Assembly (NCBI GenBank): GCA_030645735.1
Contig: JAUSNP010000006.1
Coordinates: 196,095-260,094 of the forward strand
DNA from: Candidatus Moraniibacteriota bacterium
GTDB taxonomy: Bacteria; Patescibacteriota; Minisyncoccia; Moranbacterales; UBA2206
DNA: 64,000 nt
Direction of reading: 5' to 3'
The translations under genes were made by a program, and so were the position numbers. The notes below the pieces were generated by a model. The model worked only from the letters and a program-made list of their open reading frames with translations, was not told where the DNA came from and ran no database searches. Shown piece after piece: positions 1 through 64,000 of this stretch; the first letter of the stretch is position 1, and each line of letters starts with the position of its first letter.

Positions 1-487
1 TATCTATGTGACCACTACTGGAAATCGGGACATCATCACTGTCTCACATATGGAACAAATGAAAGATGAGGCAATTGTCTGCAACATTGGACATTTTGAC
101 AATGAAATTCAAGTTGAAAAGTTAGAGAAATACAAAGGCATCAAAGAAATAAATATCAAACCGCAAGTGGATAAATTCGTATTTCCAGACGGACATGCAA
201 TTGTACTTCTTTCCCGCGGTCGTTTAGTGAATCTCGGAAACGCAACTGGCCATCCAAGCTTTGTGATGAGTGCTTCTTTCACTAATCAAGTGTTGGCACA
301 AATCAATCTTTGGGAGAAAAAATATGCAATCGGTGTTTATACCTTACCAAAAGAACTAGATGAAGAAGTGGCACGACTACACTTGAAAAACCTTGGCGTG
401 TCTTTGACAAAACTGACCAAGACACAAGCTGATTACATTGATGTCTCTATTGACGGTCCCTACAAACCGGAACGCTATCGCTATTAA
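1..487 (+). CDS. ahcY: S-adenosyl-L-homocysteine hydrolase, C-terminal part (5'-truncated by window edge)
   Basis: In-frame from nt 2: [12 protein letters not shown]...GHFDNEI...[30 protein letters not shown], the conserved SAHH C-terminal NAD-binding/catalytic region; ends with PERYRY stop at 487. Confidence 0.85.
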
Positions 488-547
488 AATTACTTTTATA
501 TAAACCGTAGATAAATGGACAAGCTATAGCATACTTTTGGAAGGGTG

Positions 548-556
548 TGCTATAAT
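548..556 (+). promoter_or_regulatory. extended -10 promoter element TGcTATAAT upstream of the SAM riboswitch/metK
   Basis: gtgcTATAAT at 548-556; same TGCTA(T/G)(A/T)AT extended -10 recurs before the SpoIID-like gene (15449-15457) and, on the minus strand, before rfbA-like and the 464-aa secreted protein gene. Confidence 0.5.
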
Positions 557-574
557 TGTATTACCTTACAATTT

Positions 575-735
575 AATAAATATTTATCAAGAGCGATGGT
601 AGAGCACTGGCTCACTGACCCATCCAGCAACCGTCTCGAAATGACTTTCGGGAAAGGGTGCTAATTCCAGCTCGGCTTGCTAGCGCTTTCCGAGAAGAGA
701 TAAATGGTCGATTTTTTATTTTCTCTTTCTCGATG
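575..735 (+). promoter_or_regulatory. SAM-I (S-box) riboswitch in metK leader
   Basis: TTATCAAGAGcgatGGtaGAGcaCTGGCtcactGAcCCatcCaGCAACC...GGTGCTAATTCCAGC...GAGAAGAGATAAA matches S-box consensus (P1 TTTATC/GATAAA 583-588/699-704, GGTGCYAAnTCCnGC box); followed by a GAGAAGAGA/TCTCTTTCTC helix and T-rich tract (expression platform) before metK ATG at 768. Confidence 0.75.
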
Positions 736-767
736 AAGGAGATTTTTTTATTTTTAATGTTAAATTT

Positions 768-1814
768 ATGTTCTACAAACCCAAAACATACACTGTGGAA
801 AGCGTTACTTCTGGTCATCCGGACAAAGTCTGTGATCAAATTTCCGATGCTATCCTGGACGCGTGTCTGAGAGTTGATCCAATGAGTCGCGTGGCGGTGG
901 AAACTTTTGGCGGTCATGGCACGCTACTTATTGGTGGCGAGGTCACAACAACCGCCGATGTTGATTTCGCTAAGATAGCTAGAGATGTATACAAGAAAAT
1001 TGGCTACGATCAAGATTTGGATATTTTGGTGAAAATCGTCAAACAATCACCAGACATTTCCCAAGGCGTGGACACGGGCGGGGCTGGAGATCAAGGCATC
1101 ATGTATGGTTATGCAACCGATGAGACTAAAGAGTTTATGCCCCTAGCGGTGGTGCAAGTTCATGCACTAGCGAAAAAACTGGAAGAACTGCGAAAAAATA
1201 ATCCAGCTTTTTCTTGGATGCGACCAGATGGAAAAACACAAATCAGCGTGCAGGATGGAAAAATATCTTCCGTGCTAGTGAGTTGCCAGCATGCTGAAAA
1301 TATTGACAGCGCGCAAATTCGCAAACAAATCATTGAACATGTCATCACTCCAATTATCGGAGATATCTCTGAAATTGAAATATTTATCAATCCAACTGGC
1401 CGATTCGTGCAAGGCGGTTTTGAAGGAGACACCGGACTCACAGGCAGAAAAATCATGGTGGACACCTATTGCGGTTTAGTGCCACACGGCGGAGGCGCTT
1501 TTTCCGGCAAAGATTCCACGAAAGTTGATCACAGTGCCGCCTACATGGCGCGCTTTGTCGCCAAGCAAATGGTAGCCCAAGGCCACGCCAAAGAATGCCT
1601 AGTCAGCGTGGCTTATGCTATTGGAAAAGCTGAACCGCTTATGGTTGAAGCGCTGAATGAAAAAGGTGAAAGCCTCGCGGAAATTGTCAAAAAGACTTTT
1701 GATTTCCGCCCACAAGCCATCATCAAAACACTTAATCTTCGCTCACCCATCTTTCAAAACACCGCAGCATATGGACATTTTGGGAAAGATGGTTTTCCGT
1801 GGGAGAAAATATAG
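768..1814 (+). CDS. metK: S-adenosylmethionine synthetase (short form, 348 aa)
   Basis: ESVTSGHPDKVCDQISDA, GGAGDQGIMYGYATDET, TGRKIMVDTYCG..GGGAFSGKD motifs of MetK. Confidence 0.9.
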   Translation: MFYKPKTYTVESVTSGHPDKVCDQISDAILDACLRVDPMSRVAVETFGGHGTLLIGGEVTTTADVDFAKIARDVYKKIGYDQDLDILVKIVKQSPDISQGVDTGGAGDQGIMYGYATDETKEFMPLAVVQVHALAKKLEELRKNNPAFSWMRPDGKTQISVQDGKISSVLVSCQHAENIDSAQIRKQIIEHVITPIIGDISEIEIFINPTGRFVQGGFEGDTGLTGRKIMVDTYCGLVPHGGGAFSGKDSTKVDHSAAYMARFVAKQMVAQGHAKECLVSVAYAIGKAEPLMVEALNEKGESLAEIVKKTFDFRPQAIIKTLNLRSPIFQNTAAYGHFGKDGFPWEKI

Positions 1815-1855
1815 ATACGCTACTTTGAATTGTATATCATATAAAAAGATACACT

Positions 1856-1886
1856 AAAAAAAATCGGAGCTTAGCTCCGATTTTTA
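1856..1886. terminator. bidirectional rho-independent terminator (metK / GT4 convergent)
   Basis: A-run, hairpin TCGGAGC-tta-GCTCCGA, T-run. Confidence 0.7.
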
Positions 1887-3029
1887 ATGTTTAATGATGC
1901 TTTTTTCCAACAAATCAATCGAGTTATTCCAATCCCATTTTTTAGTAGTTTCAAGTCCGGTTGTAATCAACTTATTTCGCAAAGATTCGTCAGATATTAA
2001 TCTCTCAATTGCTTTTTTAGCACTTTCAATATCCTCCACTATCAAACAATTTTCACCATCAACAGCATACTCCTCAATGCCAGTTACCCTTCTAATCACA
2101 GCCACGCCTCCGCAGGCCATCATTTCCAGTGGTGGGTAACAAAAACTTTCCACCTTACTCATTTTCAACAAGATATCACAGGAAGAATATATTTTTGGCA
2201 TATCTTGCAAAGAAACATTTTCAAAAAATCTATCATATTTCCAATCTCTTCTAGGCTTTCCATTGTTGCTCACTATCCAAAGTTCACAATCCAAATCCTT
2301 GACCACCGCATAAGCATCATCCATGCCTTTATATGAAATATTGATTCCGCCTTCAATCAAAATCCGAATCTTGTTGGCTTTCGGCTCAATGGCTTCCGTC
2401 TTGTGAAACATATTCAAATCCAGACCATTCGGCACACAATGAGCATCTTGTCCGAATTCTTTTTTCAGCCATTCCTGAAGCCAAGAAACCGCCACCACAT
2501 ATTCCAACGGGAGTTCATATGTTTTTTTTATTTTTTTAGTTAATTCCGCATCTTCTGGAAAAAAACGACTTTCATCTGATTGCACAAAATATAGTTTTCT
2601 TTTTGCTTTGGACATATCCACTGAAAATGCTGTGCTATAGGCGGTCGCAATCAACACATCCGCTTCATCACTCTCCAATATCTCTTGTGTTTGGCTGTAT
2701 GGCAGAATTTCCACTTCTTGATTTGGAAACCAACTCCCATCGTTGCTATTATTGAGCGACAAGATCTTGACATCATATCCTCTTTGCAACAATCCATTTG
2801 CATGTTGAAATACAACCGCAATTCCGCCAGAAATTTTCACCCCCGGAACCAAATAAAAAATCTTTTGCTCTTTTGCATTTTTTTCTATAAAACTGGCCGT
2901 TGTCTTTCTATCTGCATTAAACTTTTCCCATCTGGCATACTCTCCGTCAAAAAAGAAACGAGTCTTGATCGTTTTGTCATTCAAGCACAAATAGCTCTTT
3001 TTCAAAAATAACCTTATTTTTTGATTCAT
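1884..3029 (-). CDS. glycosyltransferase family 1 (GT4)
   Basis: C-terminal EX7E region ...ESFCYPPLEMMACGGVAVIRRVTGIEEYAVDGENCLIV typical of GT4 retaining glycosyltransferases. Confidence 0.8.
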   Translation of the reverse strand: MNQKIRLFLKKSYLCLNDKTIKTRFFFDGEYARWEKFNADRKTTASFIEKNAKEQKIFYLVPGVKISGGIAVVFQHANGLLQRGYDVKILSLNNSNDGSWFPNQEVEILPYSQTQEILESDEADVLIATAYSTAFSVDMSKAKRKLYFVQSDESRFFPEDAELTKKIKKTYELPLEYVVAVSWLQEWLKKEFGQDAHCVPNGLDLNMFHKTEAIEPKANKIRILIEGGINISYKGMDDAYAVVKDLDCELWIVSNNGKPRRDWKYDRFFENVSLQDMPKIYSSCDILLKMSKVESFCYPPLEMMACGGVAVIRRVTGIEEYAVDGENCLIVEDIESAKKAIERLISDESLRNKLITTGLETTKKWDWNNSIDLLEKSIIKH

Positions 3030-3035
3030 ACCGAA

Positions 3036-4007
3036 TTAACCTAAATATTTTTTCAAAAATTTTATTGGAGAAAATAACATAAACTGCAATTTAGATTTGA
3101 TTTCATTGTTATCAGAGATATGCCATGCCTTTGAATAATCAATTTCTGATTTATTATTTTTCAACCTATTCTCATTAGCTTTTTTGTTGGCAAATTTCAT
3201 CGCTTCTGTATACGGAGTTTGCTTCAAAAAAAACACCATCTTTTTATAAAAATTTGCCTCATTTCCCTCCAGTCTTCTTTTTGTTTCCATTGGCAATTCC
3301 TGCATCATCTTGATCCATAAAGCGTTACCTTCAACAACAACTTTTGGACTTATACTGGAAGCTTGAGATTTATGAACTCTATATTTGGCCAACACCGCTG
3401 GGAGATGAATGAACTTATATGTTTTCATCATTTCAAACCACTTTGCATAATCCTGAGTACATTTCAATTTCTCATCAAAAAAACCATATTGATCAAAAGC
3501 CTTCTTTGGTATTAGCAATGTGTTGCCATTTATGTGGCCATGAAACAAGGCATACTCGGGTTTGGACATCAGCATCTTATGATCCAATCTCATTGTTTTT
3601 ATTTTCCTTGCATTTTCATCTATGAATTCAAAATCTGAATATAATATAACATTCCTATCTTTCAGGGTTGCTAGAATTTCTATCTGCTTTTCAAGCCTAT
3701 TAGGCAAAAACAAATCATCATGGCTAAGCCACGAAAAATATTCGCCTTTCATTTCTTTGAGAGCTAAATTCAAAGCCGAAGATACTCCACCATTTTCCTT
3801 GGCAAAGTATCTAATTTTATCCCCATAAGATTTAGCGATTTTTTCCGTATCATCAGTTGATCCATCATTAACAATAATAGTCTCAATATTAACATATGTC
3901 TGAGCAGAAACGCTTTCTATGGCTTCCCTTAAATAATTAGCACCATTAAAAACTGGTATAATTATGGAAACTAATGGGTTAAATTTTTGATTATTAGATT
4001 GCAACAT
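3036..4007 (-). CDS. glycosyltransferase family 2
   Basis: N-terminal VSIIIPVFNGANYLREAIESVSAQTY..IVNDGSTDDT GT2/GT-A signature (DXD region). Confidence 0.85.
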   Translation of the reverse strand: MLQSNNQKFNPLVSIIIPVFNGANYLREAIESVSAQTYVNIETIIVNDGSTDDTEKIAKSYGDKIRYFAKENGGVSSALNLALKEMKGEYFSWLSHDDLFLPNRLEKQIEILATLKDRNVILYSDFEFIDENARKIKTMRLDHKMLMSKPEYALFHGHINGNTLLIPKKAFDQYGFFDEKLKCTQDYAKWFEMMKTYKFIHLPAVLAKYRVHKSQASSISPKVVVEGNALWIKMMQELPMETKRRLEGNEANFYKKMVFFLKQTPYTEAMKFANKKANENRLKNNKSEIDYSKAWHISDNNEIKSKLQFMLFSPIKFLKKYLG

Positions 4008-4019
4008 TTTGTAAATATT

Positions 4020-5117
4020 CTAATTTGTAGTTTTATCAATCATCACTATTTTCTTAAATTTAAATCGTAATATATCCGCTATATTTAGAATAAAAGGTGT
4101 TAAAATAAAATACAATTTTACCCGCAACGCTTCCACTGCAAGAGCAACTATCGCAACAAGAAAAATAAAAGATAAATCAATCAAAAAATAATACTTACTA
4201 CCAAAAAATATAGTGTACGGTAAAAATTTTTGCAAAAATGTAATAAAAAATACATGTATAATATATCCGCCATACACTAAGCCACCAATATAATTTATAA
4301 TTTCACTATTAAATTTCAATCTATAGAAAAAAAGAAACAGAAATATTCCCTGAATAACAATAAACAAAGAAGATAATTCCACATAATTAAGCGTGGTCTT
4401 ACTGGAATTGAAAATACAATATACAAATATAGATATAGGTATAATCATATAACCCAATAAAAAAAATTGTTTTTTAACCTTAATTTCATATTTACCAAAA
4501 TAAGCGCCTACAACATAAATCGCAATAAAAAGAAAAATGCGAGAACTTACTCCCAATAATCCAGTAAATAAGTGCTTATCAAGAAACAACGATGTTGTAG
4601 GATTAATTGTGGAAACAAATAATAGCAAAAGGAATAAATACAAATGCTGCTTCCTTGAACAGTACAATAAGAGCTTATTTATGTAAGGAATGAATAATGC
4701 TAAAATAACCAAGACCACGATGTACCATAAGTGATAAAAAGCACCTACCAAAGAGATGACATCACCAAAGACAAAAATAATTTTTTTAAAAATATCTCCA
4801 TGTATCGGAAGAATGGTCGAATAATCAAACAAAAACAATGCTGGTGCATATATTAAAAAAGGTGCTCCTAATTTCTTAAAATATTTTTTAATATTAAATT
4901 CTTTATTCACCATCAAAAAACCCGATATTAAAATGAAACCAATAACAGCAGGAGCGACAGAAATCCTCATTAGTGATGCATAATACCATGGAAATGAATT
5001 CTGTTGCATGCCACCACTTTTAAGAACGAGCCCCATAGTTGTTACATGTATTGAAATAACCATCAAGAATAACACTATTCTGAATAATTCGATATTGGAT
5101 TTAATTTTTATCATCAA
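4020..5117 (-). CDS. polytopic membrane protein, probable acyltransferase-3 (O-acetyltransferase) family
   Basis: ~10 predicted TM helices; N-term IELFRIVLFLMVISIHV resembles acyltransferase_3 start; sits among glycan genes. Confidence 0.45.
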   Translation of the reverse strand: MMIKIKSNIELFRIVLFLMVISIHVTTMGLVLKSGGMQQNSFPWYYASLMRISVAPAVIGFILISGFLMVNKEFNIKKYFKKLGAPFLIYAPALFLFDYSTILPIHGDIFKKIIFVFGDVISLVGAFYHLWYIVVLVILALFIPYINKLLLYCSRKQHLYLFLLLLFVSTINPTTSLFLDKHLFTGLLGVSSRIFLFIAIYVVGAYFGKYEIKVKKQFFLLGYMIIPISIFVYCIFNSSKTTLNYVELSSLFIVIQGIFLFLFFYRLKFNSEIINYIGGLVYGGYIIHVFFITFLQKFLPYTIFFGSKYYFLIDLSFIFLVAIVALAVEALRVKLYFILTPFILNIADILRFKFKKIVMIDKTTN

Positions 5118-5155
5118 CTTAAATTTAAATAAATATAACTAATTGACTAGAAAAT

Positions 5156-7606
5156 TTATTTCATTCCTATTTTCTTAAGATACTTTTTTATTTTATTGCC
5201 ATAACGAACTGCCCTGCAACTTGCTAATCTATCGTAAGTCATTTGCACATGCTGATACTGTAACTGCAACTGTTTTTTCTCATCTTGCAAATTATTGTTT
5301 TCTTTTTGCAATTGCGCTTTCTCAGATTGCAATACTATATTATCAGGACTATGCAATTTGCTTAAAATCAATTCTCGCTCTAAAAGTTCCACCTTATTGC
5401 AATCAGGCTTAGTTATTTTTAAACTATTGATTAAAAATTTTAGAGACTTTTCTTTTTCAATATCCAAGATTTTATGCACCATATTATAATCAATCAATTC
5501 TTTATAAATATCCAAATTTGTAATATCATCTATGCTTTTTAGAAACCTATTTTTAATATTTAAGGTAGTCAGTAAACTTTCAAGTCTATTATTTCCAGCA
5601 TAATCTCTAGCAATAACAATAAATTGCTTTTTGAATATGATTGCAAATATTACGCAATGATAGGAATCGGTTATGACAAATTCGCTATTCTTAATATAGT
5701 TCAACCAATGGGAAACACTATGATATACAAATCTTTTTTTACCAAATATTTCTTTTTCTATGCCTCTAATGTTCAAGAGGTTGCCATTCATTTTTTCAAT
5801 AACATTGGTCACGAATGGATTTATTTTTATAGCCTCTTCCAATTTTTCATCTAAGCTAAAATATGCTATATATTTTTCGGTGTGCTCCTCGATAATATCA
5901 TCATTTATTATTTCCTGATATCCACTCTCGTCTATTAGAAAAGTTGGATCTAACACGCATTGCGCATCAAAACCAAAAATATTTTTGCAAATATCAACAC
6001 CTTCTTTTTCACGTACAGATATCGCTGAAAAATTCGTTAGTGCATCCTTAACTTTTTTTATCTCATCAATTGTTCCTTTCCAATGGGTCTCAGCAAAGCT
6101 GGGTGCATAGGAAAAGATATTTTTTGAAGGAAAGACAAAATTTAAAAAATATTTTCCAATATCATTCTTAAATACATTACTTAGATAATTATAATTCCAG
6201 ACTTGATCACTGCCGACTACAAAAGTATCAAATTGCTCGTTCAATTTAACCAAATCATTATCGGTCTTGCATACATGTGTCGTTTTGATAAAATTTTCTC
6301 TAAATTTATAAAATCCTATCGCGCATAATTTATCCTCCTTGCTTTCAGGAATTTCAGAAATATAATTAATTATTTTTGCAGTATAGCCAAGATTTTCAAT
6401 ACTTTTCCACAATGCAAATGCCTGCAATGTTGCACCAAAATTACGGCTAGGGAGTCGCATATTGAAAATTCCCACGCAATTTTTCACTTTATCACCTTCA
6501 TTATTCAGATGCTTGGATATCAAATCTCCAATATTACCATCATGCATCAATAATTCTTCAAAAAATTCTTCTCTCTTGGGATGTTTATCGCATGGCAGAC
6601 TCAATGCAAGATTCCCCTGATGAGCTATAGCAAGAGGAACCTTCTCTGCGATTATTTTAGTTTTTATTTCATTAAAAACAGATTCCCCTTTTGCGCTATT
6701 TACTAAAATCAATGAGGTGCCTTTATCATCATCCAATTCATTCTTATAACTACCTATGGCCCAAAAATCCCCCAATGTTATATCTGATTGCCTCGGAAGT
6801 GTCGCAAATGGACAATTGGTACATAGAGGTTTAAGATATAAATTCCCCAAAAATCCTCTTCCAAAGACATCACCATTATTCATTATTTCTTTATGGATTG
6901 TATTATTATTTTCATCATTCATTGAAAAACTGTATGTTTTCCATCCCGTTGATTTGTCTCGAAATTCTATTTTTCTAACCCTTTCGCCAGTTAACTTCTC
7001 AACATCTTTCATATATTTATCAAAAACCAATGGCGAAGGAGTGCCATGACACATCACATCAACAGTGACCAATTTCTCATAATCTTCCTGCAAAAAAGCA
7101 CAAAGTCCAGCAACCTGGCATGGGGTTCCCACAAACAAAACCCAGTTATCCTCTTGGAGCAGTTTTTTGATGTCCAAAAATATGTCGCCAATTTCACTTT
7201 GTAGATACTTTGAGCCTCGCAATTTAGGCAAATCATTCTCGTCAGCTATTATTACATGTCTCAGTTTGTTATCAGCATCAAATCCAGCTCCACAAACAAA
7301 ACCATTCTTACTGAAAATATATTTCGCGATAATGGAAAATAGACCTCCTGACGAAGAATTTTTCCTAATAAACTCATCCTTACTCCACCCAGCATAGCAG
7401 GCAGGATCTGCACTTTGATTTTTTTTGATGTATTTATTGAGAACAGGGCAGGTTTTTCTGCATAAATTACAACTTGTGCATTTTACTTCATCGATAATAG
7501 GATACAAAAAACCTTCAATGTCTTTCTGCATTGAGATTGCTCCACTTGGACAAACACTATAGCAAGCGCTACATCCAGAACATTTATTTTTTGGAACTAT
7601 TTGCAT
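5156..7606 (-). CDS. fusion protein: 2x[4Fe-4S] ferredoxin + FrhB/FdhB-like (F420 hydrogenase beta-like) domain + polysaccharide pyruvyl transferase-like domain + C-terminal coiled coil
   Basis: N-term CSGCSACYSVCPSGAI...CTSCNLCRKTCPV (two Cx2Cx2Cx3CP); FrhB-like domains are known partners of CsaB/WcaK-type pyruvyl transferases in polysaccharide loci; last ~70 aa heptad-rich (ELLERELILSKL...LQKENNNLQDEKKQLQLQYQHVQ). Confidence 0.55.
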   Translation of the reverse strand: MQIVPKNKCSGCSACYSVCPSGAISMQKDIEGFLYPIIDEVKCTSCNLCRKTCPVLNKYIKKNQSADPACYAGWSKDEFIRKNSSSGGLFSIIAKYIFSKNGFVCGAGFDADNKLRHVIIADENDLPKLRGSKYLQSEIGDIFLDIKKLLQEDNWVLFVGTPCQVAGLCAFLQEDYEKLVTVDVMCHGTPSPLVFDKYMKDVEKLTGERVRKIEFRDKSTGWKTYSFSMNDENNNTIHKEIMNNGDVFGRGFLGNLYLKPLCTNCPFATLPRQSDITLGDFWAIGSYKNELDDDKGTSLILVNSAKGESVFNEIKTKIIAEKVPLAIAHQGNLALSLPCDKHPKREEFFEELLMHDGNIGDLISKHLNNEGDKVKNCVGIFNMRLPSRNFGATLQAFALWKSIENLGYTAKIINYISEIPESKEDKLCAIGFYKFRENFIKTTHVCKTDNDLVKLNEQFDTFVVGSDQVWNYNYLSNVFKNDIGKYFLNFVFPSKNIFSYAPSFAETHWKGTIDEIKKVKDALTNFSAISVREKEGVDICKNIFGFDAQCVLDPTFLIDESGYQEIINDDIIEEHTEKYIAYFSLDEKLEEAIKINPFVTNVIEKMNGNLLNIRGIEKEIFGKKRFVYHSVSHWLNYIKNSEFVITDSYHCVIFAIIFKKQFIVIARDYAGNNRLESLLTTLNIKNRFLKSIDDITNLDIYKELIDYNMVHKILDIEKEKSLKFLINSLKITKPDCNKVELLERELILSKLHSPDNIVLQSEKAQLQKENNNLQDEKKQLQLQYQHVQMTYDRLASCRAVRYGNKIKKYLKKIGMK

Positions 7607-7640
7607 ATTGTAGAAAAAATCATTTACCTCATTTTAAAAT

Positions 7641-9893
7641 TTACATTTTTTTATAAATTTTATAATAAATAATTTTAAATAAATTAAACATTGCTTTTCT
7701 AAAAGTAGTTCTGATTTTTTTAGGAATATGATTTTTATTTCTAAACACCGTGGATACAGGAAGATGAGAACAAATATACAATTCCCACTTTAAATACTCC
7801 CTGCTAAATCCTGATTCAATTGTATTATCGTTGCATATTAACCCCGTGGTTGTATTCTTTTTTAATTGTTGCAAAATCAATTCAGAGCTTTTATCAAGAT
7901 GATGATTTGACATTACTTCACCATAAATACTAATCATTTTTTTCACATAAATATCTTTGGAATAATTCTCCTTCGCAAACTCTAAGGATTTTTTACCTCG
8001 CTCAATAATTTCTTTAGGATTATCAATCAATTTTTGCAACTCTTCTGCAAAATATTTTTCACTAACCGCTAAACCACAACCTGGTGAATTAACAACCTCG
8101 GGTAATGCCGAGCCATCACTTTCTAGTGCCAACACCATCTTGCCACAACTCATAGCCTCAATTGCCATCATGCCAAATGTTTCCTGCCTAGAAGGCATTA
8201 GGAATATGTCACAAGCCTGATATAGTCTTGCCAACAATTTATCATCTTTAATCCAGCCATATTCGATGATATTAAATTTATCCTCAAATCCTTTTAACAA
8301 CCCTTTTTGTCCAACAGTAATTAATGTGATTGTTTTCAAATTTTTTAGTCGCGCTAGGGCGTGCTTTATTATATCTAGACCCTTGTACGAGCCAGCATCA
8401 GCTCTAAACATAATAGTAATTGATTTTTCCTGGATGTTAAATTTTGCTTTTGCTAATTTAATATCTACAGCATCAAACAATTTTTGATTAACACCAAATG
8501 GCAGTAAATAAGCCTTTTTTCCTTGCCAAATTGGTGATTGTTCAACTTTATTTTTCATCCAATTTGATGCTACGACAGCCGTAATTTGTGAATTTTGAAT
8601 AGCCTGCTTTTTTAATTCAAAATTTAATGCACTAATATCCTTATCAAGTACAAATGGCTCATTGATATATGAACAGTCCTTGCAATGAACTTGCCATTTT
8701 TTACAATCAAAATGGTGCACGCAATGGCCACCCAAAAAAAATGGATCATGCAATGATAAAATAGTAGGTTTTAATTTAGTCATAATCGGCAAATAATTCA
8801 AGTCTATAATGTTGTGAATTAGATGCAGATGCACAATATCCGATTCAAAAAATATTCTCTCTTGTATCAAGCCCTTTGTAGCGTCTTTAGTATTGAAATC
8901 ATAAGCATATGTGTTGAAATCATCAGACTCTTTAAATAAAACTAACTGTTTAGAATCTATTGCGTTTTTACGTAAATCCAGATGTAAATCATAGCCATTG
9001 AACTTATTTCCGATTAAATCATAGGAAGAAATTTGTAAATTTTTCACTATTTTTTTCTCTATATATTCTAGGGCTATACTATATTCTGCACACTGAAAGA
9101 AATCACGCATATCATGATAAAAAGTCAACTTATCTGAAGCAAGTAATTTTATATCTTCATCAGTTAAATTATTTATTACTGAGATAAATAACGCGCTGTA
9201 TTCCTCATTACCACGACTCTTACTCCGGATTCCTTGCCTCTTTGAAGAATCGCGAGCCGTAACCAACACTTCAGATATTAATTTGTGAGGAAATTTTAAA
9301 AAGGCTCTATAGAAAAATTCAAAATCTTGAGCAACCAACTGACTTTCATCAAACAAGCCAACCGTATCAAAACACACCTTGGGTATTAGCAACGTGCAAC
9401 CATGAGTTTGATTATAAATAACTGGATGAATATTTGATTTTAATCTTGGAGGATATTTGTCTATATGTTTTGCGTAATCAGTCTGATATATTTTTTTATA
9501 TTTTTCATTTATACCATCAAGATCAGACATTATGATAGTGTCTCTATTTTCCAGCTTACTCAACTCATCAACTTGCCGTGCAATCTTAGTTGGATAATAC
9601 ATATCATCGTGGCTTAACCATGAAAAATAGCTACCCTTCATATTTTTTATCCCAACATTCAATGCTGTCGTAGTTCCACCATTTTCTTTTGAAAAATATC
9701 GCACCTTATCCCCATATGATTTAACTATCTCTTCAGTATTGTCTTTCGAACCATCATTAACAACTATAATTTCAATATTTTTATATGTTTGGGCAAGCGC
9801 ACTGTCAATAGCCTCTCTCACATAGTTTGAACCATTATACACTGGTATAACTATTGATATTAAGGGATTGAAATTAATTGTTACCATAATCAT
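7641..9893 (-). CDS. bifunctional glycosyltransferase, N-terminal GT2 + C-terminal GT4 domains
   Basis: N-term ISIVIPVYNGSNYVREAIDSALAQTY..VVNDGSKDNT (GT2); C-term ...QETFGMMAIEAMSCGKMVLALESDGSALPEVV (GT4 EX7E). Confidence 0.8.
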   Translation of the reverse strand: MIMVTINFNPLISIVIPVYNGSNYVREAIDSALAQTYKNIEIIVVNDGSKDNTEEIVKSYGDKVRYFSKENGGTTTALNVGIKNMKGSYFSWLSHDDMYYPTKIARQVDELSKLENRDTIIMSDLDGINEKYKKIYQTDYAKHIDKYPPRLKSNIHPVIYNQTHGCTLLIPKVCFDTVGLFDESQLVAQDFEFFYRAFLKFPHKLISEVLVTARDSSKRQGIRSKSRGNEEYSALFISVINNLTDEDIKLLASDKLTFYHDMRDFFQCAEYSIALEYIEKKIVKNLQISSYDLIGNKFNGYDLHLDLRKNAIDSKQLVLFKESDDFNTYAYDFNTKDATKGLIQERIFFESDIVHLHLIHNIIDLNYLPIMTKLKPTILSLHDPFFLGGHCVHHFDCKKWQVHCKDCSYINEPFVLDKDISALNFELKKQAIQNSQITAVVASNWMKNKVEQSPIWQGKKAYLLPFGVNQKLFDAVDIKLAKAKFNIQEKSITIMFRADAGSYKGLDIIKHALARLKNLKTITLITVGQKGLLKGFEDKFNIIEYGWIKDDKLLARLYQACDIFLMPSRQETFGMMAIEAMSCGKMVLALESDGSALPEVVNSPGCGLAVSEKYFAEELQKLIDNPKEIIERGKKSLEFAKENYSKDIYVKKMISIYGEVMSNHHLDKSSELILQQLKKNTTTGLICNDNTIESGFSREYLKWELYICSHLPVSTVFRNKNHIPKKIRTTFRKAMFNLFKIIYYKIYKKM

Positions 9894-9908
9894 TGTGTTA
9901 CAAATTAT

Positions 9909-11009
9909 CTACAATAAGGTAGTTTTGTTTATCTTTTTAATCCAAAAGCCATTTGAACCCCAGAATGCCACATTTTTTCCATGGAAAAATAATTCTTTGT
10001 GTAAATCACTATAATTTCTGCTGATGTGTGCATTAGGCAATATAATTTCGAAATCCTTATTGCACGATAAAAAAGCTTGCAAAAGGTAACTCTCAGTCCA
10101 AAACATTCTAAAGGTTGGCGTTGTAAACAACGCCTTGCAATACTCGCGAGGTAAATCTATATCATGAAAATGAATAATCACTCCCTTATTTAAAATAGGT
10201 AATACTTCGAGTATTTCAAAATTAACATCACTTCCTGCCTTACAGACATGCGAAGAATCAATAAATAAGATATCATTTTCTTTAAGTCCAAGGAAAAACT
10301 CTGGATTAAGTAGCTCTACTGGTTGTTTTAGTACCGTAGTGCAATTAGGGTATCCATCTAAATCTACCAAAGAATATGGATCTACAATTGTGTAATTTTC
10401 ACATTTAAATCCATCCTTTTCATTTAATTTTACTGCCTCGCGAATAATCTTCGAGGAATTACCAGAGCCAATCTCAATTATTCTTCTGGGTTTATTTTCC
10501 CTTATCATAGAATGCAAAGCAGAAGCACATCCATAAGAAAAGCACCTATTATTTAAATAAAATTCCCTAGGATCGCTAGTTGGATCCTCACTCCACCTAC
10601 ACTCATCTGCCCATTTTGCAAGTTCTTTTAAATTATTTAAAAAAACATTATCATCGAACTTAATTCCGCTTAGCGCACTCACCTTGTCCCAAGCTTTTCT
10701 TTTTTCAAGTTCTTTTATATCTGGTATTGGTTGGTAAAAATGTACTGGTACAAGTAAAAAATTATTTTCTAAACATTTATCTGAATTATCTCCGGTAGTT
10801 GCCCAATCTTTTATCACCTCAATAATATCACCTATCTGTTCCTCATTTAATACCATTTTTTTTTCAACTTCTATACTTTGTTTATCTTTTTTTTGATTTA
10901 CCATTTGATTAAGAGCACTCGTAGAACTCTCTACCAATTTTGCTACATTTGAAGATAATTTCCCTAATCTGTTAAAGCCCTTTTTTTTAAAAAAATTAGT
11001 TATATGCAT
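9909..11009 (-). CDS. putative class I SAM-dependent methyltransferase (glycan-modifying)
   Basis: RRIIEIGSGNSS glycine-rich SAM-binding motif I; acidic motif II region; ~110-aa N-terminal extension. Confidence 0.5.
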   Translation of the reverse strand: MHITNFFKKKGFNRLGKLSSNVAKLVESSTSALNQMVNQKKDKQSIEVEKKMVLNEEQIGDIIEVIKDWATTGDNSDKCLENNFLLVPVHFYQPIPDIKELEKRKAWDKVSALSGIKFDDNVFLNNLKELAKWADECRWSEDPTSDPREFYLNNRCFSYGCASALHSMIRENKPRRIIEIGSGNSSKIIREAVKLNEKDGFKCENYTIVDPYSLVDLDGYPNCTTVLKQPVELLNPEFFLGLKENDILFIDSSHVCKAGSDVNFEILEVLPILNKGVIIHFHDIDLPREYCKALFTTPTFRMFWTESYLLQAFLSCNKDFEIILPNAHISRNYSDLHKELFFHGKNVAFWGSNGFWIKKINKTTLL

Positions 11010-11025
11010 TGAATTTTTTTATTAA

Positions 11026-12153
11026 TTAACTCGCTTTTTTTCCCCATGTTCTTGTATTAACAATATTGGTGTAACTTTGGATTATTTTTATAACTTTTTC
11101 TGAAACATTATTATCCTGATAATCTTTCACGAGGTTTTTTCTTTCTGCAGAATGTGTCTTGACGGCGATTTCGATGGCACTCAACATATTGTCCGCATCA
11201 ATTCCGCCCAACACGATACTGCCAGCATCCAGTGCTTCTGGCCGCTCTTGGCTTGTTCTGATTGAAACGGCCGGAAAATTCAAAATTGCCGATTCTTCTG
11301 AAATCGTTCCACTATCCGACAACACGCAATAGGCATCTTTCTGCAATTTCACATAATCAAAAAATCCCAATGGCTCAACATTCCTAATCAAATCGTTGAA
11401 TTTGATATTTTTTTCAGCTATTTTTTTAGCAGTCCGCGGGTGTGTTGAAAAGATAATTGGCATTTGATATTTTTCTGCCACCGCATTCAAAGAATTTGCC
11501 AAGATTTCAAAATTATTCCCAACATCTAAATTTTCTTCCCTATGTGAACTAACAACGAAATATTTTTTTTCTGTAATGTCTAATTTTTCCAAAACATTTG
11601 ATTGCTCAATTTTTTCCTTATATGCGTGCAGAACTTCGGTCATTGGTGAGCCTGTCACATACACAAAGTCGTTTTTCATGCCTTCAGCAACCAAATATCT
11701 CCGAGCATTTTCCGTGTAGGCCAAATTAACATCGCTCACATGATCAATGATTTTCCGATTGATTTCTTCCGGTACATTGAAATCGAAACAGCGATTGCCA
11801 GCTTCCATATGGAAAATCGGAATCTTGAGTCTCTTGGCGGAAATTGCCGCCAAACCACTGTTGGTGTCACCGAGAATTAAAAGCGCATCAGGCTTTTCTT
11901 TGAGCATCACCTCATACGATTTTGCAATCACATTACCCATCGTTTGACCCAAATTTTCGCCAGGGGTTTCCAAATAATAATCCGGTTTTCGCAAATCAAA
12001 ATCTTTAAAAAAAACTTCGTTCAGATTATAGTCATAATTTTGCCCCGTGTGCACAAAAACAACCTCAAAAAAGTTTTCCATTTTCTGAATCGTCAGCGCC
12101 AGGCGAATAATTTCCGGCCGCGTGCCAACAATGACCATTACCTTTTTTTTCAT
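11026..12153 (-). CDS. UDP-N-acetylglucosamine 2-epimerase (non-hydrolysing; FnlC/WbvD/Cap5G-like)
   Basis: MKKKVMVIVGTRPEIIRLA...HTGQNYDYNLNEVFF...HMEAGNRCFD...STHPRT WecB-family motifs. Confidence 0.85.
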   Translation of the reverse strand: MKKKVMVIVGTRPEIIRLALTIQKMENFFEVVFVHTGQNYDYNLNEVFFKDFDLRKPDYYLETPGENLGQTMGNVIAKSYEVMLKEKPDALLILGDTNSGLAAISAKRLKIPIFHMEAGNRCFDFNVPEEINRKIIDHVSDVNLAYTENARRYLVAEGMKNDFVYVTGSPMTEVLHAYKEKIEQSNVLEKLDITEKKYFVVSSHREENLDVGNNFEILANSLNAVAEKYQMPIIFSTHPRTAKKIAEKNIKFNDLIRNVEPLGFFDYVKLQKDAYCVLSDSGTISEESAILNFPAVSIRTSQERPEALDAGSIVLGGIDADNMLSAIEIAVKTHSAERKNLVKDYQDNNVSEKVIKIIQSYTNIVNTRTWGKKAS

Positions 12154-12157
12154 AAGT

Positions 12158-13027
12158 TTAGATATGCTTATTTAAAATAATTTGCTTATATTTTTCTTCA
12201 TGGTTGTCGATCCATTCAGACATCTCTTCAATCATCGTTTCATAAGTTGGAATCTGGAAATCAAAGTCGGTTCTGGAATTAATCAGACTCTTATTGCTCA
12301 CATATGCACTGTCTTCCTTGATGACAATATCCTTGCTCATATATTTTTTAAATAAATTGAGCAAGTCATATTTGTTTATTTTCTCATTATTCACCAAATG
12401 ATACAACCCTGTGACATTCCAATCAAAAGATTTTTCAATTGCCTTGGCCAATTCCAAAGTAGTTACACCCGTCCAAATTACCTTGCTAAAACCTTTGGTC
12501 TCGCCTTTTTGTTGCATGAACCAATTGAACAGCCCGAGGCCTTTTTCATTGACATCTGGCCCAACAATTGAAGTTCTAAATGTTACACTTCTTTCGTTAT
12601 TCACTTCCCCTAAAGACTTGGTTTTTCCATAAAAAGATGTGGCATCTGCAAAATCAGTTTCCCCATAATCTCCCTTTTCTCCTGAAAAAACACAGTCAGT
12701 GCTGATATGAACGAATTTGAATTGATATTTTTCAGAAAGCGAATCAATATAGTGAGGCAAAAATGAATTGATAAGCACTGCTCCAGATTTATTATCTTCT
12801 GCAAATTGATTCAAAACACCAATACAATTTATAACAAAATTTGGTTCTATTCTATCAATAATCACTTCCAACTCTTTGAAATCTCCGAGAACGTCAAAAA
12901 AACTATTTTTCTCCATAGTTTCTTTTCTGGTTGTAGCATAGACATCATATTCCTTTTCTTCCAAAAAAGTTTTAATCATATTCCCCGCCATGCCATCTGC
13001 GCCTAGAATTAATATTTTTTTATCCAT
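12158..13027 (-). CDS. RmlD-like NAD(P)-dependent sugar-nucleotide reductase (WbvR/FnlB-like, 289 aa)
   Basis: MDKKILILGADGMAGNMI Rossmann start, YGKTK catalytic motif; positioned between the CapD-like dehydratase and the 2-epimerase. Confidence 0.7.
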   Translation of the reverse strand: MDKKILILGADGMAGNMIKTFLEEKEYDVYATTRKETMEKNSFFDVLGDFKELEVIIDRIEPNFVINCIGVLNQFAEDNKSGAVLINSFLPHYIDSLSEKYQFKFVHISTDCVFSGEKGDYGETDFADATSFYGKTKSLGEVNNERSVTFRTSIVGPDVNEKGLGLFNWFMQQKGETKGFSKVIWTGVTTLELAKAIEKSFDWNVTGLYHLVNNEKINKYDLLNLFKKYMSKDIVIKEDSAYVSNKSLINSRTDFDFQIPTYETMIEEMSEWIDNHEEKYKQIILNKHI

Positions 13028-13034
13028 ATTGTTT

Positions 13035-14030
13035 TTATTTGAATAAATCCAATTTAAGTAATATTTTTTTCATCCCATCGACATCTAGTCGCTCAGTATT
13101 GTGCGAATTATATTCGTCTATTTTATCAAATTCAACATTACCCGCATTTTCATAATTAGTATAATTCAGGGTACGATTATCCGGAAATATTCGATAGTAC
13201 TCTCCTAAATCAGCTGAACTAGCCATTTCTTCCTTTGTCACCAAGACTTCGAATAATTTTTCTCCGTGACGCGTACCGATGTTTTTGATGTTAACATCCG
13301 AATTTTTCAATTCTTTGATGGCTTTTGCCAAAACATCGATTGTGGCGGCTGGTGCTTTTTGCACAAATAAATCGCCTTGCTCCCCATGCTCAAATGCGTA
13401 CAAAACCAGATCCACTGCGTCTTCCGCAGTCATCATGAAACGCGTCATATCCGGATTAGTAATAGTGATTGGTCCACCATTTTCAATCTGTTCCACAAAC
13501 AATGGGATGACTGAACCGCGTGATCCCATCACATTGCCATAGCGCGTTCGACATATAACTGTCTCGTCTTTTCTCAAATTGCGCCCCTTGGCAACTGCCA
13601 CCTTTTCCATAAGAGCCTTTGTCATGCCCATTGCGTTGATTGGATAGGCGGCTTTGTCTGTGCTAAGCACGATAACCTTTTTGACTTTTTTATTTATTGC
13701 AGCTTCCAAAACATTATCAGTTCCAAGTATGTTCGTTTTGACAGCCTCGATTGGGAAGAATTCACAGGACGGAACTTGTTTCAAGGCCGCAGCATGAAAA
13801 ACATAATCGACGCCTTCCATTGCATTCTCAATACTGCGATAGTCGCGGACATCACCTATATAGAATTTGATTTTTTCATTGTTATATGCTATTCGCATAT
13901 CCTCCTGTTTTTTTTCATCTCGAGAAAATATTCTTATTTCCCTTAAATCAGACTCTAGAAATGTCTTCAATACTGCATTTCCGAAAGTCCCTGTTCCACC
14001 AGTTATTAATAAAATCTTATCGTTAAACAT
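13035..14030 (-). CDS. UDP-N-acetylglucosamine 4,6-dehydratase/5-epimerase, short CapD/FnlA/WbvB/PseB family
   Basis: MFNDKILLITGGTGTFGNAVL..., STDKAAYPINAMGMTKALMEK, YGNVMGSRGSVIPLF motifs. Confidence 0.85.
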   Translation of the reverse strand: MFNDKILLITGGTGTFGNAVLKTFLESDLREIRIFSRDEKKQEDMRIAYNNEKIKFYIGDVRDYRSIENAMEGVDYVFHAAALKQVPSCEFFPIEAVKTNILGTDNVLEAAINKKVKKVIVLSTDKAAYPINAMGMTKALMEKVAVAKGRNLRKDETVICRTRYGNVMGSRGSVIPLFVEQIENGGPITITNPDMTRFMMTAEDAVDLVLYAFEHGEQGDLFVQKAPAATIDVLAKAIKELKNSDVNIKNIGTRHGEKLFEVLVTKEEMASSADLGEYYRIFPDNRTLNYTNYENAGNVEFDKIDEYNSHNTERLDVDGMKKILLKLDLFK

Positions 14031-14055
14031 ATTTTTAAAAAATTATTTATTAGAA

Positions 14056-15375
14056 TTATTTTAATAGCCATTCATGTTTAATATCACAAAGGCCTCTATA
14101 TTTAGCTTTTAATCCTACTGCAAATATTTTTAATTCTTTATATTTTTGTTTCACATCATAGTAAATTTTTTCGCTATCGTCAAAGCAAGCAACGTTCAAA
14201 TAATAATCTCCTTTTAATATCGGCATACTATCAAAATGCAAAACGATATAGTCGCTCCTATTGCCAATTTCAAAATTATCCATCTGAGTATTATAACTAA
14301 AAATTCTTTCGTCTTTCTCAATTCCATAAAGGCCTATGCCAATATTAACACCATTAGCTTCCTTATTAATTTTATAATAAATTTTTATATCCACTGATTC
14401 ACCTGTTTCAAAAGCATTTTTTACTTTTCCGTCCTTATCCAAAAATTCAATGTTGGTTATTTCTGCGACTTTATTTTTTCTTTCTTCCTCCAATTTTATT
14501 TTTTCCAATTCGATTCTTTTCTTTTCAAATTCCAACTCCCGTCCCTTCATATTCTTCAGGTTTTTTTCCGCTTGAATGATTTTCTGTTTTTCAATTTCTT
14601 CCATTCGCCTTTCCTCATCTGACATATTTTCATAAACATAAGCATTGCCCACCTCTTCAGCCTTTCCAATTTTCACAATTTTTCCGTTGCGCAAAAGCAT
14701 TGCTCGATCACAATATCTCTGCACCGTGCCAGTATCGTGCGTCACTAAAATAACCGTTTTACCCATTTTCTTATAACGATTAAATTCCGTCAGACATTTA
14801 CTCTGAAAATTTGAATCTCCTACTGCCAATACCTCATCCATCAGCAAAATCTCACGATTAGCATGAATAGAAACTGAGAAAGCTAAACGCACTTGCATAC
14901 CAGAAGAATAATTTTTCAATTTTTGATCGATGAATCGTTCTAACTCTGAAAAAGCTACGATTGAATCAAATTTTTCATCAATCTGTTTTTTGGTCATTCC
15001 TAAGACAGTTGCATTTAGATATACATTATCTCGTCCAGAAAGCTCGGGATTGAAACCAATGCCCAATTCCAAAAATGGTGAAATCATGCCGTCTATTTCC
15101 ACTTTTCCTTTGTCGGCCTGATAGATGCCAGCCAAAACCTTCAAAAGTGTTGACTTACCTGAACCATTGCGACCAATGATACCAAAAAACTCACCTTTCT
15201 TCACTTCAAAAGAAACATCGTCCAATGCTTGAAATTCCTCAAAACCGCCACTCTTAAAAAGACCCGTGACCGCGCCACGCACAGAAGTCACCTTTTCATG
15301 AGGGATGCGGAAGGTTTTTGAGACATTTTTGACTGAAATAGCAATATCTTTATCCATTTTTCTATTGTACAACAT
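14056..15375 (-). CDS. wzt: polysaccharide ABC exporter ATP-binding protein Wzt/TagH-like with coiled-coil linker and C-terminal putative glycan-binding domain
   Basis: Walker A GRNGSGKST, signature SSGMQVRLAF, Walker B LLMDEVLAVGD; then Glu/Lys-rich coiled coil and ~150-aa beta-rich C-terminal domain. Confidence 0.8.
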   Translation of the reverse strand: MLYNRKMDKDIAISVKNVSKTFRIPHEKVTSVRGAVTGLFKSGGFEEFQALDDVSFEVKKGEFFGIIGRNGSGKSTLLKVLAGIYQADKGKVEIDGMISPFLELGIGFNPELSGRDNVYLNATVLGMTKKQIDEKFDSIVAFSELERFIDQKLKNYSSGMQVRLAFSVSIHANREILLMDEVLAVGDSNFQSKCLTEFNRYKKMGKTVILVTHDTGTVQRYCDRAMLLRNGKIVKIGKAEEVGNAYVYENMSDEERRMEEIEKQKIIQAEKNLKNMKGRELEFEKKRIELEKIKLEEERKNKVAEITNIEFLDKDGKVKNAFETGESVDIKIYYKINKEANGVNIGIGLYGIEKDERIFSYNTQMDNFEIGNRSDYIVLHFDSMPILKGDYYLNVACFDDSEKIYYDVKQKYKELKIFAVGLKAKYRGLCDIKHEWLLK

Positions 15376-15427
15376 TTTTTACCCCCTATCAAGCCGGGTT
15401 TTCAGATACTTTTTAACTTTATGGACT

Positions 15428-15457
15428 TTCGACTTTATGGACTTATCATGCTATAAT
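15428..15457 (+). promoter_or_regulatory. candidate promoter (-35-like CGACTT, 17-nt spacer, extended -10 TGcTATAAT) giving a near-leaderless transcript for the SpoIID-like gene
   Basis: atgcTATAAT at 15449-15457, ATG at 15470; preceded by two GACTTTATGGACTT repeats. Confidence 0.45.
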
Positions 15458-15469
15458 ACCAATGAAATT

Positions 15470-16846
15470 ATGAAAAAAATACATACAAAAATTATAATTA
15501 CTTTGGCGATTTTTGCGTTTTTGCTGTCTGCCAAAAGTGTCTCAGCAGCCGCATCCTGTTCTGCGATTTCAGTTGTTGGCGATTGGAATGGTGACGGGAA
15601 AACCAAGATCGGCATCTTTAGAAATGGCAATTGGTACTTAGATAGCGACGGGAATGGCAAACTTGAATATGATAAGGATATTATTGGAAAACTTGGCATG
15701 TTGTCTGGAGATGTTCCTATTGTTGGCGATTGGAATGGTGACGGGAAAACCAAGATCGGCATCTTTAGAAATGGCAATTGGTACTTAGATATAAATGGAG
15801 ATAGTCTGTGGGATGGTGGCTTAGTTGATATTCTTTCTCCCAATTTTGGAATTGAATTAGCATGCCCAGCAAATATTGGACCAGATATTTCTGTTGGACT
15901 TTGGAGCTATACTCGAGATGACATACGCTCAACTGGAGAACCTTTTAAGATCACTGCTAACAAGAACTATGTCATAAAAAAGGGTGACGGAACCATCATA
16001 GCCACTGTCATATCAACTCAGCAAACAAGAGCTATTTATGAAAGCGCTGGCAATCTGCAGGTCTATAGTACCGATGATGGCATTCCACTGACAAACATGG
16101 GTGATAGAATTATTTTTGAATCGGCAGACGGAAACAACACTGATATGATATTTGATGCCCATCGCCCATCAATTCCAACACCGGAATATAGCAACTACAA
16201 CCACTATCGCGGAAAAATAGAATTGCGCTACACGGATAATTCAAAAAACAATGCCATCTATGGAGATGGTGAGACTAAGCGTATCTGGGTAATCAACGAA
16301 CTGCCCCTCGAACACTACACTTGGGGCATGGCAGAGTTGAATCTTGCTAATGTGACCGAACATAATAAAGTGATGGTGAGCATTTTCAGAACTTACGGAA
16401 AAAGTAAAACAGAACTAATCACATATTACAACCAACTAGGTTTTGATTTGGTTTCAACTCCCTCCTCACAAAAATACAACGGCTATGACTATGAAATATC
16501 TCATCCCACGATAAAAAAGGCAGCTGAAGAAACCAGCGGTAAAATCATCACTTATCAAGGCAAGACTGCTCTCACGGCCTATTCCTCTTGGAGTGACGGA
16601 AGAACCAGAGCGCTAGATCTCAATCTCTATCCTTACCTGAAACCAGTTGATGATCCGTATGGCGACTACAATGGGGCTTATTGGAATAATGCCTACAAAA
16701 GTACCAGTGACCTTCTTGCTAGTGGAAATCACATGAAAGGTCTAATCGCGCATGGCTCCGTCACACTTGCCTATGACTTCCATTGGGATTGGCAAAGAAT
16801 TCTGAAATATTATTACACTGGGATAGGAATAACTTCGGCATATTAA
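15470..16846 (+). CDS. secreted SpoIID/LytB-domain protein with two N-terminal FG-GAP-like repeats
   Basis: Signal peptide MKKIHTKIIITLAIFAFLLSAKSVSAAAS; duplicated VVGDWNGDGKTKIGIFRNGNWYLD; C-term TYQGKTALTAYSSWSDGRTRAL..YPYLKPVDDPY resembles SpoIID motif (tYnGkpi.A.fhSsSgGrTe...PYLrsV.dP); the ORF-track start at 15305 is a spurious extension overlapping wzt. Confidence 0.6.
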   Translation: MKKIHTKIIITLAIFAFLLSAKSVSAAASCSAISVVGDWNGDGKTKIGIFRNGNWYLDSDGNGKLEYDKDIIGKLGMLSGDVPIVGDWNGDGKTKIGIFRNGNWYLDINGDSLWDGGLVDILSPNFGIELACPANIGPDISVGLWSYTRDDIRSTGEPFKITANKNYVIKKGDGTIIATVISTQQTRAIYESAGNLQVYSTDDGIPLTNMGDRIIFESADGNNTDMIFDAHRPSIPTPEYSNYNHYRGKIELRYTDNSKNNAIYGDGETKRIWVINELPLEHYTWGMAELNLANVTEHNKVMVSIFRTYGKSKTELITYYNQLGFDLVSTPSSQKYNGYDYEISHPTIKKAAEETSGKIITYQGKTALTAYSSWSDGRTRALDLNLYPYLKPVDDPYGDYNGAYWNNAYKSTSDLLASGNHMKGLIAHGSVTLAYDFHWDWQRILKYYYTGIGITSAY

Positions 16847-16852
16847 ATCTTT

Positions 16853-17398
16853 ATGAAAACATCTTCAAAAATTTTTAGCGTTCTGTTCCTAGGTGCTTTA
16901 ATTGTACTTGCCTATTTTGCCTTTCCCATCATAAAACAGCGTTATTTTACAGATGAGCCGGTCACGCCCGTGAAAATTAATATCTCCACGGATGATTCAA
17001 CCGCAACAGAAAACACTAATCCCAATGATCAGGCAAGTCCAGAGATTTCCGATGACACTGAACAAACAGATGGATCTATCCCAGTTGAGCAAATAGATGT
17101 TTTCAAAACTATCACCAAGCAAGATTGTCTAAATGAATGCTCCGCGTTCAAAAGCACTTCCGACAAAGAATATTGCCTACAAGTCTGCAGTTCATCCTCC
17201 TCTACTGAAAATAACACTCAATGTTCTGAGAAATCCGGATTGCAAAAAGACTATTGCCACAAAACTCTTGGTATTACAAACAAAGATTTCGAAGAATGCA
17301 AAAAAATAACCGACAAAAACATACAAGAATCATGCATAAACACAGTCACTGATAAAATTCTTGAGCGGAGCGATTCAACGGAAGATCGAAATCCCTAA
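16853..17398 (+). CDS. small secreted/membrane-anchored cysteine-rich hypothetical protein
   Basis: N-terminal hydrophobic anchor, Ser/Thr/Asp-rich linker, 10 Cys in C-terminal 90 aa; 7 nt downstream of the SpoIID-like gene. Confidence 0.45.
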   Translation: MKTSSKIFSVLFLGALIVLAYFAFPIIKQRYFTDEPVTPVKINISTDDSTATENTNPNDQASPEISDDTEQTDGSIPVEQIDVFKTITKQDCLNECSAFKSTSDKEYCLQVCSSSSSTENNTQCSEKSGLQKDYCHKTLGITNKDFEECKKITDKNIQESCINTVTDKILERSDSTEDRNP

Positions 17399-17506
17399 AA
17401 ATGGCTGTTATTATCCCACTTGGCCAAAACCGCATCCTCGAAGACTCACTTGAAAACCAACCAAAATCCAACACGCTAGATTTCTAACCTCGCAAAAAAC
17501 TTTCCA

Positions 17507-17536
17507 CAAAAAAACGGAGTCGAACTCCGATTTTTT
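17507..17536. terminator. bidirectional rho-independent terminator
   Basis: A-run, CGGAGT-cgaa-CTCCG hairpin, T6. Confidence 0.65.
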
Positions 17537-17541
17537 GTGTA

Positions 17542-18579
17542 TTATTGCAACTTACTTAATTCGTAATATTTTTGCTTAAGCGTAATTGAAATTTTTCTGA
17601 GATATTCTGATGTGGCATGCGCTTCATCTTCCGGATTTATTTTAGTATTTTTATATTTTTTCAATACCTCTGCATAAATTTTTTCAATTTCATCGACTGC
17701 CTTTTGAATACTGACAATTGATCGAATTTTTTTGGTCAGCTCAGCAGAATCAGCCGCGGCATATTTGTTTATTTCCTCATAAATCAATTCAGAATCTACT
17801 TCAGCATACATAGTTGATGTTCCGAAATTGAAATTATACAATCTTTCTACATTGTCTGCTGTAACCATTGGGCCAATGCCGTGCTCATTGCAAATCACCA
17901 CCGCAGCTCCAACAGCCAAAGCTTCAATAGCGCTTCTGCCGACTGCAAAAACCAAATCATAATTTACCAGCACCTCTTCCGGCTTATCAGTCTGATTGCC
18001 CGTAGCTAAACCAACAACATCCAAATCAATTCCAGCTCTGTCGCAAGCCTTGCGAACCAATGAGACATAATTATTTTCACCAGCGCGATTGTTGAAAATC
18101 AAAGCTTTTTTAGGTTTTTCCGGCAAAGACTCCCGCTGTTTGAAACGCTCCAAATCTACAAAATTATGCACCAAACGAATATCATTTTCCGGCACATGAT
18201 GTTCCTCAATAGATTTTTTCAAAGTCAACAAATCAACTATTGCATATTCCATGATTCTCGGATGAAGTGGCGGAGTTTCCTGCCAAGGCCTCCAGCCATG
18301 GCAAAAATATACAACTGGAACACCTGGAAAATACGTCAGAGCTGTCATAGTGTCCAAATGATGTTGTCCATGAATAATGTCAGGCCTCCAAGAAAGTTTT
18401 GCTAAATCATCAACTGTCTGGATTCCCTCTTGATTCATAATCTCACCCAAGGCGCCCACAAATGTGCTATAGGCAGCCACGGTGTGCCCGCGACGCATCA
18501 ATTCTTCAGCCACCTCTCTGACATACAACTCACTTCCAGTGCGCTTAGTTAGATTGTTGTTGGTTATCAAGATCTTCAT
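17542..18579 (-). CDS. glycosyltransferase family 1 (GT4)-like
   Basis: MKILITNNNLTKRTGSELYVREVAEELMRRGHTV N-terminal GT-B start; ATG at 18579 preferred over upstream TTG at 18618. Confidence 0.6.
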   Translation of the reverse strand: MKILITNNNLTKRTGSELYVREVAEELMRRGHTVAAYSTFVGALGEIMNQEGIQTVDDLAKLSWRPDIIHGQHHLDTMTALTYFPGVPVVYFCHGWRPWQETPPLHPRIMEYAIVDLLTLKKSIEEHHVPENDIRLVHNFVDLERFKQRESLPEKPKKALIFNNRAGENNYVSLVRKACDRAGIDLDVVGLATGNQTDKPEEVLVNYDLVFAVGRSAIEALAVGAAVVICNEHGIGPMVTADNVERLYNFNFGTSTMYAEVDSELIYEEINKYAAADSAELTKKIRSIVSIQKAVDEIEKIYAEVLKKYKNTKINPEDEAHATSEYLRKISITLKQKYYELSKLQ

Positions 18580-18630
18580 AATATTCCAATCATAGCATAT
18601 TTTCACCGAATTGTTCAAAAATCCTCAAAT

Positions 18631-18666
18631 TCTGTAGGGGTTCTGTAGGGGTTTCCCTCCTACAGA
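18631..18666. repeat. REP palindromic element copy 1 (partial half-copy + full imperfect copy)
   Basis: tCTGTAGGGG + tCTGTAGGGGTTTCCctCCTACAGa immediately 3' of the RAYT stop codon. Confidence 0.8.
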
Positions 18667-19305
18667 TCACTCTTCCAGCAAATATCTTCTCATCTCACTT
18701 CTGCGTTGATTTATTTCTTTCGCGTTTATATCAACAAATTCACTATAATCACTCCTGTCTTTAAATTGACTTAAAATAATTTCTGAATTACATAATTTTT
18801 CAACACTATCATCCAAGTAGTTTTTCAAACTTGATCTAAATTCTCTTGAATTATGAATAATATTGTTGCCATTAACATAAGCTGACAGGTACAATAAATA
18901 TTCATTGCTATTTACATGCACAGCCTTGAATCTTCCTTGAAATAATGAACCACTTCTTTTGTTCCTGTGATTAAAATATCCTGTATAGCCACCGCTAATG
19001 CGTTTCATAAATTCAGATATACCGCCATCTCTCAACTGTTTTAATATGAAATGAAAATGATTTGGAAGTAAATTATAGGCAATTATCTCAACCAATGCAT
19101 CATTCTGTAGGGGTTTCACCCCTACAGAGTTTGTTTTACTTTTTATATATAAACTAATGACTGGCTCAATTTGATTAAATTCTCTTATTGATTTAAGAAA
19201 TCTTGAATAATCATATTTGTCCAAAAAAATATCTCGCTTCTCCACTCCGCGATTAAATATATGATAATATTCTCCATTTACAAACTCAAAAGAAAAATTT
19301 CCCAT
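18667..19305 (-). CDS. IS200/IS605-family Y1 (HuH) transposase, REP-associated tyrosine transposase (RAYT)-like, carrying an in-frame REP insertion
   Basis: N-term EYYHIFNRGVEKRDIF (YHV..RG..IF motif), HuH motif NHFHFIL, Tyr-containing helix YLLYLSAYVNGN; residues SVGVKPLQ are encoded by REP copy 2. Confidence 0.7.
   Translation of the reverse strand: MGNFSFEFVNGEYYHIFNRGVEKRDIFLDKYDYSRFLKSIREFNQIEPVISLYIKSKTNSVGVKPLQNDALVEIIAYNLLPNHFHFILKQLRDGGISEFMKRISGGYTGYFNHRNKRSGSLFQGRFKAVHVNSNEYLLYLSAYVNGNNIIHNSREFRSSLKNYLDDSVEKLCNSEIILSQFKDRSDYSEFVDINAKEINQRRSEMRRYLLEE
19105..19127. repeat. REP palindromic element copy 2 (inside RAYT ORF, in frame)
   Basis: CTGTAGGGGTTTCACCCCTACAG perfect 9-bp arms, 5-nt loop. 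Confidence 0.85.
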
Positions 19306-19327
19306 CTTTTTTGTTTTATTTTTATAT

Positions 19328-19349
19328 CTGTAGGGGTGAAACCCCTACG
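19328..19349. repeat. REP palindromic element copy 3 (degenerate right arm)
   Basis: CTGTAGGGGTGAAACCCCTACg followed by ttaCCCacac. Confidence 0.75.
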
Positions 19350-19372
19350 TTACCCACACATTATTATTTTTT

Positions 19373-19786
19373 TTAAAAACTCGTGAAAATTATAAATACC
19401 AGCCAAGCAAAAAGCAATGTCAAAACCAATAGCCCAACCAACCATATGATTAGAAAAAGAAACGCTGTTCTATTTAGCCAGATATGCTCTTTTAGAAATT
19501 TTGGCTTGTAATTTTTAAATCCCTTCCACAATCCCCCTGCAATGAAAATTGTATCTATTACAGGCCAAACAATGAGTATTATAAATCTAACAATACTATT
19601 GCGGGAAAAGTTAGTAGTTGAAGTCAACAACACAGATGCAACTAGAATATTAAATGCTATTGAACCCCACATAATCAAAGCCAACTTTCGCATGAAAACA
19701 AAAAGCAAAGCATTGGATATTGCGAACAAAACAAGCGCCAAAATCATAATATTGACCGTAAACTGATCCGGCCCTATATCACTCAT
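19373..19786 (-). CDS. small polytopic membrane protein (4 TM), hypothetical
   Basis: 137 aa, four hydrophobic segments; second gene downstream of the LCAT-like lipase gene on the same strand. Confidence 0.4.
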   Translation of the reverse strand: MSDIGPDQFTVNIMILALVLFAISNALLFVFMRKLALIMWGSIAFNILVASVLLTSTTNFSRNSIVRFIILIVWPVIDTIFIAGGLWKGFKNYKPKFLKEHIWLNRTAFLFLIIWLVGLLVLTLLFAWLVFIIFTSF

Positions 19787-19847
19787 ATTTTTACACTTAA
19801 TAATTAAACAAGTTAATCAAGCCTTATTTACTTTTTATTTCCTATAT

Positions 19848-19883
19848 CCGTAGGGGTTTCACCCCTACATTACCCCTACATTA
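19848..19883. repeat. REP palindromic element copy 4 (with duplicated right arm)
   Basis: CcGTAGGGGTTTCACCCCTACAttaCCCCTACAtta. Confidence 0.8.
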
Positions 19884-20291
19884 TTTCTTACTTTTATAAA
19901 CCGACATGATTTTGACTAGGGAGGTTACGATGAAGACGGCGTAGAAAATGCCAATTATCAGCATGTTGAAACTGCTGGATATAGCACCGCTGATGCCCAT
20001 GCCACCACTTCGGCCTTGAGAGTTGATCAAGAAAGTGACCAGCATAATCACCGGCACAAACCAGCGGGCAAATCTCCACCAAGCCTGAAAAACTTCGTCA
20101 CGCATTTTGTAGGTGATGAGAGAGAGGAGAAAAACAAACGGAAGAGGAGAAAAAGGATATACAATAAAACCAAAAGTTTCCTTACAAATACCCCGATATG
20201 CTCCGCAAAAATTATATAGAAGCGCGAGCAATAAAAACACAAATGCTCCCCCTGCTATCCCACTTATCCATAATACACTTTTTTTGCTCAT
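19881..20291 (-). CDS. small polytopic membrane protein (4 TM), hypothetical
   Basis: 136 aa, four hydrophobic segments; immediately downstream (18 nt) of the LCAT-like lipase gene. Confidence 0.4.
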   Translation of the reverse strand: MSKKSVLWISGIAGGAFVFLLLALLYNFCGAYRGICKETFGFIVYPFSPLPFVFLLSLITYKMRDEVFQAWWRFARWFVPVIMLVTFLINSQGRSGGMGISGAISSSFNMLIIGIFYAVFIVTSLVKIMSVYKSKK

Positions 20292-20308
20292 ATTTTTTAA
20301 TAAAAGAA

Positions 20309-23300
20309 TTAATACTTAATTTCGACTATGCCTTGTTTGGTTGTTAGCTCAGGAACAATCAACCCTACCAACTTCTGTTTGATTGCTCGCCTATCAGCAT
20401 CATCGTCATCATCCCTGTCATCATGCAATTCTTGCGGTCTAGTCATAATCATTGTGACATTTTGCTTTGGTCGATAGTGTGATTCGATGGCACTAGAAGA
20501 TGTGCGCAGATTAGTGGCGAACATCGAATATGTCGCGCCCTTTCTATTTAAGCTCCAGTTGTACTTTGCCATTGTATCATGAAGCTTGGTCACCACGCCA
20601 TTATAGCTAATTGAATTTAGCTCAACAGCCACCCTGCGATCATGGCTTACGAATTTTTCTGTATATTTGAGAATTGTGACATTTCCTGCTTGATCAGTGA
20701 TTGTGGCTGTGGTCATTTTGCCAACATATCTCTCATTTTCTCTTTCTCTGTCGCTATACTTTGAATTCTTTTTGGATATTGCGGAGGTGACATAAGTCAC
20801 TGTGGTTGGATTTTCGTCAATGCCTTCAACTCTCATTGAATTGGTCTGAGTGTCAAAAAATATTCTGGCTTCTGGCGGGGTTTGATCTGCTGTGGGTTGC
20901 ATGACTGTTTCGCCGACTTTCGGTTGCAAAGAAAAATCAATGACGCTGTTTCCATCAAAGTCCACTGCCAATGGTGAGGCATTTTGAATTGTCCCATCAA
21001 TCACTTCCATAGTAACCTTGGCCTTGTCAGAAGAAGGAACTCCGGCAAAAGTTGTTTTGGCCACCACCGCGTCATTTTCCACCTCTTGCATCTCCAAGGT
21101 AAATGAACCTTCGGCCAAGCCGTCCAGCGTCACTGTGTGCGCCACAGAGGCTGACAAAGAGATGAATTGCACTTCGCCAAAGCGTTTGTATATTGCCCCA
21201 GGAATGGTCGAAACTGAAGCACTGATTTCATTGCCAGAGGTGTCATGAGCTGACAGTGCCAAAGGTGAATGCAAGATATAATGCAAACGCTTTTCGGAAC
21301 TATTTGATGGTTTTGAATCTGAAATAAATTGAGGAAAAGATGTTGATGATTGAGTTAAAATATTATCTTTAATAAAACTTCGTAATTCTGAAACTTCTAG
21401 AATATCCGCATGCTCTATGCTTCTGACAACGGGAATATTATAATCATCCAAATCTACCCAATACCTCTTCACATTTTCATTTGCACTCATCGCCAACGCA
21501 CTTGGCGCCACCACTGTACCATCGCCATCAATCACTGTGTCCGGAGTATATTGAATCTTGTCCCGATATGCGAGACATTTGCCTTCAAACACCTCCGAAC
21601 ATTCGATGCCTGTCCAATATTTGATTGTTCCAAGCGTCTCTTCGCCAAAACCAGCGATTTGATAAACAGAAATTGATGCTGGCACTGTCCAATTGTCATC
21701 TAGTGCTTGATGCACATCTTCAGCATTACCTAACAGTTTTGCATTGATTGAACTTGGACTGACAACATCATTTGAATCAGCTGAAACTTTTCTTTCAGAA
21801 TCCAAAAGGAAATCATGCAATTCAGTTGGGTTGTCGATTTCATTGCCATATTTATTGATGAAAGATTGCGTAAGTGATCCATTTTCAAATGAAATCATTG
21901 GTGTGCTCGTTGAACTGCCATTTCCATTGAAATATGCGCTTGATGGCAAAAGATTGTATGCGCTTGGCATGTTATTAGCTAATGTTCGAGCAACTTTTGG
22001 AGCAAGCAGCAAGGGAAACCAATCTGCAGGCAAGCCTTGATCATAGCCATGCAAGATTCCACCAATTGCTTGTGGCGTTCCGACTTGTGGCACGGCCACC
22101 ATAACAATCTTGTCAATCAGACTCTCAGCCTCTGCTCCCAATTTGTTGGTCAACGCTTTTGCCAACAGCCCACCATTGGAATGCGCTACGATGGTCACTT
22201 TGCCAGTTTTGGAAGTTTCCGCCAATCGTCTCAACTCACGCACAATGTATGGCGAGATTGACGCTTGGGTATAAGAAATATTTTTCCCATCAAATGTTCC
22301 AGAAGTCAAAATATCTTCCAGTGACAATCGCCAATCATATGGCATAGCCACATAATCATTGATAATTTTGTCATCATTTTTCCATTTTTCCAAATCAGCC
22401 TTAAATGAATTGTAAATATTTTTTTGCCCAATGAGTGGCGATACATTCACCTCATCCAAAACATCTCTTGTATAAACATCTGGATCTAGACTTTTGCCGT
22501 TTTTATCTAGAAATAATTTTTCCACATCCGCATCGCGATTAGGTTCCCAAAGTTGATTCTCTGTTCCAATCACTCCATCAGTATACAACCGACTCGCCTC
22601 CAATCCTGGCAAGAAAAGGACGTTGGATGCGCCACTGGCTGTTACTGATGGCACAGAATTTTCAATTTCTGTGGCGCTCCAACTTTCTGAAGTATAGTCG
22701 CCAATTAGTTTTTCTCCGCCTACATTTGGCGCGGATTCAATTTCAGGTCCGGCTGGATCGCCGTACCAATTGCTTTTCAAAAGAACTTTGGTTTTGTCAT
22801 GAAAGCTCGGGTCACTGCCTGCGACATTGGTGCAATATCCACCACAAATCGGACCATAGATTCCATAGTCATCTGGATAATTCAGCTTGCACTCATTGAA
22901 ACAGTTTTCAAAAAGTGCATTATATACATCTGGCTTTGTGACTTTGGCTGTGACAGCCGTGTCTTGAGAATTGTTTTGGAAATTGGAGTTTTCTATGAAC
23001 AAATAACTTTGTGAATTCCATTCGCCATATTCCGTCTCAACTTTTATATCCGCATAGGCATTGTTTTTGAAATCACAGTTGCTCATTTTCACTCGGCCTG
23101 AATAGAGGGTCATAGCTGGAGCAGCCTCATTCACAGGCGCCGCGTAGGCTACTGGAAAAAACATATCCTTGAGGCCGTTATTCATTCCCAAGCCAGGACA
23201 GCTGTCCGTGTCATAGGAAAATTCATCACCCATCTGAGAAAATTCGACAAATTCAAAAATAGATTCTGGATCGTCCACATAATCCCCTGGGGCGCTGAAT

Positions 23301-23686
23301 TCAATCGTGGCGGTTGGCGACATAAAACAACGCGGATTATATGCTCCGCCCTCTTCAAAAGTCAGTGGGATTCCAGCCAATTTGATTTTTTCTTCTTTGG
23401 TGCCTTGAGCAATGACATTTCCACTGATGGACAAGTGACGAAAAGCTAATTGCGTTCCTTTTTCAATAGTCAAAGTCACGCCCCAATTGACATAAATGTT
23501 TCCATAGTTAGATAAATCCGTACTATTGTTCCAAGTGGTGTTTTCACTGATATACAAATCTTCCAATGGCAAAACTTCGCCAGCTACAATATTTTTCGAC
23601 AAAGCCATGAGATCAATCCGCAAAGGACTGATGGCAAAGATAACGATAAAAATTATGACACCCATGTTTTTGATTGTCTTGTGCAT
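20309..23686 (-). CDS. large secreted multidomain protein with LCAT/PGAP1-like alpha/beta-hydrolase (lipase/acyltransferase) domain
   Basis: N-terminal signal/anchor MGVIIFIVIFAISPL; central PYDWRLS motif (LCAT-family hallmark) followed by lipase nucleophile elbow VTIVAHSNGG (A-H-S-x-G as in Bacillus LipA); N-terminal region with beta-helix-like NxxN repeats; acidic DDRDDDDDADRR near C-terminus. Confidence 0.6.
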   Translation of the reverse strand: MHKTIKNMGVIIFIVIFAISPLRIDLMALSKNIVAGEVLPLEDLYISENTTWNNSTDLSNYGNIYVNWGVTLTIEKGTQLAFRHLSISGNVIAQGTKEEKIKLAGIPLTFEEGGAYNPRCFMSPTATIEFSAPGDYVDDPESIFEFVEFSQMGDEFSYDTDSCPGLGMNNGLKDMFFPVAYAAPVNEAAPAMTLYSGRVKMSNCDFKNNAYADIKVETEYGEWNSQSYLFIENSNFQNNSQDTAVTAKVTKPDVYNALFENCFNECKLNYPDDYGIYGPICGGYCTNVAGSDPSFHDKTKVLLKSNWYGDPAGPEIESAPNVGGEKLIGDYTSESWSATEIENSVPSVTASGASNVLFLPGLEASRLYTDGVIGTENQLWEPNRDADVEKLFLDKNGKSLDPDVYTRDVLDEVNVSPLIGQKNIYNSFKADLEKWKNDDKIINDYVAMPYDWRLSLEDILTSGTFDGKNISYTQASISPYIVRELRRLAETSKTGKVTIVAHSNGGLLAKALTNKLGAEAESLIDKIVMVAVPQVGTPQAIGGILHGYDQGLPADWFPLLLAPKVARTLANNMPSAYNLLPSSAYFNGNGSSTSTPMISFENGSLTQSFINKYGNEIDNPTELHDFLLDSERKVSADSNDVVSPSSINAKLLGNAEDVHQALDDNWTVPASISVYQIAGFGEETLGTIKYWTGIECSEVFEGKCLAYRDKIQYTPDTVIDGDGTVVAPSALAMSANENVKRYWVDLDDYNIPVVRSIEHADILEVSELRSFIKDNILTQSSTSFPQFISDSKPSNSSEKRLHYILHSPLALSAHDTSGNEISASVSTIPGAIYKRFGEVQFISLSASVAHTVTLDGLAEGSFTLEMQEVENDAVVAKTTFAGVPSSDKAKVTMEVIDGTIQNASPLAVDFDGNSVIDFSLQPKVGETVMQPTADQTPPEARIFFDTQTNSMRVEGIDENPTTVTYVTSAISKKNSKYSDRERENERYVGKMTTATITDQAGNVTILKYTEKFVSHDRRVAVELNSISYNGVVTKLHDTMAKYNWSLNRKGATYSMFATNLRTSSSAIESHYRPKQNVTMIMTRPQELHDDRDDDDDADRRAIKQKLVGLIVPELTTKQGIVEIKY

Positions 23687-23846
23687 GTTTTTGTTTGTTT
23701 TTTATTTTTTTAGATATTAAAAAACCACGGAGTTACCCGCGGTCGATTGGCATAAAAATATCGCACAACACAAAAGCTCTCAGATATCCTGAAAAATTTC
23801 TAGCGACTATCACAGTGCGTCTTGTATTTTTGTTTTTCACACCTAA

Positions 23847-23875
23847 ATTATACTAGATGCTCATTATTTTGACAA
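23847..23875 (-). promoter_or_regulatory. sigma70-type promoter for the LCAT-like gene (minus strand: TTGTCA-17nt-TATAAT) embedded in palindrome TTGACAaggTGTCAA
   Basis: plus-strand attata 23847-23852 (= TATAAT on minus), 17-nt spacer, tgacaa 23870-23875 (= TTGTCA); palindromic 15-mer 23869-23883. Confidence 0.5.
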
Positions 23876-23924
23876 GGTGTCAAGAATTCATCATGACCCA
23901 AAGTTATCCACAGCCCATCTGATT

Positions 23925-23947
23925 CTGTAGGGGTGAAACCCCTACAG
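23925..23947. repeat. REP palindromic element copy 5
   Basis: CTGTAGGGGTGAAACCCCTACAG perfect, immediately 3' of the wzm stop. Confidence 0.85.
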
Positions 23948-23949
23948 AG

Positions 23950-24774
23950 CTAGATGTCCTCCGCGATCCGTGGAGCCATTTTTCGGTAGGACCAGATGCT
24001 GAAGGCGAAAGCGCCGAGCACGATGGAGATAAAGGCAGTGTATTGAGTGGAGCTGGCGAAGTGATTATTAATCAAAGATTCTTTGGTGAAGTGGATGATG
24101 AAGGCCAAAGGATTGAGCAGAATCAATGTGTGATATTTAACTGGCAAAGTTACTAAAGGATAGATGATGGGTGAAGCATACATGATGATCATGAGAAGCA
24201 CTTCCCAAATCATGGAAAGGTCACGGAATTTCACGTAGAGTGGTGCCGTTATCAGAGCAAAAGACAGGATTATAATATAAATGAAAACTGAGAACAGCAG
24301 AAATACGCCAATGGCAGCAAGACTTGGCATGAAACCCTTGAGAGCGAAAAAGAAAACAATCACGACTAGATTCATTAGGAATATCAAGGTGGCGTTGATA
24401 GTGGAAGCCAAAATGATGGTCCAACGCGGAACATAAATTTTGGTCACCAATTGTGATTTGCTCAACAGCGAATTCATGCCGGCACCGGTACCCTCAGCAA
24501 AAAAATAGAACATCATCAAAGAAACCAAAAGTTGCAAAGAATAGGTATCTGTTCCATCGACATTTCTTAGATTGAAAACTGAAGAGAAAACAAAATTCAA
24601 AATCGCAAAAGTCAAAAGCGGTTTCAAAAGCGCCCATAAATAGCCCAAAACACTGCCATGATAGCGCAGTTTGAAATCGGTTTTGGCTAGCATCCAAATT
24701 AGCTCTTTGTAATTCTCATGTTGTCTCATATAGAAGTCCATAAAGTCCGTAAAGCTTAAAGTCCATAAAGCCAT
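23950..24774 (-). CDS. wzm: polysaccharide ABC exporter permease (ABC-2 family) Wzm/TagG-like
   Basis: YKELIWMLAKTDFKLRYHGSVLGYLWALLKPLL ABC-2 signature start, 6 TM; first ~14 codons overlap the decamer repeat array so true start may be at a downstream Met. Confidence 0.8.
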   Translation of the reverse strand: MALWTLSFTDFMDFYMRQHENYKELIWMLAKTDFKLRYHGSVLGYLWALLKPLLTFAILNFVFSSVFNLRNVDGTDTYSLQLLVSLMMFYFFAEGTGAGMNSLLSKSQLVTKIYVPRWTIILASTINATLIFLMNLVVIVFFFALKGFMPSLAAIGVFLLFSVFIYIIILSFALITAPLYVKFRDLSMIWEVLLMIIMYASPIIYPLVTLPVKYHTLILLNPLAFIIHFTKESLINNHFASSTQYTAFISIVLGAFAFSIWSYRKMAPRIAEDI

Positions 24775-24833
24775 CGGTCTTATTTTTTAATACAGTTCAA
24801 AAGCTTAAGGTCCGAAAGCTATTGGTCTAGCTT
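24733..24833. repeat. phased AAAGTCC / GGACTTT decamer array (imperfect large palindrome) B
   Basis: AAGTCCATAAAGTCCGTAAAGCTTAAAGTCCATAAAG...AAGGTCCGAAAGC. Confidence 0.7.
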
Positions 24834-25178
24834 TTTGATAAAACCAGAAAGCATCTTAGAAATTTCAAATGATAAATTATATAATCTTGTGAATTCCTCC
24901 TCTTTAATATAGCCTAGATCCAAAGATAGATAAAGCATGGAACGAACCTCGCCACACGAGCCCTTGGCAATAAATAAAAAGTGTTTAAATTCTTTATCAC
25001 CTTTTCTCTCAAACCCCTCAGCGATATTGTTCATCACCGAAACTGCCGCTCTTTGAATTTGGTCTCTAAAAGAAAAGTCCCTATTCAATTTAAAAATATT
25101 ATAGATATCCAAAGTGAGCATGCGCGACTTTTGCCAAGCAATAATATCCTCAAATTTTTCTATTTTTATATTTTGCAT
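24819..25178 (-). CDS. four-helix-bundle protein (TIGR02436 / 23S rRNA intervening-sequence protein family; Avd-like fold)
   Basis: AWQKSRMLTLDIYNI...FRDQIQRAAVSVMNNIAEGFERKGDKEFKHFLFIAKGSCGEV matches the family consensus. Confidence 0.8.
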   Translation of the reverse strand: MQNIKIEKFEDIIAWQKSRMLTLDIYNIFKLNRDFSFRDQIQRAAVSVMNNIAEGFERKGDKEFKHFLFIAKGSCGEVRSMLYLSLDLGYIKEEEFTRLYNLSFEISKMLSGFIKKLDQ

Positions 25179-25182
25179 TGAT

Positions 25183-25222
25183 AGACTTTATGAACCTTAT
25201 GGACTTGATGGACTTTTGACTG
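25183..25222. repeat. decamer array C
   Basis: GACTTTATGAACCTTATGGACTTGATGGACTTTTGAC. Confidence 0.6.
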
Positions 25223-25224
25223 TC

Positions 25225-26298
25225 TTATACATTATCCATTGTTTTGTACCACTCTGGCATCATTTGAAAGACTTCAACTTGCCTTCTAACACCTTCTTCC
25301 ATATTCATTTTTGGCTCATAGCCTAGCATCTCCCTGGCCTTGCTAATATCAGCCGAAGAAACTACATCTCCTTTGTCACTTTCTACTAGTTTATATTTCA
25401 CCGGAGTACCCAAAACCTTGCCAATGATATCCAGCCAAAGTCTGATCGGCTGCGGATCAGATGTTCCAATATTGAACACATCAAATTTCGTCTTGTGATC
25501 TAGGAGTAATAACAAACCATCTACCTGATCATCGATATAAGTGCTGTCTTTAGCTGTGTCTAATCCCTTGCTACCATAAATAGAAATTTCTTTCCCATTG
25601 TAGGCAAAATTGATGGCGCGTTGCATGAACATGCCATACATTCTTTGCAATGGTCCATAAATTGGTCCGAAAATTCGGTCCACACACACATCCAATCCAT
25701 ATACCACCGAAGCTGCGTGGCACAAAACCTCTCCGGAAACTTTCGTGGCGCCATAAGGAGAAACGGCATGCATCACATCATCAGTTTCTGAAACTTTTTT
25801 GTCATCGCGATTGCCATAGACCGATGAAGATCCACCGAATACAAATTTCTTGGTGCCAAAATTTCGGCAGGCATCCAGCAAGGTCACCGTTCCCACCACA
25901 TTAACATTGGCATAGGTCACTGGTTTTTGTACTGACATCGGCACGCCACCCCAAGCCGCCAAATGAATGACAGCATCAATGCCTTCAGTCCTAAACATTT
26001 CATTCACCTTTTCCGCATCCGTAATGTCCATTTCATAGAATTTGAAGCTTCCAAGCTTGCCAGTTGGTTTCGGATAGTAACTTTCCATCTTTTCAAAAAC
26101 ATTTTGGATTTCATCCAATGGAGTTTCAATCGGCAAGCCAGCTAAAATATTTATCAAATCAACATTAAATTGCTTGCAGCGTCTTGGATAATATTCGTTG
26201 AAATTGTCGATACCCACTACATCATCTCCACGGCGAATCAATGCTCGTGAAACATAGTTGCCGATAAAACCTGCTGCACCCGTGACTAATACTTTCAT
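25225..26298 (-). CDS. NAD-dependent nucleotide-sugar epimerase (UDP-glucuronate/UDP-hexose 4-epimerase-like)
   Basis: MKVLVTGAAGFIGNYVSRALIRRGDDVVGIDNFNEYY Rossmann/extended SDR start, YGATK catalytic motif; ~55-aa insertion after the first beta-alpha unit. Confidence 0.75.
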   Translation of the reverse strand: MKVLVTGAAGFIGNYVSRALIRRGDDVVGIDNFNEYYPRRCKQFNVDLINILAGLPIETPLDEIQNVFEKMESYYPKPTGKLGSFKFYEMDITDAEKVNEMFRTEGIDAVIHLAAWGGVPMSVQKPVTYANVNVVGTVTLLDACRNFGTKKFVFGGSSSVYGNRDDKKVSETDDVMHAVSPYGATKVSGEVLCHAASVVYGLDVCVDRIFGPIYGPLQRMYGMFMQRAINFAYNGKEISIYGSKGLDTAKDSTYIDDQVDGLLLLLDHKTKFDVFNIGTSDPQPIRLWLDIIGKVLGTPVKYKLVESDKGDVVSSADISKAREMLGYEPKMNMEEGVRRQVEVFQMMPEWYKTMDNV

Positions 26299-26307
26299 AT
26301 AAATTTT

Positions 26308-26392
26308 AGTTCATAAAGTTCGTAAAGTTAAAGGTTCGTAAAGTGTCGACTTTAAAAAACCTTATAAACTTGATGAACTTTATAACTTCGAT
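26308..26392. repeat. decamer array D (palindromic: AAAGTTC arm / GAACTTT arm)
   Basis: AGTTCATAAAGTTCGTAAAGTTAAAGGTTCGTAAAGTGTCGACTTT...CTTGATGAACTTTATAACTTCG. Confidence 0.7.
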
Positions 26393-27567
26393 CTTAAATA
26401 ATTATAATATTCTTCGTTATGACTATTTTTGTTGGTGTATTTTTCTATGGTTTTTTCTTGAGCTTTTTTGCCAATTTCTTCTCGAAGATTAGCATCGACA
26501 ACCAACTTTTCCAATTTTTCAACCCATTCAGCCGTTGTTTTTGCTACATAGCCGTCAATTCCATCAGCGATAGCCTCAGAAAATGTCTGGTTGGCCACGG
26601 CCACGGTCGGCACACCTAGAATTCCAGCTTCAAAAAATTTCAATTCCGATTTGGCTTCACAAAATGGATCACCTGGTTCAAGTGGAGCTAGATTGATATC
26701 CACTTTGCTAATATTTTCCAAGTGTTTCTCCCAAGGCGCCAAGGGAAATTGTTCAATTCGATCTTGAAATTTGTTCAGAGCATTTTCAACTTCCAGTGGC
26801 CCCACCAATACAAGTCTGACTTGCGGATATTTCTCCATAATTATCATCAACGCCTCCGTGATTGTAGCAAAATCTTTATTGTGGCTCATTGTGCCAGAAA
26901 AATAACCTATGCGTATCTTTTTTTGGTTTTTGGTTTTTGGTTTTTGGTTTTTATGAATATTTTCTGCCACAGTCACATCATATTCGGTGAGTTTATTGGG
27001 CACAATAAAAACCTTCTTGCCATAACTTTCCAAAACTTTCGCCAAATAGGTTGTCGTGGTGGTGCAAACTTTTACATAATCATCCCTCAAAATTTCTTCG
27101 CCCACACCTTTTGCATATTGTTTCTTTTCAAAGAAACTCATTTTTTTATACATATCTGTGGCGTGCATATATTTCGTATCAAAAACCAAATCATCTGTTT
27201 CAAAGATAATTTCCTTGCCTTGTTTTTTCACTCGCTCCAACAATTTCTTGACGGTCGGGGTGACGAGGGTGCGATGAAAAACAAAAACCTTAAACTTACT
27301 GGCAAACAATGCCAGAAATGGATTGTCTTGAATCATCACTTCAGCCTTGATGCCATGAAAATTCAATTCCTCGGCAACTTTGTAGGCTCGATATTTCGCG
27401 CTATCACCTACACCGCCTGTAATAAACAACACATCGCCAGATTTAAAAGTGGATATTGTTTTCAAAAATGTTGCAAAATAATTCAACACGCGACGACCGC
27501 CTACCAGGATTCCATCTCTTCTAATCGCAGTAAAGGCCTTGCCGATTTTGATTAAAAATAAATTCAT
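26380..27567 (-). CDS. glycosyltransferase family 1 (GT4) carrying an in-frame (CCAAAAA)4 heptamer tract
   Basis: GT4 C-terminal LAPLEPGDPFCEAKSELKFFEAGILGVPTVAV; heptamer tract at 26918-26952 encodes KNQKPKTKNQKK; ATG at 27567 preferred (MNLFLIKIGKAF). Confidence 0.75.
   Translation of the reverse strand: MNLFLIKIGKAFTAIRRDGILVGGRRVLNYFATFLKTISTFKSGDVLFITGGVGDSAKYRAYKVAEELNFHGIKAEVMIQDNPFLALFASKFKVFVFHRTLVTPTVKKLLERVKKQGKEIIFETDDLVFDTKYMHATDMYKKMSFFEKKQYAKGVGEEILRDDYVKVCTTTTTYLAKVLESYGKKVFIVPNKLTEYDVTVAENIHKNQKPKTKNQKKIRIGYFSGTMSHNKDFATITEALMIIMEKYPQVRLVLVGPLEVENALNKFQDRIEQFPLAPWEKHLENISKVDINLAPLEPGDPFCEAKSELKFFEAGILGVPTVAVANQTFSEAIADGIDGYVAKTTAEWVEKLEKLVVDANLREEIGKKAQEKTIEKYTNKNSHNEEYYNYLRSKL
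26918..26952. repeat. heptanucleotide tandem repeat (TTTTTGG)4 inside coding sequence
   Basis: GG dinucleotides at 26925, 26932, 26939, 26946 with period 7. Confidence 0.85.
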
Positions 27568-27576
27568 AAAAATTTT

Positions 27577-27670
27577 AGTCCGTAAAGTCTGAAAGTTCTT
27601 AAAGTCGAAAGCTAACAATGCTTTATGGACTTTATGAACTTTATGGACTTTTGGACTTAGTCGACTTTTA
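27577..27670. repeat. decamer array E (palindromic)
   Basis: AGTCCGTAAAGTCTGAAAGTTCTTAAAGTCGAAAGC-taacaatg-CTTTATGGACTTTATGAACTTTATGGACTTTTGGACTTAGTCGACTTT. Confidence 0.75.
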
Positions 27671-28843
27671 ATTTGTTATCTTTTTATAAATCTCATTTAT
27701 CTTTTCCGCCGAAGCTTCCCAGCTGAAATCCACGGCGCGCTTTTTGTTGTTGGCGCCTTTTTCCTGCGCTTCTTGTGGATTTTGCGCAAAATGCAAAATG
27801 CCTTTTGCAATGCCAGCAGCCGTTGATTCACAGAAATAACCGCCGTCATCCAAATATTTGCGATTATTATCTTTGTCAAAACATACCACCGGCAAACCCG
27901 CTGACATATAATTGAGCATCTTGCCACTGGCTTGATTGGTGTCCGTGTCTTTGGGATCCACTGCCACATCGGCCACGCAATTGAATTTCGGCAATTCAAA
28001 ATAGTTCAAAGGACTCACCACGCGAACAAATTTTTCCAATTGATTTTCTTTGACAAATTCTCTCACATGTTGATCTGGAAAACCGCCAATCAGGAAAAAC
28101 ACATTCGGATTTTGTTCCACTGTCGGCTTGATGGCTGCAAAAAGATGAGCGACGCCTTTGTTGGGCACCAAACCGCCAGAATATACAACCACAAACTTGT
28201 CTTCTGGAATTTCCATTTCTCTGCGCAACTCGCTCTTGCTTTGTTTCAAATTAAAACTCGCTAGACTTGTTCCGTCTAGCATCACTTCAGCACCCTCTCC
28301 GCCTCTAGCTGATTTGATTGGCTCCAAGCCCTCCCAAGAACTGACAATCGCCCAATCACCCCGACCATTGATAAATCTTTCAATAATTCTGAAAAGCCAT
28401 TTCAAACCTTTTTTCAAATAACCATGCGAAACCATCTCGCCTGTCAGACTGCCATGAAAATCAGCCACCAATTTGATGTCGCGCCAAAAAAGCAATTTCT
28501 GCACAATCCAGCCAATCAAAACACCTTCGTGCAAATGACCATGAATCACATCCGGTTTTTGCGTACGCGCTAAAAACAGAACTTTTTTAATAAGCGCCAA
28601 ATCCAAAATAATTTTTTGCCAATCTGGACCAGCTTCCAGCTTCTTATACCAAAAAAGTAGTCGCCTGATTCGTCGGACATCAATCTTGGTATCAATTTCA
28701 GCTGGAATGTCCTTGCCGATATGATAGGTGGCGATTGTAATTTGATTGCCCAATTTTTCCAAGGCCAGCGCTTCTTCTAGAATCCGAATGTGGGTTCCGC
28801 GATCAGCAAAAAATGGAGTTGGAGCAACGACTAAAATTTTCAT
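27668..28843 (-). CDS. glycosyltransferase family 1 (GT4)
   Basis: MKILVVAPTPFFADRGTHIRILEEALAL start (ATG 28843); C-term LVPNKGV...GGFPDQ...AGLPVVCFD GT4 features; upstream 43 codons of the ORF track lie in the repeat array. Confidence 0.8.
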   Translation of the reverse strand: MKILVVAPTPFFADRGTHIRILEEALALEKLGNQITIATYHIGKDIPAEIDTKIDVRRIRRLLFWYKKLEAGPDWQKIILDLALIKKVLFLARTQKPDVIHGHLHEGVLIGWIVQKLLFWRDIKLVADFHGSLTGEMVSHGYLKKGLKWLFRIIERFINGRGDWAIVSSWEGLEPIKSARGGEGAEVMLDGTSLASFNLKQSKSELRREMEIPEDKFVVVYSGGLVPNKGVAHLFAAIKPTVEQNPNVFFLIGGFPDQHVREFVKENQLEKFVRVVSPLNYFELPKFNCVADVAVDPKDTDTNQASGKMLNYMSAGLPVVCFDKDNNRKYLDDGGYFCESTAAGIAKGILHFAQNPQEAQEKGANNKKRAVDFSWEASAEKINEIYKKITN

Positions 28844-28935
28844 AAAGTTTATAAAATTCTTAAAGTTTATACGGTCAAAAGAGTACGGAATCCAACACTT
28901 TACGAACTTGGTGGACTTTATGAACTTTTGACTCT
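28841..28935. repeat. decamer array F
   Basis: CATAAAGTTTATAAAATTCTTAAAGTTTATACGGTCAAAAG...CTTTACGAACTTGGTGGACTTTATGAACTTTTGACTC. Confidence 0.65.
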
Positions 28936-28965
28936 GCCAACTAATTCTACCCCATAAATTCTCGT

Positions 28966-30807
28966 TTGGCAAAAGGCTGTTTAGGCTATATAATTACACC
29001 AATGATCAAATTTAAAATACCCGAGGTAAATTTAGATAAATTCCAGCTATTCACGGCTTTTGTCCTTTTTTGGATAGGCTTGGGATGGCTTGGCTTGGCC
29101 CTTTCACTTTTAGGGATTTTTTATAATGCAATTTTAGTTAGTTATATCCTCTTGGGTATTATATTCCTAGCTTATTTGATCAATTTCAATCAGACCAAGA
29201 TTGCCATCAATTTTCGTTTTTTTCTGATTTTCATCCTAACCTTGATTTCGATTTTCATTTTCTCATTCTATACTACGCCGACCATCTTTTCCGGACGCGA
29301 CCAAGGCTCACTCAGTGAAGCTGCTATCCGCCTGGCGCAAAATCATCATTTGTCTTTTGCTTCAGTTGCTTCCCAAGAATTTTTCAAAATCTATGGCGCT
29401 GGACCAGCATTGAATTTCCCTGGCTTTCATTATACTGCGCAGGGCAACCTTTCCACACAATTTCCGCTGGGCTACATTTCTTGGTTAGCAATTTTCTATT
29501 CCCTGATAGGTCTCAATGGTTTCGTGCTGGCCAACAGCATCACCTTTGCCATTTTTATTTTTTCTTTCTACCTAGTCGCCCGCTATTATTTGCGCGCCTC
29601 TTCAGCCATCATGGCAACTCTTCTGATTTTAAGCTCTTTTATTTTTGCTTGGTTTTTCAAATTCACGCTCAGTGAAAACCTCGCGATGATGCTGACTTGG
29701 TTTGGAATCTATGAGTTCGTGCTGTTTACTAAAAATAAGTCGCGTTTTTATCTTCTAGCGTCTTTGACCGCTTTCACTCTGCTTGTTTTCACTCGCGTAG
29801 AGGCTTTGGGATTTTTGGCGGTCGTCACTGCAATGCTACTCATCAAATACAAAGATTGGAAATATCTATTCTTTGTTGTAATTGGCAAAAAAATTCTGCT
29901 CGTTGCTGGCGGGTTTTTAGTATTATATTTTTTCAACTTGGCACTTGATAGCTCATCATATTATTCAATGTTGAAAGGCATCCTCAGTCCGTTCATTTCT
30001 CTGGGCTCTGGACTTAAAGATTATTCGTCAGCAGATTCTGTGCCATTTTTGGCCACCTCCTTTTATGTGCTCAAAGTTTTCTCAGCCTACGCGCTGTTCA
30101 ATTTCTTGCTATTTGGCATCATCGGATTTATTTATTTATGGCGCCACAAAAAATTTGAAATTTTGGTGCCATTTCTGATTATCCTGCCAACCTTTGCCTA
30201 CATCATACACCCCAGCATTTCAGCTGATCATCCTTGGATGTTGCGCCGCTTTGTTTTTTCCATCATTCCCGTCAGCATTCTTTATGCCGTTTGGTTTTTT
30301 GATCACTTCTTCAAGAAAAGAATGTATTTCTATTTTGTTATAGTCCTGCTCATTGCCACCAACCTGATGGTTTTTGTGCCCTTTCTGACAATCTCGCCCG
30401 ACAAAAATCTGTTGCCACAAATTGAAAAAATTTCCGAAAACTTTGTTGAATCAGACTTGATTTTAGTTGATCGCGATGCCACCGGTGATGGTTGGTCAAT
30501 GATGACTGGGCCGTTGAATTTCTTGTTCGACAAACAAGCAGTCTATTTTTTCAATCCCAAAGATTTGGCAAAGATTGATCAGAAAAAATTCAGTGCCATC
30601 TATTTCATCATTCCTGACAACAAATTAGACTTCTACCGTCAAGGCGGAATTTTGCAAAGACTAGTGCCTGTTCAAGATTATTCAATTGAAAACAAAATGC
30701 TCAGCCTGAAGACCGGCGAGAAACAAGAAATGTTTAGCGCGCCAATCGAGTTGCCAAAAATGCAAGATAACGCAGTTTATGGTAAAATTTATTTATTAAA
30801 AAACTAG
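28966..30807 (+). CDS. polytopic membrane protein (~12 TM + C-terminal soluble domain), putative GT-C-fold glycosyltransferase or O-antigen ligase-like
   Basis: Hydrophobicity pattern; first extracytoplasmic loop with SGRDQGS acidic motif; C-terminal ~200-aa non-membrane domain; alternative ATG at 29002. Confidence 0.35.
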   Translation: MAKGCLGYIITPMIKFKIPEVNLDKFQLFTAFVLFWIGLGWLGLALSLLGIFYNAILVSYILLGIIFLAYLINFNQTKIAINFRFFLIFILTLISIFIFSFYTTPTIFSGRDQGSLSEAAIRLAQNHHLSFASVASQEFFKIYGAGPALNFPGFHYTAQGNLSTQFPLGYISWLAIFYSLIGLNGFVLANSITFAIFIFSFYLVARYYLRASSAIMATLLILSSFIFAWFFKFTLSENLAMMLTWFGIYEFVLFTKNKSRFYLLASLTAFTLLVFTRVEALGFLAVVTAMLLIKYKDWKYLFFVVIGKKILLVAGGFLVLYFFNLALDSSSYYSMLKGILSPFISLGSGLKDYSSADSVPFLATSFYVLKVFSAYALFNFLLFGIIGFIYLWRHKKFEILVPFLIILPTFAYIIHPSISADHPWMLRRFVFSIIPVSILYAVWFFDHFFKKRMYFYFVIVLLIATNLMVFVPFLTISPDKNLLPQIEKISENFVESDLILVDRDATGDGWSMMTGPLNFLFDKQAVYFFNPKDLAKIDQKKFSAIYFIIPDNKLDFYRQGGILQRLVPVQDYSIENKMLSLKTGEKQEMFSAPIELPKMQDNAVYGKIYLLKN

Positions 30808-30813
30808 GAGATT

Positions 30814-30896
30814 AGTCAAAAGTCCATCAAGTCAATAAAGTCCGTAAAGTTATAGGAACTTTCGACTTTACGGACTTTGGACTTTACGGACTTTGA
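30814..30896. repeat. decamer array G (palindromic)
   Basis: GTCAAAAGTCCATCAAGTCAATAAAGTCCGTAAAGTTATAGGAACTTTCGACTTTACGGACTTTGGACTTTACGGACTTTGAAC. Confidence 0.75.
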
Positions 30897-32236
30897 ACAT
30901 TATGACTCTGGATTTAACCGCTCACATCAAACTCGACAAAAAAAATCTTCGACTCTACCGCATCCTGCAGGTTATTTTTTATTTATCCGCCATTTCTTTG
31001 GCAACCTATTTTGCTATCCGCATTCTTTTTCCAACCTCCTATTTCATATTTGATTTTAACAAGCCCTTTGCCAAAAGCAACAATATTTATGATATGCATG
31101 ATAACACCAAGCTTGTGCCCGGAAAAGGAATATTGCCCGCCAATGCAACTTTGAATTTCAATGCTTCTCTCTTTGATTTCTTTTCTAAAGCGCTAGTGAC
31201 TTTTTCCCTGGATAAAAAATCCGCACCACTTCAATCTGGTTCAGTTCTGGTTAAAAAATCTTTTCGAGCTTTTCTCTATCCAGATGGAGCCATCATGGGC
31301 TTCAAGGATGGCACGCTCCTCAAAAGCGAAGGAAATTATTATATAGTTTTTAATGGCAAGATGCATAAGTTTGCCAAGCCGAATTTGGTGACTGAACTGG
31401 GTTATGCGCCAGAAGCTTTTCGAGAGGTCACACCAATTGAAATCAATTATAACAAAAAAGGTGATTCCATCACCAAAGCGCAATATCCCAACAAAACTTT
31501 TTTTAGAGTTAATGATGAATATTATTTATTGCAAAGCGAACACTTACAAAAATTTATCAGCGCCAACGCTTTCCTCAGCCAATATGATTCCAATCAAGCC
31601 ATCGTGAAAGATACCAGCTTTCTATCAACCTTCAAGCCGTCGAATAATTTGATTGGTTTTGCCGATGGCTCGATCCTGTCATATGGTGACACAATTTATA
31701 TTACTAACGGTAAAAATATTCTGCCCGTCGATAGTCCTGAAACCTTTCTTAGCAAGGGCTATGCCTGGGAAGATGTCATTCCAGTCAGTCCGGAAGAAAT
31801 CGCCCTCTATGTCAAAGAGAAAAATTTCACCATAGCCAGCTTGCATTCCAACGGTACAATTTTCAAGACCAGCGAAAGTGGCAATCATTATTTGATTCAA
31901 GATGGCAAAAAAAGACTCTTGCCTTCAACCAATGTCGTGGCTTCCTGGCTCAAGAAAAATCCAATCATGGTTTCACGCGATAGTCTCAGTCTGACAAATT
32001 CCTGCCTGCTCAAAAAAGACGCGCTCAGCGCCAATTCATATTCCTGTGAAATTCCAATTGCCAATATGCAAAATTTGCTTGGCAGTGACTATGAATTTTT
32101 TGCCAAATCAAGCTCTGCCATTCAAATCGATACTGTCAACATTGAATTCAAAAAAGATGTCACCCGCGACAATTTATTGCTAACTCTCAGCCGCATATTT
32201 AATCGCGTAAAAAACAATTATGTTCCCACAAATTAA
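30893..32236 (+). CDS. membrane-anchored (single N-terminal TM) hypothetical extracytoplasmic protein
   Basis: TM LQVIFYLSAISLATYFAIRILF then 400-aa soluble region; no recognisable motifs. Confidence 0.4.
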   Translation: MNIMTLDLTAHIKLDKKNLRLYRILQVIFYLSAISLATYFAIRILFPTSYFIFDFNKPFAKSNNIYDMHDNTKLVPGKGILPANATLNFNASLFDFFSKALVTFSLDKKSAPLQSGSVLVKKSFRAFLYPDGAIMGFKDGTLLKSEGNYYIVFNGKMHKFAKPNLVTELGYAPEAFREVTPIEINYNKKGDSITKAQYPNKTFFRVNDEYYLLQSEHLQKFISANAFLSQYDSNQAIVKDTSFLSTFKPSNNLIGFADGSILSYGDTIYITNGKNILPVDSPETFLSKGYAWEDVIPVSPEEIALYVKEKNFTIASLHSNGTIFKTSESGNHYLIQDGKKRLLPSTNVVASWLKKNPIMVSRDSLSLTNSCLLKKDALSANSYSCEIPIANMQNLLGSDYEFFAKSSSAIQIDTVNIEFKKDVTRDNLLLTLSRIFNRVKNNYVPTN

Positions 32237-32624
32237 ATTCAGTGCCGGACCAAAAGTAGTCATTCTATACAAACTTCTCAATGATAGTCTATTGGTTATG
32301 CTAACATTTTTCATGCTTACCCTGCTGGCTGAAGGTGCATTGCCAGGAATCATTTCCTCCCACATTGGACTCTACAAAATTGTAATTGCCATTCTTGTGA
32401 ATATTTTAGCTATCACAGCGATTGGAAAAATCATCAAGGCGCCTGAAAACGCAACCAACAAAAAAATAGTAGAGACGCGATTAATCGCGTCTCTACTTAT
32501 CATCTGCGCGCTATTGCTTTTCAACAGTCTGCTCAAGCTCAATATATACTTGAATATTTTTATTCTAATCACACTCTTTGTGATTAGCTATTTTTTGATT
32601 AGAGTTTTTCAAGAAGAAAAATAA
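32220..32624 (+). CDS. small membrane protein (3-4 TM), hypothetical
   Basis: hydrophobic segments; overlaps end of preceding gene by 17 nt. Confidence 0.3.
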   Translation: MFPQIKFSAGPKVVILYKLLNDSLLVMLTFFMLTLLAEGALPGIISSHIGLYKIVIAILVNILAITAIGKIIKAPENATNKKIVETRLIASLLIICALLLFNSLLKLNIYLNIFILITLFVISYFLIRVFQEEK

Positions 32625-32704
32625 GTCCATAAAGTCTTTAAAGTCAAAAGTCCGAAAGCACTGGAGCTTTTGACTTTATGGACTTGACGGACTTTAAGGA
32701 CTCT
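32624..32704. repeat. decamer array H (palindromic)
   Basis: AAGTCCATAAAGTCTTTAAAGTCAAAAGTCCGAAAGCactggaGCTTTTGACTTTATGGACTTGACGGACTTTAAGGACTC. Confidence 0.75.
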
Positions 32705-33812
32705 CTATGTATTCCAAAGTCTCCTTGGCGCATTTCTCCCAAGAGAATTTTTGCAACTGCTGTTTGCCTTTGACAATCAATTCGGCGCGCAATTTTTCAT
32801 CCGTCAAAAGCCGCTCCATCTGTTCACTCATCTCAGAAACATTCTCAGCGTCAAAATACATTGCCGCGTCGCCACCCACTTCTCGCAAGGATGAATTGTC
32901 CGCGGTCAAAAGTGGCACGCCTGCCGCAAAGGCTTCCAGAACCGTGATGCCAAAACCCTCATAAAGCGAGGGGTGGGCAAAGACAGTGGCCCCCCGGAAC
33001 AAGTGCCCTATATCGCAAAATTTGAGCCTACCGGGCATCACAATGTCCTCACTATATGGGCTTTGCTTGGCCTTTTTCTCAATATTTTCGCAGAGCCAGG
33101 CCTTTTCTCCAGCCAAAACCAGTTTAATGCTCGATTTTGAGCGAGTTTTATAGGCGTCATACGCCTCAATCAATCTTTCAATGTTTTTTCGCGGTTGCAA
33201 GGCGCCCGTATATAAAATATAATCACCCACAATTCCCGCTTCTTTTTTAGCTCTTTCTTCTTCCGAAAAATCACGCGGCTGCGAAAAAACTCCCTCAGTG
33301 AAGCCGTGATAAATGACTTTGATTTTGTCTGCTGCGACTTCTGGATAGAATTTCAAGATGTCTTGCTTGGTTGATTGCGAAACGGCAATAATTTTGTCAG
33401 AATTTCTGATTGAATAGTCCGCAAAAAAATTCAACTTGCGTAAATCTTTTTTGGTGAAATATTGCGGAAAATATTTGAAAGCCAAATCATGGATTGTGAT
33501 GACAGTTTTCAAATTCTTGCGACGCACCAACGGCAAAGCTGCCATCGGCATCCACAAAACATCTGGCGCATCTTTCCACAACTCTGCCGCAAAACAAATT
33601 TGGGTCCACAAAAAAGGAAAGTTTTTTTGAATGATTTTATAATTGAAAAATGCAGGCGGAGTCAGTTCTAGATTGAAATCATTTTTATGATATAACAAAA
33701 ACTCGCTGTCAGAATCTAATTGGCCAAAATGTTTCAGCAAATTGAGAATATAGACGCGAGTTCCGTCGATGCGCTTGTGATCAAGATCAGCAACCTGAAT
33801 TGCTATTTTCAT
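32694..33812 (-). CDS. glycosyltransferase family 1 (GT4)
   Basis: FAHPSLYEGFGITVLEAFAAGVPLLTADNSSLREVGGDAAMYFD EX7E motif. Confidence 0.85.
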   Translation of the reverse strand: MKIAIQVADLDHKRIDGTRVYILNLLKHFGQLDSDSEFLLYHKNDFNLELTPPAFFNYKIIQKNFPFLWTQICFAAELWKDAPDVLWMPMAALPLVRRKNLKTVITIHDLAFKYFPQYFTKKDLRKLNFFADYSIRNSDKIIAVSQSTKQDILKFYPEVAADKIKVIYHGFTEGVFSQPRDFSEEERAKKEAGIVGDYILYTGALQPRKNIERLIEAYDAYKTRSKSSIKLVLAGEKAWLCENIEKKAKQSPYSEDIVMPGRLKFCDIGHLFRGATVFAHPSLYEGFGITVLEAFAAGVPLLTADNSSLREVGGDAAMYFDAENVSEMSEQMERLLTDEKLRAELIVKGKQQLQKFSWEKCAKETLEYIESP

Positions 33813-34679
33813 TTATACTTTCAAATCTTTTAAAAAGGCTTTCAATTTTTCTCCGATTTCTGGATGCTTCATGCCTAACTTAATTGTTGCTTTAACAAAA
33901 TTGAATTTATCTCCTGTGTCCAGCCATTCACCATCCAAAATCTTTCCATATAGTGGGCGATTATTTTCCAACATAATTTCAAAAGCATCAGCCAATCGGA
34001 TTTCTCCGGATTTACCAGTTTTCATATTTTTCAAGACATCCATAATCTCCGGGGTTATAATATACTTACCGACCGCAACTAGATTTGATGGCGCGTCCTC
34101 CATCTTCGGCTTTTCCACAATTTTTTTGATTTCAATCGTGCTTGCATCAATTTTCACTCCATCAATCACACCGAATTTTGAAACTTCACTCATAGGAACT
34201 TCGCTAAGCCCGATAACTGGGTCTCCATATTTCTCAAAAACATCCATCAATTGCCTTGAAGCTGGAATCTCACTATCATACAAACAATCTCCAAAAATAA
34301 CCAAAGCTGGTTCATCACCCAACAAATGTGCCGCTTGCAAAAGCGCATGCCCATCGCCTAACGGCATGGATTGACGCACATAGGAAAATTTAGCTAGACC
34401 AGAAATTTTTTGCACAACCTCCAAAAGATCCTGCTTATTTTTTTCTACCAAAGTATCTTCGAGTTCATATGAAACATCAAAATGATCCTCAATTGCTCTC
34501 TTGCCACGCCCAGTAACAAAAATGATTTCTTCGATTCCAGAAGCCACTGCCTCTTCAACTAAATATTGAATAACTGGCTTATCAATGACAGGCAACATTT
34601 CTTTTGGTTGCGCCTTAGTGGCTGGCAAAAATCTTGTTCCAAAACCAGCAACTGGCAAAATAGCTTTTTTGATTTTCAT
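33813..34679 (-). CDS. galU: UTP--glucose-1-phosphate uridylyltransferase
   Basis: AILPVAGFGTRFLPATKAQPKEMLPVIDKPVIQYLVEEA... and C-terminal GalU-type region. Confidence 0.85.
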   Translation of the reverse strand: MKIKKAILPVAGFGTRFLPATKAQPKEMLPVIDKPVIQYLVEEAVASGIEEIIFVTGRGKRAIEDHFDVSYELEDTLVEKNKQDLLEVVQKISGLAKFSYVRQSMPLGDGHALLQAAHLLGDEPALVIFGDCLYDSEIPASRQLMDVFEKYGDPVIGLSEVPMSEVSKFGVIDGVKIDASTIEIKKIVEKPKMEDAPSNLVAVGKYIITPEIMDVLKNMKTGKSGEIRLADAFEIMLENNRPLYGKILDGEWLDTGDKFNFVKATIKLGMKHPEIGEKLKAFLKDLKV

Positions 34680-34724
34680 ATTGTATAAATTTAAAAATAA
34701 TTTTTTATTTTTTTCAAACTAAAC

Positions 34725-35855
34725 CTAAACTTTCTTGTTTTGCTCTTCACGCAAGAAGATATTGTAGGCTTCTAGGTTTCTTTTTAACCGTGTCTTCATC
34801 TCTTCATTGAACTTTCTAACTGCATCTTTGATGATTGGATGAAAGTTGGCGGAGATACCTTTATCCTTTACTATTTTACCAGCTTCCAGCAAAGAATCAA
34901 ATGTTCCCGCATCCAACCATTCTCCGTCAAATACGGTGACTTTCAATTTTTCTTTATTCAAATAGAAATTATGCAAATCAACAATTTCCAATTCGCCTCT
35001 TTCAGACGGCGCAAGGCTTTTCGCCACTTTCACAACTTCACTATCATAAAGATACAATCCTGTGATAGCATAATCACTAATCCATTCTTTTGGTTTTTCC
35101 ACAATTTGCACAGCTTTGTTATTTTCATCAAATTTAACTACGCCTGATCTTTCTGGATCTGAAACTTTTTTAGCAAAAACATGACCGCCTGATTTGAAGT
35201 TTTTAATGGCTTCAGAAAAATTATCTTCAAAAATATTATCGCCCAAAACCAAGGCCACACTATCATTGCCGATAAATTTTTCGGCTAGGATGAAAGCGTC
35301 CGCCAAACCACGGGGAACTTTTTGCACTTCGAAATATATGTTGATGCCATATTCTTTGAAAATTGATCCGAGCAAATTCAAAAACGGTCCACTGTTTTCT
35401 GGACTTACAATCATAAAGATATCTTTGATGCCAGCGCTGATCAAAGTGTTCAATGGATAGAAAATCATTTGATAGTCATAGATTGGCAAAAGTTGTTTGC
35501 TGGTAGTGATGGTCAACGGAAAAAGTCTGGTGGCCGTTCCGCCAGCCAGAATAATTCCTTTCATACCGGCTGTAGCACTTTTGAAATATGATAGGTTGTG
35601 TACATCCTCTTCAATTTTTTGCAAAATCTTTGAATCAGATTCTTTTTCTTTGATGATGATTCGCAAACGATTGAACTCATTCAACAGAAAAATAGCTGCG
35701 AAAAATTCCATCGTCAAAAATACGGCCTGCACAACTTCTCGTGGAACTATTCCTGTGCCAGAACTGATTAGAAATGGCGTGCAAAGCATCAATAAAACAA
35801 TACCAATCATTGCGCTCATGACCACCCAAACCTTTGTTTTTGGAGTTAGAAACAT
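34725..35855 (-). CDS. rfbA: glucose-1-phosphate thymidylyltransferase (RmlA-like) with ~97-aa N-terminal two-TM extension in the same ORF
   Basis: MKGIILAGGTATRLFPLTITTSKQLLPIYDYQMIFYPL (internal Met) through C-terminal; upstream in-frame MFLTPKTKVWVVMSAMIGIVLLMLCTPFLI...AAIFLLNEF hydrophobic segments. Confidence 0.7.
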   Translation of the reverse strand: MFLTPKTKVWVVMSAMIGIVLLMLCTPFLISSGTGIVPREVVQAVFLTMEFFAAIFLLNEFNRLRIIIKEKESDSKILQKIEEDVHNLSYFKSATAGMKGIILAGGTATRLFPLTITTSKQLLPIYDYQMIFYPLNTLISAGIKDIFMIVSPENSGPFLNLLGSIFKEYGINIYFEVQKVPRGLADAFILAEKFIGNDSVALVLGDNIFEDNFSEAIKNFKSGGHVFAKKVSDPERSGVVKFDENNKAVQIVEKPKEWISDYAITGLYLYDSEVVKVAKSLAPSERGELEIVDLHNFYLNKEKLKVTVFDGEWLDAGTFDSLLEAGKIVKDKGISANFHPIIKDAVRKFNEEMKTRLKRNLEAYNIFLREEQNKKV

Positions 35856-35892
35856 AATATTTTTACTTAATTGTTTAAAATCACAACCTAGT

Positions 35893-35925
35893 ATACTAGC
35901 ACATATTTAGAAAAAAAGCAAGTGT
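35893..35925 (-). promoter_or_regulatory. candidate extended -10 promoter (TGcTAGTAT, minus strand) for rfbA-like gene, with upstream GGCTCAAA direct repeats (35941-35990)
   Basis: plus-strand atactagca 35893-35901. Confidence 0.35.
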
Positions 35926-36061
35926 TTTGGGGTCAATTCAACGCTTTGAGCCAAATATTGACAATTATGCCTTATTTGAGCCAAAAACACTCAAATCCCC
36001 CTTAAAAATAGGATAGCATGGGATATGGAAAAATGCAAAACAAAATTAATGCGTATTTTTA

Positions 36062-36105
36062 CAAAAAAACACCCCCGGCTTCCAGATTTGACTGGATGCC
36101 GGGGG
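36062..36105 (-). terminator. rho-independent terminator of the 184-aa GC-rich gene
   Basis: 8-bp GC stem CCCCCGGC/GCCGGGGG, on minus strand followed by T8. Confidence 0.75.
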
Positions 36106-36139
36106 CAAAACACACTTCTGCAGAAGAGGCTGATTGATG

Positions 36140-36694
36140 TTAGTTGGCTTTGAGCCAGCGACGCAGAGCCATGACCGCCTCGCGCTCGACGCCGTCACGG
36201 ACAGTGTCGTAAAGCTCAAGCCATTCGTCGGCCTTGAGTTTTTTGAACTTCTCGGTGTCCGCGACGCTGATAGTCACGGCCGATGGTTCCTCGACCCTGT
36301 CGGGCGTGGCCTCAATCACGCCCACGATCATATGCCCGTCTGGTAGGGCATCGTTTTCCGTCGTCCGACGACGACTGCTCATCACTGGCTTATTGCTGGC
36401 GTCAAAAGCGAAATTAACCACGCCACACACCAGCTCGCCACCAAACGGGAGCTTGAATCCACACACTTTCCAGGCGCCATACGGAGGCCGCGATTCAATC
36501 GCGCAATTATAGAAAGGCGACAAAAATTTTGTGTCCTCAAGCCTGGGCCCAACCTGGAGTGCCCAATTCTTTGGTCCAAGGTCAATTTTTACCACCTTAC
36601 CTCCCTGGGCAAACCATGCAAGAAAGCCTTCAGGATCCCCAAACTCTACTGGCTGTTGCTTGACTCCTGTCATAATAATCCTCCCTTCCTCCAC
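36140..36694 (-). CDS. hypothetical cytoplasmic protein (184 aa), GC-rich (>55% vs ~35% background)
   Basis: Long ORF with strong Shine-Dalgarno GGAGGAAGGGAGG 5 nt before ATG (unusual here); no recognisable motifs. Confidence 0.5.
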   Translation of the reverse strand: MEEGRIIMTGVKQQPVEFGDPEGFLAWFAQGGKVVKIDLGPKNWALQVGPRLEDTKFLSPFYNCAIESRPPYGAWKVCGFKLPFGGELVCGVVNFAFDASNKPVMSSRRRTTENDALPDGHMIVGVIEATPDRVEEPSAVTISVADTEKFKKLKADEWLELYDTVRDGVEREAVMALRRWLKAN

Positions 36695-36879
36695 TACTTA
36701 ATTATAGTGGCTGAAGTTGTCAGTAGGGTAAGGTCGCAGGACCCATTCCCAAAACCGACCTACTGACTTACTGCAAAGAGCAAAGCTAATCAGGAACAAA
36801 AGTTCCAAAATCAACTTCCCAACAGTTTAGCATGTAAAGTGATTTTAGTCAATAGACCAAAAATAGGTCTTGTTTTAGC

Positions 36880-37833
36880 CTATTTTTGTTTAATCCTAGG
36901 TAATTTTTCCATAATATCAGCTTCATTGCGGTATTTTTCAGCTTTTTGAAGATTGCCTTGTAAAACATAAATTCTGTGTAAAACTTTGTGCGCCCGAATA
37001 ATAGCATTGGTGTAGCTTCCCAAATCGTGGGATTTTTTCAAGGATTCTAAAGCTAAAAACTCTGCCCTATCCAGATTATCAAAATCAATTATTTTTTTCG
37101 ATTCTTTCAACTGTCGCTCTGCTAAACTTGTGTAAGCGTCAGCCGCCTCATTCATGGCTCGAGCCGCCTCAATCTCATCACCATTCTCTTCAAACACTTT
37201 TTGATATTTTTCAAACGCAATCGCCTTGTCTTTGGGTTTCAATACTCTATTATATGTCATTCCAAAGCCAACTTTAGCCTCTAGCACTTGATCCCCTATT
37301 TCCCTAGCCAATCCAACAACTTTTTTATTCGTCTCAACAGCTGCATTTGGATTTTTCTCAACCATTGATTGCCAAGTAGCCAAATCATGCATTGCCCTTG
37401 TATAAACTGACGGATCTGAAAATTTGTTTTCATTTGCAAAAACAATATTTATCAACCTGAAAAATCGCAATTCATCGCGCGTATAATAGGCCAAGCCAAT
37501 CATTTCGTTCAAAATATTTTCCGGCCAACCGATTTTGTGAATCCAATCCAAAACTTTTCCGCTATCTACATAATATATGTCGTCCATCTTTCCAAATTCT
37601 TCTTCAAACATCCGGTCAAAACCAGCCCGCAAAAGAAGCAAATTCTGGTTATTATTTTCCCGATTCAACATAGCACCCCGCCACAAACCAGGGTTTTTCA
37701 AAATCTCCTGAATCCGACTTAGATCCTTACTCGCCAGCGCTTCTGGCATAGATCCAACAGTCTCAATAACCTCTTTGGGAGGCTTAGCTATCCATTTCTC
37801 TTTATGATCAATTGGTCCAGATTCAATTCCCAT
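36880..37833 (-). CDS. hypothetical cytoplasmic alpha-helical protein (317 aa)
   Basis: Long ORF, helical/TPR-like C-terminal half; no recognisable catalytic motif. Confidence 0.45.
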   Translation of the reverse strand: MGIESGPIDHKEKWIAKPPKEVIETVGSMPEALASKDLSRIQEILKNPGLWRGAMLNRENNNQNLLLLRAGFDRMFEEEFGKMDDIYYVDSGKVLDWIHKIGWPENILNEMIGLAYYTRDELRFFRLINIVFANENKFSDPSVYTRAMHDLATWQSMVEKNPNAAVETNKKVVGLAREIGDQVLEAKVGFGMTYNRVLKPKDKAIAFEKYQKVFEENGDEIEAARAMNEAADAYTSLAERQLKESKKIIDFDNLDRAEFLALESLKKSHDLGSYTNAIIRAHKVLHRIYVLQGNLQKAEKYRNEADIMEKLPRIKQK

Positions 37834-37906
37834 AAGTTTAACAAAAAATTACATAGATATTTTTGAAAAATATCCTTCTTTAGATATTCTAACATATTCT
37901 CTAGCA

Positions 37907-37958
37907 AAATAAAAAAGGCCGGCAGGATTTCTCGCGAATGCGAAATTTCCTGCCGGCC
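37907..37958 (-). terminator. rho-independent terminator of Nudix gene
   Basis: 11-bp stem GGCCGGCAGGA/TCCTGCCGGCC with inner TTCGC/GCGAA hairpin; on minus strand followed by TTTTTTATTTT. Confidence 0.75.
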
Positions 37959-37969
37959 ACGTCAACACA

Positions 37970-38641
37970 CTAAATAATTTTGGCAAGCAATCTGGAGATT
38001 GCAGCAAGGGAAAACATATCACCAACTTTGGTTGCTATTTTCCAGGGCAATAGGTAACAATCTTCAACCCCTTCATCATCCATCGACTTATTGCGACAAA
38101 CAATAAATGGGTCAATTTTGTACAAACCTAGAATGCCATCGAAAATAATTAGATTTGAATCAAGTTCACAAGCAAATACTTGTACGCCATCATCTCCACT
38201 TGTCTTAAAGTGGGTACTGTTAGGATTCATGGGGTCACCGTCCAAGATCGTCAAGCTCGATGAGCTAATTCCTAGCTCTTCAGCCAACTCACGTTCCGCA
38301 GCCTGCATATGAGTTTCTCCCTTTCTTTTTCCCCCTCGTGGAATGTTGAGTGTCCAGCCGTCTTGATTGGGTCGATGTTGTAAAAGCATACCAACATAAA
38401 ATTGCTGGTCAATGAAGGCATACGGAACAATAATTGAACCGCCGCCGCCTTCTTCCTTGAAACTCCAGAAAACTTTTCCGTCCAAAGTCCTCCAAACAGA
38501 AAGCTCTCCTGAAGCCGTCTTGATTTGCAAATCCATCTCTAGCTTGATCACGGTCATCCCCCTCATTATATTGGGTATCTTTTTAATATTTTTAATAAAG
38601 AAGCTTTGCTTCTTATTTTTTAATGAACCATCAAGGGCCAC
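37970..38641 (-). CDS. NUDIX hydrolase
   Basis: Nudix box GGKRKGETHMQAAERELAEELGI (Gx5Ex7REuxEExGu). Confidence 0.8.
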   Translation of the reverse strand: MALDGSLKNKKQSFFIKNIKKIPNIMRGMTVIKLEMDLQIKTASGELSVWRTLDGKVFWSFKEEGGGGSIIVPYAFIDQQFYVGMLLQHRPNQDGWTLNIPRGGKRKGETHMQAAERELAEELGISSSSLTILDGDPMNPNSTHFKTSGDDGVQVFACELDSNLIIFDGILGLYKIDPFIVCRNKSMDDEGVEDCYLLPWKIATKVGDMFSLAAISRLLAKII

Positions 38642-38695
38642 CTTTCAATGTACGATTTTAGCATAAGTAAATTATACAGTCAATGTTTTGACAAT

Positions 38696-38723
38696 ACAAA
38701 AAATGGCTTTTTTCAAGCCATTA
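38696..38723 (-). terminator. rho-independent terminator of glyA
   Basis: AATGGCTT-ttttca-AAGCCATT then T-run on minus strand. Confidence 0.6.
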
Positions 38724-38741
38724 TTTGATTAGATAATATCT

Positions 38742-40004
38742 TTATTTCAAGCCTTTATATAGGGGGAATTTTTTGCACAAGGTGATCACTTCTTTGTGAA
38801 TTTCTCGCAACTTCTTTTCATCAGTGTGATTTTCAATCACCTGTGTGATCCACAAAGCAATTTTGCGAATTTCTTTTTCTTTCATACCTCGACTAGTGAT
38901 AGCTGGCACACCGATGCGCACGCCACTTGGATCCATCGGGCTTCGCGGATCATCGGGAATCATATTTTTGTTCAAGGTGATGCCAACTTTGTCCAAAGCT
39001 TTCTCCGCTTCTTTGCCAGTCACACCCTTTGATCCAAAAACATCCACCAAAACCATATGGTTGTCGGTGCCGCCAAACATCAATTTGAAGCCATGTTTTT
39101 TGAGTTCAATTTCCAAAACCTTGGCGTTGGTAATCACTTGCTTGGCATATTTTTGGAAAGATGGTTTCAAAGCTTCACCAAAAGCCACCGCCTTGGCGGC
39201 AATGATTTGTTCGTGTGGTCCGCCTTGGAAACCTGGGAAAGTGGCTTTGTCGATTGCGCTGGCAAATTTTTCTTTGCACATAATCATGCCTCCACGTGGT
39301 CCACGCAAAGTTTTGTGGGTGGTGGTGGTCACAATATCAAAATATGGAACTGGATTTGGCAAAGCCTTGCCCGCAATGAGTCCTGCAATATGCGCAATGT
39401 CAAACATGGTGATGGCTCCAACTTTTTTGGCAATGGCCGCGAATTTCTTATAGTCCAATTGGCGAGTATAAGCTGAGAATCCTGCCAAAATCATTTGTGG
39501 TTTTTCTTTTAAAGCCATCTTCTCCAATTCTTTATAATCTATCTTGCCATTCTTGTCAGTTTTATAGCGCACGAAGTTATAAATCTTGGCTGACAAAGTC
39601 ACTGGATGACCATGGGTCAAATGTCCACCATGTGACAAATCCATACCCAAAACTTTGTCGCCTGGTTTCAACACGGCGCTGTAGGCAATCATATTAGCTG
39701 GCGCGCCAGACAATGGTTGCACATTCACGTGTTCTGCTCCAAAAAGTTCCTTAGCTCGATCAATGGCCAATTGTTCCACAATATCAATATATTCCTGACC
39801 ACCATAATATCTTTTTCCGGGATAACCTTCCGAATATTTGTTGGTCAAAACTGAACCCATTGCTTCCAACACCGCCTCAGAAACATAATTTTCTGACGCA
39901 ATCAATTCCATACCCTCGCGTTGTCTTTTCAATTCTCCTTGGATCGCTTTATACACCTTTGAATCCTGTTTTTTCAATATTGACATAGGATTTTTTATTG
40001 TCAT
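38742..40004 (-). CDS. glyA: serine hydroxymethyltransferase
   Basis: [41 protein letters not shown] (PLP-lysine region). Confidence 0.95.
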
Positions 40005-40099
40005 CCCGGGCTTGACCCGGGATCTACTCTGCGTTTCACTGAATTAAATTTAGATTCGCAATTACAGTGAGCAGATTCCGGCTCAAGGCCGGAATGACA
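39999..40099. repeat. GC-rich 101-bp extended palindromic element with TGTCATCCCGG / CCGGAATGACA terminal inverted repeats (MITE-like)
   Basis: hairpins CCCGGG-cttga-CCCGGG and CCGGC-tcaag-GCCGG, central TCACTG...CAGTGA; a related copy lies at 43504-43576. Confidence 0.55.
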
Positions 40100-40108
40100 G
40101 TTTATTTA

Positions 40109-41044
40109 TTATTTTTTAGTTGATTTTAAATACTCCTTTAGAGCATCTTTATAACTCCGCATCGGATTCAATTTCGTGTTGAGCAAAACTGAATAGTGCG
40201 GTCTAGCTGCTGGTCTGGGAAATTCTGAACCCAGAACTGGAGTGACTTTAGTTTTCACTTTAGTCTGCTTATACAATTCTAGAACAGCTTCGTACCAAGT
40301 GCAAGCATCGCCATTCATGATGTGATAGATGCCAAATGGCTTTTCCGCCTCGATGATTTCTTTGGTTTTTTGAGCCAAATCTGGCGCATAGGTGAAACAA
40401 CTCGTTTCTTCATCCACCACTTTGACTTCTTTGTTTTTCTTACCCACCTCCAACATTATATCAAAAAAACTCCGCTTAGCTCCCTCACTAGTAGCTGGCT
40501 TACCGAAAAGTTTTGAGAGTCGGATAATATAAAAATTCTTGGAATTTTTGGCTACTTCTTTTTCGCCCATCAATTTTGTTTTGCCATACTTGGAAATCGG
40601 ATTGGGTTTCGCCTCTTCATCAAAACCGATCTGTGGCACAAAATCTTCATGCAGACTGCAAGTTGAACAGCGATGTGAACATCCATTTGGTTCTGGAATT
40701 TCGGGTTGACCATCAAAAACATAATCCGTCGAATAGTGCACCAATGTGGCTTTGATTTTTTGGGCCACTTTTGCCAAATAGCCTGGCGCACTGCCGTTCA
40801 GTTTTTTCGCCAAAGCTAATTCTTTTTTGTCTTCCTCGCATTTGTCCACTGCGTTATAGGCAGCAGAGTTGATAATCACATCTGGTTTCAACTTGGAAAT
40901 TTTTGTATTCACTTCTTTTTCTGAAGTCACATCAATATCCCCGCGATCCCACGCCACAACCTCATAGTCAGAATCTTTTTTGAAAACTCTGACGAGCTCT
41001 TGCCCCAGCATACCATTGGCGCCAATTATTAGAATTTTTTTCAT
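40109..41044 (-). CDS. rfbD: dTDP-4-dehydrorhamnose reductase with ~30-aa Cys-rich insertion
   Basis: MKKILIIGANGMLGQELV..., HYSTDYVFDG...YGKTK RmlD motifs; inserted PEPNGCSHRCSTCSLHEDF (Cx3Cx2C) between them. Confidence 0.8.
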   Translation of the reverse strand: MKKILIIGANGMLGQELVRVFKKDSDYEVVAWDRGDIDVTSEKEVNTKISKLKPDVIINSAAYNAVDKCEEDKKELALAKKLNGSAPGYLAKVAQKIKATLVHYSTDYVFDGQPEIPEPNGCSHRCSTCSLHEDFVPQIGFDEEAKPNPISKYGKTKLMGEKEVAKNSKNFYIIRLSKLFGKPATSEGAKRSFFDIMLEVGKKNKEVKVVDEETSCFTYAPDLAQKTKEIIEAEKPFGIYHIMNGDACTWYEAVLELYKQTKVKTKVTPVLGSEFPRPAARPHYSVLLNTKLNPMRSYKDALKEYLKSTKK

Positions 41045-41058
41045 ATTATTTTTTTTAT

Positions 41059-41787
41059 TTAAACATTAATAATTCCTTCAAGATATTTTTTAACTTCCAG
41101 TTGCTCCTTAAACGAGTTTTCTAATTCGATGCTGATAATATCCGGCAGATATTGTAAATATTTTTTTATATAATTCACTTCGGAAAGGTCTTTCAACCAA
41201 TGATCTGAGCATATCACATTGCCTGGGAGATGTGGGTCTTCTTTGGGATGATTAACAGCTGAGATATGCGCGCAACCAACAGGAAATTTCTCCAATATCT
41301 TCATTATTACATCTTTTTTTACATCATAATCCGACCCACACTGGAAAATATAATCCTCCCAGTGGCTAACATCCAAACAGAAGCCGCCATAAAATGCCAG
41401 CTCATCGGCTGTAGGCACAACGATTGAATTTTCAACATAAATCCGTTTGGCATATTTTGAAAAATTATCAACCAATGGATATTGACTTGTTGCGGAGTGT
41501 ATATTGAAAACTTTCACATCATATCTTTCAACCAAATAATCAACTTCGGCAAGTGTCATATCGCCTCTGAGATGGACATGCGGCACACTGCGCAAAGGAG
41601 TTTCTTCAAGCCTTTTATACAACTCCTGCCGATCTTCAACAGCTAGGTTAGTGAGGAATAAAGATATCTCCGTTAAATTGTATAATTTTATTTCTTCAAT
41701 TTTTTCCCTCCAATTTGAACCCTCTGTCGTTGTCAGACTGAGAAGGATTTTTTTATTTCCCGTACTGTTTTTCATAATATTTGGCAT
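41059..41787 (-). CDS. hypothetical protein (243 aa from MPNIMK)
   Basis: ORF between rfbD and rfbB; ATG at 41787 chosen to avoid overlap with rfbB; several His/Asp/Cys residues (HWEDY, GCAHISAVNHPKEDPH) suggest a metal-dependent enzyme. Confidence 0.4.
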   Translation of the reverse strand: MPNIMKNSTGNKKILLSLTTTEGSNWREKIEEIKLYNLTEISLFLTNLAVEDRQELYKRLEETPLRSVPHVHLRGDMTLAEVDYLVERYDVKVFNIHSATSQYPLVDNFSKYAKRIYVENSIVVPTADELAFYGGFCLDVSHWEDYIFQCGSDYDVKKDVIMKILEKFPVGCAHISAVNHPKEDPHLPGNVICSDHWLKDLSEVNYIKKYLQYLPDIISIELENSFKEQLEVKKYLEGIINV

Positions 41788-42757
41788 ATTCACCGCTTTT
41801 GATGTCTTTCCACCAAGCCTCATTGTTTTTGTACCATTCAATTGTTTTTTGTAGCCCTTCTTCAAAACTCACACTTGGTTCCCATCCCAATTCATTCTTG
41901 ATTTTAGAAAAATCAATTGCATAGCGCCTATCATGTCCTGGACGATCTTTTACGAATTCGATCATATCCTCACCTTTACCCATCAATTCTAAAATTTTGT
42001 AAGTAATCTCCTTGTTATTCTTTTCCGCATCACCTCCCACACAATAGGTCTCGCCAATTCTGCCCTTGTGAATAATTGCATCAATCGCAACGCAATGATC
42101 TTCCACATAGAGCCAATCACGCACATTCATGCCATCACCATACAATGGAACTTTTTTATCTTCAATCAGATTAGTAATAAACAATGGGAAAAGTTTTTCT
42201 GGAAACATATATGGTCCATAATTATTGGAACAATTGGAAATTGTTATTGGCAAATTATAGGTGTGAAAATAGGCTCGCACCAAATGATCTGATGAAGCCT
42301 TGGAAGCTGAATATGGACTGCGTGGATCATAGGGAGTTTTTTCATTGAATTTTGGATCATCCATTTTCAACGCGCCAAAAACTTCATCCGTTGAAACATG
42401 ATGAAATCTTTTGTTGCCGTTGTTTTTTGCGGCTTCCAAAAGCGTGTGTGTGCCGATCACATTGGTGCGAATAAATTCTTCTGAATCCAGAATTGAACGA
42501 TCTACATGTGATTCAGCCGCAAAATGCACGATTATATCACAATCTTTCACGAGATTATTCACCAATTCAAAATCAGCAATGTCCCCTTTTACAAATTTAT
42601 AATTTGGATTGTTCTCAAGCTCTTTCAAATTCTCCAAATTTCCAGCATAGGTCAAAAGATCCAAATTGACCACCTGATAATCCGGATATTTTTTGAGAAT
42701 ATAATGCACAAAGTTTGAACCAATAAAACCTGCGCCACCTGTGACTAATAATTTCAT
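41753..42757 (-). CDS. rfbB: dTDP-glucose 4,6-dehydratase
   Basis: MKLLVTGGAGFIGSNFV..., HVSTDEVFG, YSASKASSDHLVRAY. Confidence 0.95.
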   Translation of the reverse strand: MKLLVTGGAGFIGSNFVHYILKKYPDYQVVNLDLLTYAGNLENLKELENNPNYKFVKGDIADFELVNNLVKDCDIIVHFAAESHVDRSILDSEEFIRTNVIGTHTLLEAAKNNGNKRFHHVSTDEVFGALKMDDPKFNEKTPYDPRSPYSASKASSDHLVRAYFHTYNLPITISNCSNNYGPYMFPEKLFPLFITNLIEDKKVPLYGDGMNVRDWLYVEDHCVAIDAIIHKGRIGETYCVGGDAEKNNKEITYKILELMGKGEDMIEFVKDRPGHDRRYAIDFSKIKNELGWEPSVSFEEGLQKTIEWYKNNEAWWKDIKSGEYAKYYEKQYGK

Positions 42758-42764
42758 AAAAAAT

Positions 42765-42848
42765 AGTCTATAAAGCTGAAAGTCTATAAAGTCTATAAAG
42801 CATTTTGCTTGACGGACTTGATGGACTTTACGACTTTATGGACTCTGC
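42765..42848. repeat. decamer array I (palindromic)
   Basis: CTATAAAGCTGAAAGTCTATAAAGTCTATAAAGC-attttgc-TTGACGGACTTGATGGACTTTACGACTTTATGGACTC. Confidence 0.75.
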
Positions 42849-42850
42849 AA

Positions 42851-43396
42851 TTAAAACGGTGAATTAAAATCTCTAAAAAACTGTTGCTTCTGATCTTTTT
42901 CTGACAAAATCGGATTTTCAATCGGCCAATAGATTTTCAAATCGGGATCGTTCCAGGCAATTCCACTATCTTGCGTGGGCGCATAAAAATTGTCGCATTT
43001 ATATTGAAATTCAGTATAGTCTTCCAAAGTACAATAACCATGCGCAAACCCGCGTGGGACAAACAGCATCCAAAAGTTTTTAGCCGTCAACTCAAAAGCT
43101 TCCCACTTGCCATAGGTTTCTGAATCTTTGCGCAGATCAACTATCACATCATAAACCGCGCCTTTAGTCACCCGCACCAACTTAGCTTGCGCCGCGTCTC
43201 CCAATTGAAAATGCAAGCCACGCAACACACCCTTGGTGACTGACATGGCATGATTATCTTGCACGAAATCCGCTTCAATTCCAGCGGCCTTGAAATCCTT
43301 TTCGGAATAAGTCTCCATGAAAAAGCCTCGTTCATCTTGAAAAACTCTGGGCTTGATTATGTAAGCACCTTTGAGCGTTGTTTCTATGATTTCCAT
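42851..43396 (-). CDS. rfbC: dTDP-4-dehydrorhamnose 3,5-epimerase
   Basis: cupin RmlC motifs: RGFFMETY, GVLRGLHFQ, AQAKLVRVTKGAVYDVIVDLR. Confidence 0.9.
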   Translation of the reverse strand: MEIIETTLKGAYIIKPRVFQDERGFFMETYSEKDFKAAGIEADFVQDNHAMSVTKGVLRGLHFQLGDAAQAKLVRVTKGAVYDVIVDLRKDSETYGKWEAFELTAKNFWMLFVPRGFAHGYCTLEDYTEFQYKCDNFYAPTQDSGIAWNDPDLKIYWPIENPILSEKDQKQQFFRDFNSPF

Positions 43397-43469
43397 ATAT
43401 ATTTTAGGCTTATTTTGCTTAATTCACTGCTTCCCCATTTTACCTCAAATCAGCTTTTTTGACAAAAAA

Positions 43470-43500
43470 ACCGCCTTGCCTGCGCAAAACGGTTTTTTTA
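43470..43500. terminator. bidirectional terminator
   Basis: A-run, AACCG...CGGTT hairpin, T7. Confidence 0.5.
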
Positions 43501-43503
43501 TAT

Positions 43504-43576
43504 TGTCATTCCGGCCTCCCGCCTCGCTTCGACGAGCAATCGTCTTTGCGAGTCGAGGCGGGTGAGCCGGAATCCA
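43504..43576. repeat. GC-rich palindromic element, second copy of the TGTCATTCCGG...CCGGAAT family
   Basis: TTCCGGC/GCCGGAA outer stem, CCCGCCTCG/CGAGGCGGG inner stem. Confidence 0.5.
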
Positions 43577-43585
43577 CTCAAAAGC

Positions 43586-44572
43586 TTATTTAAAAATTCC
43601 TCCACTCAAAAGCTTGTTCAATCTTTCCTTGACCTCCTCTGGAGTGGCTTCATGAGTGGTGTCTTTGGCTACCGCGTCAGAAACAATCATTTCGGCTGAT
43701 TCAGTTTTTTCAACTGGTTGCGCAGGTGTCGCGCTGAAAGAAAAATCTTCTTCGGCGATTGGCAAATTGGCTGGCGCAGCGGCTTTCTTTTCACCGCCAA
43801 TCAACTCATTCATTTTCGGAGCCACCAAAGCAGCTTCTTCTTCAATATTGAAATCTAGAGTTTTTTTATCTCCAAAAGCTTGTCCAAAATCCGGAAAAGA
43901 AAACTTTGGAAACGAGAATGATTTTTTTTCATCTTCCATTTCTCTAGGTTGTTCTACAAATTCTTCAACCATCAAATCTTCCCCATCTGAATTTTTTGCA
44001 AACAAAGTTAGTAAAAATTGAAATAACAATCCCACCAACAACCCCAACACCAAACTGATCATTGCAACTTTTGCAACTGAATCTTTTTTTGTAACTGCGG
44101 AAACGATTGGGCCATCGATCTTTTTCATGCCCAAATCCTCCATCGTATAATATTTACCCATCACAAAAATCAAGTCCGCTGCTGTTTGTTTGTTTACAAT
44201 TTCAGCTTGCAATTGAACATCATTGAAAGTCTTGACTCGCACCACTCCACTTCGACGAATTTGTTCCACTGAAACCATTGCGTTCCAAGCAGACTTTCTT
44301 TGGGCATCTGCCAATTGTGATGCTGAGTCTTCAATGTCAGAATTTTTTTCCAACAGCTTATCATAGAAAGACAACGACATCGGAATCTGCTTAGCATTGC
44401 CAATGATCTGGTCAATATTGCGCGCTGTCCAGTCATTCTTTGGCAACAGCAAGATGTCCGTTTCCACTTGAAAAGTCTTGTTTGTTCCCATCGCAACCAC
44501 AAAAAACACCACTGCCACTACCACGGTAGCGAGCCAAAAAGTCACTGCTTTGAATGTTTGTCGCATGTCCAT
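43586..44572 (-). CDS. bitopic membrane protein with two TM helices flanking a ~180-aa extracytoplasmic domain and acidic C-terminal tail; possible Wzz-like chain-length regulator
   Basis: TM1 TFWLATVVVAVVFFVVAM, TM2 VAMISLVLGLLVGLLFQFLLTLF; start MDMRQ chosen because the upstream in-frame extension contains REP copy 6. Confidence 0.35.
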   Translation of the reverse strand: MDMRQTFKAVTFWLATVVVAVVFFVVAMGTNKTFQVETDILLLPKNDWTARNIDQIIGNAKQIPMSLSFYDKLLEKNSDIEDSASQLADAQRKSAWNAMVSVEQIRRSGVVRVKTFNDVQLQAEIVNKQTAADLIFVMGKYYTMEDLGMKKIDGPIVSAVTKKDSVAKVAMISLVLGLLVGLLFQFLLTLFAKNSDGEDLMVEEFVEQPREMEDEKKSFSFPKFSFPDFGQAFGDKKTLDFNIEEEAALVAPKMNELIGGEKKAAAPANLPIAEEDFSFSATPAQPVEKTESAEMIVSDAVAKDTTHEATPEEVKERLNKLLSGGIFK

Positions 44573-44659
44573 ATTATTTGAAAAATTATGATAATTTACT
44601 CGATTACATAGCTTAGCACTCCGCCCAAAAAAGTCAATAGGCAAACCCACCAAACATTC

Positions 44660-44682
44660 CTGTAGGGGTTTCACCCCTACAG
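44660..44682. repeat. REP palindromic element copy 6
   Basis: CTGTAGGGGTTTCACCCCTACAG perfect. Confidence 0.85.
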
Positions 44683-44775
44683 AACTAATTTTTCCAAATT
44701 TAAAGGGCAGTTGTCGTAATAGACTTCTGCCCTTCATTGGCCTGGTGGTTTCCTAAACCAACCTTAGCCAAAATC

Positions 44776-45309
44776 TTAGTGTTTGTGGAATGGCTTCCAC
44801 CCCATGACGGTTGCCAAGCCGATATAGACGAACCCTACCAGCACCAGCAAGGCTAGCCACCCCAGCCAGACAATGCTACTGGATGCGTTATTCTTGGCCT
44901 CGGAAGCATTGGCCTTGGCCTCAGTGACTCCCGTATTGAGAGTCGCATCTTCAGCCCTGAGCTCATCCAAGGCGCTATCGGTGGCCGCGCGATAATCTTC
45001 ATCACTCTTGATGTGATTCGCGAGACCATCCTCGACGCCTTTGACTCGTGTGTCGAGCTTCGCAACTCCCTCGTCGGTAGCCGCCTGCTTTTTGGCAAGG
45101 GCGGACAAATCTTTCTGCAACTTCGAAATTTTGTGACTCTCCTCCCGTTTGAAAGACTTCATTTCATCTGCTGTCGCCCAATAACCCTCGGCGACTCCAG
45201 ACGATTTGACTGCCACTTCACCGGCAGTTGTGAAAGCCTGCGCCATAATCGGCACAAACAACGTTGCCAATATTGCCCACACTACCATTATTTGTTTCAT
45301 GTGCTTCAC
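44776..45309 (-). CDS. secreted coiled-coil protein with C-terminal TM anchor, Ala-rich, hypothetical
   Basis: Signal peptide MKHMKQIMVVWAILATLFVPIMAQA; heptad-rich middle; C-terminal IVWLGWLALLVLVGFVYIGLATVMGW. Confidence 0.45.
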   Translation of the reverse strand: MKHMKQIMVVWAILATLFVPIMAQAFTTAGEVAVKSSGVAEGYWATADEMKSFKREESHKISKLQKDLSALAKKQAATDEGVAKLDTRVKGVEDGLANHIKSDEDYRAATDSALDELRAEDATLNTGVTEAKANASEAKNNASSSIVWLGWLALLVLVGFVYIGLATVMGWKPFHKH

Positions 45310-45354
45310 CTCTGAAAAATTTTTGGAACGGGCTTCGCGTGAAGCCCGTCCTGG

Positions 45355-46749
45355 TTACGGGTTGAATTCGGTTGGGACTTTCCTTCCGTCCTCGATGCGC
45401 TTTCTGACCACAAAGTCATTCAACGCATTTTGGCCATGCAGAACATAGGTCACTCCCGCCCAAGTCATATATCCGTCAGCCATAAGCTTGTCGGCCTCTA
45501 CTTGATGCTTGGAGATGTCCCATCCCAACTGATGATTGCTCTCTGCGATCTGATAATCATTTTCTGCCAGACGCAGATATTTCACGTCACGCGTACAAGC
45601 ATACAGCTCGATATAATCATGCGCACGCTCCAACCGCTTAGTCATGTTGTAGAAAGACCAGCGATCACAACCATCAATCTCGTCTGAGTGCTTTTTGAGC
45701 AACTCATTGAACTTGGTAATTGTTTCGTTGGAGCATTTTGAACACGGTGGTTCCGCAATCTTCGCAGGCGGCGGAACAGCGGGTGTGGTTGTCGCAAGTG
45801 CCGGCTCACTCTTGCAAGTGACATTGACATTAATCGTCCTTTCCTCAGAACGAGTGTCAGCCAGCGGCGTGGATGTAACCGGCTTTTCATCGGCCAGCGG
45901 TTTTTTCTCAGCCTTCACAGGCGGAGATGTGACCAGAAACGCTGCATACTCGTCACTGAGACAAACCGCCTCAGCTTCCCAGTATCTCTCATTTCGCACT
46001 CGATTATTTCCGAGTTGACCGCCAACTGCGGCTGCTGTTCCTGTTTTAGAACCAACCTCCGAGGCCGCTGCTGACAATCCTAATGAGTTACCATAAGTAG
46101 CCGTCTCATGCTGGCGTCCACCACGGATTGCATAATACTGAAATCCGAGATTCACGCAAGCGTCCTCAATAGACGCCTCAACCCGAGCCTGCGGAGCTCT
46201 GGTGTCGCCCGCCAATGTCATGCTAGCAGTACTCCACTTTTCATCCTTTGGCCAAGGCAGGCACTGCACCTCTTTGACCTCACGATCAATCGGTTCGGAA
46301 ATTTCCGTGATGTCCAAAGACTTTCGCCCCTTGAACAAGTCATGAAAAAATCCCGTACCCCCTTTGGCGCGCCTAATCTTCTCGACTGAAACTGGCTCGG
46401 AGCTCGGGCAATATTCTGCCCATTCTCCACTCTCGGGAGCTGTTCCTGGAATAATCCCAGTCACAAACCCCGGCGCCGCAAGAAACTGGCGCGGAGTATT
46501 GACATGTTGCCCACCGCCATTAACAGCAATGTCGCCAATGGTCGCATCGGCGTCGCCGCCAGTGCCGATAGCCAAGCTTTCGGCGTCGCCACCGGTTGCG
46601 GTGTTGTTGTTGGTATTGGTACTGGTATTGTCCAGACCAATACCGATGTTGTTTCCGCTTCCCGATACATCGCCGACATCGCCGGCGAATACATTAGCAG
46701 AGAACAACAACGCCATAGCCATCACTACAAAAATCTGCATCCTTTTCAT
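45355..46749 (-). CDS. secreted hypothetical protein (464 aa) with Thr/Asn/Gly-rich N-terminal module paralogous to the LPXTG protein
   Basis: Signal peptide MKRMQIFVVMAMALLFSANVFA; shared module NTSTNTNNNTATGGDAESLAIGTGGDADATIGDIAVNGGG; strong RBS AGGAGA. Confidence 0.5.
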   Translation of the reverse strand: MKRMQIFVVMAMALLFSANVFAGDVGDVSGSGNNIGIGLDNTSTNTNNNTATGGDAESLAIGTGGDADATIGDIAVNGGGQHVNTPRQFLAAPGFVTGIIPGTAPESGEWAEYCPSSEPVSVEKIRRAKGGTGFFHDLFKGRKSLDITEISEPIDREVKEVQCLPWPKDEKWSTASMTLAGDTRAPQARVEASIEDACVNLGFQYYAIRGGRQHETATYGNSLGLSAAASEVGSKTGTAAAVGGQLGNNRVRNERYWEAEAVCLSDEYAAFLVTSPPVKAEKKPLADEKPVTSTPLADTRSEERTINVNVTCKSEPALATTTPAVPPPAKIAEPPCSKCSNETITKFNELLKKHSDEIDGCDRWSFYNMTKRLERAHDYIELYACTRDVKYLRLAENDYQIAESNHQLGWDISKHQVEADKLMADGYMTWAGVTYVLHGQNALNDFVVRKRIEDGRKVPTEFNP

Positions 46750-46964
46750 GGTGTCTCTCCTGAAATCTTATTGGCACGATTGCGCGAACACACCCCTACG
46801 GCGGTCCATCAGCAATCGGCGAATTCTTCACTACAATATATATCATCCGAATTCATAACTGAGTATTCGGTTGTCAAGGGACATAAAAATCTATAATTTC
46901 ACAGCGTCCGTCAAAAAACGACCGACACTGAATCGAACATAGATAGAACTTTAAGGAACCTCGT

Positions 46965-46993
46965 ATTCTAGCAAAAATTTTGGTTTTTGTCAA
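46965..46993 (-). promoter_or_regulatory. sigma70-type promoter (minus strand TTGACA-17nt-TAGAAT with TGc extended -10) for the 464-aa secreted protein gene; GGCTCAAAttGGCTCAAA direct repeat immediately upstream of -35
   Basis: plus-strand attcta 46965-46970 and tgtcaa 46988-46993; repeats at 46997-47020. Confidence 0.5.
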
Positions 46994-47037
46994 TGGCTAG
47001 GCTGTTTTGAGCCAATTTGAGCCTCCGAATGGCTATG

Positions 47038-47160
47038 CTTAATAAAATCACTGTCATTGCGAATGAGTTCCGCCGCAGAACGACTGTGTGGCAATCTCAA
47101 GTTTCAGTGCATAGAACAAAGGGATTGCCACACTCCTTTCAGTCGCTCGCAATGACAAAT
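47038..47160 (-). terminator. long compound hairpin + U-tract, probable terminator of the sortase operon
   Basis: outer stem GTCATTGCGA/TCGCAATGAC (47055-64/47148-57), inner stem GTGTGGCAATC/GATTGCCACAC; minus-strand downstream GAUUUUAUU. Confidence 0.45.
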
Positions 47161-47165
47161 AAATG

Positions 47166-48062
47166 TTATTTCATCAACTCTGCTTTCACGATGAGTCTTT
47201 TGAAGTTTGTGCCCAACGGCCAACAAGTGGAAAGTGTCAAAGATGAATTCTGTGTCTCAGCAAAAATTCGCTCATCGTCTGGCACGGTCACAAATTTGTC
47301 GCCCACCGCATAACGATTCACAATTATTTTGCCATTTTTTTGCATAGATCTAACAATGATTGTATCGCCTTGTTCCAAATCATTTAGATTTTTGAAGATG
47401 TGATTGAAGTTTCCCTTGGCCCAAATATAATTGCTAGAATGGCCAGAAATGACCGCGTTGCCATTTTGTCCTGGAGCGGCCGTCTTGAAGAAATGACTCA
47501 CGCCATTTTCCAATTCCGACAACATATTCTTTTCATCATTGCTCAATGACCAAACCATTGGCGCCTCCACACCGATTTTTTCAATTTGAATGTTTACCAT
47601 CGGTTTGGAATCTCCAGGTGCGTCTGGATCATAGCCATTGGCAATTTCCTGTTTGTCAGAAAAACCATCTTTGTCAGTGTCGACATTGTTCGGATCCGTG
47701 CCGTGCGTATATTCCAAATAGTTCGCTAGGCCGTCGCCATCCGCATCAGCGTCATAGATGTTGGCGCCGGTTAGATTGTTGGCTCTGGCCCAATCGACAA
47801 ACCCAATCGAACCAACTTCAGTTGAGCCAATTCTTTTTTGCAATTCATCATCAGTTTGAGTCTTTTGAATCGACCCTGTGATCTGAGTTGTTTTTCCAGT
47901 CAAGAAAGAAAAATCCAAATTAACCAGATAGAATGCCCCCATGAATACAGCCAAAGAAAGGCTGGCGATAAGCGCAGCCCTCTTGGAATACTGTTTGATT
48001 TTAACCAGTATTTTGCTCATTTTATATAAATGAAACGATTTATTATTTTGTGCGAGTTGCAA
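47166..48062 (-). CDS. sortase (transpeptidase) with N-terminal TM anchor and thrombospondin type-3-like Ca-binding repeats
   Basis: Sortase His region AVISGHSSNY and TLxTC motif SSLTLSTCWP; TSP3-like DADADGDGLANYLEYTHGTDPNNVDTDKDGFSDKQE. Confidence 0.75.
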   Translation of the reverse strand: MQLAQNNKSFHLYKMSKILVKIKQYSKRAALIASLSLAVFMGAFYLVNLDFSFLTGKTTQITGSIQKTQTDDELQKRIGSTEVGSIGFVDWARANNLTGANIYDADADGDGLANYLEYTHGTDPNNVDTDKDGFSDKQEIANGYDPDAPGDSKPMVNIQIEKIGVEAPMVWSLSNDEKNMLSELENGVSHFFKTAAPGQNGNAVISGHSSNYIWAKGNFNHIFKNLNDLEQGDTIIVRSMQKNGKIIVNRYAVGDKFVTVPDDERIFAETQNSSLTLSTCWPLGTNFKRLIVKAELMK

Positions 48063-48618
48063 ATTTCTTCACACCTACAACTGTAGCAAACAAAGCTAGG
48101 CCAGCGATTGACGCCAACACAAGACTATCACTTCCAGTAGCTGGCAATCTTTTCTTATATACAACCCTACGCACCTTTTTATCGCGATGATCAATTTTGC
48201 CGTCATGATTAGTATCTTCACGAACAATTTCCACTTCTGTATTTATGCGCGAGTTTGTATTTGAACTACTTGATCCGCCAGTACTAGCTGTCGATGTAAA
48301 GCTTGACCCGCCAGTTGAACTAGCAGATACAGCACCCACTGTAGCAGAGCTAGAACCACCATCAACAGAGATGTCACCGACACTAGCAGTCGCATTGCCA
48401 CCCGTAGCAATTGCCGTGCTAGAAGCACTGCCACCTGTAGCAGTATTTGTGTTGGTATTGGTGCTAGTGTTATCAAGATCAATCTCAATATTATCCGCTG
48501 ACACAAAATTCACCGCGAATGTCATTGCCAACACTGCAAGCACTGCTACGAAGATTAAAGTTTTTTTACTCATACATTTATTTATCCCGTTAAATTGCGC
48601 CTTATAGCGCGTATTCAA
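48043..48618 (-). CDS. LPXTG-type cell-wall-anchored surface protein (sortase substrate)
   Basis: Signal peptide, Thr/Ser/Gly/Ala-rich region, C-terminal RLPATGSDSLVLASIAGLALFATVVGVKKFATRTK (LPXTG + hydrophobic span + basic tail); 20-nt overlap with sortase gene. Confidence 0.75.
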   Translation of the reverse strand: MNTRYKAQFNGINKCMSKKTLIFVAVLAVLAMTFAVNFVSADNIEIDLDNTSTNTNTNTATGGSASSTAIATGGNATASVGDISVDGGSSSATVGAVSASSTGGSSFTSTASTGGSSSSNTNSRINTEVEIVREDTNHDGKIDHRDKKVRRVVYKKRLPATGSDSLVLASIAGLALFATVVGVKKFATRTK

Positions 48619-48781
48619 CTGAGATCTTATTTATTACTTAAATTATATTAAAATTCTGAGATATTACAGACTATCATAAAGGCTGATTTTTGTCAATGCA
48701 TAATTTTTTAAACGCAAAAAAACGCGTTAACAAGGCGTTTTTTGTGTGTTTGTTTTGGTTTTATTTTTAGAGCAGCTTTGG

Positions 48782-49936
48782 CTACAACTGCACCGCAACC
48801 TTCATTTCTTGCCCATCGCGCAAAACTGTCAGTTCAATTTGCTCGCCTTTTTTGTGTTGATAGAGCAAATCTGAGAAAGATTTTTCCAAAGTAATTTTTT
48901 GTTCCCCCACTGCAGTGATGATGTCATTCAATTTGAGTCCAGCTTTTTGGGCGGGAGAATTGGCAATGACAGCAAGGCCTTGTTGGCCGGAAGCGGAATA
49001 GATCAATGCCCCCGTTTCCACGCTCAAATTATTTTCCAAAGCATAGGTTTTGGAAAGTGGTATATAGTAGGCGCCCAGCACTGGATTTGCTTCCAGTTCT
49101 TTTCGGATCGCGCGTTCAATCACCAATTTAACTTTGTTGGAAGGAATCAAGAAAAAACTTGACGCTCCATTTTTTTCAACCACACCAGCCATGCCCACAA
49201 TTTGTCCGCTATAATCCACAGCTGGTCCGCCGATGAAATATTTTTGGAAATTGAAATCAGCTTCGTAGACGCCTTCCAATTTTTCAGAAGATGATATGGC
49301 CAATCCCGCCAAATTATATTCTGGATTGAAATCACTAATAAGCCCGGCCGCATAACGATTTGCATATGAGCCAAAGCTGTTGGCGATAGTTATCACTTTC
49401 TCACCCGCTTTGATGCTATTGGAATCTGCAAAGGAAGCCGCGGAAAGGTTGTTGGCATTCACTTTCAAGAAGGCTAAATTGCTATAGCTATCAACGCCCA
49501 AAAGACTGGCTTCATAAACTGCGCCGTCATAAGTCATGACTTGATATTTGGAATCCGCCAAATTGATAGCCGAAGCATAAGTCAGAATCATACCGTCGCC
49601 TGTCACAATCACGCCGGTGCCATTTTTGGAAGCCACGGCTTTTTTCGCAGTCACGTTCTTAGCATCCTTGTTGGTATAGGAAACAATGTTGACCACCGAA
49701 GACGAGACTTGATTGGCGATTTTGCTGATGGAAGTTTCTTCTTTGACTGTCAATTGTTCCGTTCGGTTGATAATGGTGATGTCTTCTGAGCCTTTTTTCA
49801 AAAATTCATATTGCGAGAAAAACTTGGTCGTGCTGAGATATGGAAAAAAATAGCGATCCGCGATGATGCCACCCAATCCACCAAAAACCATTAGAACTAG
49901 AATAAAGATAACTTTTTTCGTAATTTTTTTTGTCAT
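48782..49936 (-). CDS. HtrA/DegP-family trypsin-like serine protease with PDZ domain
   Basis: N-terminal TM; GTGVIVTGDGMILTYASAI (His region), GGPAVDYSGQIVGM (Ser nucleophile GxSGGP-like), C-terminal PDZ GLKLNDIITAVGEQKI. Confidence 0.8.
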   Translation of the reverse strand: MTKKITKKVIFILVLMVFGGLGGIIADRYFFPYLSTTKFFSQYEFLKKGSEDITIINRTEQLTVKEETSISKIANQVSSSVVNIVSYTNKDAKNVTAKKAVASKNGTGVIVTGDGMILTYASAINLADSKYQVMTYDGAVYEASLLGVDSYSNLAFLKVNANNLSAASFADSNSIKAGEKVITIANSFGSYANRYAAGLISDFNPEYNLAGLAISSSEKLEGVYEADFNFQKYFIGGPAVDYSGQIVGMAGVVEKNGASSFFLIPSNKVKLVIERAIRKELEANPVLGAYYIPLSKTYALENNLSVETGALIYSASGQQGLAVIANSPAQKAGLKLNDIITAVGEQKITLEKSFSDLLYQHKKGEQIELTVLRDGQEMKVAVQL

Positions 49937-49969
49937 TTTTTTAACTTTAAAAACTTTATGGACTTTTGG

Positions 49970-50710
49970 CTATACCACTGGCAACCATTTCGCGCTCAGT
50001 AGCACCAAACTAATTATCACTGAGAAAAAAATCATATTAGCCACTACCCGCTTTTTGCTCAATAAATTGAGTAAAAAACTCTGCACGAGATCCCACAGAA
50101 CATAGTATAGTATAAGGGCAATCACGCCTGTCGTCAAATAGCCAAATGGCCAAAAATTCATCGTCCAAACAAGTTCAGCCATCACCAATGCCAACAGAAA
50201 GCTATAAATCCAGGCGGTTTTTCGATCATCTGGCTTGATAATTAGAAAATATTGATAACTCACCAACAGTGTTACCACCAGATACACTAGCATCAAATAA
50301 TAGAGGGGTACGAAAAAATTCAGATACAAGCCGTAAGCGCCTGAATAGGTGAAGAAAATCGTGGCTGCCATAGCGGCCATATTCATACCCTTGGCTGTTT
50401 GATCGCCCGCATACAATCCCAATCGATAGGCGCCAAAAAGCGCCAAATAATACATACCGCTGGCTAGGAATATAAAAATTTGTTCTTCAAAAGACAGGGT
50501 TATTAGATATAAAAGTGCTGCCGAAGACAAGGTGAAGAAAATTGGCAAAACCGCGAAAAACCATTTACCGCCAATTTTTCTGGCTCCGTAGGCCGAAATT
50601 ACAAGCAAAGACAAAATTATCCAAACTACCAAATCTTCCTTCCACAAAATCAACTCCAAACCAAGGAGAAAAATGAGGCTTTGCAAGAGTGGTTGTAATC
50701 GTAGAAACAT
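49970..50710 (-). CDS. polytopic membrane protein (~7 TM), hypothetical
   Basis: hydrophobicity pattern only. Confidence 0.4.
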   Translation of the reverse strand: MFLRLQPLLQSLIFLLGLELILWKEDLVVWIILSLLVISAYGARKIGGKWFFAVLPIFFTLSSAALLYLITLSFEEQIFIFLASGMYYLALFGAYRLGLYAGDQTAKGMNMAAMAATIFFTYSGAYGLYLNFFVPLYYLMLVYLVVTLLVSYQYFLIIKPDDRKTAWIYSFLLALVMAELVWTMNFWPFGYLTTGVIALILYYVLWDLVQSFLLNLLSKKRVVANMIFFSVIISLVLLSAKWLPVV

Positions 50711-50722
50711 CCGAAAAATTTA

Positions 50723-50906
50723 GAGCCTGTTCAAAATCTCATGCCTAGATAAAATTTTCTAATTTCGAGCGAAAACCATGAAAAGTGAGAAAGGCTATCG
50801 AGATAACCTGACGAGCTTTGAAGGGTTTGCAGTCGAAATTAGAAGATTTTAGCAGGCAAGCAATATATTAGTTTTTAAAATAAGCGGTGAGATTTTGAAC
50901 AGGCTC
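50723..50906. repeat. 184-nt element bounded by perfect 19-bp terminal inverted repeats (GAGCCTGTTCAAAATCTCA / TGAGATTTTGAACAGGCTC) with nested inner inverted repeat
   Basis: seen directly; inner CTAATTTCGAG/GTCGAAATTAG pair; candidate structured ncRNA or MITE. Confidence 0.6.
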
Positions 50907-50972
50907 TTATTACTTAATATCCTTACTATATCATTTTCCCGTGGCAAAAACAAATTTCATGACTTTGCCACA

Positions 50973-51010
50973 AAAAAAGACCTGCATTTTCATAGCAGGT
51001 CTTTTTTCTG
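50973..51010. terminator. bidirectional rho-independent terminator
   Basis: A7, AGACCTGC-attttcatag-GCAGGTCT, T6. Confidence 0.7.
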
Positions 51011-51025
51011 AAATATCAAATCAAT

Positions 51026-51205
51026 TTATTCAACTGAAATTGCGCTCACTGGGCAGCTGTCAGCTGCTTCTTGACAATTGCAATCGCCACATTCCTCGGA
51101 GATAACCTTAGATTTTCCATCCTCGATTTTGAACACTGTTGGACAAAGTGACTCACAAGTCCCACATCCGATGCAAAGGTCTTCATTTACTACTGCTTTT
51201 GACAT
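51026..51205 (-). CDS. small [4Fe-4S] ferredoxin (59 aa), not in ORF track
   Basis: MSKAVVNEDLCIGCGTCESLCPTVFKIEDGKSKVISEECGDCNCQEAADSCPVSAISVE: Cx2Cx2Cx3CP and a second C-cluster. Confidence 0.65.
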   Translation of the reverse strand: MSKAVVNEDLCIGCGTCESLCPTVFKIEDGKSKVISEECGDCNCQEAADSCPVSAISVE

Positions 51206-51249
51206 ATATTTTTTATTAAAAAATTAATTATTTAACCTCTATTTGATAT

Positions 51250-52290
51250 CTAAAATATCACGGAAATATCTCCAGCCGAATTGGTATCAAGATTTTTTTC
51301 AAAATCTTGCATATCAGCCTTCACAAAATCAACTATGGCCGTCTCTTTGTTCCAGCGATAATCTTTAAGCAAAATCAAAACACTCATATTTTTTTCTTGT
51401 TCCAACAGCCAATCAGCAAAATCCTTTTGACGCACTATAACTTGGCTAATCTTAACCTTATCTATGCCATCTTCAGTCTTTTTATCATCCACTTGGACAA
51501 TGTGAAATCCAATGGAACTTTCAATCACATCACTTTGATCGCCTTTTTTCATAATGAAAGCCGCTGTAGCAATTTCCGGCATCATTTGATCAGCTGTAAA
51601 CCAACCTAAGTCTCCGCCATTGCGCCCACTCTCACCTTCCGAATATTTTTTGGCCACCTCTGCAAAAACTGCGCCGCTTTTCAATTCCGTTTGTGCTTGG
51701 GTTATTTTATTTTTTGCCTTAGTAAAATCCGCATCATTCTCACGCATATTTTTTTCCAATTCAGCGCGGTACATATCCGGTCGCACAATTTTGTCTTCAA
51801 AATCACTCATTGTCCAACCATACAAATCAAGCATAGTTTTGGACACATCCGTTCCTCCATTAGACAGTTGCGAAATTTCCCGATCAACATTTTGTGAAAC
51901 CATAGCTTTGCTGATAACAATATTTCTGTCCGTCGCCAATTTTTCAATAATCTTATTTTCGATCAATTTGTTCAGCAAATCTTTTTCTTTGATTTTCAGT
52001 CTCTTTTGCCCATCAGCTGTGGCAAAATCAACTCGATAGCCAATGTCCGAAAAATTTTGATTTTCATAGAATTTTTTGACTGAGGCTAAATTGTCCGCCA
52101 ATTCACCAGAGACCACTAAAGCATTTCCAGAAACAATCGCCACTGGAAAATGCAACAAATTAGCTGCCTTGCTTACTGCTGAATTGCGCATGCCAAAACC
52201 ATAGAACAAAATTGCCATCGCCAAAACAAACGCCAAAAGTATAGCCAGACAGGATATGATAATTGTGCTTAGTTTGATATTTTTTTCCAT
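51250..52290 (-). CDS. membrane-anchored parvulin-type peptidyl-prolyl cis-trans isomerase (PrsA/SurA-like foldase)
   Basis: N-terminal TM; C-terminal NGGDLGWFTADQMMPEIATAAFIMKKGDQSDVIESSIGFHIVQV parvulin signature; ATG at 52290 (upstream ORF extension overlaps FtsB-like gene). Confidence 0.75.
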   Translation of the reverse strand: MEKNIKLSTIIISCLAILLAFVLAMAILFYGFGMRNSAVSKAANLLHFPVAIVSGNALVVSGELADNLASVKKFYENQNFSDIGYRVDFATADGQKRLKIKEKDLLNKLIENKIIEKLATDRNIVISKAMVSQNVDREISQLSNGGTDVSKTMLDLYGWTMSDFEDKIVRPDMYRAELEKNMRENDADFTKAKNKITQAQTELKSGAVFAEVAKKYSEGESGRNGGDLGWFTADQMMPEIATAAFIMKKGDQSDVIESSIGFHIVQVDDKKTEDGIDKVKISQVIVRQKDFADWLLEQEKNMSVLILLKDYRWNKETAIVDFVKADMQDFEKNLDTNSAGDISVIF

Positions 52291-52303
52291 TGTGACTATA
52301 TAC

Positions 52304-52699
52304 TTAATATTTGAATAAATAATTCCACCACTTTTGATAATTCGGCAAAGATTCTTTCTTTTCTGGGCTGCTAATTCTGACGGGTTGTTCAACTGCGCTC
52401 TCCTTAACCATATTTGGCCGCACCACAATCAAGTGTTCGTCTGGCTTTTGCTTGTTCAATTCCTTGCTTTGTTTTTCAGCATAATCACTGCTTCCATAAT
52501 AGGCCAATTTTTCTTGTAGCATGGAATTGTCTCGACTGATGCGGTCTTTTTCTTCTATCAAAGCATTGATGATGTCTTGTTTTTGTTTTTTCTGCTGTGT
52601 TTCTTTGTAGATTGAAAAAATAACCAATCCCAGAATTACCACTCCCACCAGCAAACCGATTTTTATCAAAATTGGACTGATATTTATTTTGTCGCGCAT
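52304..52699 (-). CDS. FtsB/DivIC-like septum formation initiator (TM + coiled coil)
   Basis: single TM ILIKIGLLVGVVILGLVIFSI then coiled coil KKQKQDIINALIEEKDRISRDNSMLQEKLAY. Confidence 0.5.
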   Translation of the reverse strand: MRDKINISPILIKIGLLVGVVILGLVIFSIYKETQQKKQKQDIINALIEEKDRISRDNSMLQEKLAYYGSSDYAEKQSKELNKQKPDEHLIVVRPNMVKESAVEQPVRISSPEKKESLPNYQKWWNYLFKY

Positions 52700-52886
52700 A
52701 ATCTACATATTCATTAAGGCTGGAGCGACTGTAAAACCAATCATCGCCAAAACCGCCAAGATGGAAATTACCACCCAAAGCTTATGCATCAGCTTAGTTC
52801 TCTTTTTTATACTCATAAAAAACAACTTTAAATTTCATTTAAAACCATATGGTTATTTTAGCAAATTTTGCCTCGCAAGACAACTA

Positions 52887-53630
52887 TTAGAACAACTTGT
52901 TTGGACTTAGATATTTATCCAGGGTGAAAATCCAATTTTCATCGTTTTCTAAGCCATTCTCACGCGCCATCACTTTTTGATTGAAAAGCCATGCTAAATA
53001 GCCCACGTCTTTTTTGGCCACTTCACTCACCTTCTCGCCCATATATTTTCCAAAATTGAATTTTTTGATCAAAACCGGACGAGCGGAAATTTCCATCATT
53101 TCTTGCAAAACTCTTTCTTCAGAGCTAAGGTCAATTAGCATTTGTTGAAAATATCTTTCGAAAAGTCGTTCCAAAACCCGCACATCTCCCAAGGCATCAT
53201 GCGCTGAAGCGTTCTCGACTTCTAAATCAAAATAGTAACGCAAATATTGCAAATTATATTTCGGAATCTCGCCATCCACATCCAAGTGTTGCGCGATTTT
53301 CAAAGTATCGATAATATTTTTGATCTCAATATTTTCTCGTTTCAAAATCCCCGCGTCAAACTGCGCATTGTGTGCCACCAAAATATTGTCGCCAGCAAAA
53401 ATGTTTTCCACATCCGTTTTCATCTGTGAGCCCTCGAAAGATTCTTTGTCAGCCACCATTTTGTTGGTGATATGCGTCACTGACATCGCTTCAATTTCAA
53501 TCGGCACTGGCGGTTTGAAAAGCGCCTCAACTTCTTTGCCAGCAAATGAATAGGCCACCTGACACAATCGCCCATCTGCGCCAATACCAGTGGTCTCTGT
53601 GTCCAAAAATACTAAATTGCTTTTATTCAT
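52887..53630 (-). CDS. DEDDh 3'-5' exonuclease (DnaQ/RNase T-like)
   Basis: Exo I FLDTETTG, Exo II HNAQFDAGIL, Exo III SAHDALGDV. Confidence 0.8.
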   Translation of the reverse strand: MNKSNLVFLDTETTGIGADGRLCQVAYSFAGKEVEALFKPPVPIEIEAMSVTHITNKMVADKESFEGSQMKTDVENIFAGDNILVAHNAQFDAGILKRENIEIKNIIDTLKIAQHLDVDGEIPKYNLQYLRYYFDLEVENASAHDALGDVRVLERLFERYFQQMLIDLSSEERVLQEMMEISARPVLIKKFNFGKYMGEKVSEVAKKDVGYLAWLFNQKVMARENGLENDENWIFTLDKYLSPNKLF

Positions 53631-53709
53631 ATTTTTTTATTTTTATTATATTAGAAGTGATTTGCATATTCGCATCATTCGCATACATTCGTAGATTTGT
53701 ATTATATTT

Positions 53710-55530
53710 TTATTTCTTCAACACCGCCAAAAAAGCATCCGATGGAATGTTGACCTTGCCGAGACTTTTCATTTTTTTCTTGCCGCGCTTTTGTTTGTCC
53801 AAAAGCTTATTTTTTCGCGTTACATCGCCGCCGTATAGATAGCCTGTCACATCCTTGCGATAGGGCTGAATGTTTTCACGCGCGATGATTTTTCCACCAA
53901 TGGCTGCCTGCAAAATAATCAAAAAGTTTTGTTTCGGCACTGAATTTTTCAATTTTTCTACAATCGCCTTGCCTTCGCTGACCGCCTTTTCTCTCGGCAC
54001 GATGCGAGAAAAAGCTTCATATTTCTCACCAGCGACCAAAATATCCATCTTCACCAAATCGTTCGGTCGATAGTCTCTGATTTCATAATTGAGTGATGCA
54101 TAGCCCGAAGACGCGCTTTTCAAATCATCATGCAAATTCGTAATCACATCCGTCAGTGGACAATCGAAAGTCAAAATGATTCTTTCGCTATCGATATATT
54201 CCGTATTCACATATTGTCCGCGCGTGTTGCGCATCACTTCCATAATTGAACCGAGATAGTTAGCTGGCGAAATGACATCTAATTTAGCATAGGGTTCATA
54301 AATTTTGTCCAAAACTGAAGCATCAGGCATTTCCGTGGCTGAATAAATCTTGGTGCGCCCAGGTTTATTTTTGACTTCAATTTCATACACAACACTGGGC
54401 GTGGTGATGGTTGGACTAATTTCAAATTCTCGTTCCAATCTTGATTGAATGATTTCCAAATGCAACATACCCAAAAATCCGCAACGAAAACCACGGCCAA
54501 GTGCCTGGCTCGACTCTGGTTCAAATTCAAAAGCGGCGTCATTGAGTTTCAATTTATCCAATGCGTCGCGCATGAAGTTATAATCATCACCTTCAGTTGG
54601 ATAGAAAGACGCATACACCATTGGGGTCACTTTCTTGTAACCTGGCAACGGCGTGATCAAATTGGTTTTGGCGCGCTTATCTTTTTCATACATCAGAGTG
54701 TTGGTGATGGTGTCACCCACGCGGCAAAACTCCACGCTTTTGAAACCCGTCGCCAAATAACCAATGTCGCCTGCTGTCAAAAGATCAAACTTTTGCATAT
54801 CTGGCTTGAAATATCCCACTTCCACCACATCACTATCTGCCATACCAGCCATCATCGTCACTTCGTCATCACGCTTCACTCGACCATCCAAAACTCGCAC
54901 ATAGGCCACCACGCCTTTATAGGTGTCATATTTTGAATCAAAAATCAAAGCGCGCAAAGGTTTTTCAGCGTCGCCTCGCGGATGTGGAATTGTGCGCACA
55001 ATTTCTTCCAAAAGTTTATCCACGCCCAAACCAGTCTTGCCAGACACTTCAAAAATTTCTTCTTCTTTGCAACCCAAAACATGAATAATTTCTTTTTTGA
55101 CTTTCGGCGCATCGGCATTGGGCAAATCCACCTTGTTGACCACGGGAATGATTTCCAAACCCTGCTCAATCGCTAGATATAAATTCGACAAAGTCTGCGC
55201 CTGCACGCCCTTGGTGGCATCCACCAACAGCACCACGCCTTCCACTGCGGCCAATGACCTTGAGACTTCATAACCAAAGTCGACATGTCCTGGAGTGTCG
55301 ATCAAATTCAAAACATATTTTTGCCCATCCAATTCATAATTCATTCGCACGGGTTGCAATTTGATGGTGATGCCACGCTCGCGCTCCAAGTCCATTTGGT
55401 CCAATAGTTGCGCCTTCATATCGCGTTTTTCCACGGTTTTTGTCAATTCCAAAAAACGATCAGACAAGGTAGATTTCCCGTGATCGATATGCGCGATTAT
55501 GGCAAAATTTCGAACATTTTTCTGATTCAT
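53710..55530 (-). CDS. lepA: translation elongation factor 4
   Basis: RNFAIIAHIDHGKSTLSDRFLELT, DTPGHVDF, NKVD; LepA-specific C-terminal domain. Confidence 0.95.
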   Translation of the reverse strand: MNQKNVRNFAIIAHIDHGKSTLSDRFLELTKTVEKRDMKAQLLDQMDLERERGITIKLQPVRMNYELDGQKYVLNLIDTPGHVDFGYEVSRSLAAVEGVVLLVDATKGVQAQTLSNLYLAIEQGLEIIPVVNKVDLPNADAPKVKKEIIHVLGCKEEEIFEVSGKTGLGVDKLLEEIVRTIPHPRGDAEKPLRALIFDSKYDTYKGVVAYVRVLDGRVKRDDEVTMMAGMADSDVVEVGYFKPDMQKFDLLTAGDIGYLATGFKSVEFCRVGDTITNTLMYEKDKRAKTNLITPLPGYKKVTPMVYASFYPTEGDDYNFMRDALDKLKLNDAAFEFEPESSQALGRGFRCGFLGMLHLEIIQSRLEREFEISPTITTPSVVYEIEVKNKPGRTKIYSATEMPDASVLDKIYEPYAKLDVISPANYLGSIMEVMRNTRGQYVNTEYIDSERIILTFDCPLTDVITNLHDDLKSASSGYASLNYEIRDYRPNDLVKMDILVAGEKYEAFSRIVPREKAVSEGKAIVEKLKNSVPKQNFLIILQAAIGGKIIARENIQPYRKDVTGYLYGGDVTRKNKLLDKQKRGKKKMKSLGKVNIPSDAFLAVLKK

Positions 55531-55585
55531 AGTATATCTAGCTTAGCCTAGAATCGCAGAATAATCAAGAATTATGAATAAACTC

Positions 55586-57232
55586 CTAAATCCCACTTAC
55601 CTCTTCTGTGCTTTCGAGGATGATTTGTTTGTTTTTGAAAATCTTGCGAGTGAAGGAGTCACGGAACAAGATGAATTCTTCCAGCTTGAGTAGATAGCTA
55701 ATCCCGATGAAAATGGCAAAGCCTACGATTAGTGAAATGACTAGTTGCGCAAAAACACCCACGAAAGTGTCGAGATTTGCAAAGGAAGCAACTAGGTATT
55801 TTGTAATTTGAATTCCAACACCCGCCACAACTGAAGCCACCGCAATTTTAGAAAGCGATTTGATGATATTTTTGTCATCCAGATTATCAAAACGCGCGCG
55901 CAAGAAAAACAACAACAAAAACATTTGCACAATATTGGCCAGTGAAAAAGCGATAGCTAAGCTCAAAATCTGAACATGACCAATCAGCAAAACCACTGTG
56001 ATAATATTTATTGCTTCCACCACAATAGCAATGTAAAAAGGGGTTTTTGTATCTTGCAAAGCATAAAAAGATCTGGCGAGAAGTTGCACTGCACTTTGCG
56101 CAAACAAACTAAAAGCCAAGATTCCCAAACATTGAAAAGTCAAAATGGTGTCCTCCCAATCGAATTTACCGGCACCTAGGACTACTCGCACAATTTGTGC
56201 CCGCAACACAATCATAAACACACTCAGCGGAATAACGAAGAACAAAATCTGACGGAAAGTTTCCGAAAATGCTTGCACAAATTTTTCTTTTTCATCCTTA
56301 GCTGCCAAAGCCGCTAGAGTTGGAAAAACGGCAATGGAAAAAGAAATACCAAACACACTAAATGGCACACTGGCCAAGTTCTGGGAAAAATTAAAAACAG
56401 CCAAACTACCGGCAGCCAAAGTTGAAGCAAAGATCGTGATGATCATCAAGTTGAACTGACTAATAGCAATGCCAGTCATTCTCGGCAACATCAAAGTGAA
56501 AACTTTGCGCACATTCTTGTTTTTCCAGGCTGAAACAAATTCCCAATTGTGCTGATAGCCCAATTTTCGCACCGTCACATATTGCAACAACATGTGCATC
56601 AAAGCGCCAAACACCACGCCCCAAGCCAAACCAACTGGTCCCAAAAATCTCACCAACACTGCAATACCAAAAATAATTCCAATGTTATACAACAGTGGCG
56701 CCACGGAATAGACTACGAAATGCTTCATAGATGTCAACACTCCACCCATAATCCCGCTGATGCCCAACAGAATCGGACTCAAAAACATAATGCGCGTAAA
56801 CAACACTACGCTTTCAATTTTTTCCGGTGAAAATCCCGGCGTAAGCAGTTTCATCAAAAATGGCGCAAAAATCGCACACACAGCAGAAACCAACACAATA
56901 AACAGCAAGGCTAGATTCATAATGCCATTAGTCAATTTCCAAGCTTCTTCATCATTATCTTGACTGCGTAGTCCCGTAAACACTGGAATAAAAGCCGCGC
57001 TCATCGCGCCCAAAATCAACAAATTGTAAATCAAATCTGGCACCCGAAAAGCCGCATAATAGACATCCAGTGTGTCGCCTGCGCCAAAAGTTGAAGCCAG
57101 CATACGATCGCGCACCAGACCCAAGAGATTGCTCAATAAGCCAGCTACCGTAATTACGAAAGCAGCTGAAATCACCGACTCAGTCGGCCGAGAATTCATA
57201 AGGAAATTATTTTTAAAAAGTTTTTGAATCAT
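55586..57232 (-). CDS. murJ: lipid II flippase MurJ (MviN family)
   Basis: 14-TM MOP-family pattern; LGLVRDRMLASTFGAGDTLDVYYAAFRVPDLIYNLL matches MurJ N-terminal conserved region. Confidence 0.85.
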   Translation of the reverse strand: MIQKLFKNNFLMNSRPTESVISAAFVITVAGLLSNLLGLVRDRMLASTFGAGDTLDVYYAAFRVPDLIYNLLILGAMSAAFIPVFTGLRSQDNDEEAWKLTNGIMNLALLFIVLVSAVCAIFAPFLMKLLTPGFSPEKIESVVLFTRIMFLSPILLGISGIMGGVLTSMKHFVVYSVAPLLYNIGIIFGIAVLVRFLGPVGLAWGVVFGALMHMLLQYVTVRKLGYQHNWEFVSAWKNKNVRKVFTLMLPRMTGIAISQFNLMIITIFASTLAAGSLAVFNFSQNLASVPFSVFGISFSIAVFPTLAALAAKDEKEKFVQAFSETFRQILFFVIPLSVFMIVLRAQIVRVVLGAGKFDWEDTILTFQCLGILAFSLFAQSAVQLLARSFYALQDTKTPFYIAIVVEAINIITVVLLIGHVQILSLAIAFSLANIVQMFLLLFFLRARFDNLDDKNIIKSLSKIAVASVVAGVGIQITKYLVASFANLDTFVGVFAQLVISLIVGFAIFIGISYLLKLEEFILFRDSFTRKIFKNKQIILESTEEVSGI

Positions 57233-57244
57233 ATTTTTATTTAG

Positions 57245-59848
57245 TTACAGAGCCTTAACAAACGCTACGCCTAAAAATTTATCTGTTTTCAAATCAGTTT
57301 CTTTTTTAATAGAGTTGCCTTCTCGAACAGCATCTTCTGGATAATTCCAAATTGTTTTTAAATTATCAGGATAAATAATTTGTGAAATAAACTGGCTGCC
57401 CACACTGCCAGATTGTTTTTGCGCTAGCAATGAATAGCTATCCGCCGCCGTGCCAGAAGTCGAATTTGAGAAAATTTTGAAAGGTAATAAATATTTATAT
57501 GTCACTTCCACTGTTTCCTGCGGACTGACATAAATCCAATTGGCAAACACGGTTTTATCGGAATCTTCATAAACTCGCGTGCCACTCTCTTCATCAATTA
57601 CAATTGAATCTTCTTCTGTCTGCACTTGCGCGTCATGTTTGAAGGCCAACGCCGCATAATCTAACGGCGGAGTATTGAACTCACGGGTCTGTCCCTGCGC
57701 TGAAATCAAAGTTGAGCCTTTCGGTACATAAACGCGCATATAATCCGCGTTAACTTTGTTCCACCATTCCTTGTCCAAATTACCTCCATTATGATGACGC
57801 TTAACCGTCACCGTGTCAATCACTGAGCCATCAGATTGAATCTCAGCTTTGTGCGAAATGGTTTCGTCCACCACGCCATCCGTCTTATAACCATTTATAT
57901 TAGTATTGATTATGCTCAGATAATCTTTTTGCGTGTTCAAAACTTCGCCCGACCAACCGGCTTGCGACAAGATTTTTTCAATGTCATAATTTTTTGAATA
58001 AATCAAAATTTGTTTTTCATTCAAACTTTGCATCAAGACATTCATCGTCTTGGCCATATCAGCAAAATTTTTCGTCGTGAAAATTTTGTCTAAAATTTTC
58101 GGCGCTAAATCCGCCAAAATCTTTTTCGGTTCGTTCAATTCCTTATCATAATCCACTTCCACTTCATATTGAATTTGCTCGATGAAATTCTCGCTGTCCA
58201 CTGTCACGCCATAGTCTGGCATTTCAATCGGTCCAGTTACTGCCAAAAGTTTCTGCATCACCACTGGGGTCATCGTGATTACGCCGTCCACCGTAGGCCC
58301 ACCCGTTTTTTCATAAAACCAAGCAGCCTTTTCGGCCGATTTTGGAAAATCAGGAAACCAATTACTGTCGTGCAAACTCCAAGCCGCGGAAATTTTTTGA
58401 ATTGGCGCTGGTGGAATAATCTGTGCTCGCAATTGTCCATCTGGATTGAAGATTCCGTCAATGAAAAATTTCTTGATGCTGCCATTGGAAATGTCCATCA
58501 GGCCATAGGTTCCAATAAATCCTCCTGTAGCGCGCATCTCTTGATTGTTTTGAAAAAGAAAAAGATATTTTCTTGGACCATTGCCACCCAGCACATCGAT
58601 GAAAATTTTACTATTATCCAGAAAATTAGACACGAAGTATTTTGCATCTGGTAATTTACCTTTCAACTCCACAAACTGCGCTCTTTGTGCTTCTGGAATA
58701 TCAGAAACATCCACCTTGTCCAAATTATCTTGCAAGTCATCTACTAGAGTTTTGATTTCTTGCAAATTGTTATCCGCATCTTGGAATATCTTCAAAAAAG
58801 AAACAGGCTCGCTATTCTTGTCCAAAGGATTTTTAATGCCATCCGCCGATTGCATAATCTCTCCAGCCAAAACTCCCATGCGCGACACATCCTTGCCAGC
58901 TTGCGCAATGTGCGCGCCGGAAGAAATTTTAGACAAACCTGGAATGAAATGAGAAGACTCCACCAAAATTTTTCCCAGACTATCAATATCTTTGGAAATT
59001 TCGCCAAATTTATCATAGGCCTCATTGAATTCAAATTTTGATTTGGCAAAATCCTTACCCGCCATACCATCCTTAGCCAGCGACAAATTCGCATAAGCAT
59101 CCTTGCCCGTACCCAAAACATCATATTTGATTTTCATGCCACGATTGAAAAATCCAATGCCGAAAACCAAAACGAAAATGATGGTCGCCATGCCAGAAAA
59201 GGAAAAAGCAAATTTTTTATAATTATTTAGCGTGAATATTTCAGTCCAAGGAATTTCATTTTGTTCCTTATATTCATCAATTCTTTCAAAAAAATTATTC
59301 TGTGAAATTTCACTGTCTATTTGACTTTTCTGTGCAAATTCCACATTCACATTTTGCACATTTTCCAATTCCGGATAGAGCGACACTTCTTCATGCAGAA
59401 CCATCCTCTCTGGTGCGGATTTTTCTTGTGGCATAAAATATTCAGAATCAAATACAACTGATTCCTGCGGAACTTTTTTAATCTCCGCAATTACTGGTAC
59501 ACTTTCTCGTCGCACGGCTGGCTCTGGAGCTTGGTATTCAGATTTAAAAACTACTGGTACGCTGTCTGACCGAAAGGTTTCACCAAAACGATACACCATC
59601 GCCATTTGCTCTTCCTTTGGCTTTGCTATAACATTCTGCACGATACCATCGCTTCTCCTGACATCTTGGAAATTTTGTCCACCATGTTGCAGTGGAACAG
59701 TTTTCTGTTTTGCAACTTTTTCAGTTCTTTCAAATTGCAAAACCGCACCACTTAGTTTGATTTTTTCCAAATCCAAATCACCCGCCGCATTGACTGGTTT
59801 TACATCAAACATCTGTGGGATTATTTTATTTCGATTTTTGTTTTGCAT
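57245..59848 (-). CDS. large membrane-anchored hypothetical protein with DUF4012-like extracytoplasmic domain
   Basis: TM FAFSFSGMATIIFVLVFGIGFF; RATGGFIGTYGLMDI motif typical of DUF4012; start uncertain (ATG ~59848 avoids overlap with upstream GT4). Confidence 0.5.
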   Translation of the reverse strand: MQNKNRNKIIPQMFDVKPVNAAGDLDLEKIKLSGAVLQFERTEKVAKQKTVPLQHGGQNFQDVRRSDGIVQNVIAKPKEEQMAMVYRFGETFRSDSVPVVFKSEYQAPEPAVRRESVPVIAEIKKVPQESVVFDSEYFMPQEKSAPERMVLHEEVSLYPELENVQNVNVEFAQKSQIDSEISQNNFFERIDEYKEQNEIPWTEIFTLNNYKKFAFSFSGMATIIFVLVFGIGFFNRGMKIKYDVLGTGKDAYANLSLAKDGMAGKDFAKSKFEFNEAYDKFGEISKDIDSLGKILVESSHFIPGLSKISSGAHIAQAGKDVSRMGVLAGEIMQSADGIKNPLDKNSEPVSFLKIFQDADNNLQEIKTLVDDLQDNLDKVDVSDIPEAQRAQFVELKGKLPDAKYFVSNFLDNSKIFIDVLGGNGPRKYLFLFQNNQEMRATGGFIGTYGLMDISNGSIKKFFIDGIFNPDGQLRAQIIPPAPIQKISAAWSLHDSNWFPDFPKSAEKAAWFYEKTGGPTVDGVITMTPVVMQKLLAVTGPIEMPDYGVTVDSENFIEQIQYEVEVDYDKELNEPKKILADLAPKILDKIFTTKNFADMAKTMNVLMQSLNEKQILIYSKNYDIEKILSQAGWSGEVLNTQKDYLSIINTNINGYKTDGVVDETISHKAEIQSDGSVIDTVTVKRHHNGGNLDKEWWNKVNADYMRVYVPKGSTLISAQGQTREFNTPPLDYAALAFKHDAQVQTEEDSIVIDEESGTRVYEDSDKTVFANWIYVSPQETVEVTYKYLLPFKIFSNSTSGTAADSYSLLAQKQSGSVGSQFISQIIYPDNLKTIWNYPEDAVREGNSIKKETDLKTDKFLGVAFVKAL

Positions 59849-60981
59849 CAATTTAAAACATTTTTGTAAATTTCTTGGGTTTCCTGCGCCATTTTTTTCC
59901 AACTATAAATCTTGGTTTGTTCAAAGCCTTTCTTAATCAAATCTGCGCGCAGTTCATTGTTGCTGATTATTTCCTGCATTGCCCGCGCAATCGCCGTCAT
60001 GTCGAGACCATCAAAGAAATGCGCGCTTTCACCCAACACTTCTCGCATACATGGATGATCCGAAGAAATGACCGGCACGCCCTTGCTCATTGCTTCTAGG
60101 GGTGGCAAACCAAAACCCTCATAGAGTGACGGGAAAACATTGGCCAATGACTGATGAAACAACAAGTCCAATGTGTGATCAGAAATGTCTGACAGCAGGA
60201 TGATGTTGCCGATTTTCTGATCAGTTATCAAGTTGCGCAAACGATCATAAAAATAATCCCGCTTACCTACCAACACCAATTGCAAATCGCTATTTTTTTG
60301 TAAAACCTGAGCAAAAGCCAACACCAACCGCTCCAAATTTTTGTGTGGATAGGCATTGCCGACATAAATCAGATATGGTTTTATTATACCATATTTTTGC
60401 AAAATTTCTTGCGCATTTTTAGCGCTGAACATACAATGATCTTCGGCTGATTCGTAGGTCACAAAAATTTTATTTTCTACTGCCGTGCCATAGTTTTCTA
60501 TGATATCTTTTTTGGTGAATTGCGAGATAGTGACAATGCGCTTAGCGCGTGTAATAGCTAACTTAATAGCCATGCGATAAGCTAAAAATTTCAAACGATA
60601 AAAAATTGGATGCAAAGTGCTATTCCTCACAGTCGGAAAATGCAATAAGGTCAAATCATGAATGGTCACTACAAACTTCTTGCAATACAAAATCGGCACA
60701 TTGAAATGTGGGAAGTGCATCAAATCCAAATTATATTTATACAAAGTCCAAGGGAAATATATTTGTTCAGCAAAAGTGTACCACTGATAGTCAGCTAGAA
60801 CTTTTTTGAAATTGGGATTCTGGGGCTGATATTCTTCAAAATTTTCCTTTTTGAGAAACACAAAATACTCGTTCCCGTCACCCACCGAAACCTTTTCCAA
60901 ATTCTCTACCAATTTTTGTGTATAGCGCCCCAAGCCCTTTTGTTTGATCCCAAAAAAGCGCGCATCAATGCCAATCCTCAT
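59848..60981 (-). CDS. glycosyltransferase family 1 (GT4)
   Basis: ANVFPSLYEGFGLPPLEAMSKGVPVISSDHPCMREVLGESAHFFD EX7E motif. Confidence 0.85.
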   Translation of the reverse strand: MRIGIDARFFGIKQKGLGRYTQKLVENLEKVSVGDGNEYFVFLKKENFEEYQPQNPNFKKVLADYQWYTFAEQIYFPWTLYKYNLDLMHFPHFNVPILYCKKFVVTIHDLTLLHFPTVRNSTLHPIFYRLKFLAYRMAIKLAITRAKRIVTISQFTKKDIIENYGTAVENKIFVTYESAEDHCMFSAKNAQEILQKYGIIKPYLIYVGNAYPHKNLERLVLAFAQVLQKNSDLQLVLVGKRDYFYDRLRNLITDQKIGNIILLSDISDHTLDLLFHQSLANVFPSLYEGFGLPPLEAMSKGVPVISSDHPCMREVLGESAHFFDGLDMTAIARAMQEIISNNELRADLIKKGFEQTKIYSWKKMAQETQEIYKNVLN

Positions 60982-61051
60982 AGTCCAATTATACCACTAA
61001 AACGCCAAAAAAAGGAGCTTATCTCCCTCCGTAGAAACGCTTGAAATTATC

Positions 61052-61723
61052 CTATTTATACATATTCAAAAAAGTCACAACCTCATTGAAATCTCTAGCA
61101 ATAAAATCAGCTTGAGAAACAACCTTGTCGCGAAAAACATTCTCCACATAGGCAATGAACTTGTGAGCCATGCCAGCTTCTCGAATTTGAAAATCCGTCC
61201 AGCCATCCCCAATAGCCACAATTTCACCGTCCAGCGCCAACGCCTCCAATTGTCTAACTTTTCCATTTTCCATCGCCAAAAAGTTTCGCTCATCAAATCC
61301 AATGATTTTCCCAGCTTCATCAAAAACAAAATCATTGGCCAATACATTTTCACCCTTGATTCCAAATTCAGCCACCACTGGCACAATGAAATCACGAAAT
61401 CCTCCGGAAATTATAAAAATATTTTCTGAGTTTTCTTGAAACCATTTTTTATTTTCCAAAAAAGATTGCGAGATATTGTCTTTCAAATATTGCACCAATT
61501 CCTGCAAATGATCTTTCGTCGCTGGCAAAACTGCAAATCGCATATGCAAAGACTGTGGAAATGAAATTTTTCCTTCCATTCCAAGATCAGTGATATCCGC
61601 AATGTTTTTGGCAATTTCATTTTTGCGTGGATTTCCTTGCAACGCAATATCCGCTAAATCACACAATGATTCGCTTTTCACAAAAGTACTATCAAAATCA
61701 ATGATAATCTTTTTAATTTTCAT
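61052..61723 (-). CDS. HAD-superfamily hydrolase, phosphoserine-phosphatase-like
   Basis: motif I IIDFDST, motif III/IV VAIGDGWTDF. Confidence 0.7.
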   Translation of the reverse strand: MKIKKIIIDFDSTFVKSESLCDLADIALQGNPRKNEIAKNIADITDLGMEGKISFPQSLHMRFAVLPATKDHLQELVQYLKDNISQSFLENKKWFQENSENIFIISGGFRDFIVPVVAEFGIKGENVLANDFVFDEAGKIIGFDERNFLAMENGKVRQLEALALDGEIVAIGDGWTDFQIREAGMAHKFIAYVENVFRDKVVSQADFIARDFNEVVTFLNMYK

Positions 61724-62610
61724 TGTTTTTTATTTTTACTTAACAGTATCATCCCAAAAAACATTGGAATAAATGAAAGTAGTTGAAATTTAGTTGGTAT
61801 ATCACCCAACATAACCCAGGCAAAAAATAATGTTAGCAATGGCGAGATTCCACCGATAGCGCCAGCCTTAGCAACATTAATCCGATGAATTCCTTCTATC
61901 CATAAAAATTTAGAAAGTCCCAATAAGAAAAACCCGTTGATTACCAAAAATATAAAAGTTCTTTCGGCATGCACCATTGCAAAACTGACTTTAGCGAAAT
62001 AAGCCACACCAAATATAACAACCGCTCCAATTAAACTTCTAACAAATAATATGGTTTCGCTATTTACCTTTCTCCTCGCTCTTCTTTGAAAGAAATTACC
62101 CAATGGCGCGATGAAGGCTGCTGACAAAATAAGCAAATCACCCAGCCTAAACTCATGCACGTTGGGATAAAAAACAATGCTCGCACCCAAAATCATCAAC
62201 ACTGCTCCGGCGATATGTGCCACAGAAATGCATTCTTTTCGCCAAACATTGAAAAAAATAAAGCTAAAAAATATTTCACTCAAACCAATCAAACTTGCAT
62301 TACCAGAACTAGTATATCTAAGTCCAAAAAAAACAAGCAAGTAAAAAGCGACTCCCTGAATAAATGTCGCCATCATTATATCAAAAAAAGCGTCCCTGTC
62401 TCCAATTTGTTGCCAACCTTTTTTGATAGACACGATAATCGCAAAAAATATAGCTGCAAAAAGTGTACTCCAAGCAAGCGCCAACATAGTCGGGACATCT
62501 CGCAAAGAAAGAATTGTAATAACTGGAAACAACCCCCATAAAAGAGCTTCGAAAAAAATAATAATTTCCCCCTTTCTTTCTTCAGACAATACTCTTCCTG
62601 AAATCAACAT
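61720..62610 (-). CDS. EamA/DMT-family transporter (10 TM)
   Basis: two-fold repeated 5-TM hydrophobic pattern. Confidence 0.5.
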   Translation of the reverse strand: MLISGRVLSEERKGEIIIFFEALLWGLFPVITILSLRDVPTMLALAWSTLFAAIFFAIIVSIKKGWQQIGDRDAFFDIMMATFIQGVAFYLLVFFGLRYTSSGNASLIGLSEIFFSFIFFNVWRKECISVAHIAGAVLMILGASIVFYPNVHEFRLGDLLILSAAFIAPLGNFFQRRARRKVNSETILFVRSLIGAVVIFGVAYFAKVSFAMVHAERTFIFLVINGFFLLGLSKFLWIEGIHRINVAKAGAIGGISPLLTLFFAWVMLGDIPTKFQLLSFIPMFFGMILLSKNKKQ

Positions 62611-62682
62611 ACTCTTTATAAAAACTTTTTTAACTTATGCATTTATATTCTAACTCTATTTACTGTCCTCTACAACTTGTCT

Positions 62683-63960
62683 CTATTTTAATTTATTTTT
62701 GGCTAACTTATGTTCAACAACATTTTCTTGTGAAAGCTCTTTTAATTTTTTATCCAATTCATAGACCTTCGGGTTCACTTGCAAAGCGCGCGAATTGATG
62801 CCGAGCAGTTTGATGCCAGCCAAGGTGCGGACGCGCGACAAGGCCACATAGCCCATGCCGTATTCAAAGGCCTTGCTCAGATCCATTTCCACGGCATCCA
62901 GGGTCATGCCTTGGCTTTTGTGAATGGTGATGGCCCACGCCAAGCGCAATGGCACTTGACTGATGGTGGCCAGCGGCGAACCATCTTCTTCAATCGACCA
63001 TTTCTCCGGTGTGGCAATGATCATCTTGCCGGCCATGGTGTGCACAATTGGAATGCCTTTGGCCGTGAAGCCCGTGACTTCACCCAAAGTGCCGTTGACA
63101 TAGCCAGCTTCAAAATTGTTCTTCACAAACATCACTACAGCACCTTTTTTGAGCACCAGAGTTTCCGGCGCCAAGCAACCCTTCTTCACTGAGTTGGCGA
63201 TATATTCTATTCCGGTGCAAGTCATCTTGAATGTGCGTGGCTCTTCTTTGATTTTTTGCAATTCTAAATCATTGATCACATCCACATTGGCATTATGCGT
63301 ATAAAGTTTGGTTGGGGTGATTTTGTTTTTGATGACTTTGTTTTCTCGCGCTGTCAAAAGTTGCATAGTTTTTTCATCACAAGACCGCGAACGAATGTCG
63401 CTCAAAATTTTCAACATTTGCCGATCCTCTTGTCGATGTTGTTCTTCCAGATAGCAAACTTTTGGACGCATCTCTTCCCAAGCATCCGATTGATTGACCA
63501 AAAAAGTTTCTTGACCAAATTTCGTGATGGGTGGCAACTGAAAAAAGTCACCACACAAGATGACTTGCAATCCACCAAACGGCAAAAATGGTTCTCTGAA
63601 TTTTTTGCAAATACTGTTGATGATATCTAACTGATGCGCATGCAACATTGAAACTTCATCAATAATCAAAACTTGAGTTTTTTCAAAACGCTTTTGATGA
63701 TAGGCACGACTTTTGAGTTTTTTGAAATCCGCTTCCGTGAAAGTCTCACTGATGCCCATACCCGACCAGCTGTGAATAGTTTGGCCATTCATGTGTGTAG
63801 CAGCAATGCCAGTGGAGGCTGTGATAGCCACGCCAATGTTTCGCTCTTTGAGATGGTCAATATATTGTTTCAACAAATAGGTCTTACCGCTGCCGGCTGG
63901 ACCCGTCAAAAAAACATTGTGTCCAAGTTTCAAAATTTCTAAAGCTGTTTTTTGTTTCAT
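62683..63960 (-). CDS. PIF1/RecD-family ATP-dependent DNA helicase
   Basis: Walker A GPAGSGKT, Walker B LIIDEVSML, PIF1-like motifs ITIHKSQGMT. Confidence 0.8.
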   Translation of the reverse strand: MKQKTALEILKLGHNVFLTGPAGSGKTYLLKQYIDHLKERNIGVAITASTGIAATHMNGQTIHSWSGMGISETFTEADFKKLKSRAYHQKRFEKTQVLIIDEVSMLHAHQLDIINSICKKFREPFLPFGGLQVILCGDFFQLPPITKFGQETFLVNQSDAWEEMRPKVCYLEEQHRQEDRQMLKILSDIRSRSCDEKTMQLLTARENKVIKNKITPTKLYTHNANVDVINDLELQKIKEEPRTFKMTCTGIEYIANSVKKGCLAPETLVLKKGAVVMFVKNNFEAGYVNGTLGEVTGFTAKGIPIVHTMAGKMIIATPEKWSIEEDGSPLATISQVPLRLAWAITIHKSQGMTLDAVEMDLSKAFEYGMGYVALSRVRTLAGIKLLGINSRALQVNPKVYELDKKLKELSQENVVEHKLAKNKLK

Positions 63961-64000
63961 ATTTTATTGACCAGCTTCAAAAAATCTTCAGCTGGTTTTG

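Follow-up and report, generated by a model that had tools for sequence, protein, structure and literature searches.

Does a modification at the growing end of a surface glycan decide when the chain is exported in a candidate-phyla bacterium? The question is raised by a tight minus-strand gene run (intergenic gaps of 4-38 nt) of Candidatus Moranbacteria (Patescibacteria), located in the window, the stretch of 64,000 nt that was analysed here. The original prediction had described a chain-termination and export-gate module in this run, and Pfam HMM annotation found the domains it named where it had placed them. The run, from its first gene to its last, and the permease gene lying outside it are as follows:

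14056-15375, minus strand: wzt, first gene of the operon (439 aa; Pfam ABC_tran and Wzt_C)
13035-14030, minus strand: FnlA/WbvB-type UDP-GlcNAc 4,6-dehydratase/5-epimerase (Polysacc_synt_2, E 9e-105, and Polysacc_syn_2C)
12158-13027, minus strand: RmlD-like 4-reductase (289 aa; RmlD_sub_bind, E 1e-24)
11026-12153, minus strand: non-hydrolysing UDP-HexNAc 2-epimerase (Epimerase_2, E 2e-94)
9909-11009, minus strand: Methyltransf_24 SAM-dependent methyltransferase (366 aa; PF13578, E 1.5e-10)
7641-9893, minus strand: GT2-GT4 two-module glycosyltransferase (750 aa; GT2 at residues 13-161, E 9e-31; GT4 at 480-628, E 3e-19)
5156-7606, minus strand: 816-aa protein (Pfam Fer4, FrhB_FdhB_N, FrhB_FdhB_C and PS_pyruv_trans)
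4020-5117, minus strand: membrane O-acyltransferase (Acyl_transf_3, PF01757, E 6e-21)
3036-4007, minus strand: GT2 glycosyltransferase near the end of the run (Pfam)
1884-3029, minus strand: GT4 glycosyltransferase that closes the run (Pfam)
23950-24774, minus strand: wzm, ABC-2 permease partner of Wzt (ABC2_membrane, E 7e-14)

Each of the eleven genes is present as an intact ORF of full length in which the catalytic motifs are conserved. We put at roughly one half the probability that the window holds the core of an ABC-transporter-dependent operon for a cell-surface glycan that is terminated and then exported, as in the WbdD/Wzt-CBM systems; the operon probably represents this known cap-the-chain-then-export scheme in a new chemical form.

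The sugar-nucleotide genes point to the building block. The FnlA-like protein scored 563 bits against TIGR04130 (FnlA), under the 730-bit cutoff, and the 2-epimerase scored 251 bits against TIGR00236, over the cutoff; together with the RmlD-like reductase, these enzymes are predicted from sequence to yield UDP-L-RhaNAc/L-QuiNAc, a pathway assignment that rests on Kneidinger et al. 2003 as cited in PMC7685785. The GT2-GT4 protein, which lies as foreseen between the methyltransferase and the 816-aa protein and has a basic, amphipathic C-terminal end, is the likely polymerase. The methyltransferase is a candidate O-methyl cap enzyme. Its presence in the run was borne out, while the N-terminal extension ascribed to it is for the most part conserved across the family, with homologues aligning from roughly residue 60 onwards.

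The 816-aa protein, for which an AlphaFold2 (AF2) model with a pLDDT of 85.7 was obtained, is divided as follows:

7427-7606, minus strand: 2x[4Fe-4S] ferredoxin domain, residues 1-60 (Fer4 at residues 6-56; Fer4_7, E 5e-10)
6482-7426, minus strand: FrhB-like flavin/Fe-S domain, residues ~61-375 (PF04422, PF04432)
5408-6481, minus strand: pyruvyltransferase-like GT-B domain, residues ~376-733 (PF04230, PS_pyruv_trans)
5219-5407, minus strand: helical stalk, residues ~734-796 (AF2 helices 735-752 and 754-795)
5159-5218, minus strand: conserved basic amphipathic C-terminal anchor, residues ~797-816, RAVRYGNKIKKYLKKIGMK (AF2 helix 798-812)

Pfam and Foldseek agreed on the proposed fusion of ferredoxin/FrhB-like domains to a pyruvyltransferase fold. 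On the redox side, FrhB_FdhB_N (residues 70-139, E 4e-10) and FrhB_FdhB_C (154-321, E 2e-26) were matched by the sequence, and the FrhB-type subunits 8rja_E (E 5e-15), FrhB 4ci0_C and HCAR 5dqr by the model. The CxxCxxCxxxCP motif is present twice in complete form and conserved both times, Cys163, Cys186 and Cys265 of the FrhB-like domain are invariant and Cys262 nearly so; with all Fe-S cysteines conserved in the family, the head has three conserved Fe-S sites. Residues 389-669 cover the entire PF04230 profile (positions 1-280 of 280, E 5e-35), and the model matches the yeast pyruvyltransferase Pvg1p (5ax7, E 1e-5). The NxGD motif, however, reads N389-F-G-A392 and so lacks its aspartate, which is found in none of the ~87 FrhB-associated relatives (0/~87), among which R532 and H650 are conserved. 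Because the redox domain is conserved and the catalytic-motif aspartate is missing, these features suggest a reduced lactyl (1-carboxyethyl) ether as the product rather than a plain pyruvate ketal, one of the caps previously proposed, against which they argue. By analogy, MurA and MurB transfer an enolpyruvyl group and then reduce it with a flavin to a lactyl ether, and thus combine a PEP-using transferase with a flavoprotein reductase as the 816-aa protein would; yet the latter has no homology to either, and its reductase is FrhB-like, has three Fe-S clusters and forms one polypeptide with the transferase. Among Klebsiella types, a pyruvyltransferase (wclZ) is paired with a nitroreductase only in K22 and K37, and another (wcqF) with an 'F420 hydrogenase' only in K66. 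The K37 glycan contains 4-O-(1-carboxyethyl)-GlcA. The same residue occurs in K22, according to the title of reference 36 in PMC3857182. For the chemistry of the 816-aa protein, these pairings and MurA/MurB serve as analogy and inference only.

The ~70-aa C-terminal coiled coil attributed to this protein was confirmed as a helical tail with Leu/Val every 7 residues, but its coiled-coil character is weak: the tail contains two prolines, the other core position is polar, and the heptad test was not significant (p 0.13-0.9), whereas it was significant in 6 of 20 homologues. The anchor is more distinct, with a hydrophobic moment of 0.73 and a net charge of +7 (shuffle p 0.004). Across the family, the stalk spacers measure 52-125 aa and are exact multiples of 7 in 9/20 cases (p 9e-4, uncorrected for phylogeny). 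The stalk-plus-anchor tail is a module portable between enzyme classes, as a profile of the tail also found it at the C terminus of FkbM-type and other methyltransferases, GT99-like, GT2 and GT4 proteins and other pyruvyltransferases. The tails of methyltransferases P0266 and P0278 hardly differ from those that end the window protein and its counterpart in the closest relative, L001, and the GT99-like P0298, whose GT99 match is weak (E 1e-4), ends in the window-type tail motif. No locus has more than one tail-bearing protein. Other FrhB-pyruvyltransferases end in different C-terminal tails. A C-terminal coiled coil is a marker of glycan terminators (PMC11231755).

On the export side, Wzt comprises three parts:

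14626-15375, minus strand: nucleotide-binding domain (NBD), residues 1-250 (ABC_tran at residues 51-182, E 7.8e-22)
14470-14625, minus strand: Glu/Lys-rich two-helix linker, residues ~251-302 (AF2 model)
14059-14469, minus strand: C-terminal beta-sandwich carbohydrate-binding domain, residues ~303-439 (Wzt_C, PF14524, at 297-417, E 6.2e-18)

The NBD matched Aquifex aeolicus Wzt (6amx, E 1e-64) and TagH/TarH (E 1e-54). The expected C-terminal binding domain has the Wzt CBM fold: for a model of residues 240-439 (AF2, pLDDT 83), the top 17 Foldseek matches were solved Wzt domains of this kind (6o14, 8dky, 5hno, 2r5o; E 7e-9 to 1e-5), the best being that of A. aeolicus, solved with 3-O-methyl-mannose. 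The long Glu/Lys coiled coil, in contrast, gave way to a predicted linker of two ~22-residue helices (253-275 and 279-300) with a K-G turn between them; 58% of its residues are charged, hydrophobic residues follow no heptad spacing (shuffle p 0.88) and, among 18 relatives, the length of the stretch varies greatly in the few that have one. The wzm gene lies 8.6 kb from wzt, and its product is the orthologue of L001 Wzm (E 9e-128); in L001 the two genes are 0.9 kb apart. A Y1_Tnp (IS200-like transposase) gene lies between wzm and wzt in the window.

The comparison across loci links the tail to ABC export. The order wzt, FnlA-like, reductase, 2-epimerase, (methyltransferase), GT2-GT4 and FrhB-pyruvyltransferase-stalk is kept in L001, L003, L030, L166, L168, L169 and L170. 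Wzt is encoded at 9/9 tail-bearing loci versus 10/159 other FrhB-pyruvyltransferase loci (Fisher 4e-10, uncorrected for phylogeny), and a GT2-GT4-like gene directly precedes the tail-bearing enzyme in 8/9. FrhB-pyruvyltransferase genes mostly occur at loci without Wzm/Wzt, where the enzymes must modify repeat units. Since its tail is portable, occurs once per locus and only at Wzm/Wzt loci, and the polymerase-like gene adjoins it, the role of the 816-aa protein as a terminator-type component is partly supported. The export gate fared less uniformly, as Wzt_C is present in only 5/9 tail-bearing loci; the other four (L002, L003, L030 and L170) encode a 245-aa Wzt without it, and the tail-bearing enzyme therefore needs no cap-reading exporter.

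We propose that the GT2-GT4 protein would build, on the cytoplasmic side and attached to a lipid carrier, a polymer containing L-RhaNAc/L-QuiNAc and perhaps also L-Rha. The basic amphipathic C terminus may hold the 816-aa enzyme at the membrane or the polymerase, with the stalk setting the catalytic head about 6-9 nm off. The head would then place a PEP-derived three-carbon acid, likelier the reduced ether than the ketal, on the distal non-reducing sugar and so block extension; the methyltransferase may O-methylate the same terminus. Binding of the capped end by the C-terminal domain of Wzt would license export through Wzm/Wzt. The cap could be a methyl group, the PEP-derived group or both, because Wzt_C tracks the methyltransferase (5/5 loci with it versus 1/5 without; Fisher p 0.048, few independent lineages), yet L169 pairs Wzt_C with the pyruvyltransferase alone.

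Alternatively, as in E. coli O8 and A. aeolicus, the O-methyl group itself could be the terminal signal for Wzt_C, with the 816-aa enzyme decorating internal residues and its tail merely retaining it in the assembly complex. Wzt_C is indeed accompanied by this methyltransferase or its orthologue in the window, L001, L164, L166 and L168, L164 has no FrhB-pyruvyltransferase within 20 kb, the four loci with a short Wzt have no methyltransferase, and the structure that the CBM matches best was solved with a methylated sugar. Nevertheless, we regard this account as rather unlikely: at L169, whose Wzt CBM is the closest to that of the window after L001, Wzt_C and the tail-bearing enzyme are present with no methyltransferase within 20 kb. 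Moreover, the methyltransferase has neither stalk nor anchor, homologues at 50-55% identity occur outside glycan loci, and a stalk keeping the head off the membrane is hard to square with an internal modifier.

More doubtful still is a reading in which the tail serves as a tether and not as a ruler, localising a soluble redox enzyme to membrane-bound machinery, while polymerase-exporter coupling sets chain length and Wzt_C binds the backbone or a lipid-linked primer. The weak coiled-coil signal and the loci lacking a CBM fit such a tether, some anchor seems generally needed given the different tails of other FrhB-pyruvyltransferases ('LFGxIPLLKIK' tails may localise likewise in Wzx/Wzy-type loci), and chain length in Klebsiella pneumoniae O1 is not under the control of the terminal pyruvate (PMC10629545). 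However, the helical-stalk tail is confined to ABC-transporter loci, its length varies by whole heptads, the identical tail type is also found behind heads of the known terminator classes, methyltransferase and GT99-like, and, according to the structure descriptions, every solved Wzt CBM whose ligand is known binds a terminal cap (PMC11231755). Finally, the 8.6-kb insertion with its transposase gene might have uncoupled wzm from wzt, so that the operon no longer yields an exported glycan. The contrast with the 0.9 kb of the closest relative is the basis for this idea, which the intactness of all eleven ORFs and of wzm, which is on the same strand, renders extremely improbable.

The terminate-then-export reading has its closest parallel in WbdD/Wzt of E. 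coli O9a/O8 (K. pneumoniae O3/O5), likewise an ABC-transporter-dependent pathway with a beta-sandwich CBM on Wzt (PMC11231755). In both WbdD and the 816-aa protein, a helical stalk connects the N-terminal catalytic head to a membrane-proximal amphipathic C-terminal region, and both genes adjoin one for a multi-module polymerase (PMC11231755). In contrast, WbdD has a kinase/methyltransferase head, the window stalk (42-61 residues, weakly heptad) is far shorter, wzm is unlinked, and the host is a monoderm-type bacterium, so that the product is not LPS. K. pneumoniae O4 ORF7, a GT137 Kdo terminator, similarly ends in a coiled coil behind its catalytic domain and is a polypeptide apart from the polymerase (PMC11231755), and O12 WbbB is a GT99 enzyme, the class resembled by P0298; in both cases the cap is a Kdo sugar, not the PEP-derived acid proposed here. 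[quoted passage not shown] K. pneumoniae O1 WbbZ is, as proposed for the 816-aa protein, a PEP-dependent pyruvyltransferase-family enzyme that modifies an ABC-exported glycan at its non-reducing end (PMC10629545); unlike it, WbbZ is a single domain with NxGD intact and neither stalk nor redox domain, and in its system the exporter lacks a CBM and chain length is not set by WbbZ. A. aeolicus Wzm/Wzt (6o14, 8dky, 7k2t) resembles the window Wzt in both its NBD and its CBM (TMt 0.74), but the window protein has an additional ~50-residue Glu/Lys two-helix linker between them. At L169, as in the window, an Acyl_transf_3 gene lies downstream of the tail-bearing enzyme.

Ten genes are packed on the minus strand across positions 1884-15375, with intergenic gaps of 4 to 38 nt. 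In transcription order, with assignments made by Pfam, these are:

14056-15375, minus, wzt, first gene, exporter ATPase (ABC_tran, E 7.8e-22; Wzt_C at residues 297-417, E 6.2e-18)
13035-14030, minus, FnlA-type UDP-GlcNAc 4,6-dehydratase/5-epimerase (FnlA assignment supported by NCBIfam)
12158-13027, minus, RmlD-like reductase of 289 aa
11026-12153, minus, non-hydrolysing 2-epimerase (WecB-type assignment supported by NCBIfam)
9909-11009, minus, Methyltransf_24 enzyme
7641-9893, minus, GT2-GT4 fusion
5156-7606, minus, 816-aa protein (2x[4Fe-4S], FrhB_FdhB_N, FrhB_FdhB_C and full-length PS_pyruv_trans)
4020-5117, minus, Acyl_transf_3 membrane acyltransferase
3036-4007, minus, GT2
1884-3029, minus, GT4, last gene

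The domains that the original prediction had named for this run, namely Wzt_C, the FrhB-pyruvyltransferase fusion, the methyltransferase and GT2-GT4, are all real. Given the established FnlA/WbvB-WbvR-WbvD pathway, the predicted product of the three sugar genes is UDP-L-RhaNAc or UDP-L-QuiNAc. An identical 816-aa protein is recorded for a Candidatus Moranbacteria genome bin, which makes the host a candidate-phyla bacterium without an outer membrane; the glycan would therefore be wall- or surface-linked rather than part of LPS. The GC content is 0.28-0.37 over the operon (2000-16000) versus approximately 0.40 in the remaining window; low GC is typical for variable surface-glycan loci.

For a small number of Gram-negative O antigens with methyl, methylphosphate or Kdo caps, it is well established how chain termination and cap-gated export are coupled. 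The original prediction held that a similar arrangement operates here, with a modified non-reducing-end cap added by a coiled-coil ruler enzyme and read by the C-terminal domain of Wzt to gate export. Our analysis partly supports such a terminator-plus-gate mechanism, to which we assign a probability of about 0.5. By analogy, the system would work in like manner to WbdD and its Wzt carbohydrate-binding module. The closest layout is that of K. pneumoniae O4 ORF7: in both proteins the catalytic head is followed by a C-terminal helical stalk, and the polymerase is a different polypeptide. In contrast to WbdD- and ORF7-type systems, the system described here has its own head chemistry, a short, weakly heptad stalk, an extra charged Wzt linker and a monoderm-type candidate-phyla host. 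K. pneumoniae O1 WbbZ performs terminal pyruvylation, but without a stalk, an exporter binding module or a role in chain length, and pyruvate-based termination elsewhere in bacteria has been suggested without proof (PMC10629545).

Besides the ABC_tran match, the ATPase of Wzt matched A. aeolicus Wzt (E 1e-64), as expected of a Wzt/TagH-type enzyme, and PF14524 scored 65.6 bits against a cutoff of 30.4. We modelled residues 240-439 with AlphaFold2 (pLDDT 83) and obtained two helices of approximately 22 residues (253-275 and 279-300) separated by a K-G turn and followed by a beta-sandwich. The expected likeness of this domain to a carbohydrate-binding fold was borne out: the top 17 Foldseek matches in the PDB were exclusively solved Wzt carbohydrate-binding domains, including A. 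aeolicus 6o14 and 8dky, 5hno and E. coli O9a 2r5o. Of these, 8dky is the A. aeolicus domain in complex with 3-O-methyl-mannose, and 5hno binds a Kdo cap. A sequence search with the binding module yielded 22 relatives, mostly fragments without genomic context. The long Glu/Lys coiled coil attributed to Wzt fared worse. Our own coiled-coil scores discriminated poorly, and a heptad shuffle test was used for both this linker and the stalk of the 816-aa protein. With 58% charged residues and no hydrophobic heptad pattern (p 0.88), the Glu/Lys stretch is more aptly called a charged helical linker than a coiled coil. This linker is confined to a small group of Patescibacteria Wzt proteins, among which its length is highly variable.

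The 816-aa protein was modelled with AlphaFold2 (pLDDT 85.7) and compared with known structures by Foldseek. The model matched FrhB-type subunits (8rja_E, E 5e-15; FrhB 4ci0_C) and the ferredoxin-dependent reductase HCAR (5dqr), in agreement with the hits to PF04422 and PF04432 (E 4e-10 and 2e-26). Some members of the FrhB/FdhB family, HCAR among them, use FAD and ferredoxin instead of F420. Within the family of the 816-aa protein, Cys163, Cys186 and Cys265 are invariant, Cys262 is nearly so, and the ferredoxin motifs are also conserved. The predicted pyruvyltransferase fold was likewise recovered: PF04230 aligned over all of its profile positions 1-280 of 280 (E 5e-35) on a GT-B-like two-Rossmann fold, and yeast pyruvyltransferase Pvg1p (5ax7) matched the model (E 1e-5, TMt 0.58). 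Neither the pyruvyltransferase part nor the methyltransferase gave useful matches in searches of PDB sequences.

The C-terminal coiled coil proposed for this protein is predicted as a helical tail of weak coiled-coil character. In the model the tail is helical over residues 735-752, 754-795 and 798-812. Residues 754-795 carry Leu or Val at exactly each seventh position, while the second core position is polar, and the 816-aa protein did not reach significance in the heptad test (p 0.13-0.9), as 6 of 20 homologues did. A canonical coiled coil was thus unsupported by the shuffle test in both the 816-aa protein and the Wzt linker. The last helix, 798-812 (RAVRYGNKIKKYLKK), a candidate for the end that associates with the membrane or recruits to the polymerase, is conserved, basic and strongly amphipathic, with a hydrophobic moment of 0.73 and a net charge of +7. 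Fusion homologues number in the thousands, and their C-termini sort into classes. In the approximately 25 closest ones, a helical stretch of variable length precedes a conserved basic end motif, N-[ST]-K-[TS]-[FW]-[RK]-[YI]-..-I-K-..-L-.-K-.-G or NSTSW[RK]ITxPIR. The spacer between two conserved anchor motifs spans 52-125 residues with peaks at whole heptads (63, 70, 77 and 91), and it is an exact multiple of 7 in 9 of 20 sequences (p 9e-4, with sequences treated as independent and kinship ignored).

When a profile of the C-terminal ~38 residues was run against 1.84 billion representative proteins, the module turned up on enzymes with different heads as well. Besides the four proteins listed below, it was found on GT2 and GT4 enzymes, on a canonical pyruvyltransferase and on two proteins with a head of approximately 250 aa of unknown type.

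Individual related proteins carrying the tail module
P0266: FkbM-like methyltransferase fragment; tail nearly identical to that of the window protein
P0278: 292-aa methyltransferase; tail nearly identical to that of the homologue in L001, the closest related locus
P0297: another FkbM-like methyltransferase
P0298: weakly GT99-like protein

WbbB, the Kdo terminator, belongs to GT99. The near identity of the P0266 tail with that of the window protein, and of the P0278 tail with its L001 counterpart, suggests that catalytic heads have recently been swapped on a conserved anchor within this lineage. Such a portable stalk-plus-anchor module could serve to find terminators in genomes.

Other arrangements of the C-terminus were also observed. 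In many gut-bacterial homologues it consists of 'LFGxIPLLKIK' repeats instead; this second tail class has two or three such repeats and no helical stalk (P0023, P0024, P0029, P0031-P0033, P0037 and others; locus L004), and these fusions come from loci without Wzm/Wzt. At positions 8546-11528 of the related locus L042, an 815-aa pyruvyltransferase fusion is tailless, and the 154-aa ORF next to it on the downstream side is a coiled coil whose last residues read 'SYSYRITAPLR'; here the tail module has apparently become a separate gene.

In the related loci, the tail profile matched one protein per locus, always the FrhB-pyruvyltransferase, and a GT2-GT4-like gene lay immediately upstream of it in 8 of 9. 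All nine tail-bearing loci contained Wzt, compared with 10 of 159 other FrhB-pyruvyltransferase loci among the matches listed (Fisher 4e-10, kinship ignored). The 159 loci came from two unbiased scans, of metagenomes and of genomes, with the family alignment; the matches listed are mostly distant relatives (<=45% identity), and close loci were obtained by exact-protein look-ups. The 816-aa protein itself is encoded in an ABC-transporter-dependent locus beside the likely polymerase. A C-terminal or central coiled coil is the characteristic marker of terminators, as in Klebsiella O4, O7 and O12 and E. coli O9a (PMC11231755). Taken together, the portable tail, its restriction to one protein per locus, the GT2-GT4 neighbour, the association with Wzt and this published marker argue, at the level of sequence, that the 816-aa protein is the putative terminator-type component of the operon.

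A simple cap-and-gate reading is weakened by a comparison of ten loci that show a Wzt gene.

Tail-bearing enzyme, Methyltransf_24 and Wzt_C in ten loci
Window, L001, L166, L168: tail-bearing enzyme, yes; Methyltransf_24, yes; Wzt_C, yes
L164: tail-bearing enzyme, none seen in 20 kb; Methyltransf_24, yes; Wzt_C, yes
L169: tail-bearing enzyme, yes; Methyltransf_24, none seen in 20 kb; Wzt_C, yes
L002, L003, L030, L170: tail-bearing enzyme, yes; Methyltransf_24, no; Wzt_C, no (245-aa Wzt)

Wzt_C accompanied the methyltransferase in 5/5 loci and was present in 1/5 loci without it (p 0.048, from few independent lineages). Wzt_C therefore tracks the methyltransferase and is not obligatory for the tail-bearing enzyme. 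A strict rule linking the two is nevertheless broken by L169, whose Wzt is, after that of L001, the closest to the window Wzt for ATPase and binding domain alike, and whose only modifiers other than glycosyltransferases are the tail-bearing enzyme and an acyltransferase. Distant methyltransferase homologues also lie outside glycan loci: in L171 and L172, Methyltransf_24 homologues with 50-55% identity sit between SurA-like genes or amid signalling genes, which means that glycan capping is not the dedicated role of the family. The binding domain could thus read a methyl group, a PEP-derived group or a terminal sugar bearing both modifications. Mycobacterial glycopeptidolipids are known to carry a terminal 4,6-pyruvylated 3-O-methyl-glucose (PMC6801904). 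In the Prevotellaceae locus L025 (7815-12352), wzm and a 434-aa Wzt with a C-terminal extension are followed by separate, stalkless FrhB-like and pyruvyltransferase genes; here, this chemistry and an extended Wzt may have come together independently.

As for the PEP-derived group, making a ketal from PEP takes no redox step, and yet the ferredoxin motifs, the FrhB cysteines and the FrhB fold have all been kept. Characterised pyruvyltransferases share R...(S/T), H and NxGD motifs (PMC10629545). In the alignment, 141-143 of ~143 relatives retain R532 and H650. The window protein has N389-F-G-A392 in place of N-x-G-D, and none of ~87 FrhB-associated relatives, whether fused or split, has Asp at the fourth position, which is taken by A, S, G or N. 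In the Pvg1p model the acceptor sugar is reportedly contacted by Asp106, and the D106A variant is said to be almost inactive; we infer that this residue is the Asp of NxGD. With this Asp absent, the 816-aa enzyme is therefore not filed as an ordinary ketal-forming pyruvyltransferase.

A lactyl ether is the alternative that we prefer to the ketal. 'Glycolactilic acid' sugars are found across many bacterial polysaccharides, and the K37 capsule of Klebsiella contains 4-O-[(S)-1-carboxyethyl]-glucuronic acid. A survey of Klebsiella capsules listed a 'nitroreductase' with a dedicated pyruvyltransferase as unique to K22 and K37, and a 'coenzyme F420 hydrogenase' with another dedicated pyruvyltransferase as unique to K66. 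The same acid is present in K22, as given in the title of reference 36 in PMC3857182. Our literature searches returned no direct statement on the K66 structure or on glycolactilic-acid genes, and no paper that says what FrhB-like genes next to pyruvyltransferase genes do. The conserved redox domain, the Asp-less transferase and the Klebsiella pairings led us to infer, by analogy with MurA/MurB logic, that the fused enzyme would transfer an enolpyruvyl group and then reduce it to a lactyl ether. The transfer to one sugar hydroxyl would be PEP dependent and the reduction driven by Fe-S clusters and flavin. Such an ether, formed on one hydroxyl, would lend itself to stopping the chain, as the methyl cap does in E. 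coli O8. More broadly, though tentatively and with the odds against it, the FrhB-like and Asp-less pyruvyltransferase domains could constitute the two-step 1-carboxyethyl synthase behind 'glycolactilic acid' sugars, recruited via the portable tail as a new chain-terminating cap read by the Wzt module. In the lineage of the window, this recruitment would have occurred through the stalk-plus-anchor tail common to methyltransferase and Kdo-transferase-like heads. The locus would extend the known strategy to a different cap chemistry, to a terminator that depends on redox and to a host that is uncultured, belongs to the candidate phyla and lacks an outer membrane. The proposal also yields an assignment, open to test, for the unexplained 'F420 hydrogenase beta subunit' genes that lie in their thousands beside pyruvyltransferase genes in gut-bacterial polysaccharide loci.

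The Wzm permease partner of Wzt is present in the window, though not adjacent: wzm (ABC2_membrane, 23950-24774) lies on the same strand as wzt, outside the gene run and 8.6 kb from it. In L001, where the homologue of the 816-aa protein is 68% identical, the wzm-wzt distance is 0.9 kb. Encoded in the interval (15305-24774) are a SpoIID-like protein on the plus strand, in which 'GDWNGDGKTKIGIFRNGNWYLD' units are repeated, a secreted Cys-rich protein of 181 aa, a GT4, two small ORFs, a 1125-aa LCAT-like hydrolase and an IS200-like Y1 transposase gene (18667-19305).

Beyond wzm, several further GT4 genes occur at 26380-33812. The genes rmlD (40109-41044), rmlB (41753-42757) and rmlC (42851-43396) belong to a group on the same strand as the glycan operon (34725-43396), which includes two nucleotidyltransferase genes at 33813-35855 and is interspersed with unrelated genes, such as SHMT. 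Given these rml and GT4 genes nearby, L-rhamnose may be a component of the glycan of the operon or of a second one. Other cell-surface functions are represented by a sortase that has a bacterial TSP3 repeat and by a DUF4012 protein of 885 aa, at 47166-48062 and 57245-59902.

Follow-up and report, generated by a model that had tools for sequence, protein, structure and literature searches.

The Wzm/Wzt O-antigen loci and the TagGH/TarGH wall teichoic acid loci combine an ABC-2 permease with an ATPase that carries a C-terminal carbohydrate-binding domain, and place both among sugar-nucleotide and glycosyltransferase genes. The Candidatus Moraniibacteriota locus analyzed here shares these properties. 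However, 8.6 kb separate its permease gene from its ATPase gene, and this stretch contains seven unrelated genes distributed over both strands. In the mycobacterial wzt-glfT1-wzm operon, the transporter genes are also non-adjacent and yet encode one transporter (PMC13018209). There, only a single pathway gene intervenes, whereas the window (the whole 64,000-nucleotide stretch of DNA that was analyzed) appears to hold several independent transcription units between the two genes, on mixed strands and including a mobile-element gene.

wzm, wzt and the genes between them

Both wzm and wzt are on the minus strand, and the gap between the start of wzt and the stop of wzm is 8,574 nt (Table 1), in agreement with a previous sequence-only reading that placed them on one strand about 8.5 kb apart. 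The interval genes named in that reading were recovered by Pfam matches and translations, and the copy positions confirm that five of the six REPs in the window lie in the interval, one abutting the wzm stop. Its wzm gene retains its identity (ABC2_membrane) and its stop at 23950, but the start was reset from 24774 to 24729 because Wzm homologues are 258-259 aa long.

Wzm is 59-91% identical to the Wzm proteins of 80 Moranbacteria species and 100% identical to a protein of an NCBI Moranbacteria MAG; the top NCBIfam matches of Wzt are TagH or teichoic-acid export ATPases, below their cut-offs. Purifying selection on both genes is strong, with dN/dS values versus relatives of 0.03-0.07 for wzm and 0.07-0.085 for wzt. 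Each ORF is intact, has complete motifs and, by Pfam matches, lies inside a continuous glycan locus (~1.9-43.4 kb); a second ABC-2 permease or Wzt-like ATPase was not found within the 64-kb window. The low dN/dS, the intact ORFs, the shared locus and the lack of other candidates in the window speak against the possibility that the two are no longer partners, either because one or both work with subunits from elsewhere in the genome or because they are relics. Although 10 species have no wzt within at least 8 kb of wzm, wzt looks fragmented in two loci (L045 and L049), and the DNA inspected is 64 kb of a genome, we consider such a loss of partnership quite improbable. We assume that Wzm and Wzt are still working partners, which would assemble after translation.

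Table 1. Features of the wzt-wzm interval and related repeats
Feature	Position	Strand	Properties
wzt	14056-15375	-	ABC ATPase with C-terminal Wzt_C carbohydrate-binding domain; Pfam ABC_tran 78.8 bits, Wzt_C 65.6 bits
wzt/SpoIID-like divergent intergenic region	15376-15469		Promoter-like sites both ways; 9-bp periodic array 15400-15444
SpoIID-like secreted protein	15470-16846	+	Signal peptide, two GDWNGDG-type repeats, SpoIID/LytB domain; Pfam SpoIID 30.4 bits
Cys-rich protein, 181 aa	16853-17398	+	8 Cys; N-terminal hydrophobic membrane or signal segment (translation)
Bidirectional terminator-like hairpin	17515-17529		CGGAGTCGAACTCCG, with a T run after it on each strand; between convergent Cys-rich and GT4 genes
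GT4-family glycosyltransferase	17542-18618	-	Pfam Glyco_transf_4 40.7 bits
REP, slightly degenerate	18642-18664		3 nt after RAYT stop; downstream flank of RAYT unit
RAYT-like HUH/Y1 tyrosine transposase, 212 aa	18667-19305	-	Pfam Y1_Tnp 33.8 bits, cut-off 23
REP within RAYT reading frame	19104-19126		In frame; encodes S60-Q67 (SVGVKPLQ)
REP	19327-19349		22 nt upstream of RAYT start; upstream flank of RAYT unit
TM137, 137-aa multi-pass membrane protein	19373-19786	-	Hydrophobic; orphan between two REPs
REP, dispersed	19847-19869		Between the two small membrane-protein genes
TM136, 136-aa membrane protein	19881-20291	-	Hydrophobic; constant partner downstream of LCAT-like gene
LCAT-like alpha/beta-hydrolase, secreted, 1125 aa	20309-23686	-	Pfam LCAT 55 bits, cut-off 21
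LCAT-like leader/promoter region	23687-23923	-	Promoter-like site 23875-23847; hairpin and T-run 23744-23723
REP	23924-23948		1 nt after wzm stop codon
wzm	23950-24729	-	ABC-2 permease, 259 aa; Pfam ABC2_membrane 52.4 bits; last gene of conserved half of locus
9-bp periodic array (GGACTTTAN)n	24734-24764		Directly upstream of wzm start
REP, sixth copy	44659-44681		Intergenic, 20 kb from interval

Next to wzt is the SpoIID-like gene, the start of which is most likely at 15470 rather than within wzt. This gene contains an internal 72-nt duplication (100% identity), and its product matches TIGR02669 (52 bits, below the cut-off) and SpoIID in the PDB (4rwr, E=6.7e-8). Its constant partner, with which it forms a pair in 12-13 species loci, is the Cys-rich gene, for the product of which no Pfam or NCBIfam match was detected. 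The nearest homologues of the GT4 gene, in L071 (58%) and L060 (54%), are downstream of wzt or wzm. At the wzm side, the LCAT-like protein comprises a signal peptide, a beta-helix-like N-terminal region, an AHSNG nucleophile elbow and a long C-terminal extension; it has no sequence match in the PDB, and its counterparts in relatives carry Beta_helix and LCAT. The nearest of these, in L043 (65% over the full length), is encoded upstream of wzm. TM136 has homologues downstream of the LCAT-like gene in L043 (56%), L010, L032, L022, L017, L009 and L025. TM137 is not paralogous to TM136 and has no homologue in the 80 species loci, with a marginal match alone, to a 94-aa protein beside the RAYT of L009. 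As judged from the sequences, the interval cargo is made up of proteins that are secreted or reside in the envelope, in keeping with its position next to a cell-surface glycan locus.

The upstream neighbors of wzt are on the opposite strand, and promoter-like sites precede wzt (TTGATA-17-TACAAT, 15392-15364, minus strand), the SpoIID-like gene (TCGACT-17-TATAAT with TG, 15429-15457, plus strand) and the LCAT-like gene (TTGTCA-17-TATAAT, 11/12 matches, the best in the interval); the number of such calls, 42, is not above the shuffled expectation of 36.1 +/- 5.4. The LCAT-like leader has no Rfam match and is not kept in relatives. At its other side, wzt heads a low-GC, co-directional run of eleven genes, from 15375 down to 1884, with gaps of 4-38 nt by ORF spacing. 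This layout is consistent with a scheme in which wzm would close a conserved transcription block and wzt would lead a variable operon from its own putative promoter region.

The wzm-wzt junction across Moranbacteria

Among the 80 species loci compared, 52 were informative and 28 were too short to classify. The wzm and wzt genes are adjacent or overlapping in 19 of the 52 and split in 33, by 0.4-0.6 kb (n=4), by 1.8-9.7 kb (n=19) or with no wzt within at least 8 kb (n=10). Thus, unlike in the Wzm/Wzt and TagGH/TarGH loci, the split arrangement is the commoner one in Moranbacteria as a group and is not peculiar to this genome. All relatives with Wzm identity of at least 88% are split and no empty-site relative at close range was found among the loci compared; as a consequence, these loci do not reveal in which order the changes took place in this lineage. 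Every deep clade of the Wzm tree includes species with adjacent genes, which suggests that adjacency is likely ancestral and that the junction is a hotspot of insertion or rearrangement; this polarity is taken from a midpoint-rooted neighbor-joining tree of Wzm itself, a protein that may have been exchanged, rather than from a species tree.

The cargo modules recur at this junction in genomes without REP and RAYT. The SpoIID-like and Cys-rich genes lie between wzm and wzt in the REP-less L035, L040, L043, L061 and L073, all of which have the divergent arrangement of the SpoIID-like gene and wzt. The LCAT-like gene and a small TM gene directly follow wzm in L010, L011, L032, L019, L020, L017, L023 and L031, with the wzm-LCAT junction free of a REP in the first three, and precede wzm in L040, L043, L016 and L025. 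Accordingly, REP-less relatives share the gene order of sub-blocks of the interval, not that of the whole interval. Loci with an identical Wzm protein (P0038) nevertheless differ by an MBOAT-AlgX insertion before wzt, a case of ongoing variation.

Such recurrence could also reflect selected co-localization, with the LCAT-like/TM136 and SpoIID-like/Cys-rich pairs being accessories of glycan export kept near wzm and wzt, an extended operon rather than cargo, with candidate roles such as wall remodeling and the handling of acyl groups or lipids for the polymer that is exported. In the loci compared, which were sampled around wzm rather than around LCAT-like genes, the LCAT-like module is found beside wzm/wzt in ~17-20 species and the SpoIID-like module in 12-13, across several Wzm clades and in different orders. 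Every module protein is an envelope or secreted protein, and the nucleotide-binding domain of Wzt resembles TagH. Peptidoglycan is what SpoIID-family enzymes act on, and the export of wall polymers is coupled to it. However, neither module is within 10 kb in most genomes with adjacent wzm and wzt, the modules occupy both strands and come with promoter-like and terminator-like signals of their own, and the LCAT-TM-RAYT block of the closest relative adjoins smc and rnc, not wzm. We regard co-localization by selection, including the roles just named, as possible but doubtful; in part, it overlaps with the explanation that we prefer.

Composition and ancestry bear on the same issue. A compositional break at the interval borders, which the sequence-only reading had proposed to look for, is not seen at 23.9 kb, and the GC3 of the interval genes (0.35-0.46) is typical of the window (mean 0.387). 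The odd block is instead wzt together with 3-11 kb (0.26-0.31; wzt alone, 0.311), so that the low-GC part of the locus consists of wzt and the ten genes behind it. The nearest relative of wzm, GT434, P613 and P447 is L008 (87-91%), whereas LCAT-like and TM136 are nearest to L043 (dS 1.0-1.4), against which the dS of wzm is saturated; Wzt is nearest to L040 and L023, and GT4 to L071. With several different nearest relatives, the interval was therefore not acquired as one piece. The genes upstream of wzm are widely conserved, and for those downstream of wzt none of the compared loci has an orthologue.

We favor, with moderate confidence, the explanation that the junction has long been a zone of plasticity where the conserved half of a surface-glycan locus meets the variable one, and that a REP/RAYT element colonized it later without having delivered the cargo. 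Because splits with the same kinds of filler genes are common across the phylum, an old variable zone is indicated rather than a recent repeat-driven insertion. Under this model, the conserved half would consist of sugar-nucleotide genes, glycosyltransferases and large membrane proteins, ending at wzm, and the hypervariable low-GC half would open with wzt, the C-terminal domain of which would read the polymer end, followed by serotype-type sugar and transferase genes. Many lineages would have taken up a few recurrent modules of envelope proteins within or next to the border and swapped them by recombination. The 8.5-kb interval would then be a composite of four elements: (i) the SpoIID-like and Cys-rich genes, an old divergent neighbor of wzt; (ii) the LCAT-like and TM136 genes, a cassette nearest to that of a distant lineage; (iii) the GT4 gene; and (iv) the REP-RAYT-REP unit with the orphan membrane gene. 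The REP/RAYT element would be a resident of this sub-clade, its REPs having secondarily spread into nearby intergenic junctions, including the 3' end of wzm.

The REP/RAYT element

The window contains six copies of GTAGGGGTKWMACCCCTAC, compared to 0.02 expected by chance, and none of 100 shuffles reaches six. Three of the five interval copies of this REP (CTGTAGGGGTTTCACCCCTACAG) belong to the REP-RAYT-REP unit itself. Among relatives, the REP of the window is found only in those with the RAYT. Nucleotide homology to relatives ends entirely at the REP next to wzm; in L009 also, a REP follows the wzm stop by ~20 nt. The hairpin at the wzm 3' end is probably an mRNA 3' structure.

The RAYT has the HUH motif NHFHF and the conserved Tyr helix but scores 31.6 bits against NCBIfam REP_Tyr_transpos, with a cut-off of 80. 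The top fold match of its AF2 model (pLDDT 85) is 4ER8, E. coli TnpA_REP on a REP hairpin (E=2.3e-7). The GC3 of the gene is 0.244, and the unit (18641-19352) shows 87% nucleotide identity to L009. The in-frame REP, kept in L009, L010 and L168, maps to a predicted disordered loop just before the HUH strand (AF2 pLDDT <50 at residues 51-65). Across a Patescibacteria RAYT family of >5,000 proteins, the genes contain an in-frame REP hairpin of their own at two fixed sites; these palindromes equal the flanking REPs of the same locus and vary from locus to locus.

The sequence-only reading had envisaged a REP-mediated insertion hotspot loaded with secreted effector-like cargo. In the version weighed here, a contiguous wzm-wzt operon was split recently by one 8.5-kb insertion, mobilized or targeted by REP/RAYT and carrying that cargo. 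The hotspot is upheld by the adjacent arrangement in 19 species on all deep branches, and the REPs do sit at all four module junctions from wzm to GT4. The copies at 19847 and 23924, inverted relative to each other, enclose the LCAT-TM136 cassette, and the orphan TM137 gene and the RAYT also lie between REPs. The arrangement of genes around the RAYT is not the same in the window, L009, L010 and L168, and it differs in all four REP-bearing relatives. Delivery of the cargo by REPs, however, is not supported. Both the wzm-LCAT and the SpoIID-wzt junctions are present in REP-less genomes, the nearest relatives differ within the interval, and composition is unbroken at its wzm border. Moreover, the borders have no direct repeats, sharing solely a generic 9-bp array that occurs in 11 other intergenic regions, and the closest relatives, at dS 0.8-1.3, are already split. 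RAYTs are known to act on REPs or REPINs of ~20-40 nt rather than on cargo of kilobase size. Linkage to wzm or LCAT genes was not found in RAYT homologue loci elsewhere. We therefore consider a single insertion unlikely; within the plasticity zone, the REPs may have contributed to local reshuffling, given their positions and the variable gene order around the RAYT.

Repeats can give rise to mis-joined MAG contigs, and both REPs and 9-bp arrays are present here. Nevertheless, a chimeric contig is highly improbable: a Logan contig assembled from one sequencing run, possibly the read set of the MAG itself, is 100% identical to 15762-29181 and covers the five interval REPs and every interval junction except SpoIID-wzt, which is conserved in five other species. 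The REPs, at just 25 nt, are presumably shorter than typical assembly k-mers.

Relation to known loci and repeats

The mosaic K and O loci that encode surface polysaccharides in cultured bacteria (cf. 'Diversity-generating machines', PMC6249986) likewise have a conserved export/assembly end and a low-GC serotype-specific end, and are recombination mosaics in which the nearest relative differs from gene to gene. In the window, however, the variable zone is inside the transporter gene pair, and the fillers are envelope proteins (SpoIID-like, LCAT-like) rather than sugar genes.

The RAYT shares the HUH/Y1 fold with the REPtron enzyme (E. coli YafM, PDB 4ER8; Di Nocera 2013, PMC3733652) and has on either side a GTAG-headed perfect palindrome, further copies of which are scattered over intergenic 3' regions. 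According to Di Nocera et al. (PMC3733652), REPs are usually within 20 bp of the 3' end of the upstream ORF, as is the REP next to wzm. Unlike in the REPtron, the RAYT here falls below the NCBIfam RAYT cut-off, REP density is low (3 dispersed copies in 64 kb), and the gene holds its own REP in frame at fixed positions. A term search of a few REP/RAYT papers returned no description of an in-frame REP inside a RAYT gene. Rickettsia RPEs and intragenic GTAG/CGTC REPs are short palindromic repeats in frame in permissive protein loops (PMC3733652), and the in-frame REP of the window similarly falls in a predicted disordered loop. In contrast to those elements, it is the RAYT gene itself that hosts the palindrome, at a site conserved in the family of >5,000 proteins, and the palindrome sequence changes in step with the flanking REPs.

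Gene content and repeats of the glycan locus

The window has a G+C content of about 39%, and its stretch from 1.9 to 43.4 kb is, judging from the flanking genes, a single large surface-glycan locus encoding glycosyltransferases, an acyltransferase, a pyruvyl transferase, FnlA/CapE-like, RmlD-like, 2-epimerase and RmlABCD-type enzymes, and large membrane proteins. An NCBI protein from a Candidatus Moranbacteria MAG matches the Wzm permease (PF01061, 52.4 bits, cut-off 26.9) at 100% identity, and Wzm of many other Moranbacteria (Patescibacteria/CPR) does so at 59-91%; the 2,617 homologues of this permease come with source annotations as polysaccharide/polyol-phosphate export permeases. Because Wzm homologues are 258-259 aa long, we corrected the wzm start to 24729. 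The Wzt ATPase matches PF00005 (78.8 bits), its translation contains GRNGSGKST, YSSGMQ and ILLMDE (Walker A, signature and Walker B), and residues 297-417 match the C-terminal carbohydrate-binding domain (PF14524, 65.6 bits, cut-off 30.4). Many relatives' proteins cover only the NBD of Wzt (coverage 0.54-0.62), implying that the Wzt_C domain is variable, and such NBD-only alignment agrees with a variable carbohydrate-binding domain.

The wzt start and the wzm stop are 8,574 nt apart, matching the separation of about 8.5 kb given by the sequence-only reading; the adjacency that is usual, if not strictly defining, for Wzm and Wzt is absent here, and no second wzm or wzt was found within the 64-kb window. 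Pfam searches bore out, gene by gene, the list of interval genes in the same reading (see the table). The SpoIID-like protein, a putative member of the SpoIID/LytB family, matches PF08486 (30.4 bits, cut-off 23) and the PDB SpoIID structure 4rwr (E=6.7e-8) and falls below the TIGR02669 cut-off (52 vs 83); we corrected its start to the most plausible position. The LCAT-like protein, a putative alpha/beta-hydrolase (PF02450, 55 bits, cut-off 21, residues 424-763), contains a nucleophile motif of the GxSxG type, AHSNG, and a PDB sequence search gave no match for it.

The REP, a 25-nt perfect palindrome (TCTGTAGGGGTTTCACCCCTACAGA), occurs in six copies in the window compared to 0.02 expected. As the sequence-only reading had it, five of the six lie inside the interval and one abuts the wzm stop; three of these five are components of the REP-RAYT-REP unit itself, and REPs occupy all four junctions from wzm to GT4. 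Counted within the 64-kb window, there are three dispersed REPs (19847, 23924 and 44659) and one RAYT gene. A Logan contig from a single sequencing run matches 15762-29181 at 100%, a match that could stem from the MAG's own reads, and this makes it unlikely that the order of features is a binning or scaffolding artefact.

Features of the wzm-wzt interval and repeats in the window
Feature	Position	Strand	Remark
wzt	14056-15375	-	Pfam ABC_tran + Wzt_C
SpoIID-like gene	start 15470 most plausible	+	Pfam SpoIID
Cys-rich protein			181 aa
GT4 glycosyltransferase			Pfam
RAYT-like gene	18667-19305	-	Pfam Y1_Tnp
Two hydrophobic proteins			137 aa and 136 aa
LCAT-like gene	20309-23686	-	1125 aa
wzm	23950-24729	-	Pfam ABC2_membrane
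REP	18642 (18642-18664)		3 nt downstream of RAYT stop
REP	19104 (19104-19126)		in frame within RAYT ORF
REP	19327 (19327-19349)		22 nt upstream of RAYT start
REP	19847		between both small membrane-protein genes
REP	23924		1 nt past wzm stop
REP	44659		intergenic
9-bp arrays	15400-15444, 24734-24764, 25178-25221, 26307-26337, 27592-27663
9-bp arrays	28899-28931, 30814-30893, 32623-32707, 42809-42841, 49937-49969

We also detected a second repeat family, head-to-tail arrays of two to four 9-bp units (GGACTTTAT / ATAAAGTCC) in either orientation, with 12 arrays compared to 0.6 in shuffled sequences. The arrays are nearly all intergenic and often a few nt from a start codon; one overlaps the start of the long ORF call for GT434, one pair makes up an inverted repeat of 28 nt flanked by convergent genes (32623-32694), and wzt and wzm each have an array upstream. 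They are mostly particular to this genome, with a few in the relatives' loci L008, L009, L024 and L027. The inverted repeat I13 (15417-15444 / 24743-24770) was rejected as the ends of an inversion or an IS, being the generic 9-bp array found in about 11 intergenic regions; flipping the segment that it bounds would, moreover, leave the operon unrestored. A role of the arrays as DnaA boxes or an origin was likewise rejected, given that the skew has no inflection in 8-30 kb and the arrays are spread over 35 kb.

Several additional features of the window were observed. Two 72-nt copies within the SpoIID-like gene (15573-15644 and 15720-15791), 100% identical and spaced by 147 nt, encode a VGDWNGDGKTKIGIFRNGNWYLD repeat and suggest a recent duplication or conversion. 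A SAM riboswitch (RF00162, 50 bits) lies at 581-706, upstream of the S-adenosylmethionine synthetase gene (768-1814). A gene for a 23S-rRNA-IVS/four-helix-bundle protein (IVP; 24819-25178) is of a type that repeatedly adjoins wzm or wzt directly, as it also does in L009, L022, L028, L032 and L044, where the L044 copy lies between wzm and wzt; its identification as the Avd gene of a diversity-generating retroelement was rejected, with neither a reverse transcriptase domain nor a template/variable repeat pair nearby.

Arrangement and ancestry of the interval in relatives

We placed all window proteins on wzm-centred loci, each with 10 kb on either side, that represent 80 Moranbacteria species. 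The two genes are adjacent or overlapping (-14 to +118 nt) in 19 loci, 0.4-0.6 kb apart in four and 1.8-9.7 kb apart in another 19; wzt is absent within 8 kb or more of wzm in ten, and 28 loci were too short to classify, although 17 of these have at least 2 kb without wzt. Thus, only 19 of the 52 informative loci show adjacency, and the split state is the majority. Adjacent pairs nevertheless occur in every deep clade of the Wzm tree (NJ, midpoint-rooted), so that adjacency is likely to be the ancestral state, in support of the premise of the sequence-only reading that wzm and wzt normally adjoin.

Adjacency is found only in relatives with Wzm identity of at most 82%, and all relatives at 88% or more are split, each in other ways than the window. 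In L008 (Wzm 91%), wzm is followed by housekeeping genes; in L010 (90%), the LCAT-like gene and a small TM gene come next, with a RAYT farther along and no wzt in 10 kb; and in L009 (90%), wzm is followed by a REP, a gene for a 390-aa protein, a REP-RAYT-REP unit, a small TM gene and the LCAT-like gene, with wzt 9.6 kb away. Because even the closest relative is at a wzm dS of about 0.8, the split is old. In L045 (10779-11488) and L049 (11535-14627), wzt is seemingly broken into several frames or fragments, which could reflect pseudogenisation or sequencing error.

Two modules of the interval recur near wzm in other relatives. The pair of Cys-rich and SpoIID-like genes lies right after wzm, on the opposite strand and divergent from wzt, in L035, L040, L043, L061 and L073; right after wzm in L062 and L065, whose contigs stop short of a wzt; and near wzm in L027, L030, L041, L052 and L054. 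The LCAT-like gene with a homologue of TM136, the 136-aa membrane protein, directly follows wzm in L010, L011, L032, L019, L020, L017, L023 and L031 and precedes it in L040, L043, L016 and L025. Among the relatives with recurrent modules, only L009 and L010 have a REP or RAYT in the locus. The junction of wzm with the LCAT-like gene is free of a REP in L010, L011 and L032, which suggests that the REP at this junction in the window arrived later. The RAYT contig L168 carries a block of an LCAT-like gene, a small TM gene, a gene for a 390-aa zinc-ribbon protein and a REP-RAYT that adjoins rpmF, nusB, rnc and smc instead of wzm; NCBI assigns its RAYT fragment to the source genome of L008, GW2011_GWA2_39_41. 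This RAYT (9433-9867) breaks off at about 140 codons and has a slightly decayed REP within it.

The zone before wzt is still variable, as contigs with the identical Wzm protein (P0038) differ there, some having an MBOAT-AlgX insertion before wzt. In L006, wzt follows directly; in L005 and L007, a 194-aa ABC fragment, MBOAT and AlgX are inserted and the wzt is a different one (about 16200-19450). This difference would amount to a strain-level cassette exchange at the same junction.

The ancestry of the individual genes is similarly mixed. The nearest relative of wzm and of GT434, P613, P447 and P134 is L008 (87-91% aa), whereas that of the LCAT-like and 136-aa genes is L043 (65% and 56% aa; 69.6% nt across 3.9 kb), at a dS of 1.0-1.4 compared to saturation for wzm vs L043. 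Wzt is closest to L040 (74%) and L023 (73%), GT4 to L071 (58%) and Epi357 to L035 (69%); a homologue of the 137-aa gene is absent from all 80 loci, and its origin as a duplicate of TM136 was rejected because the two show no similarity. Nucleotide homology to relatives ends exactly at the wzm stop codon.

The compositional break expected at both borders was not borne out: there is none at 23.9 kb, and the interval genes have an ordinary GC3 of 0.35-0.46 (window mean 0.387, sd 0.068), except for the RAYT (0.244). The break near 15.4 kb arises from the low GC of wzt (GC3 0.311) and of the genes at 3-11 kb (0.26-0.31). This low-GC3 block (3036-11009 and 14056-15375), which comprises genes for a GT2, an acyltransferase, an FrhB-pyruvyl transferase, GT2+GT1 and methyltransferases along with wzt, is probably the exchangeable, serotype-type half of the locus. 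The genes behind wzt have no orthologue in any of the 80 loci and those upstream of wzm are widely conserved among them, so that the wzm-wzt junction marks the border between a conserved and a hypervariable half. We infer that recombination end-points and extra DNA gather at this junction because it is such a border. With respect to a mobile island, Pfam revealed no integrase domain, nor was a tRNA found, and the sole repeat common to both interval borders is the generic 9-bp array. A known RNA or tRNA-linked island was also rejected, since Rfam gave no hit over 13.9-25.4 kb, even with E values up to 1 allowed, and tRNAs are lacking.

The proposal of a REP-mediated insertion hotspot in the sequence-only reading is therefore only partly upheld. 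The junction is a hotspot, but insertion by REPs fits poorly with modules that recur in REP-less relatives. Judging from the sequence comparisons, the interval appears to be an old, compositionally native mosaic of modules assembled stepwise, and the REP/RAYT element is best read as a resident that colonised intergenic junctions already there. The genes around the RAYT are ordered differently in all four relatives that bear REPs, and REPs may contribute to local rearrangement of the wzm-wzt interval within this sub-clade.

The RAYT unit and the REPs inside RAYT genes

The 212-aa RAYT protein matches PF01797 (Y1_Tnp; 33.8 bits, cut-off 23), with H83 and H85 of the HUH motif and the catalytic Y143 invariant in the alignment, and falls below the cut-off of the NCBIfam RAYT equivalog NF047646 (31.6 bits vs 80); it is a distant branch, which we term RAYT-like. 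The best PDB match by Foldseek for its AlphaFold (AF2) model (pLDDT 85, pTM 0.83) is 4ER8 (E=2.3e-7), the E. coli REP-associated tyrosine transposase bound to a REP hairpin, followed by TnpA of IS608 and ISDra2. The gene is flanked on both sides by the GTAG-headed palindrome (CTGTAGGGG...), and this layout recurs in L009 and L010. The REP-bounded unit (18641-19352) shares 87% nt identity with the unit of L009, compared to 77% for wzm. A general link of the RAYT family to glycan loci was rejected, given that linkage to wzm or an LCAT-like gene was found in 0 of 80 metagenomic RAYT loci, which suggests that the presence of the RAYT element in the interval is particular to this sub-clade.

The REP within the RAYT ORF encodes S60-Q67, which in the predicted structure fall within the sole disordered internal loop, just ahead of the HUH strand, and it is kept in L009, L010 and L168. 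We detected 5,611 homologues of the RAYT, mostly in Patescibacteria, and surveyed 77 metagenomic ones (43-55% identity) for perfect hairpins with stems of at least 8 nt. The hairpins form four sharp peaks and are nearly absent elsewhere in the gene. Relative to the HUH codon, the two flanking peaks lie at about -300 nt, immediately ahead of the start codon (66/77), and at about +390 to +420 nt, directly past the stop codon (54/77); the two intragenic ones lie at about -90 nt (site 1; 46/77) and about +180 to +210 nt, after the catalytic-Tyr helix (site 2; 36/77). The intragenic and flanking hairpins have the same sequence in 35 of 49 loci, and the sequence varies between loci (for example, ACTTGGGGGTGAAACCCCCAAGT and TTCCTAAAACTCGGTTTTAGGAA, with CTGTAGGGGTGAAACCCCTACAG in the window). 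REPs that are alike within a locus and unlike between loci point to concerted evolution. All ten stem pairs vary on both sides; as the alignment was pre-selected for hairpins, this diversity is informative and the percentage paired is not. Some homologues without a hairpin retain an LGGETPKS-like peptide where the palindrome has decayed. The locus L132 carries two RAYT genes on one contig (2940-3654 and 4404-5118), about 750 nt apart, whose long intragenic palindromes at site 1, each a REP dimer, differ.

These intragenic REPs could be neutral in-frame insertions or functional cis elements of a Patescibacteria-wide RAYT family; we put forward the functional reading tentatively, at somewhat less than even confidence. 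As cis elements, they might let the RAYT recognise or regulate itself through its own DNA or mRNA, or else provide a protected 'master copy' through which enzyme and substrate stay inherited together and co-evolve. That REPs can be intragenic is already known (PMC3733652). Neither that paper nor Quentin et al. 2018 or Bertels et al. 2017 was found to describe REPs inside RAYT genes, and full-text searches gave no paper on RAYTs in Patescibacteria; in a limited literature, this does not prove novelty. A RAYT family that embeds REPs offers a natural experiment on REP-transposase co-evolution and a testable handle on RAYT action. This side result could outweigh the wzm-wzt split, and the RAYT architecture is the part worth follow-up.

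Selection, transcription and implications of the split

Both wzm and wzt have intact ORFs with complete motifs and evolve under strong purifying selection (dN/dS of 0.03-0.07 and 0.07-0.085, respectively). The wzt gene heads a series of 11 co-directional genes (15375 down to 1884) with spacers of 4-38 nt. Because its upstream neighbours are on the opposite strand and a bidirectional terminator-like hairpin is present at 17515-17529, transcription of wzt would have to begin in the 94-nt divergent region 15376-15469, which contains promoter-like sites facing both ways. Within the interval, the LCAT-like gene has the best promoter-like site, TTGTCA-17-TATAAT (23875-23847). Overall, promoter calls do not exceed the shuffled expectation, so these sites are to be taken as leads only. 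A GC-rich hairpin with a T-run lies about 100 nt past TTGTCA-17-TATAAT, just upstream of the LCAT-like start codon (site and hairpin together span 23723-23875, minus strand), and might act as a leader or attenuator; its reading as a conserved riboswitch or attenuator was rejected, with no Rfam match and with wzm-LCAT spacers of relatives that fail to align.

Taken together, these observations present the wzm-wzt split as an ordinary if instructive case, rather than a fresh REP-driven hit on a core operon: across the phylum, the border where the conserved half of Moranbacteria surface-glycan loci meets the variable half is a plasticity zone. A small set of envelope modules accompanies the exporter, namely, the LCAT-like hydrolase with a small membrane protein and the SpoIID-like with the Cys-rich protein, and these are candidates for the surface biology of episymbiotic bacteria. 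Those annotating CPR genomes should not mistake a lone ('orphan') wzm or wzt for loss of the pathway. Separation of the two genes is also known from mycobacteria, where in the order wzt-glfT1-wzm a single gene lies between wzt and wzm in a working operon (PMC13018209).

Follow-up and report, generated by a model that had tools for sequence, protein, structure and literature searches.

RAYT/TnpA-REP genes have been found in about a quarter of sequenced species and in many phyla (PMC5581495, PMC6006769), so the statement that the REP-RAYT association is known mainly from Proteobacteria, made in the initial annotation of the DNA analysed here, is out of date. The role that these enzymes play for their hosts and the route by which REPs are copied are both open questions of the field. 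The arrangement that we report, from a 64-kb stretch of DNA (the window, meaning the whole stretch that was analysed), resembles one already described: REPs lying in frame inside tnpA-REP genes have been known since 2018, when Quentin, Siguier, Chandler and Fichant reported them for subclass 2.4 and called them 'unique' (PMC6006769), this subclass being equivalent to RAYT group 4 of Bertels et al. 2017 (PMC6006769).

As in the REPtrons of subclass 2.4, the gene in the window is flanked by its putative cognate REP, which has a double foot (GT[AG]G ... C[TC]AC) and an apparently low copy number. In both, REPs also occupy a variable peripheral part of the gene itself and leave its frame unbroken, and the HuH motif takes the form NH[IFV]H (PMC6006769). 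There are however several differences. The insertions of subclass 2.4 are placed between the HuH motif and the Tyr (beta3:alphaC), whereas those of the window family are placed before the HuH, between helix A and strand 2, or past the Tyr helix. Where subclass 2.4 has WQ and YIxNNP, the window protein has FQ (FQG) and YVNGN (YVNGNN fits partly), and the taxa of subclass 2.4 are Cyanobacteria, Bacteroidetes and others, whereas the window family belongs to Patescibacteria. In this comparison, which was made with the motifs of PMC6006769 only, FQ and NH[YF]H also fit subclass 2.1 and NHFH fits 2.4, and because the signals are mixed in this way we assign the protein to no Quentin or Bertels subclass.

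The best structural match is the RAYT of E. coli, in its complex with REP DNA (4ER8; subclass 2.2), which shares the HuH and Tyr residues and a REP-flanked gene and recognises a GTAG-footed hairpin on single-stranded DNA (ssDNA), a property in which the window enzyme may be alike by homology. The E. coli REPs (REP/BIME), unlike those of the window, are imperfect and bulged, number hundreds of copies and are absent from the inside of the gene, and the window protein is only 17% identical to the E. coli RAYT, is 47 residues longer, and has a linker of roughly 28 residues and a C-terminal helical tail. Similar palindromes are found in the systems of group 3 / subclass 2.5 from Stenotrophomonas and Pseudomonas, with short perfect palindromes, a GTAG foot and the loop as the sole asymmetry, where the loop is a determinant of both binding and cleavage (Corneloup et al. 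2021, PMC8266576). Those systems differ in having hundreds of copies, no reported intragenic copies, and another protein subclass with other motifs (PMC8266576). Finally intragenic REPs and the Rickettsia palindromic elements (Di Nocera et al. 2013, PMC3733652) offer a precedent for short palindromes that are translated in frame as part of working genes, where they presumably fall in loops that tolerate them; there the insertions are scattered over unrelated genes, whereas in the window family the host is the cognate enzyme and the positions are fixed.

Palindrome copies and the Y1 HuH gene of the window

The pattern CTGTAGGGG-N5-CCCCTACAG is matched six times in the window, whereas shuffled sequences predict 0.00 matches, and the GTAGGGG core occurs 14 times against an expectation of 1.7. 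The initial annotation had counted six perfect palindromes of 23 nt; all six are real, but only three of them are perfect over 23 nt (19105-19127, 23925-23947 and 44660-44682), the others showing one mismatch to the palindrome pattern (18643-18665) or two mismatches each, at outer positions (19328-19350 and 19848-19870). The foot of the element reads CT-GTAG-GGG...CCC-CTAC-AG, a double foot that contains the 5' GT[AG]G typical of RAYT REPs, and folding of the copies as ssDNA, which the annotation had proposed as a check, gave -7.5 to -11.1 kcal/mol, with z between -3.1 and -6.1. All five extragenic copies occupy short intergenic gaps in a one-directional gene array, 1-93 nt past a stop codon; the earlier remark was that most copies sit at gene 3' ends.

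The gene among them (18667..19305, minus strand) encodes a RAYT-like Y1 HuH nuclease/transposase of 212 aa (MDO8241168.1, labelled 'transposase', from a Candidatus Moranbacteria MAG). Its 5'-flank palindrome (19328..19350) stands 22 nt upstream of the ATG and has a perfect core, GTAGGGGT-gaa-ACCCCTAC, with both outer positions mismatched and with a loop that is inverted relative to the internal copy at 19105..19127. On the 3' side the palindrome and an arm duplicate together span 18632..18665; the element itself is 18643-18665, 1 nt past the TGA, and does not start at 18631 as had been given, since 18632-18642 is an 11-nt tandem duplicate of one of its arms. The dispersed copy at 19848..19882 likewise has one arm duplicated in tandem over 11 nt (19861-19871 and 19872-19882); its element (19848-19870, with the two outer mismatches) has a small membrane-protein ORF on either side and comes 10 nt past the stop of 19881-20291. 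The partial arm duplications noted at these two copies are real and recur in other loci, and are at most a possible sign of recent activity.

Both of the remaining dispersed copies are perfect. One (23925..23947) is found 2 nt past the stop of an ABC-2 permease gene (23950-24774, minus strand), and the other (44660..44682) is in an intergenic gap upstream of a capsule/Wzz-like gene. The latter had been thought to put an octapeptide into the N-terminal extension of the Wzz-like ORF, a claim that does not hold: the gene really begins at Met56 of the mechanical ORF, with its ATG near 44572, as does the annotated protein (328 aa, 100% identical). Alignments to homologs extend over no more than about 86-92% of the mechanical ORF, and none covers its first 55 residues. 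Apparent N-terminal cases are often mis-annotated starts (PMC3733652), as here. Copies distant from the RAYT-like gene number three in the 64-kb window, the flanks of homologs (0.99 Mb in all) have them at a density of 2.6 per 100 kb, and the exact 23-mer was recovered from only eight contigs of the metagenome collection, two of which adjoin RAYT homologs. Scans for promoter and terminator consensus sequences around the gene and around the 44660..44682 copy gave results near shuffle expectation.

The IS200/RAYT hallmarks that had been ascribed to the 212-aa ORF were confirmed. The protein scores 33.8 bits in Pfam PF01797 (Y1_Tnp), above the gathering score of 23 set for that profile (E 4.3e-8), the aligned part being limited to residues 65-146 because of the long linker, and it contains the N-terminal strand YHIFNRG, the HuH motif N82-H83-F84-H85 and Tyr143 in SAYVNGN. 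H83, H85 and Y143 are invariant among 29 aligned homologs, and Y143 lies on helix 134-145 of an AlphaFold2 model (model pLDDT 80). Foldseek placed 4er8_A first (E 2e-6, probability 1.0) and the transposases of IS608, ISDra2 and IS200 next, and a PDB sequence search with the family profile gave marginal matches only, with E about 0.1 to ISDra2 TnpA. The protein scored 31.6 bits against the equivalog cut-off of 80 in NCBIfam NF047646 ('REP-associated tyrosine transposase'), and it departs from the class-2 Tyr signature Y---NP in reading Y143-V-N-G-N147-N, with the Asn at +4 invariant and the Pro absent family-wide. Judged from its sequence, the ORF is an intact Y1 HuH enzyme that is related to the curated RAYT equivalog and stands outside it, and the locus, a Y1 HuH gene bracketed by a GTAG-footed palindrome that is its putative cognate, appears to be an association of the REP-RAYT type, as the annotation had suggested.

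The palindrome inside the reading frame

The internal palindrome at 19105..19127 (site 1) is perfect over its 23 nt, with a stem that can be extended to 11 bp, and is indeed translated in the frame of the RAYT-like gene as had been noticed. The octapeptide that it encodes, S60-V-G-V-K-P-L-Q67, belongs to the long linker that joins helix 30-43 to strand 72-80. Residues 56-66 have a pLDDT <50 in the AlphaFold2 model. In the family as a whole site 1 falls 10-20 residues before the HuH and a second position, site 2, just past the Tyr helix, with none between the two motifs; site 2 is empty in the window gene and occupied in about half of the homologs.

The annotation had suggested that the internal copy is a mobile REP that recently jumped in frame into its own transposase gene, that this gene may be an insertion-tolerant or inactivated variant, and that the arm duplications are signs of recent activity. 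The perfect match between the internal copy and dispersed copies is in line with this reading, as are the arm duplications, which stand beside the 3'-flank and 19848-19870 copies and, elsewhere in the family, beside 18 of the 170 hairpins, and REP insertions into genes are on record (PMC3733652). Against it, the same loop is occupied in most of the 83 homologs compared, among them syntenic orthologs and sequences that are as little as about 42% identical, the catalytic residues are all intact, and dN/dS between the window gene and its syntenic ortholog L088 is 0.083, which points to strong purifying selection on the gene. Moreover all 43 palindromes of the CTT[AG]G class, over two sites, share one reading register, which random recent insertion does not predict, and the supposed second in-frame case, 44660..44682, is extragenic. 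A recent jump is in our judgement very improbable and is largely refuted here by these comparisons; the internal copy is an old feature of the whole family, and neither recent nor inactivating.

The broader claim, that the palindrome generally inserts in a frame-preserving way as a unit of 27-30 nt, is not supported by the same extragenic copy, nor by the comparison with insert-free homologs that the annotation had called for. The loop of the hairpin-free homologs lacks no more than about 2-6 residues, which leaves no clean gap of 9-10 codons, and several of these homologs carry decayed cognate palindromes. Given both observations, a simple picture of insertion versus empty site does not fit.

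Alternatively, the peptide (xVGVxPLQ or LGGSxSK) might itself matter for the protein, with the extragenic copies being fragments derived from the gene. The motif does show as a consensus in the protein alignment, and the exclusive single register of the CTT[AG]G class would be expected under this idea, but the peptide is wholly different between loci while the property of being a palindrome is kept. The identical DNA GTAGACGTcggACGTCTAC gives VVDVGRLQ in the frame used by L005 and SRRRTST in that used by L042, and between the window and L088 the stems at site 1 are identical and the loop is flipped (gaa to ttc), which is the source of the change of K64 to S. The low pLDDT of the region also counts against a role for the peptide, as do the doublet, REPIN-like insertions of 13-18 residues that are tolerated at the same place. 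Conservation of the peptide is disfavoured by these data and strikes us as extremely unlikely; the changes in the palindrome act at the level of the DNA and not of the peptide. A structure formed in RNA, as an mRNA stabiliser or attenuator, was considered as well and gained no support, since there is no bias of G.U over A.C (G.T and A.C mispairs in the hairpins are about equal, 14 vs 16) and copies occur in either orientation.

Hairpins and gene neighbourhoods across Patescibacteria

The family comprises more than 5,600 database proteins, with at least 565 matches in species-representative genomes. Our comparison covered 83 Patescibacteria loci, the window included, with identities of 42-89%, in which a hairpin was called as a 10-bp stem with at most two non-Watson-Crick pairs and the flanks were searched over the 110 nt upstream of the ATG and from 40 nt before to 70 nt past the stop. 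Hairpins were present at the 5' flank in 70/83 loci, at site 1 in 71/83, at the 3' flank in 67/83 and at site 2 in 35/68, against a background in which only 10 of 1408 random 80-nt windows hold a perfect 10-bp hairpin. In most loci the perfect 5' hairpins end 3-25 nt before the ATG, and the 3' hairpins start 0-25 nt past the stop or overlap the last codons. The palindrome of most relatives is (C)ACTT[AG]G...C[CT]AAGT(G), unlike the GTAG foot of the window.

Arm identity is 0.81 within a locus, where 70% of pairs are identical, and 0.38 between loci, where 0.8% are. Changes on both sides were seen at 10 of 10 stem pairs, although the percentage paired is partly circular because the hairpins used for covariation had been pre-selected for Watson-Crick stems. 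L092, for example, carries TGTAGCGG.ccgga at all three of its sites and L094 carries TGTAGCGG.ctaaa at four, and the palindrome of L090 is TGTAGGGGT.ctc/gag. The loops too are conserved within a locus, and their orientation at a given site varies between loci, about half being inverted. Identity of the catalytic core correlates with identity of the flank palindromes, in support of coevolution between enzyme and palindrome (Spearman coefficient 0.19, a value reached in 9 of 2000 Mantel permutations). With the gene-associated copies of one locus near-identical and both arms differing between genomes, the pattern is one of concerted evolution, which could come about by copy replacement or, just as well on these data, by selection that maintains binding site by site.

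Between the window and L088 the synonymous sites of the gene are near saturation (pS 0.63) and the intergenic DNA is unalignable, yet three of three palindromes are conserved. Gene order is conserved in this pair of loci and in the pairs L090/L094 and L093/L095, which speaks, with the low dN/dS and the divergence of paralogs inside one MAG, for a gene that is functional and domesticated. These neighbourhoods bear on a further explanation, namely that the locus is an ordinary IS200-like insertion sequence, made of a gene and its end hairpins, which transposes whole and leaves solo palindromes as footprints. The compact hairpin-gene-hairpin block of ~720 nt and the Y1 transposase fold agree with it; the fold is that of the TnpA of IS200/IS605 elements (IS608, ISDra2), with which the HuH/Tyr chemistry and the recognition of ssDNA hairpins would by analogy be shared. 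Those elements however are mobile as a whole and multi-copy, with distinct left-end and right-end hairpins and a Y---Q signature, none of which was found at the loci of the window family. Its orthologs sit in conserved neighbourhoods of different genomes, paralogs inside one MAG are divergent and not near-identical, the Tyr motif is Y-x-N-x-N as opposed to the Y---Q of IS200 (PMC6006769), and the ends are identical symmetric palindromes. Transposition as an IS200-like unit therefore seems to us highly improbable.

The four position-fixed hairpins could also be self-regulatory cis-elements, which the enzyme would bind or cut as ssDNA or in the mRNA and so throttle its own expression, or master templates, in which case they would be maintained by selection at each site and not by copying. 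The positions are fixed family-wide and the 5' hairpin is placed where the ribosome must load; in IS200, tnpA is repressed via a 5' stem-loop. The persistence of the copies despite near-saturated synonymous sites also favours this possibility, as does the conservation of loops within a locus, loops being recognition determinants in related systems (PMC8266576). The free orientation of the loop is on the other hand hard to square with strand-specific regulation, many members lack site 1 or site 2 and their genes are still intact, and the mispairs show no G.U bias that would point to RNA structure. Taking both sides into account, we think that selection for regulation at each site is unlikely.

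A candidate Patescibacteria-type REPtron

The explanation that we favour, and hold to be likely, is that the locus is a Patescibacteria-type 'REPtron', in which a vertically inherited, low-copy gene for a RAYT-like Y1 HuH enzyme, a putative nuclease/ligase of single-stranded DNA, is embedded in copies of its cognate double-foot palindrome (5' GTAG...CTAC 3'). The RAYT-like enzyme probably acts on the palindrome that flanks its gene. By analogy with related systems it would bind the palindrome once this is extruded as a hairpin from single-stranded DNA. The loop, being asymmetric, would set the substrate strand, as it does for perfect-palindrome REPs in other bacteria, and cutting and rejoining by the enzyme would take place at the hairpin foot. 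Enzyme activity biased towards its own gene, or template switching driven by the hairpins, could then repeatedly overwrite or flip the resident copies, so that these would stay perfect and continue to fit the specificity of the enzyme, and the copies in coding sequence would survive because they lie in permissive linkers and are translated in the register whose codons specify small, flexible residues. Weighing against the REPtron explanation, binding, cleavage and copying are for this Patescibacteria family drawn from homology, the NCBIfam score is low and YVNGN lacks the class-2 Pro, and the copy number appears to be low where classical REP families have hundreds.

Patescibacteria genomes are roughly 1 Mb in size and contain very little repetitive DNA, and our literature search found no paper that joins RAYTs with Patescibacteria. 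In the family described here most of the visible palindrome population sits on or inside the enzyme gene, at fixed positions. Loop flips that change an amino acid, one palindrome read in two frames, and occupied versus empty sites are natural experiments that show, on the evidence of the sequences, maintenance of the hairpin at the DNA level, and they could be used for probing the rules of recognition and a possible self-regulation. The findings extend the 2018 report, which restricted in-frame REPs in tnpA-REP genes to subclass 2.4 (PMC6006769). They also call for caution in annotating and aligning these proteins, whose 'conserved motif' is in part a translated DNA palindrome.

More tentatively, and we consider this doubtful, the position-fixed hairpins may be working parts of a self-referential module and not tolerated passengers. 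If this is true, the enzyme would read its own hairpins and thereby limit its expression, cut its own gene, or keep protected master copies, and such master copies would be the source that renews the small REP population of the genome. A module of this kind would explain why the hairpins stay perfect and co-evolve with the enzyme family-wide, and it would offer a tractable minimal system for the study of what domesticated RAYTs do.

The transposase-like gene and its palindromes

The minus-strand ORF at 18667-19305 (212 aa; MDO8241168.1, annotated 'transposase' on a 329,606-bp contig in a Candidatus Moranbacteria MAG) matched Pfam Y1_Tnp at 33.8 bits (threshold 23), and H83 and H85 of the HuH motif, Y143 and the N-terminal H15/N18/R19/G20 were invariant in an alignment of 29 homologs, bearing out the initial annotation of a Y1 transposase with HuH and Tyr motifs. 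Among solved structures, its AlphaFold2 model (mean pLDDT 80, pTM 0.80) came nearest to 4er8_A, the complex of E. coli RAYT with REP DNA (E 2e-6), and then to the IS608, ISDra2 and IS200 transposases. The protein scored below the NCBIfam RAYT equivalog cut-off (31.6 bits vs 80), and its Tyr motif, YVNGN, has no Pro where the class-2 signature Y---NP does. More than 5,600 relatives, nearly all of 205-240 aa, came up in a database search; those with a named source organism come from Patescibacteria. Many family members (L005, L011, L015, L017, L019, L020, L024 and other homolog loci) come from third-party-annotated MAGs titled 'uncultured Gammaproteobacteria', 'Bdellovibrionales' or 'Candidatus Saccharibacteria'; since such members are otherwise known from Parcubacteria-type genomes, these organism labels look unreliable.

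The pattern CTGTAGGGG-N5-CCCCTACAG was matched six times in the window and never in 100 dinucleotide-preserving shuffles of it, and the heptamer GTAGGGG occurred 14 times against 1.7 expected. Six copies of the 23-nt palindrome therefore exist, as first described, but only three are perfect: the one inside the gene (19105-19127) and two extragenic ones, 23925-23947 and 44660-44682 (copy 6). The other three, also extragenic, carry one mismatch (copy 1, 18643-18665) or two at outer positions (copy 3, 19328-19350, and copy 4, 19848-19870). Folded as single-stranded DNA, the copies formed the expected hairpin (-7.5 to -11.1 kcal/mol; z-scores -3.1 to -6.1), and each of the five extragenic copies occupies a short gap between genes of a minus-strand array, 1 to ~93 nt past a stop codon. 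These results show a Y1 HuH enzyme gene bracketed by, and containing, its cognate double-foot GTAG-type palindrome. The initial observation largely holds, and the REP-RAYT association (a RAYT, or TnpA-REP, enzyme with its short palindromes) had been recognised correctly in kind.

Copy 6 had been thought to encode the octapeptide SVGVKPLQ in the N-terminal extension of a Wzz-like ORF, providing a second example of a generally frame-preserving insertion. The octapeptide does occupy residues 18-25 of the mechanical ORF 43586-44737, but in the same genome's annotation the protein (328 aa, 100% identical) begins with Met56, 94 of 96 homologs (mostly ~270-350 aa) span only ~76-86% of the ORF (the two exceptions 89% and 92%), and a transmembrane segment follows directly after Met56/58. 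Copy 6 is therefore extragenic and the second example is lost; Di Nocera et al. (PMC3733652) described this kind of annotation artefact for REPs at apparent N-termini.

The partial arm duplications reported at copies 1 and 4 were seen, at 18632-18642 and 19861-19871/19872-19882; the former, 11 nt long, had been mistaken for the start of the element (18631), which it adjoins. Such tandem duplicates consist of one hairpin arm plus 1-4 bases, with a period of 11-14 nt, next to a palindrome (window 18632-18653 and 19861-19882, with a degenerate form at copy 3). They also occur at 18 of 170 hairpin sites of other loci (L035, L040, L062, L070 and L090 among them), with three tandem arms in L062 and an in-frame duplication within the gene in L040, and could have been left behind by slippage at the hairpin or by imprecise cutting and rejoining.

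Several other features of the window were recorded. An isolated GTAGGGG half-site at 46793-46799 (minus), which has no partner arm and sits in the gap preceding gene 45355-46749, is possibly a copy that has decayed. Between that gene and gene 47166-48062 lies a nested inverted repeat of ~110 nt (47048-47158, minus; outer stem GTCATTGCGA...TCGCAATGAC, inner stem GTGTGGCAATC...GATTGCCACAC), which folds as RNA at -46.5 kcal/mol (z -4.1) and matched no Rfam family at E up to 1. Upstream of ORF 768-1814 lies a SAM (S-box) riboswitch (581-706, +; 50 bits, gathering score 44.4), and positions 4001-6000, within a run of glycosyltransferase-type and large ORFs, have a GC content of 0.28 against 0.35-0.47 elsewhere.

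Palindromes at fixed positions around and inside the gene

The internal copy is translated in frame, as S60-VGVKPL-Q67, and had been regarded as an insertion, perhaps recent or inactivating, into the transposase gene. This peptide, however, recurs as a consensus, xVGVxPLQ, in homologs down to ~55% identity. When perfect palindromes were mapped around each gene in homolog loci (79 from species-representative genomes, plus further loci for closer relatives), a recurrent layout emerged, with a locus-specific palindrome at up to four places. The 5' flank copy closely precedes the ATG, in most loci with its end 3-25 nt away from the start codon; site 1, where the window's gene has its internal copy, is in frame and lies 10-20 residues ahead of the HuH motif; site 2, empty in the window's gene, is in frame just after the Tyr helix (about residues 145-168); and the 3' flank copy starts 0-25 nt past the stop in most loci or overlaps the last codons. 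Hairpins of 10 bp with no more than two non-Watson-Crick pairs occupied the 5' flank in 70/83 loci, site 1 in 71/83, the 3' flank in 67/83 and site 2 in 35/68; of 1408 80-nt windows drawn at random from these loci, only 10 contained a perfect 10-bp hairpin. Site 1 holds REPIN-like doublets (two inverted copies) in L001, L018, L061, L076 and L078. With this occupancy, the consensus peptide and a dN/dS of 0.083 between the window gene and its syntenic ortholog L088, the reading as a recent or inactivating insertion is wrong.

DNA-level constraint and concerted evolution

Among the copies of one locus arm identity was 0.81 (70% of pairs identical), and among site-1 copies of different loci 0.38 (0.8% identical). 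The process can be seen directly in close relatives: L092 (63% identical to the window gene) carries TGTAGCGG.ccgga.CCGCTACA on both flanks and at site 1, L094 carries TGTAGCGG.ctaaa at four places, and L090 combines TGTAGGGGT with a ctc or gag loop. All 10 stem pairs had changed on both sides in a gap-free alignment of 36 site-1 hairpins, and slid controls collapsed; because these hairpins were chosen for Watson-Crick stems, the percentage paired is not independent evidence. The most informative comparison is that with L088 (82% identical): its intergenic DNA is not alignable with that of the window and synonymous sites approach saturation (pS 0.63), yet all three gene-associated palindromes are conserved. 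The copies associated with the gene are thus shown to be maintained and to undergo concerted evolution.

The constraint falls on the DNA palindrome and not on the encoded peptide, as the following observations indicate. The sole site-1 difference from L088 is a loop swapped for its reverse complement (gaa to ttc), converting Lys64 to Ser; the identical palindrome GTAGACGTcggACGTCTAC is read in two frames, as VVDVGRLQ in L005 and SRRRTST in L042; G.T mispairs in imperfect intragenic copies are no commoner than A.C (14 vs 16), giving no sign of RNA structure under selection; and residues 56-66, within the 28-residue linker from helix 30-43 to strand 72-80, form the only internal stretch of the AlphaFold2 model with pLDDT below 50. 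The register in which the palindromes are read is nevertheless non-random. In CTT[AG]G-class palindromes the centre falls at codon position 2 in 25/25 site-1 and 18/18 site-2 copies, yielding symmetric small-residue peptides such as LGGSTSK, and this uniformity is consistent with common descent, with selection for linker flexibility, or with the two together.

Peptides of this class at both sites are 'reverse-complement symmetric' (L..K, G..S/P/T/A, R..S, H..M, N..V; examples LGHSMSK and LGNSVSK; loci such as L003, L013, L045, L051 and L054), the apparent protein motif being partly a translated DNA palindrome. Separately, L093 holds two variants (8108-8130, 9075-9095, 9352-9372 and 9825-9845): TGTAGCGGT at the 5' flank and internal site, and TGTAGACGT, which is also the palindrome of L005 and L042, two unrelated loci, at the 3' flank and after the HtrA-like gene next to it. 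Its source MAG, JASEHL01, also holds family member L014 with a third variant.

By analogy with work on 4ER8 and IS608, the enzyme would bind the hairpin on single-stranded DNA and then cut and rejoin at its foot. With a perfectly symmetric stem the loop would be the only feature distinguishing the strands, and in perfect-palindrome REPs changing the loop to its reverse complement abolishes binding and cleavage (Corneloup et al., PMC8266576), so loop orientation would decide the substrate strand. Loops of one locus are identical or exact reverse complements. Since a change such as ctcaa to ttgag is out of reach of point mutation, entire hairpins would have to be replaced or inverted, through strand transfer by the enzyme or hairpin-driven template switching; the reading frame would survive because replacement keeps length constant. 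The match among copies may be kept up by such copying or by selection at each site for binding, as in self-regulation; a strict regulatory role fits less well with loop orientation varying freely and with intact genes whose sites are empty.

Inheritance, dispersal and relation to known systems

A conserved genomic neighbourhood is shared by the window and L088, which both have an LCAT-like gene upstream and a glycosyltransferase downstream, by L090 and L094, where the gene follows pgk, and by L093 and L095, where it follows an HtrA-like gene; two family members in one MAG are divergent wherever found. Together with the low dN/dS these features argue against an IS200-type insertion sequence; the family's traits are those of domesticated RAYT/TnpA-REP genes, and the window gene, judged from its sequence, is functional and vertically inherited. 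Enzyme-REP coevolution predicts that catalytic-core identity should correlate with extragenic flank-palindrome identity, and the correlation was weak but significant (Spearman 0.19; 9/2000 Mantel permutations as high). Dispersal is modest: three copies lie away from the gene in the 64-kb window, homolog flanks hold 26 cognate copies in 0.99 Mb (2.6 per 100 kb; 73 loci), and in the metagenome collection exact matches to the 23-mer were limited to 8 contigs, two of them with the match beside RAYT homologs. In L090 (13029-14414) and L091 (7600-8985), a diversity-generating-retroelement-like pair (bAvd accessory gene and RVT_1 reverse transcriptase) lies ~3 kb from the RAYT homolog, and the reverse-transcriptase gene shares its last five bases with a cognate palindrome.

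In the classification of TnpA-Y1 proteins by Quentin, Siguier, Chandler and Fichant (2018), subclass 2.4 has 'double foot' REPs and, as a 'unique feature', REP copies inside the tnpA-REP gene with the frame intact, generally between the HuH and Tyr motifs; some subclass 2.8 members also have in-frame intragenic REPs (PMC6006769), and intragenic REPs in unrelated genes are known (PMC3733652). The window system shares the double foot and in-frame copies with subclass 2.4 but differs in taxon (Patescibacteria) and in family sites, which lie before the HuH motif and after the Tyr helix, and its motifs NH[FY]H, FQG and Y[VI]NxN are as like subclass 2.1 as 2.4 (Table 1, PMC6006769). No mention of RAYTs together with Patescibacteria was found in the literature searched. 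An in-frame REP in a tnpA-REP gene has a 2018 precedent. In this large RAYT-like family of Patescibacteria the cognate palindrome is found at set places on and within the gene, and its copies undergo concerted evolution. Such constancy across the family, together with clear signatures at the DNA level, makes the family well suited to studies of what these enzymes do.
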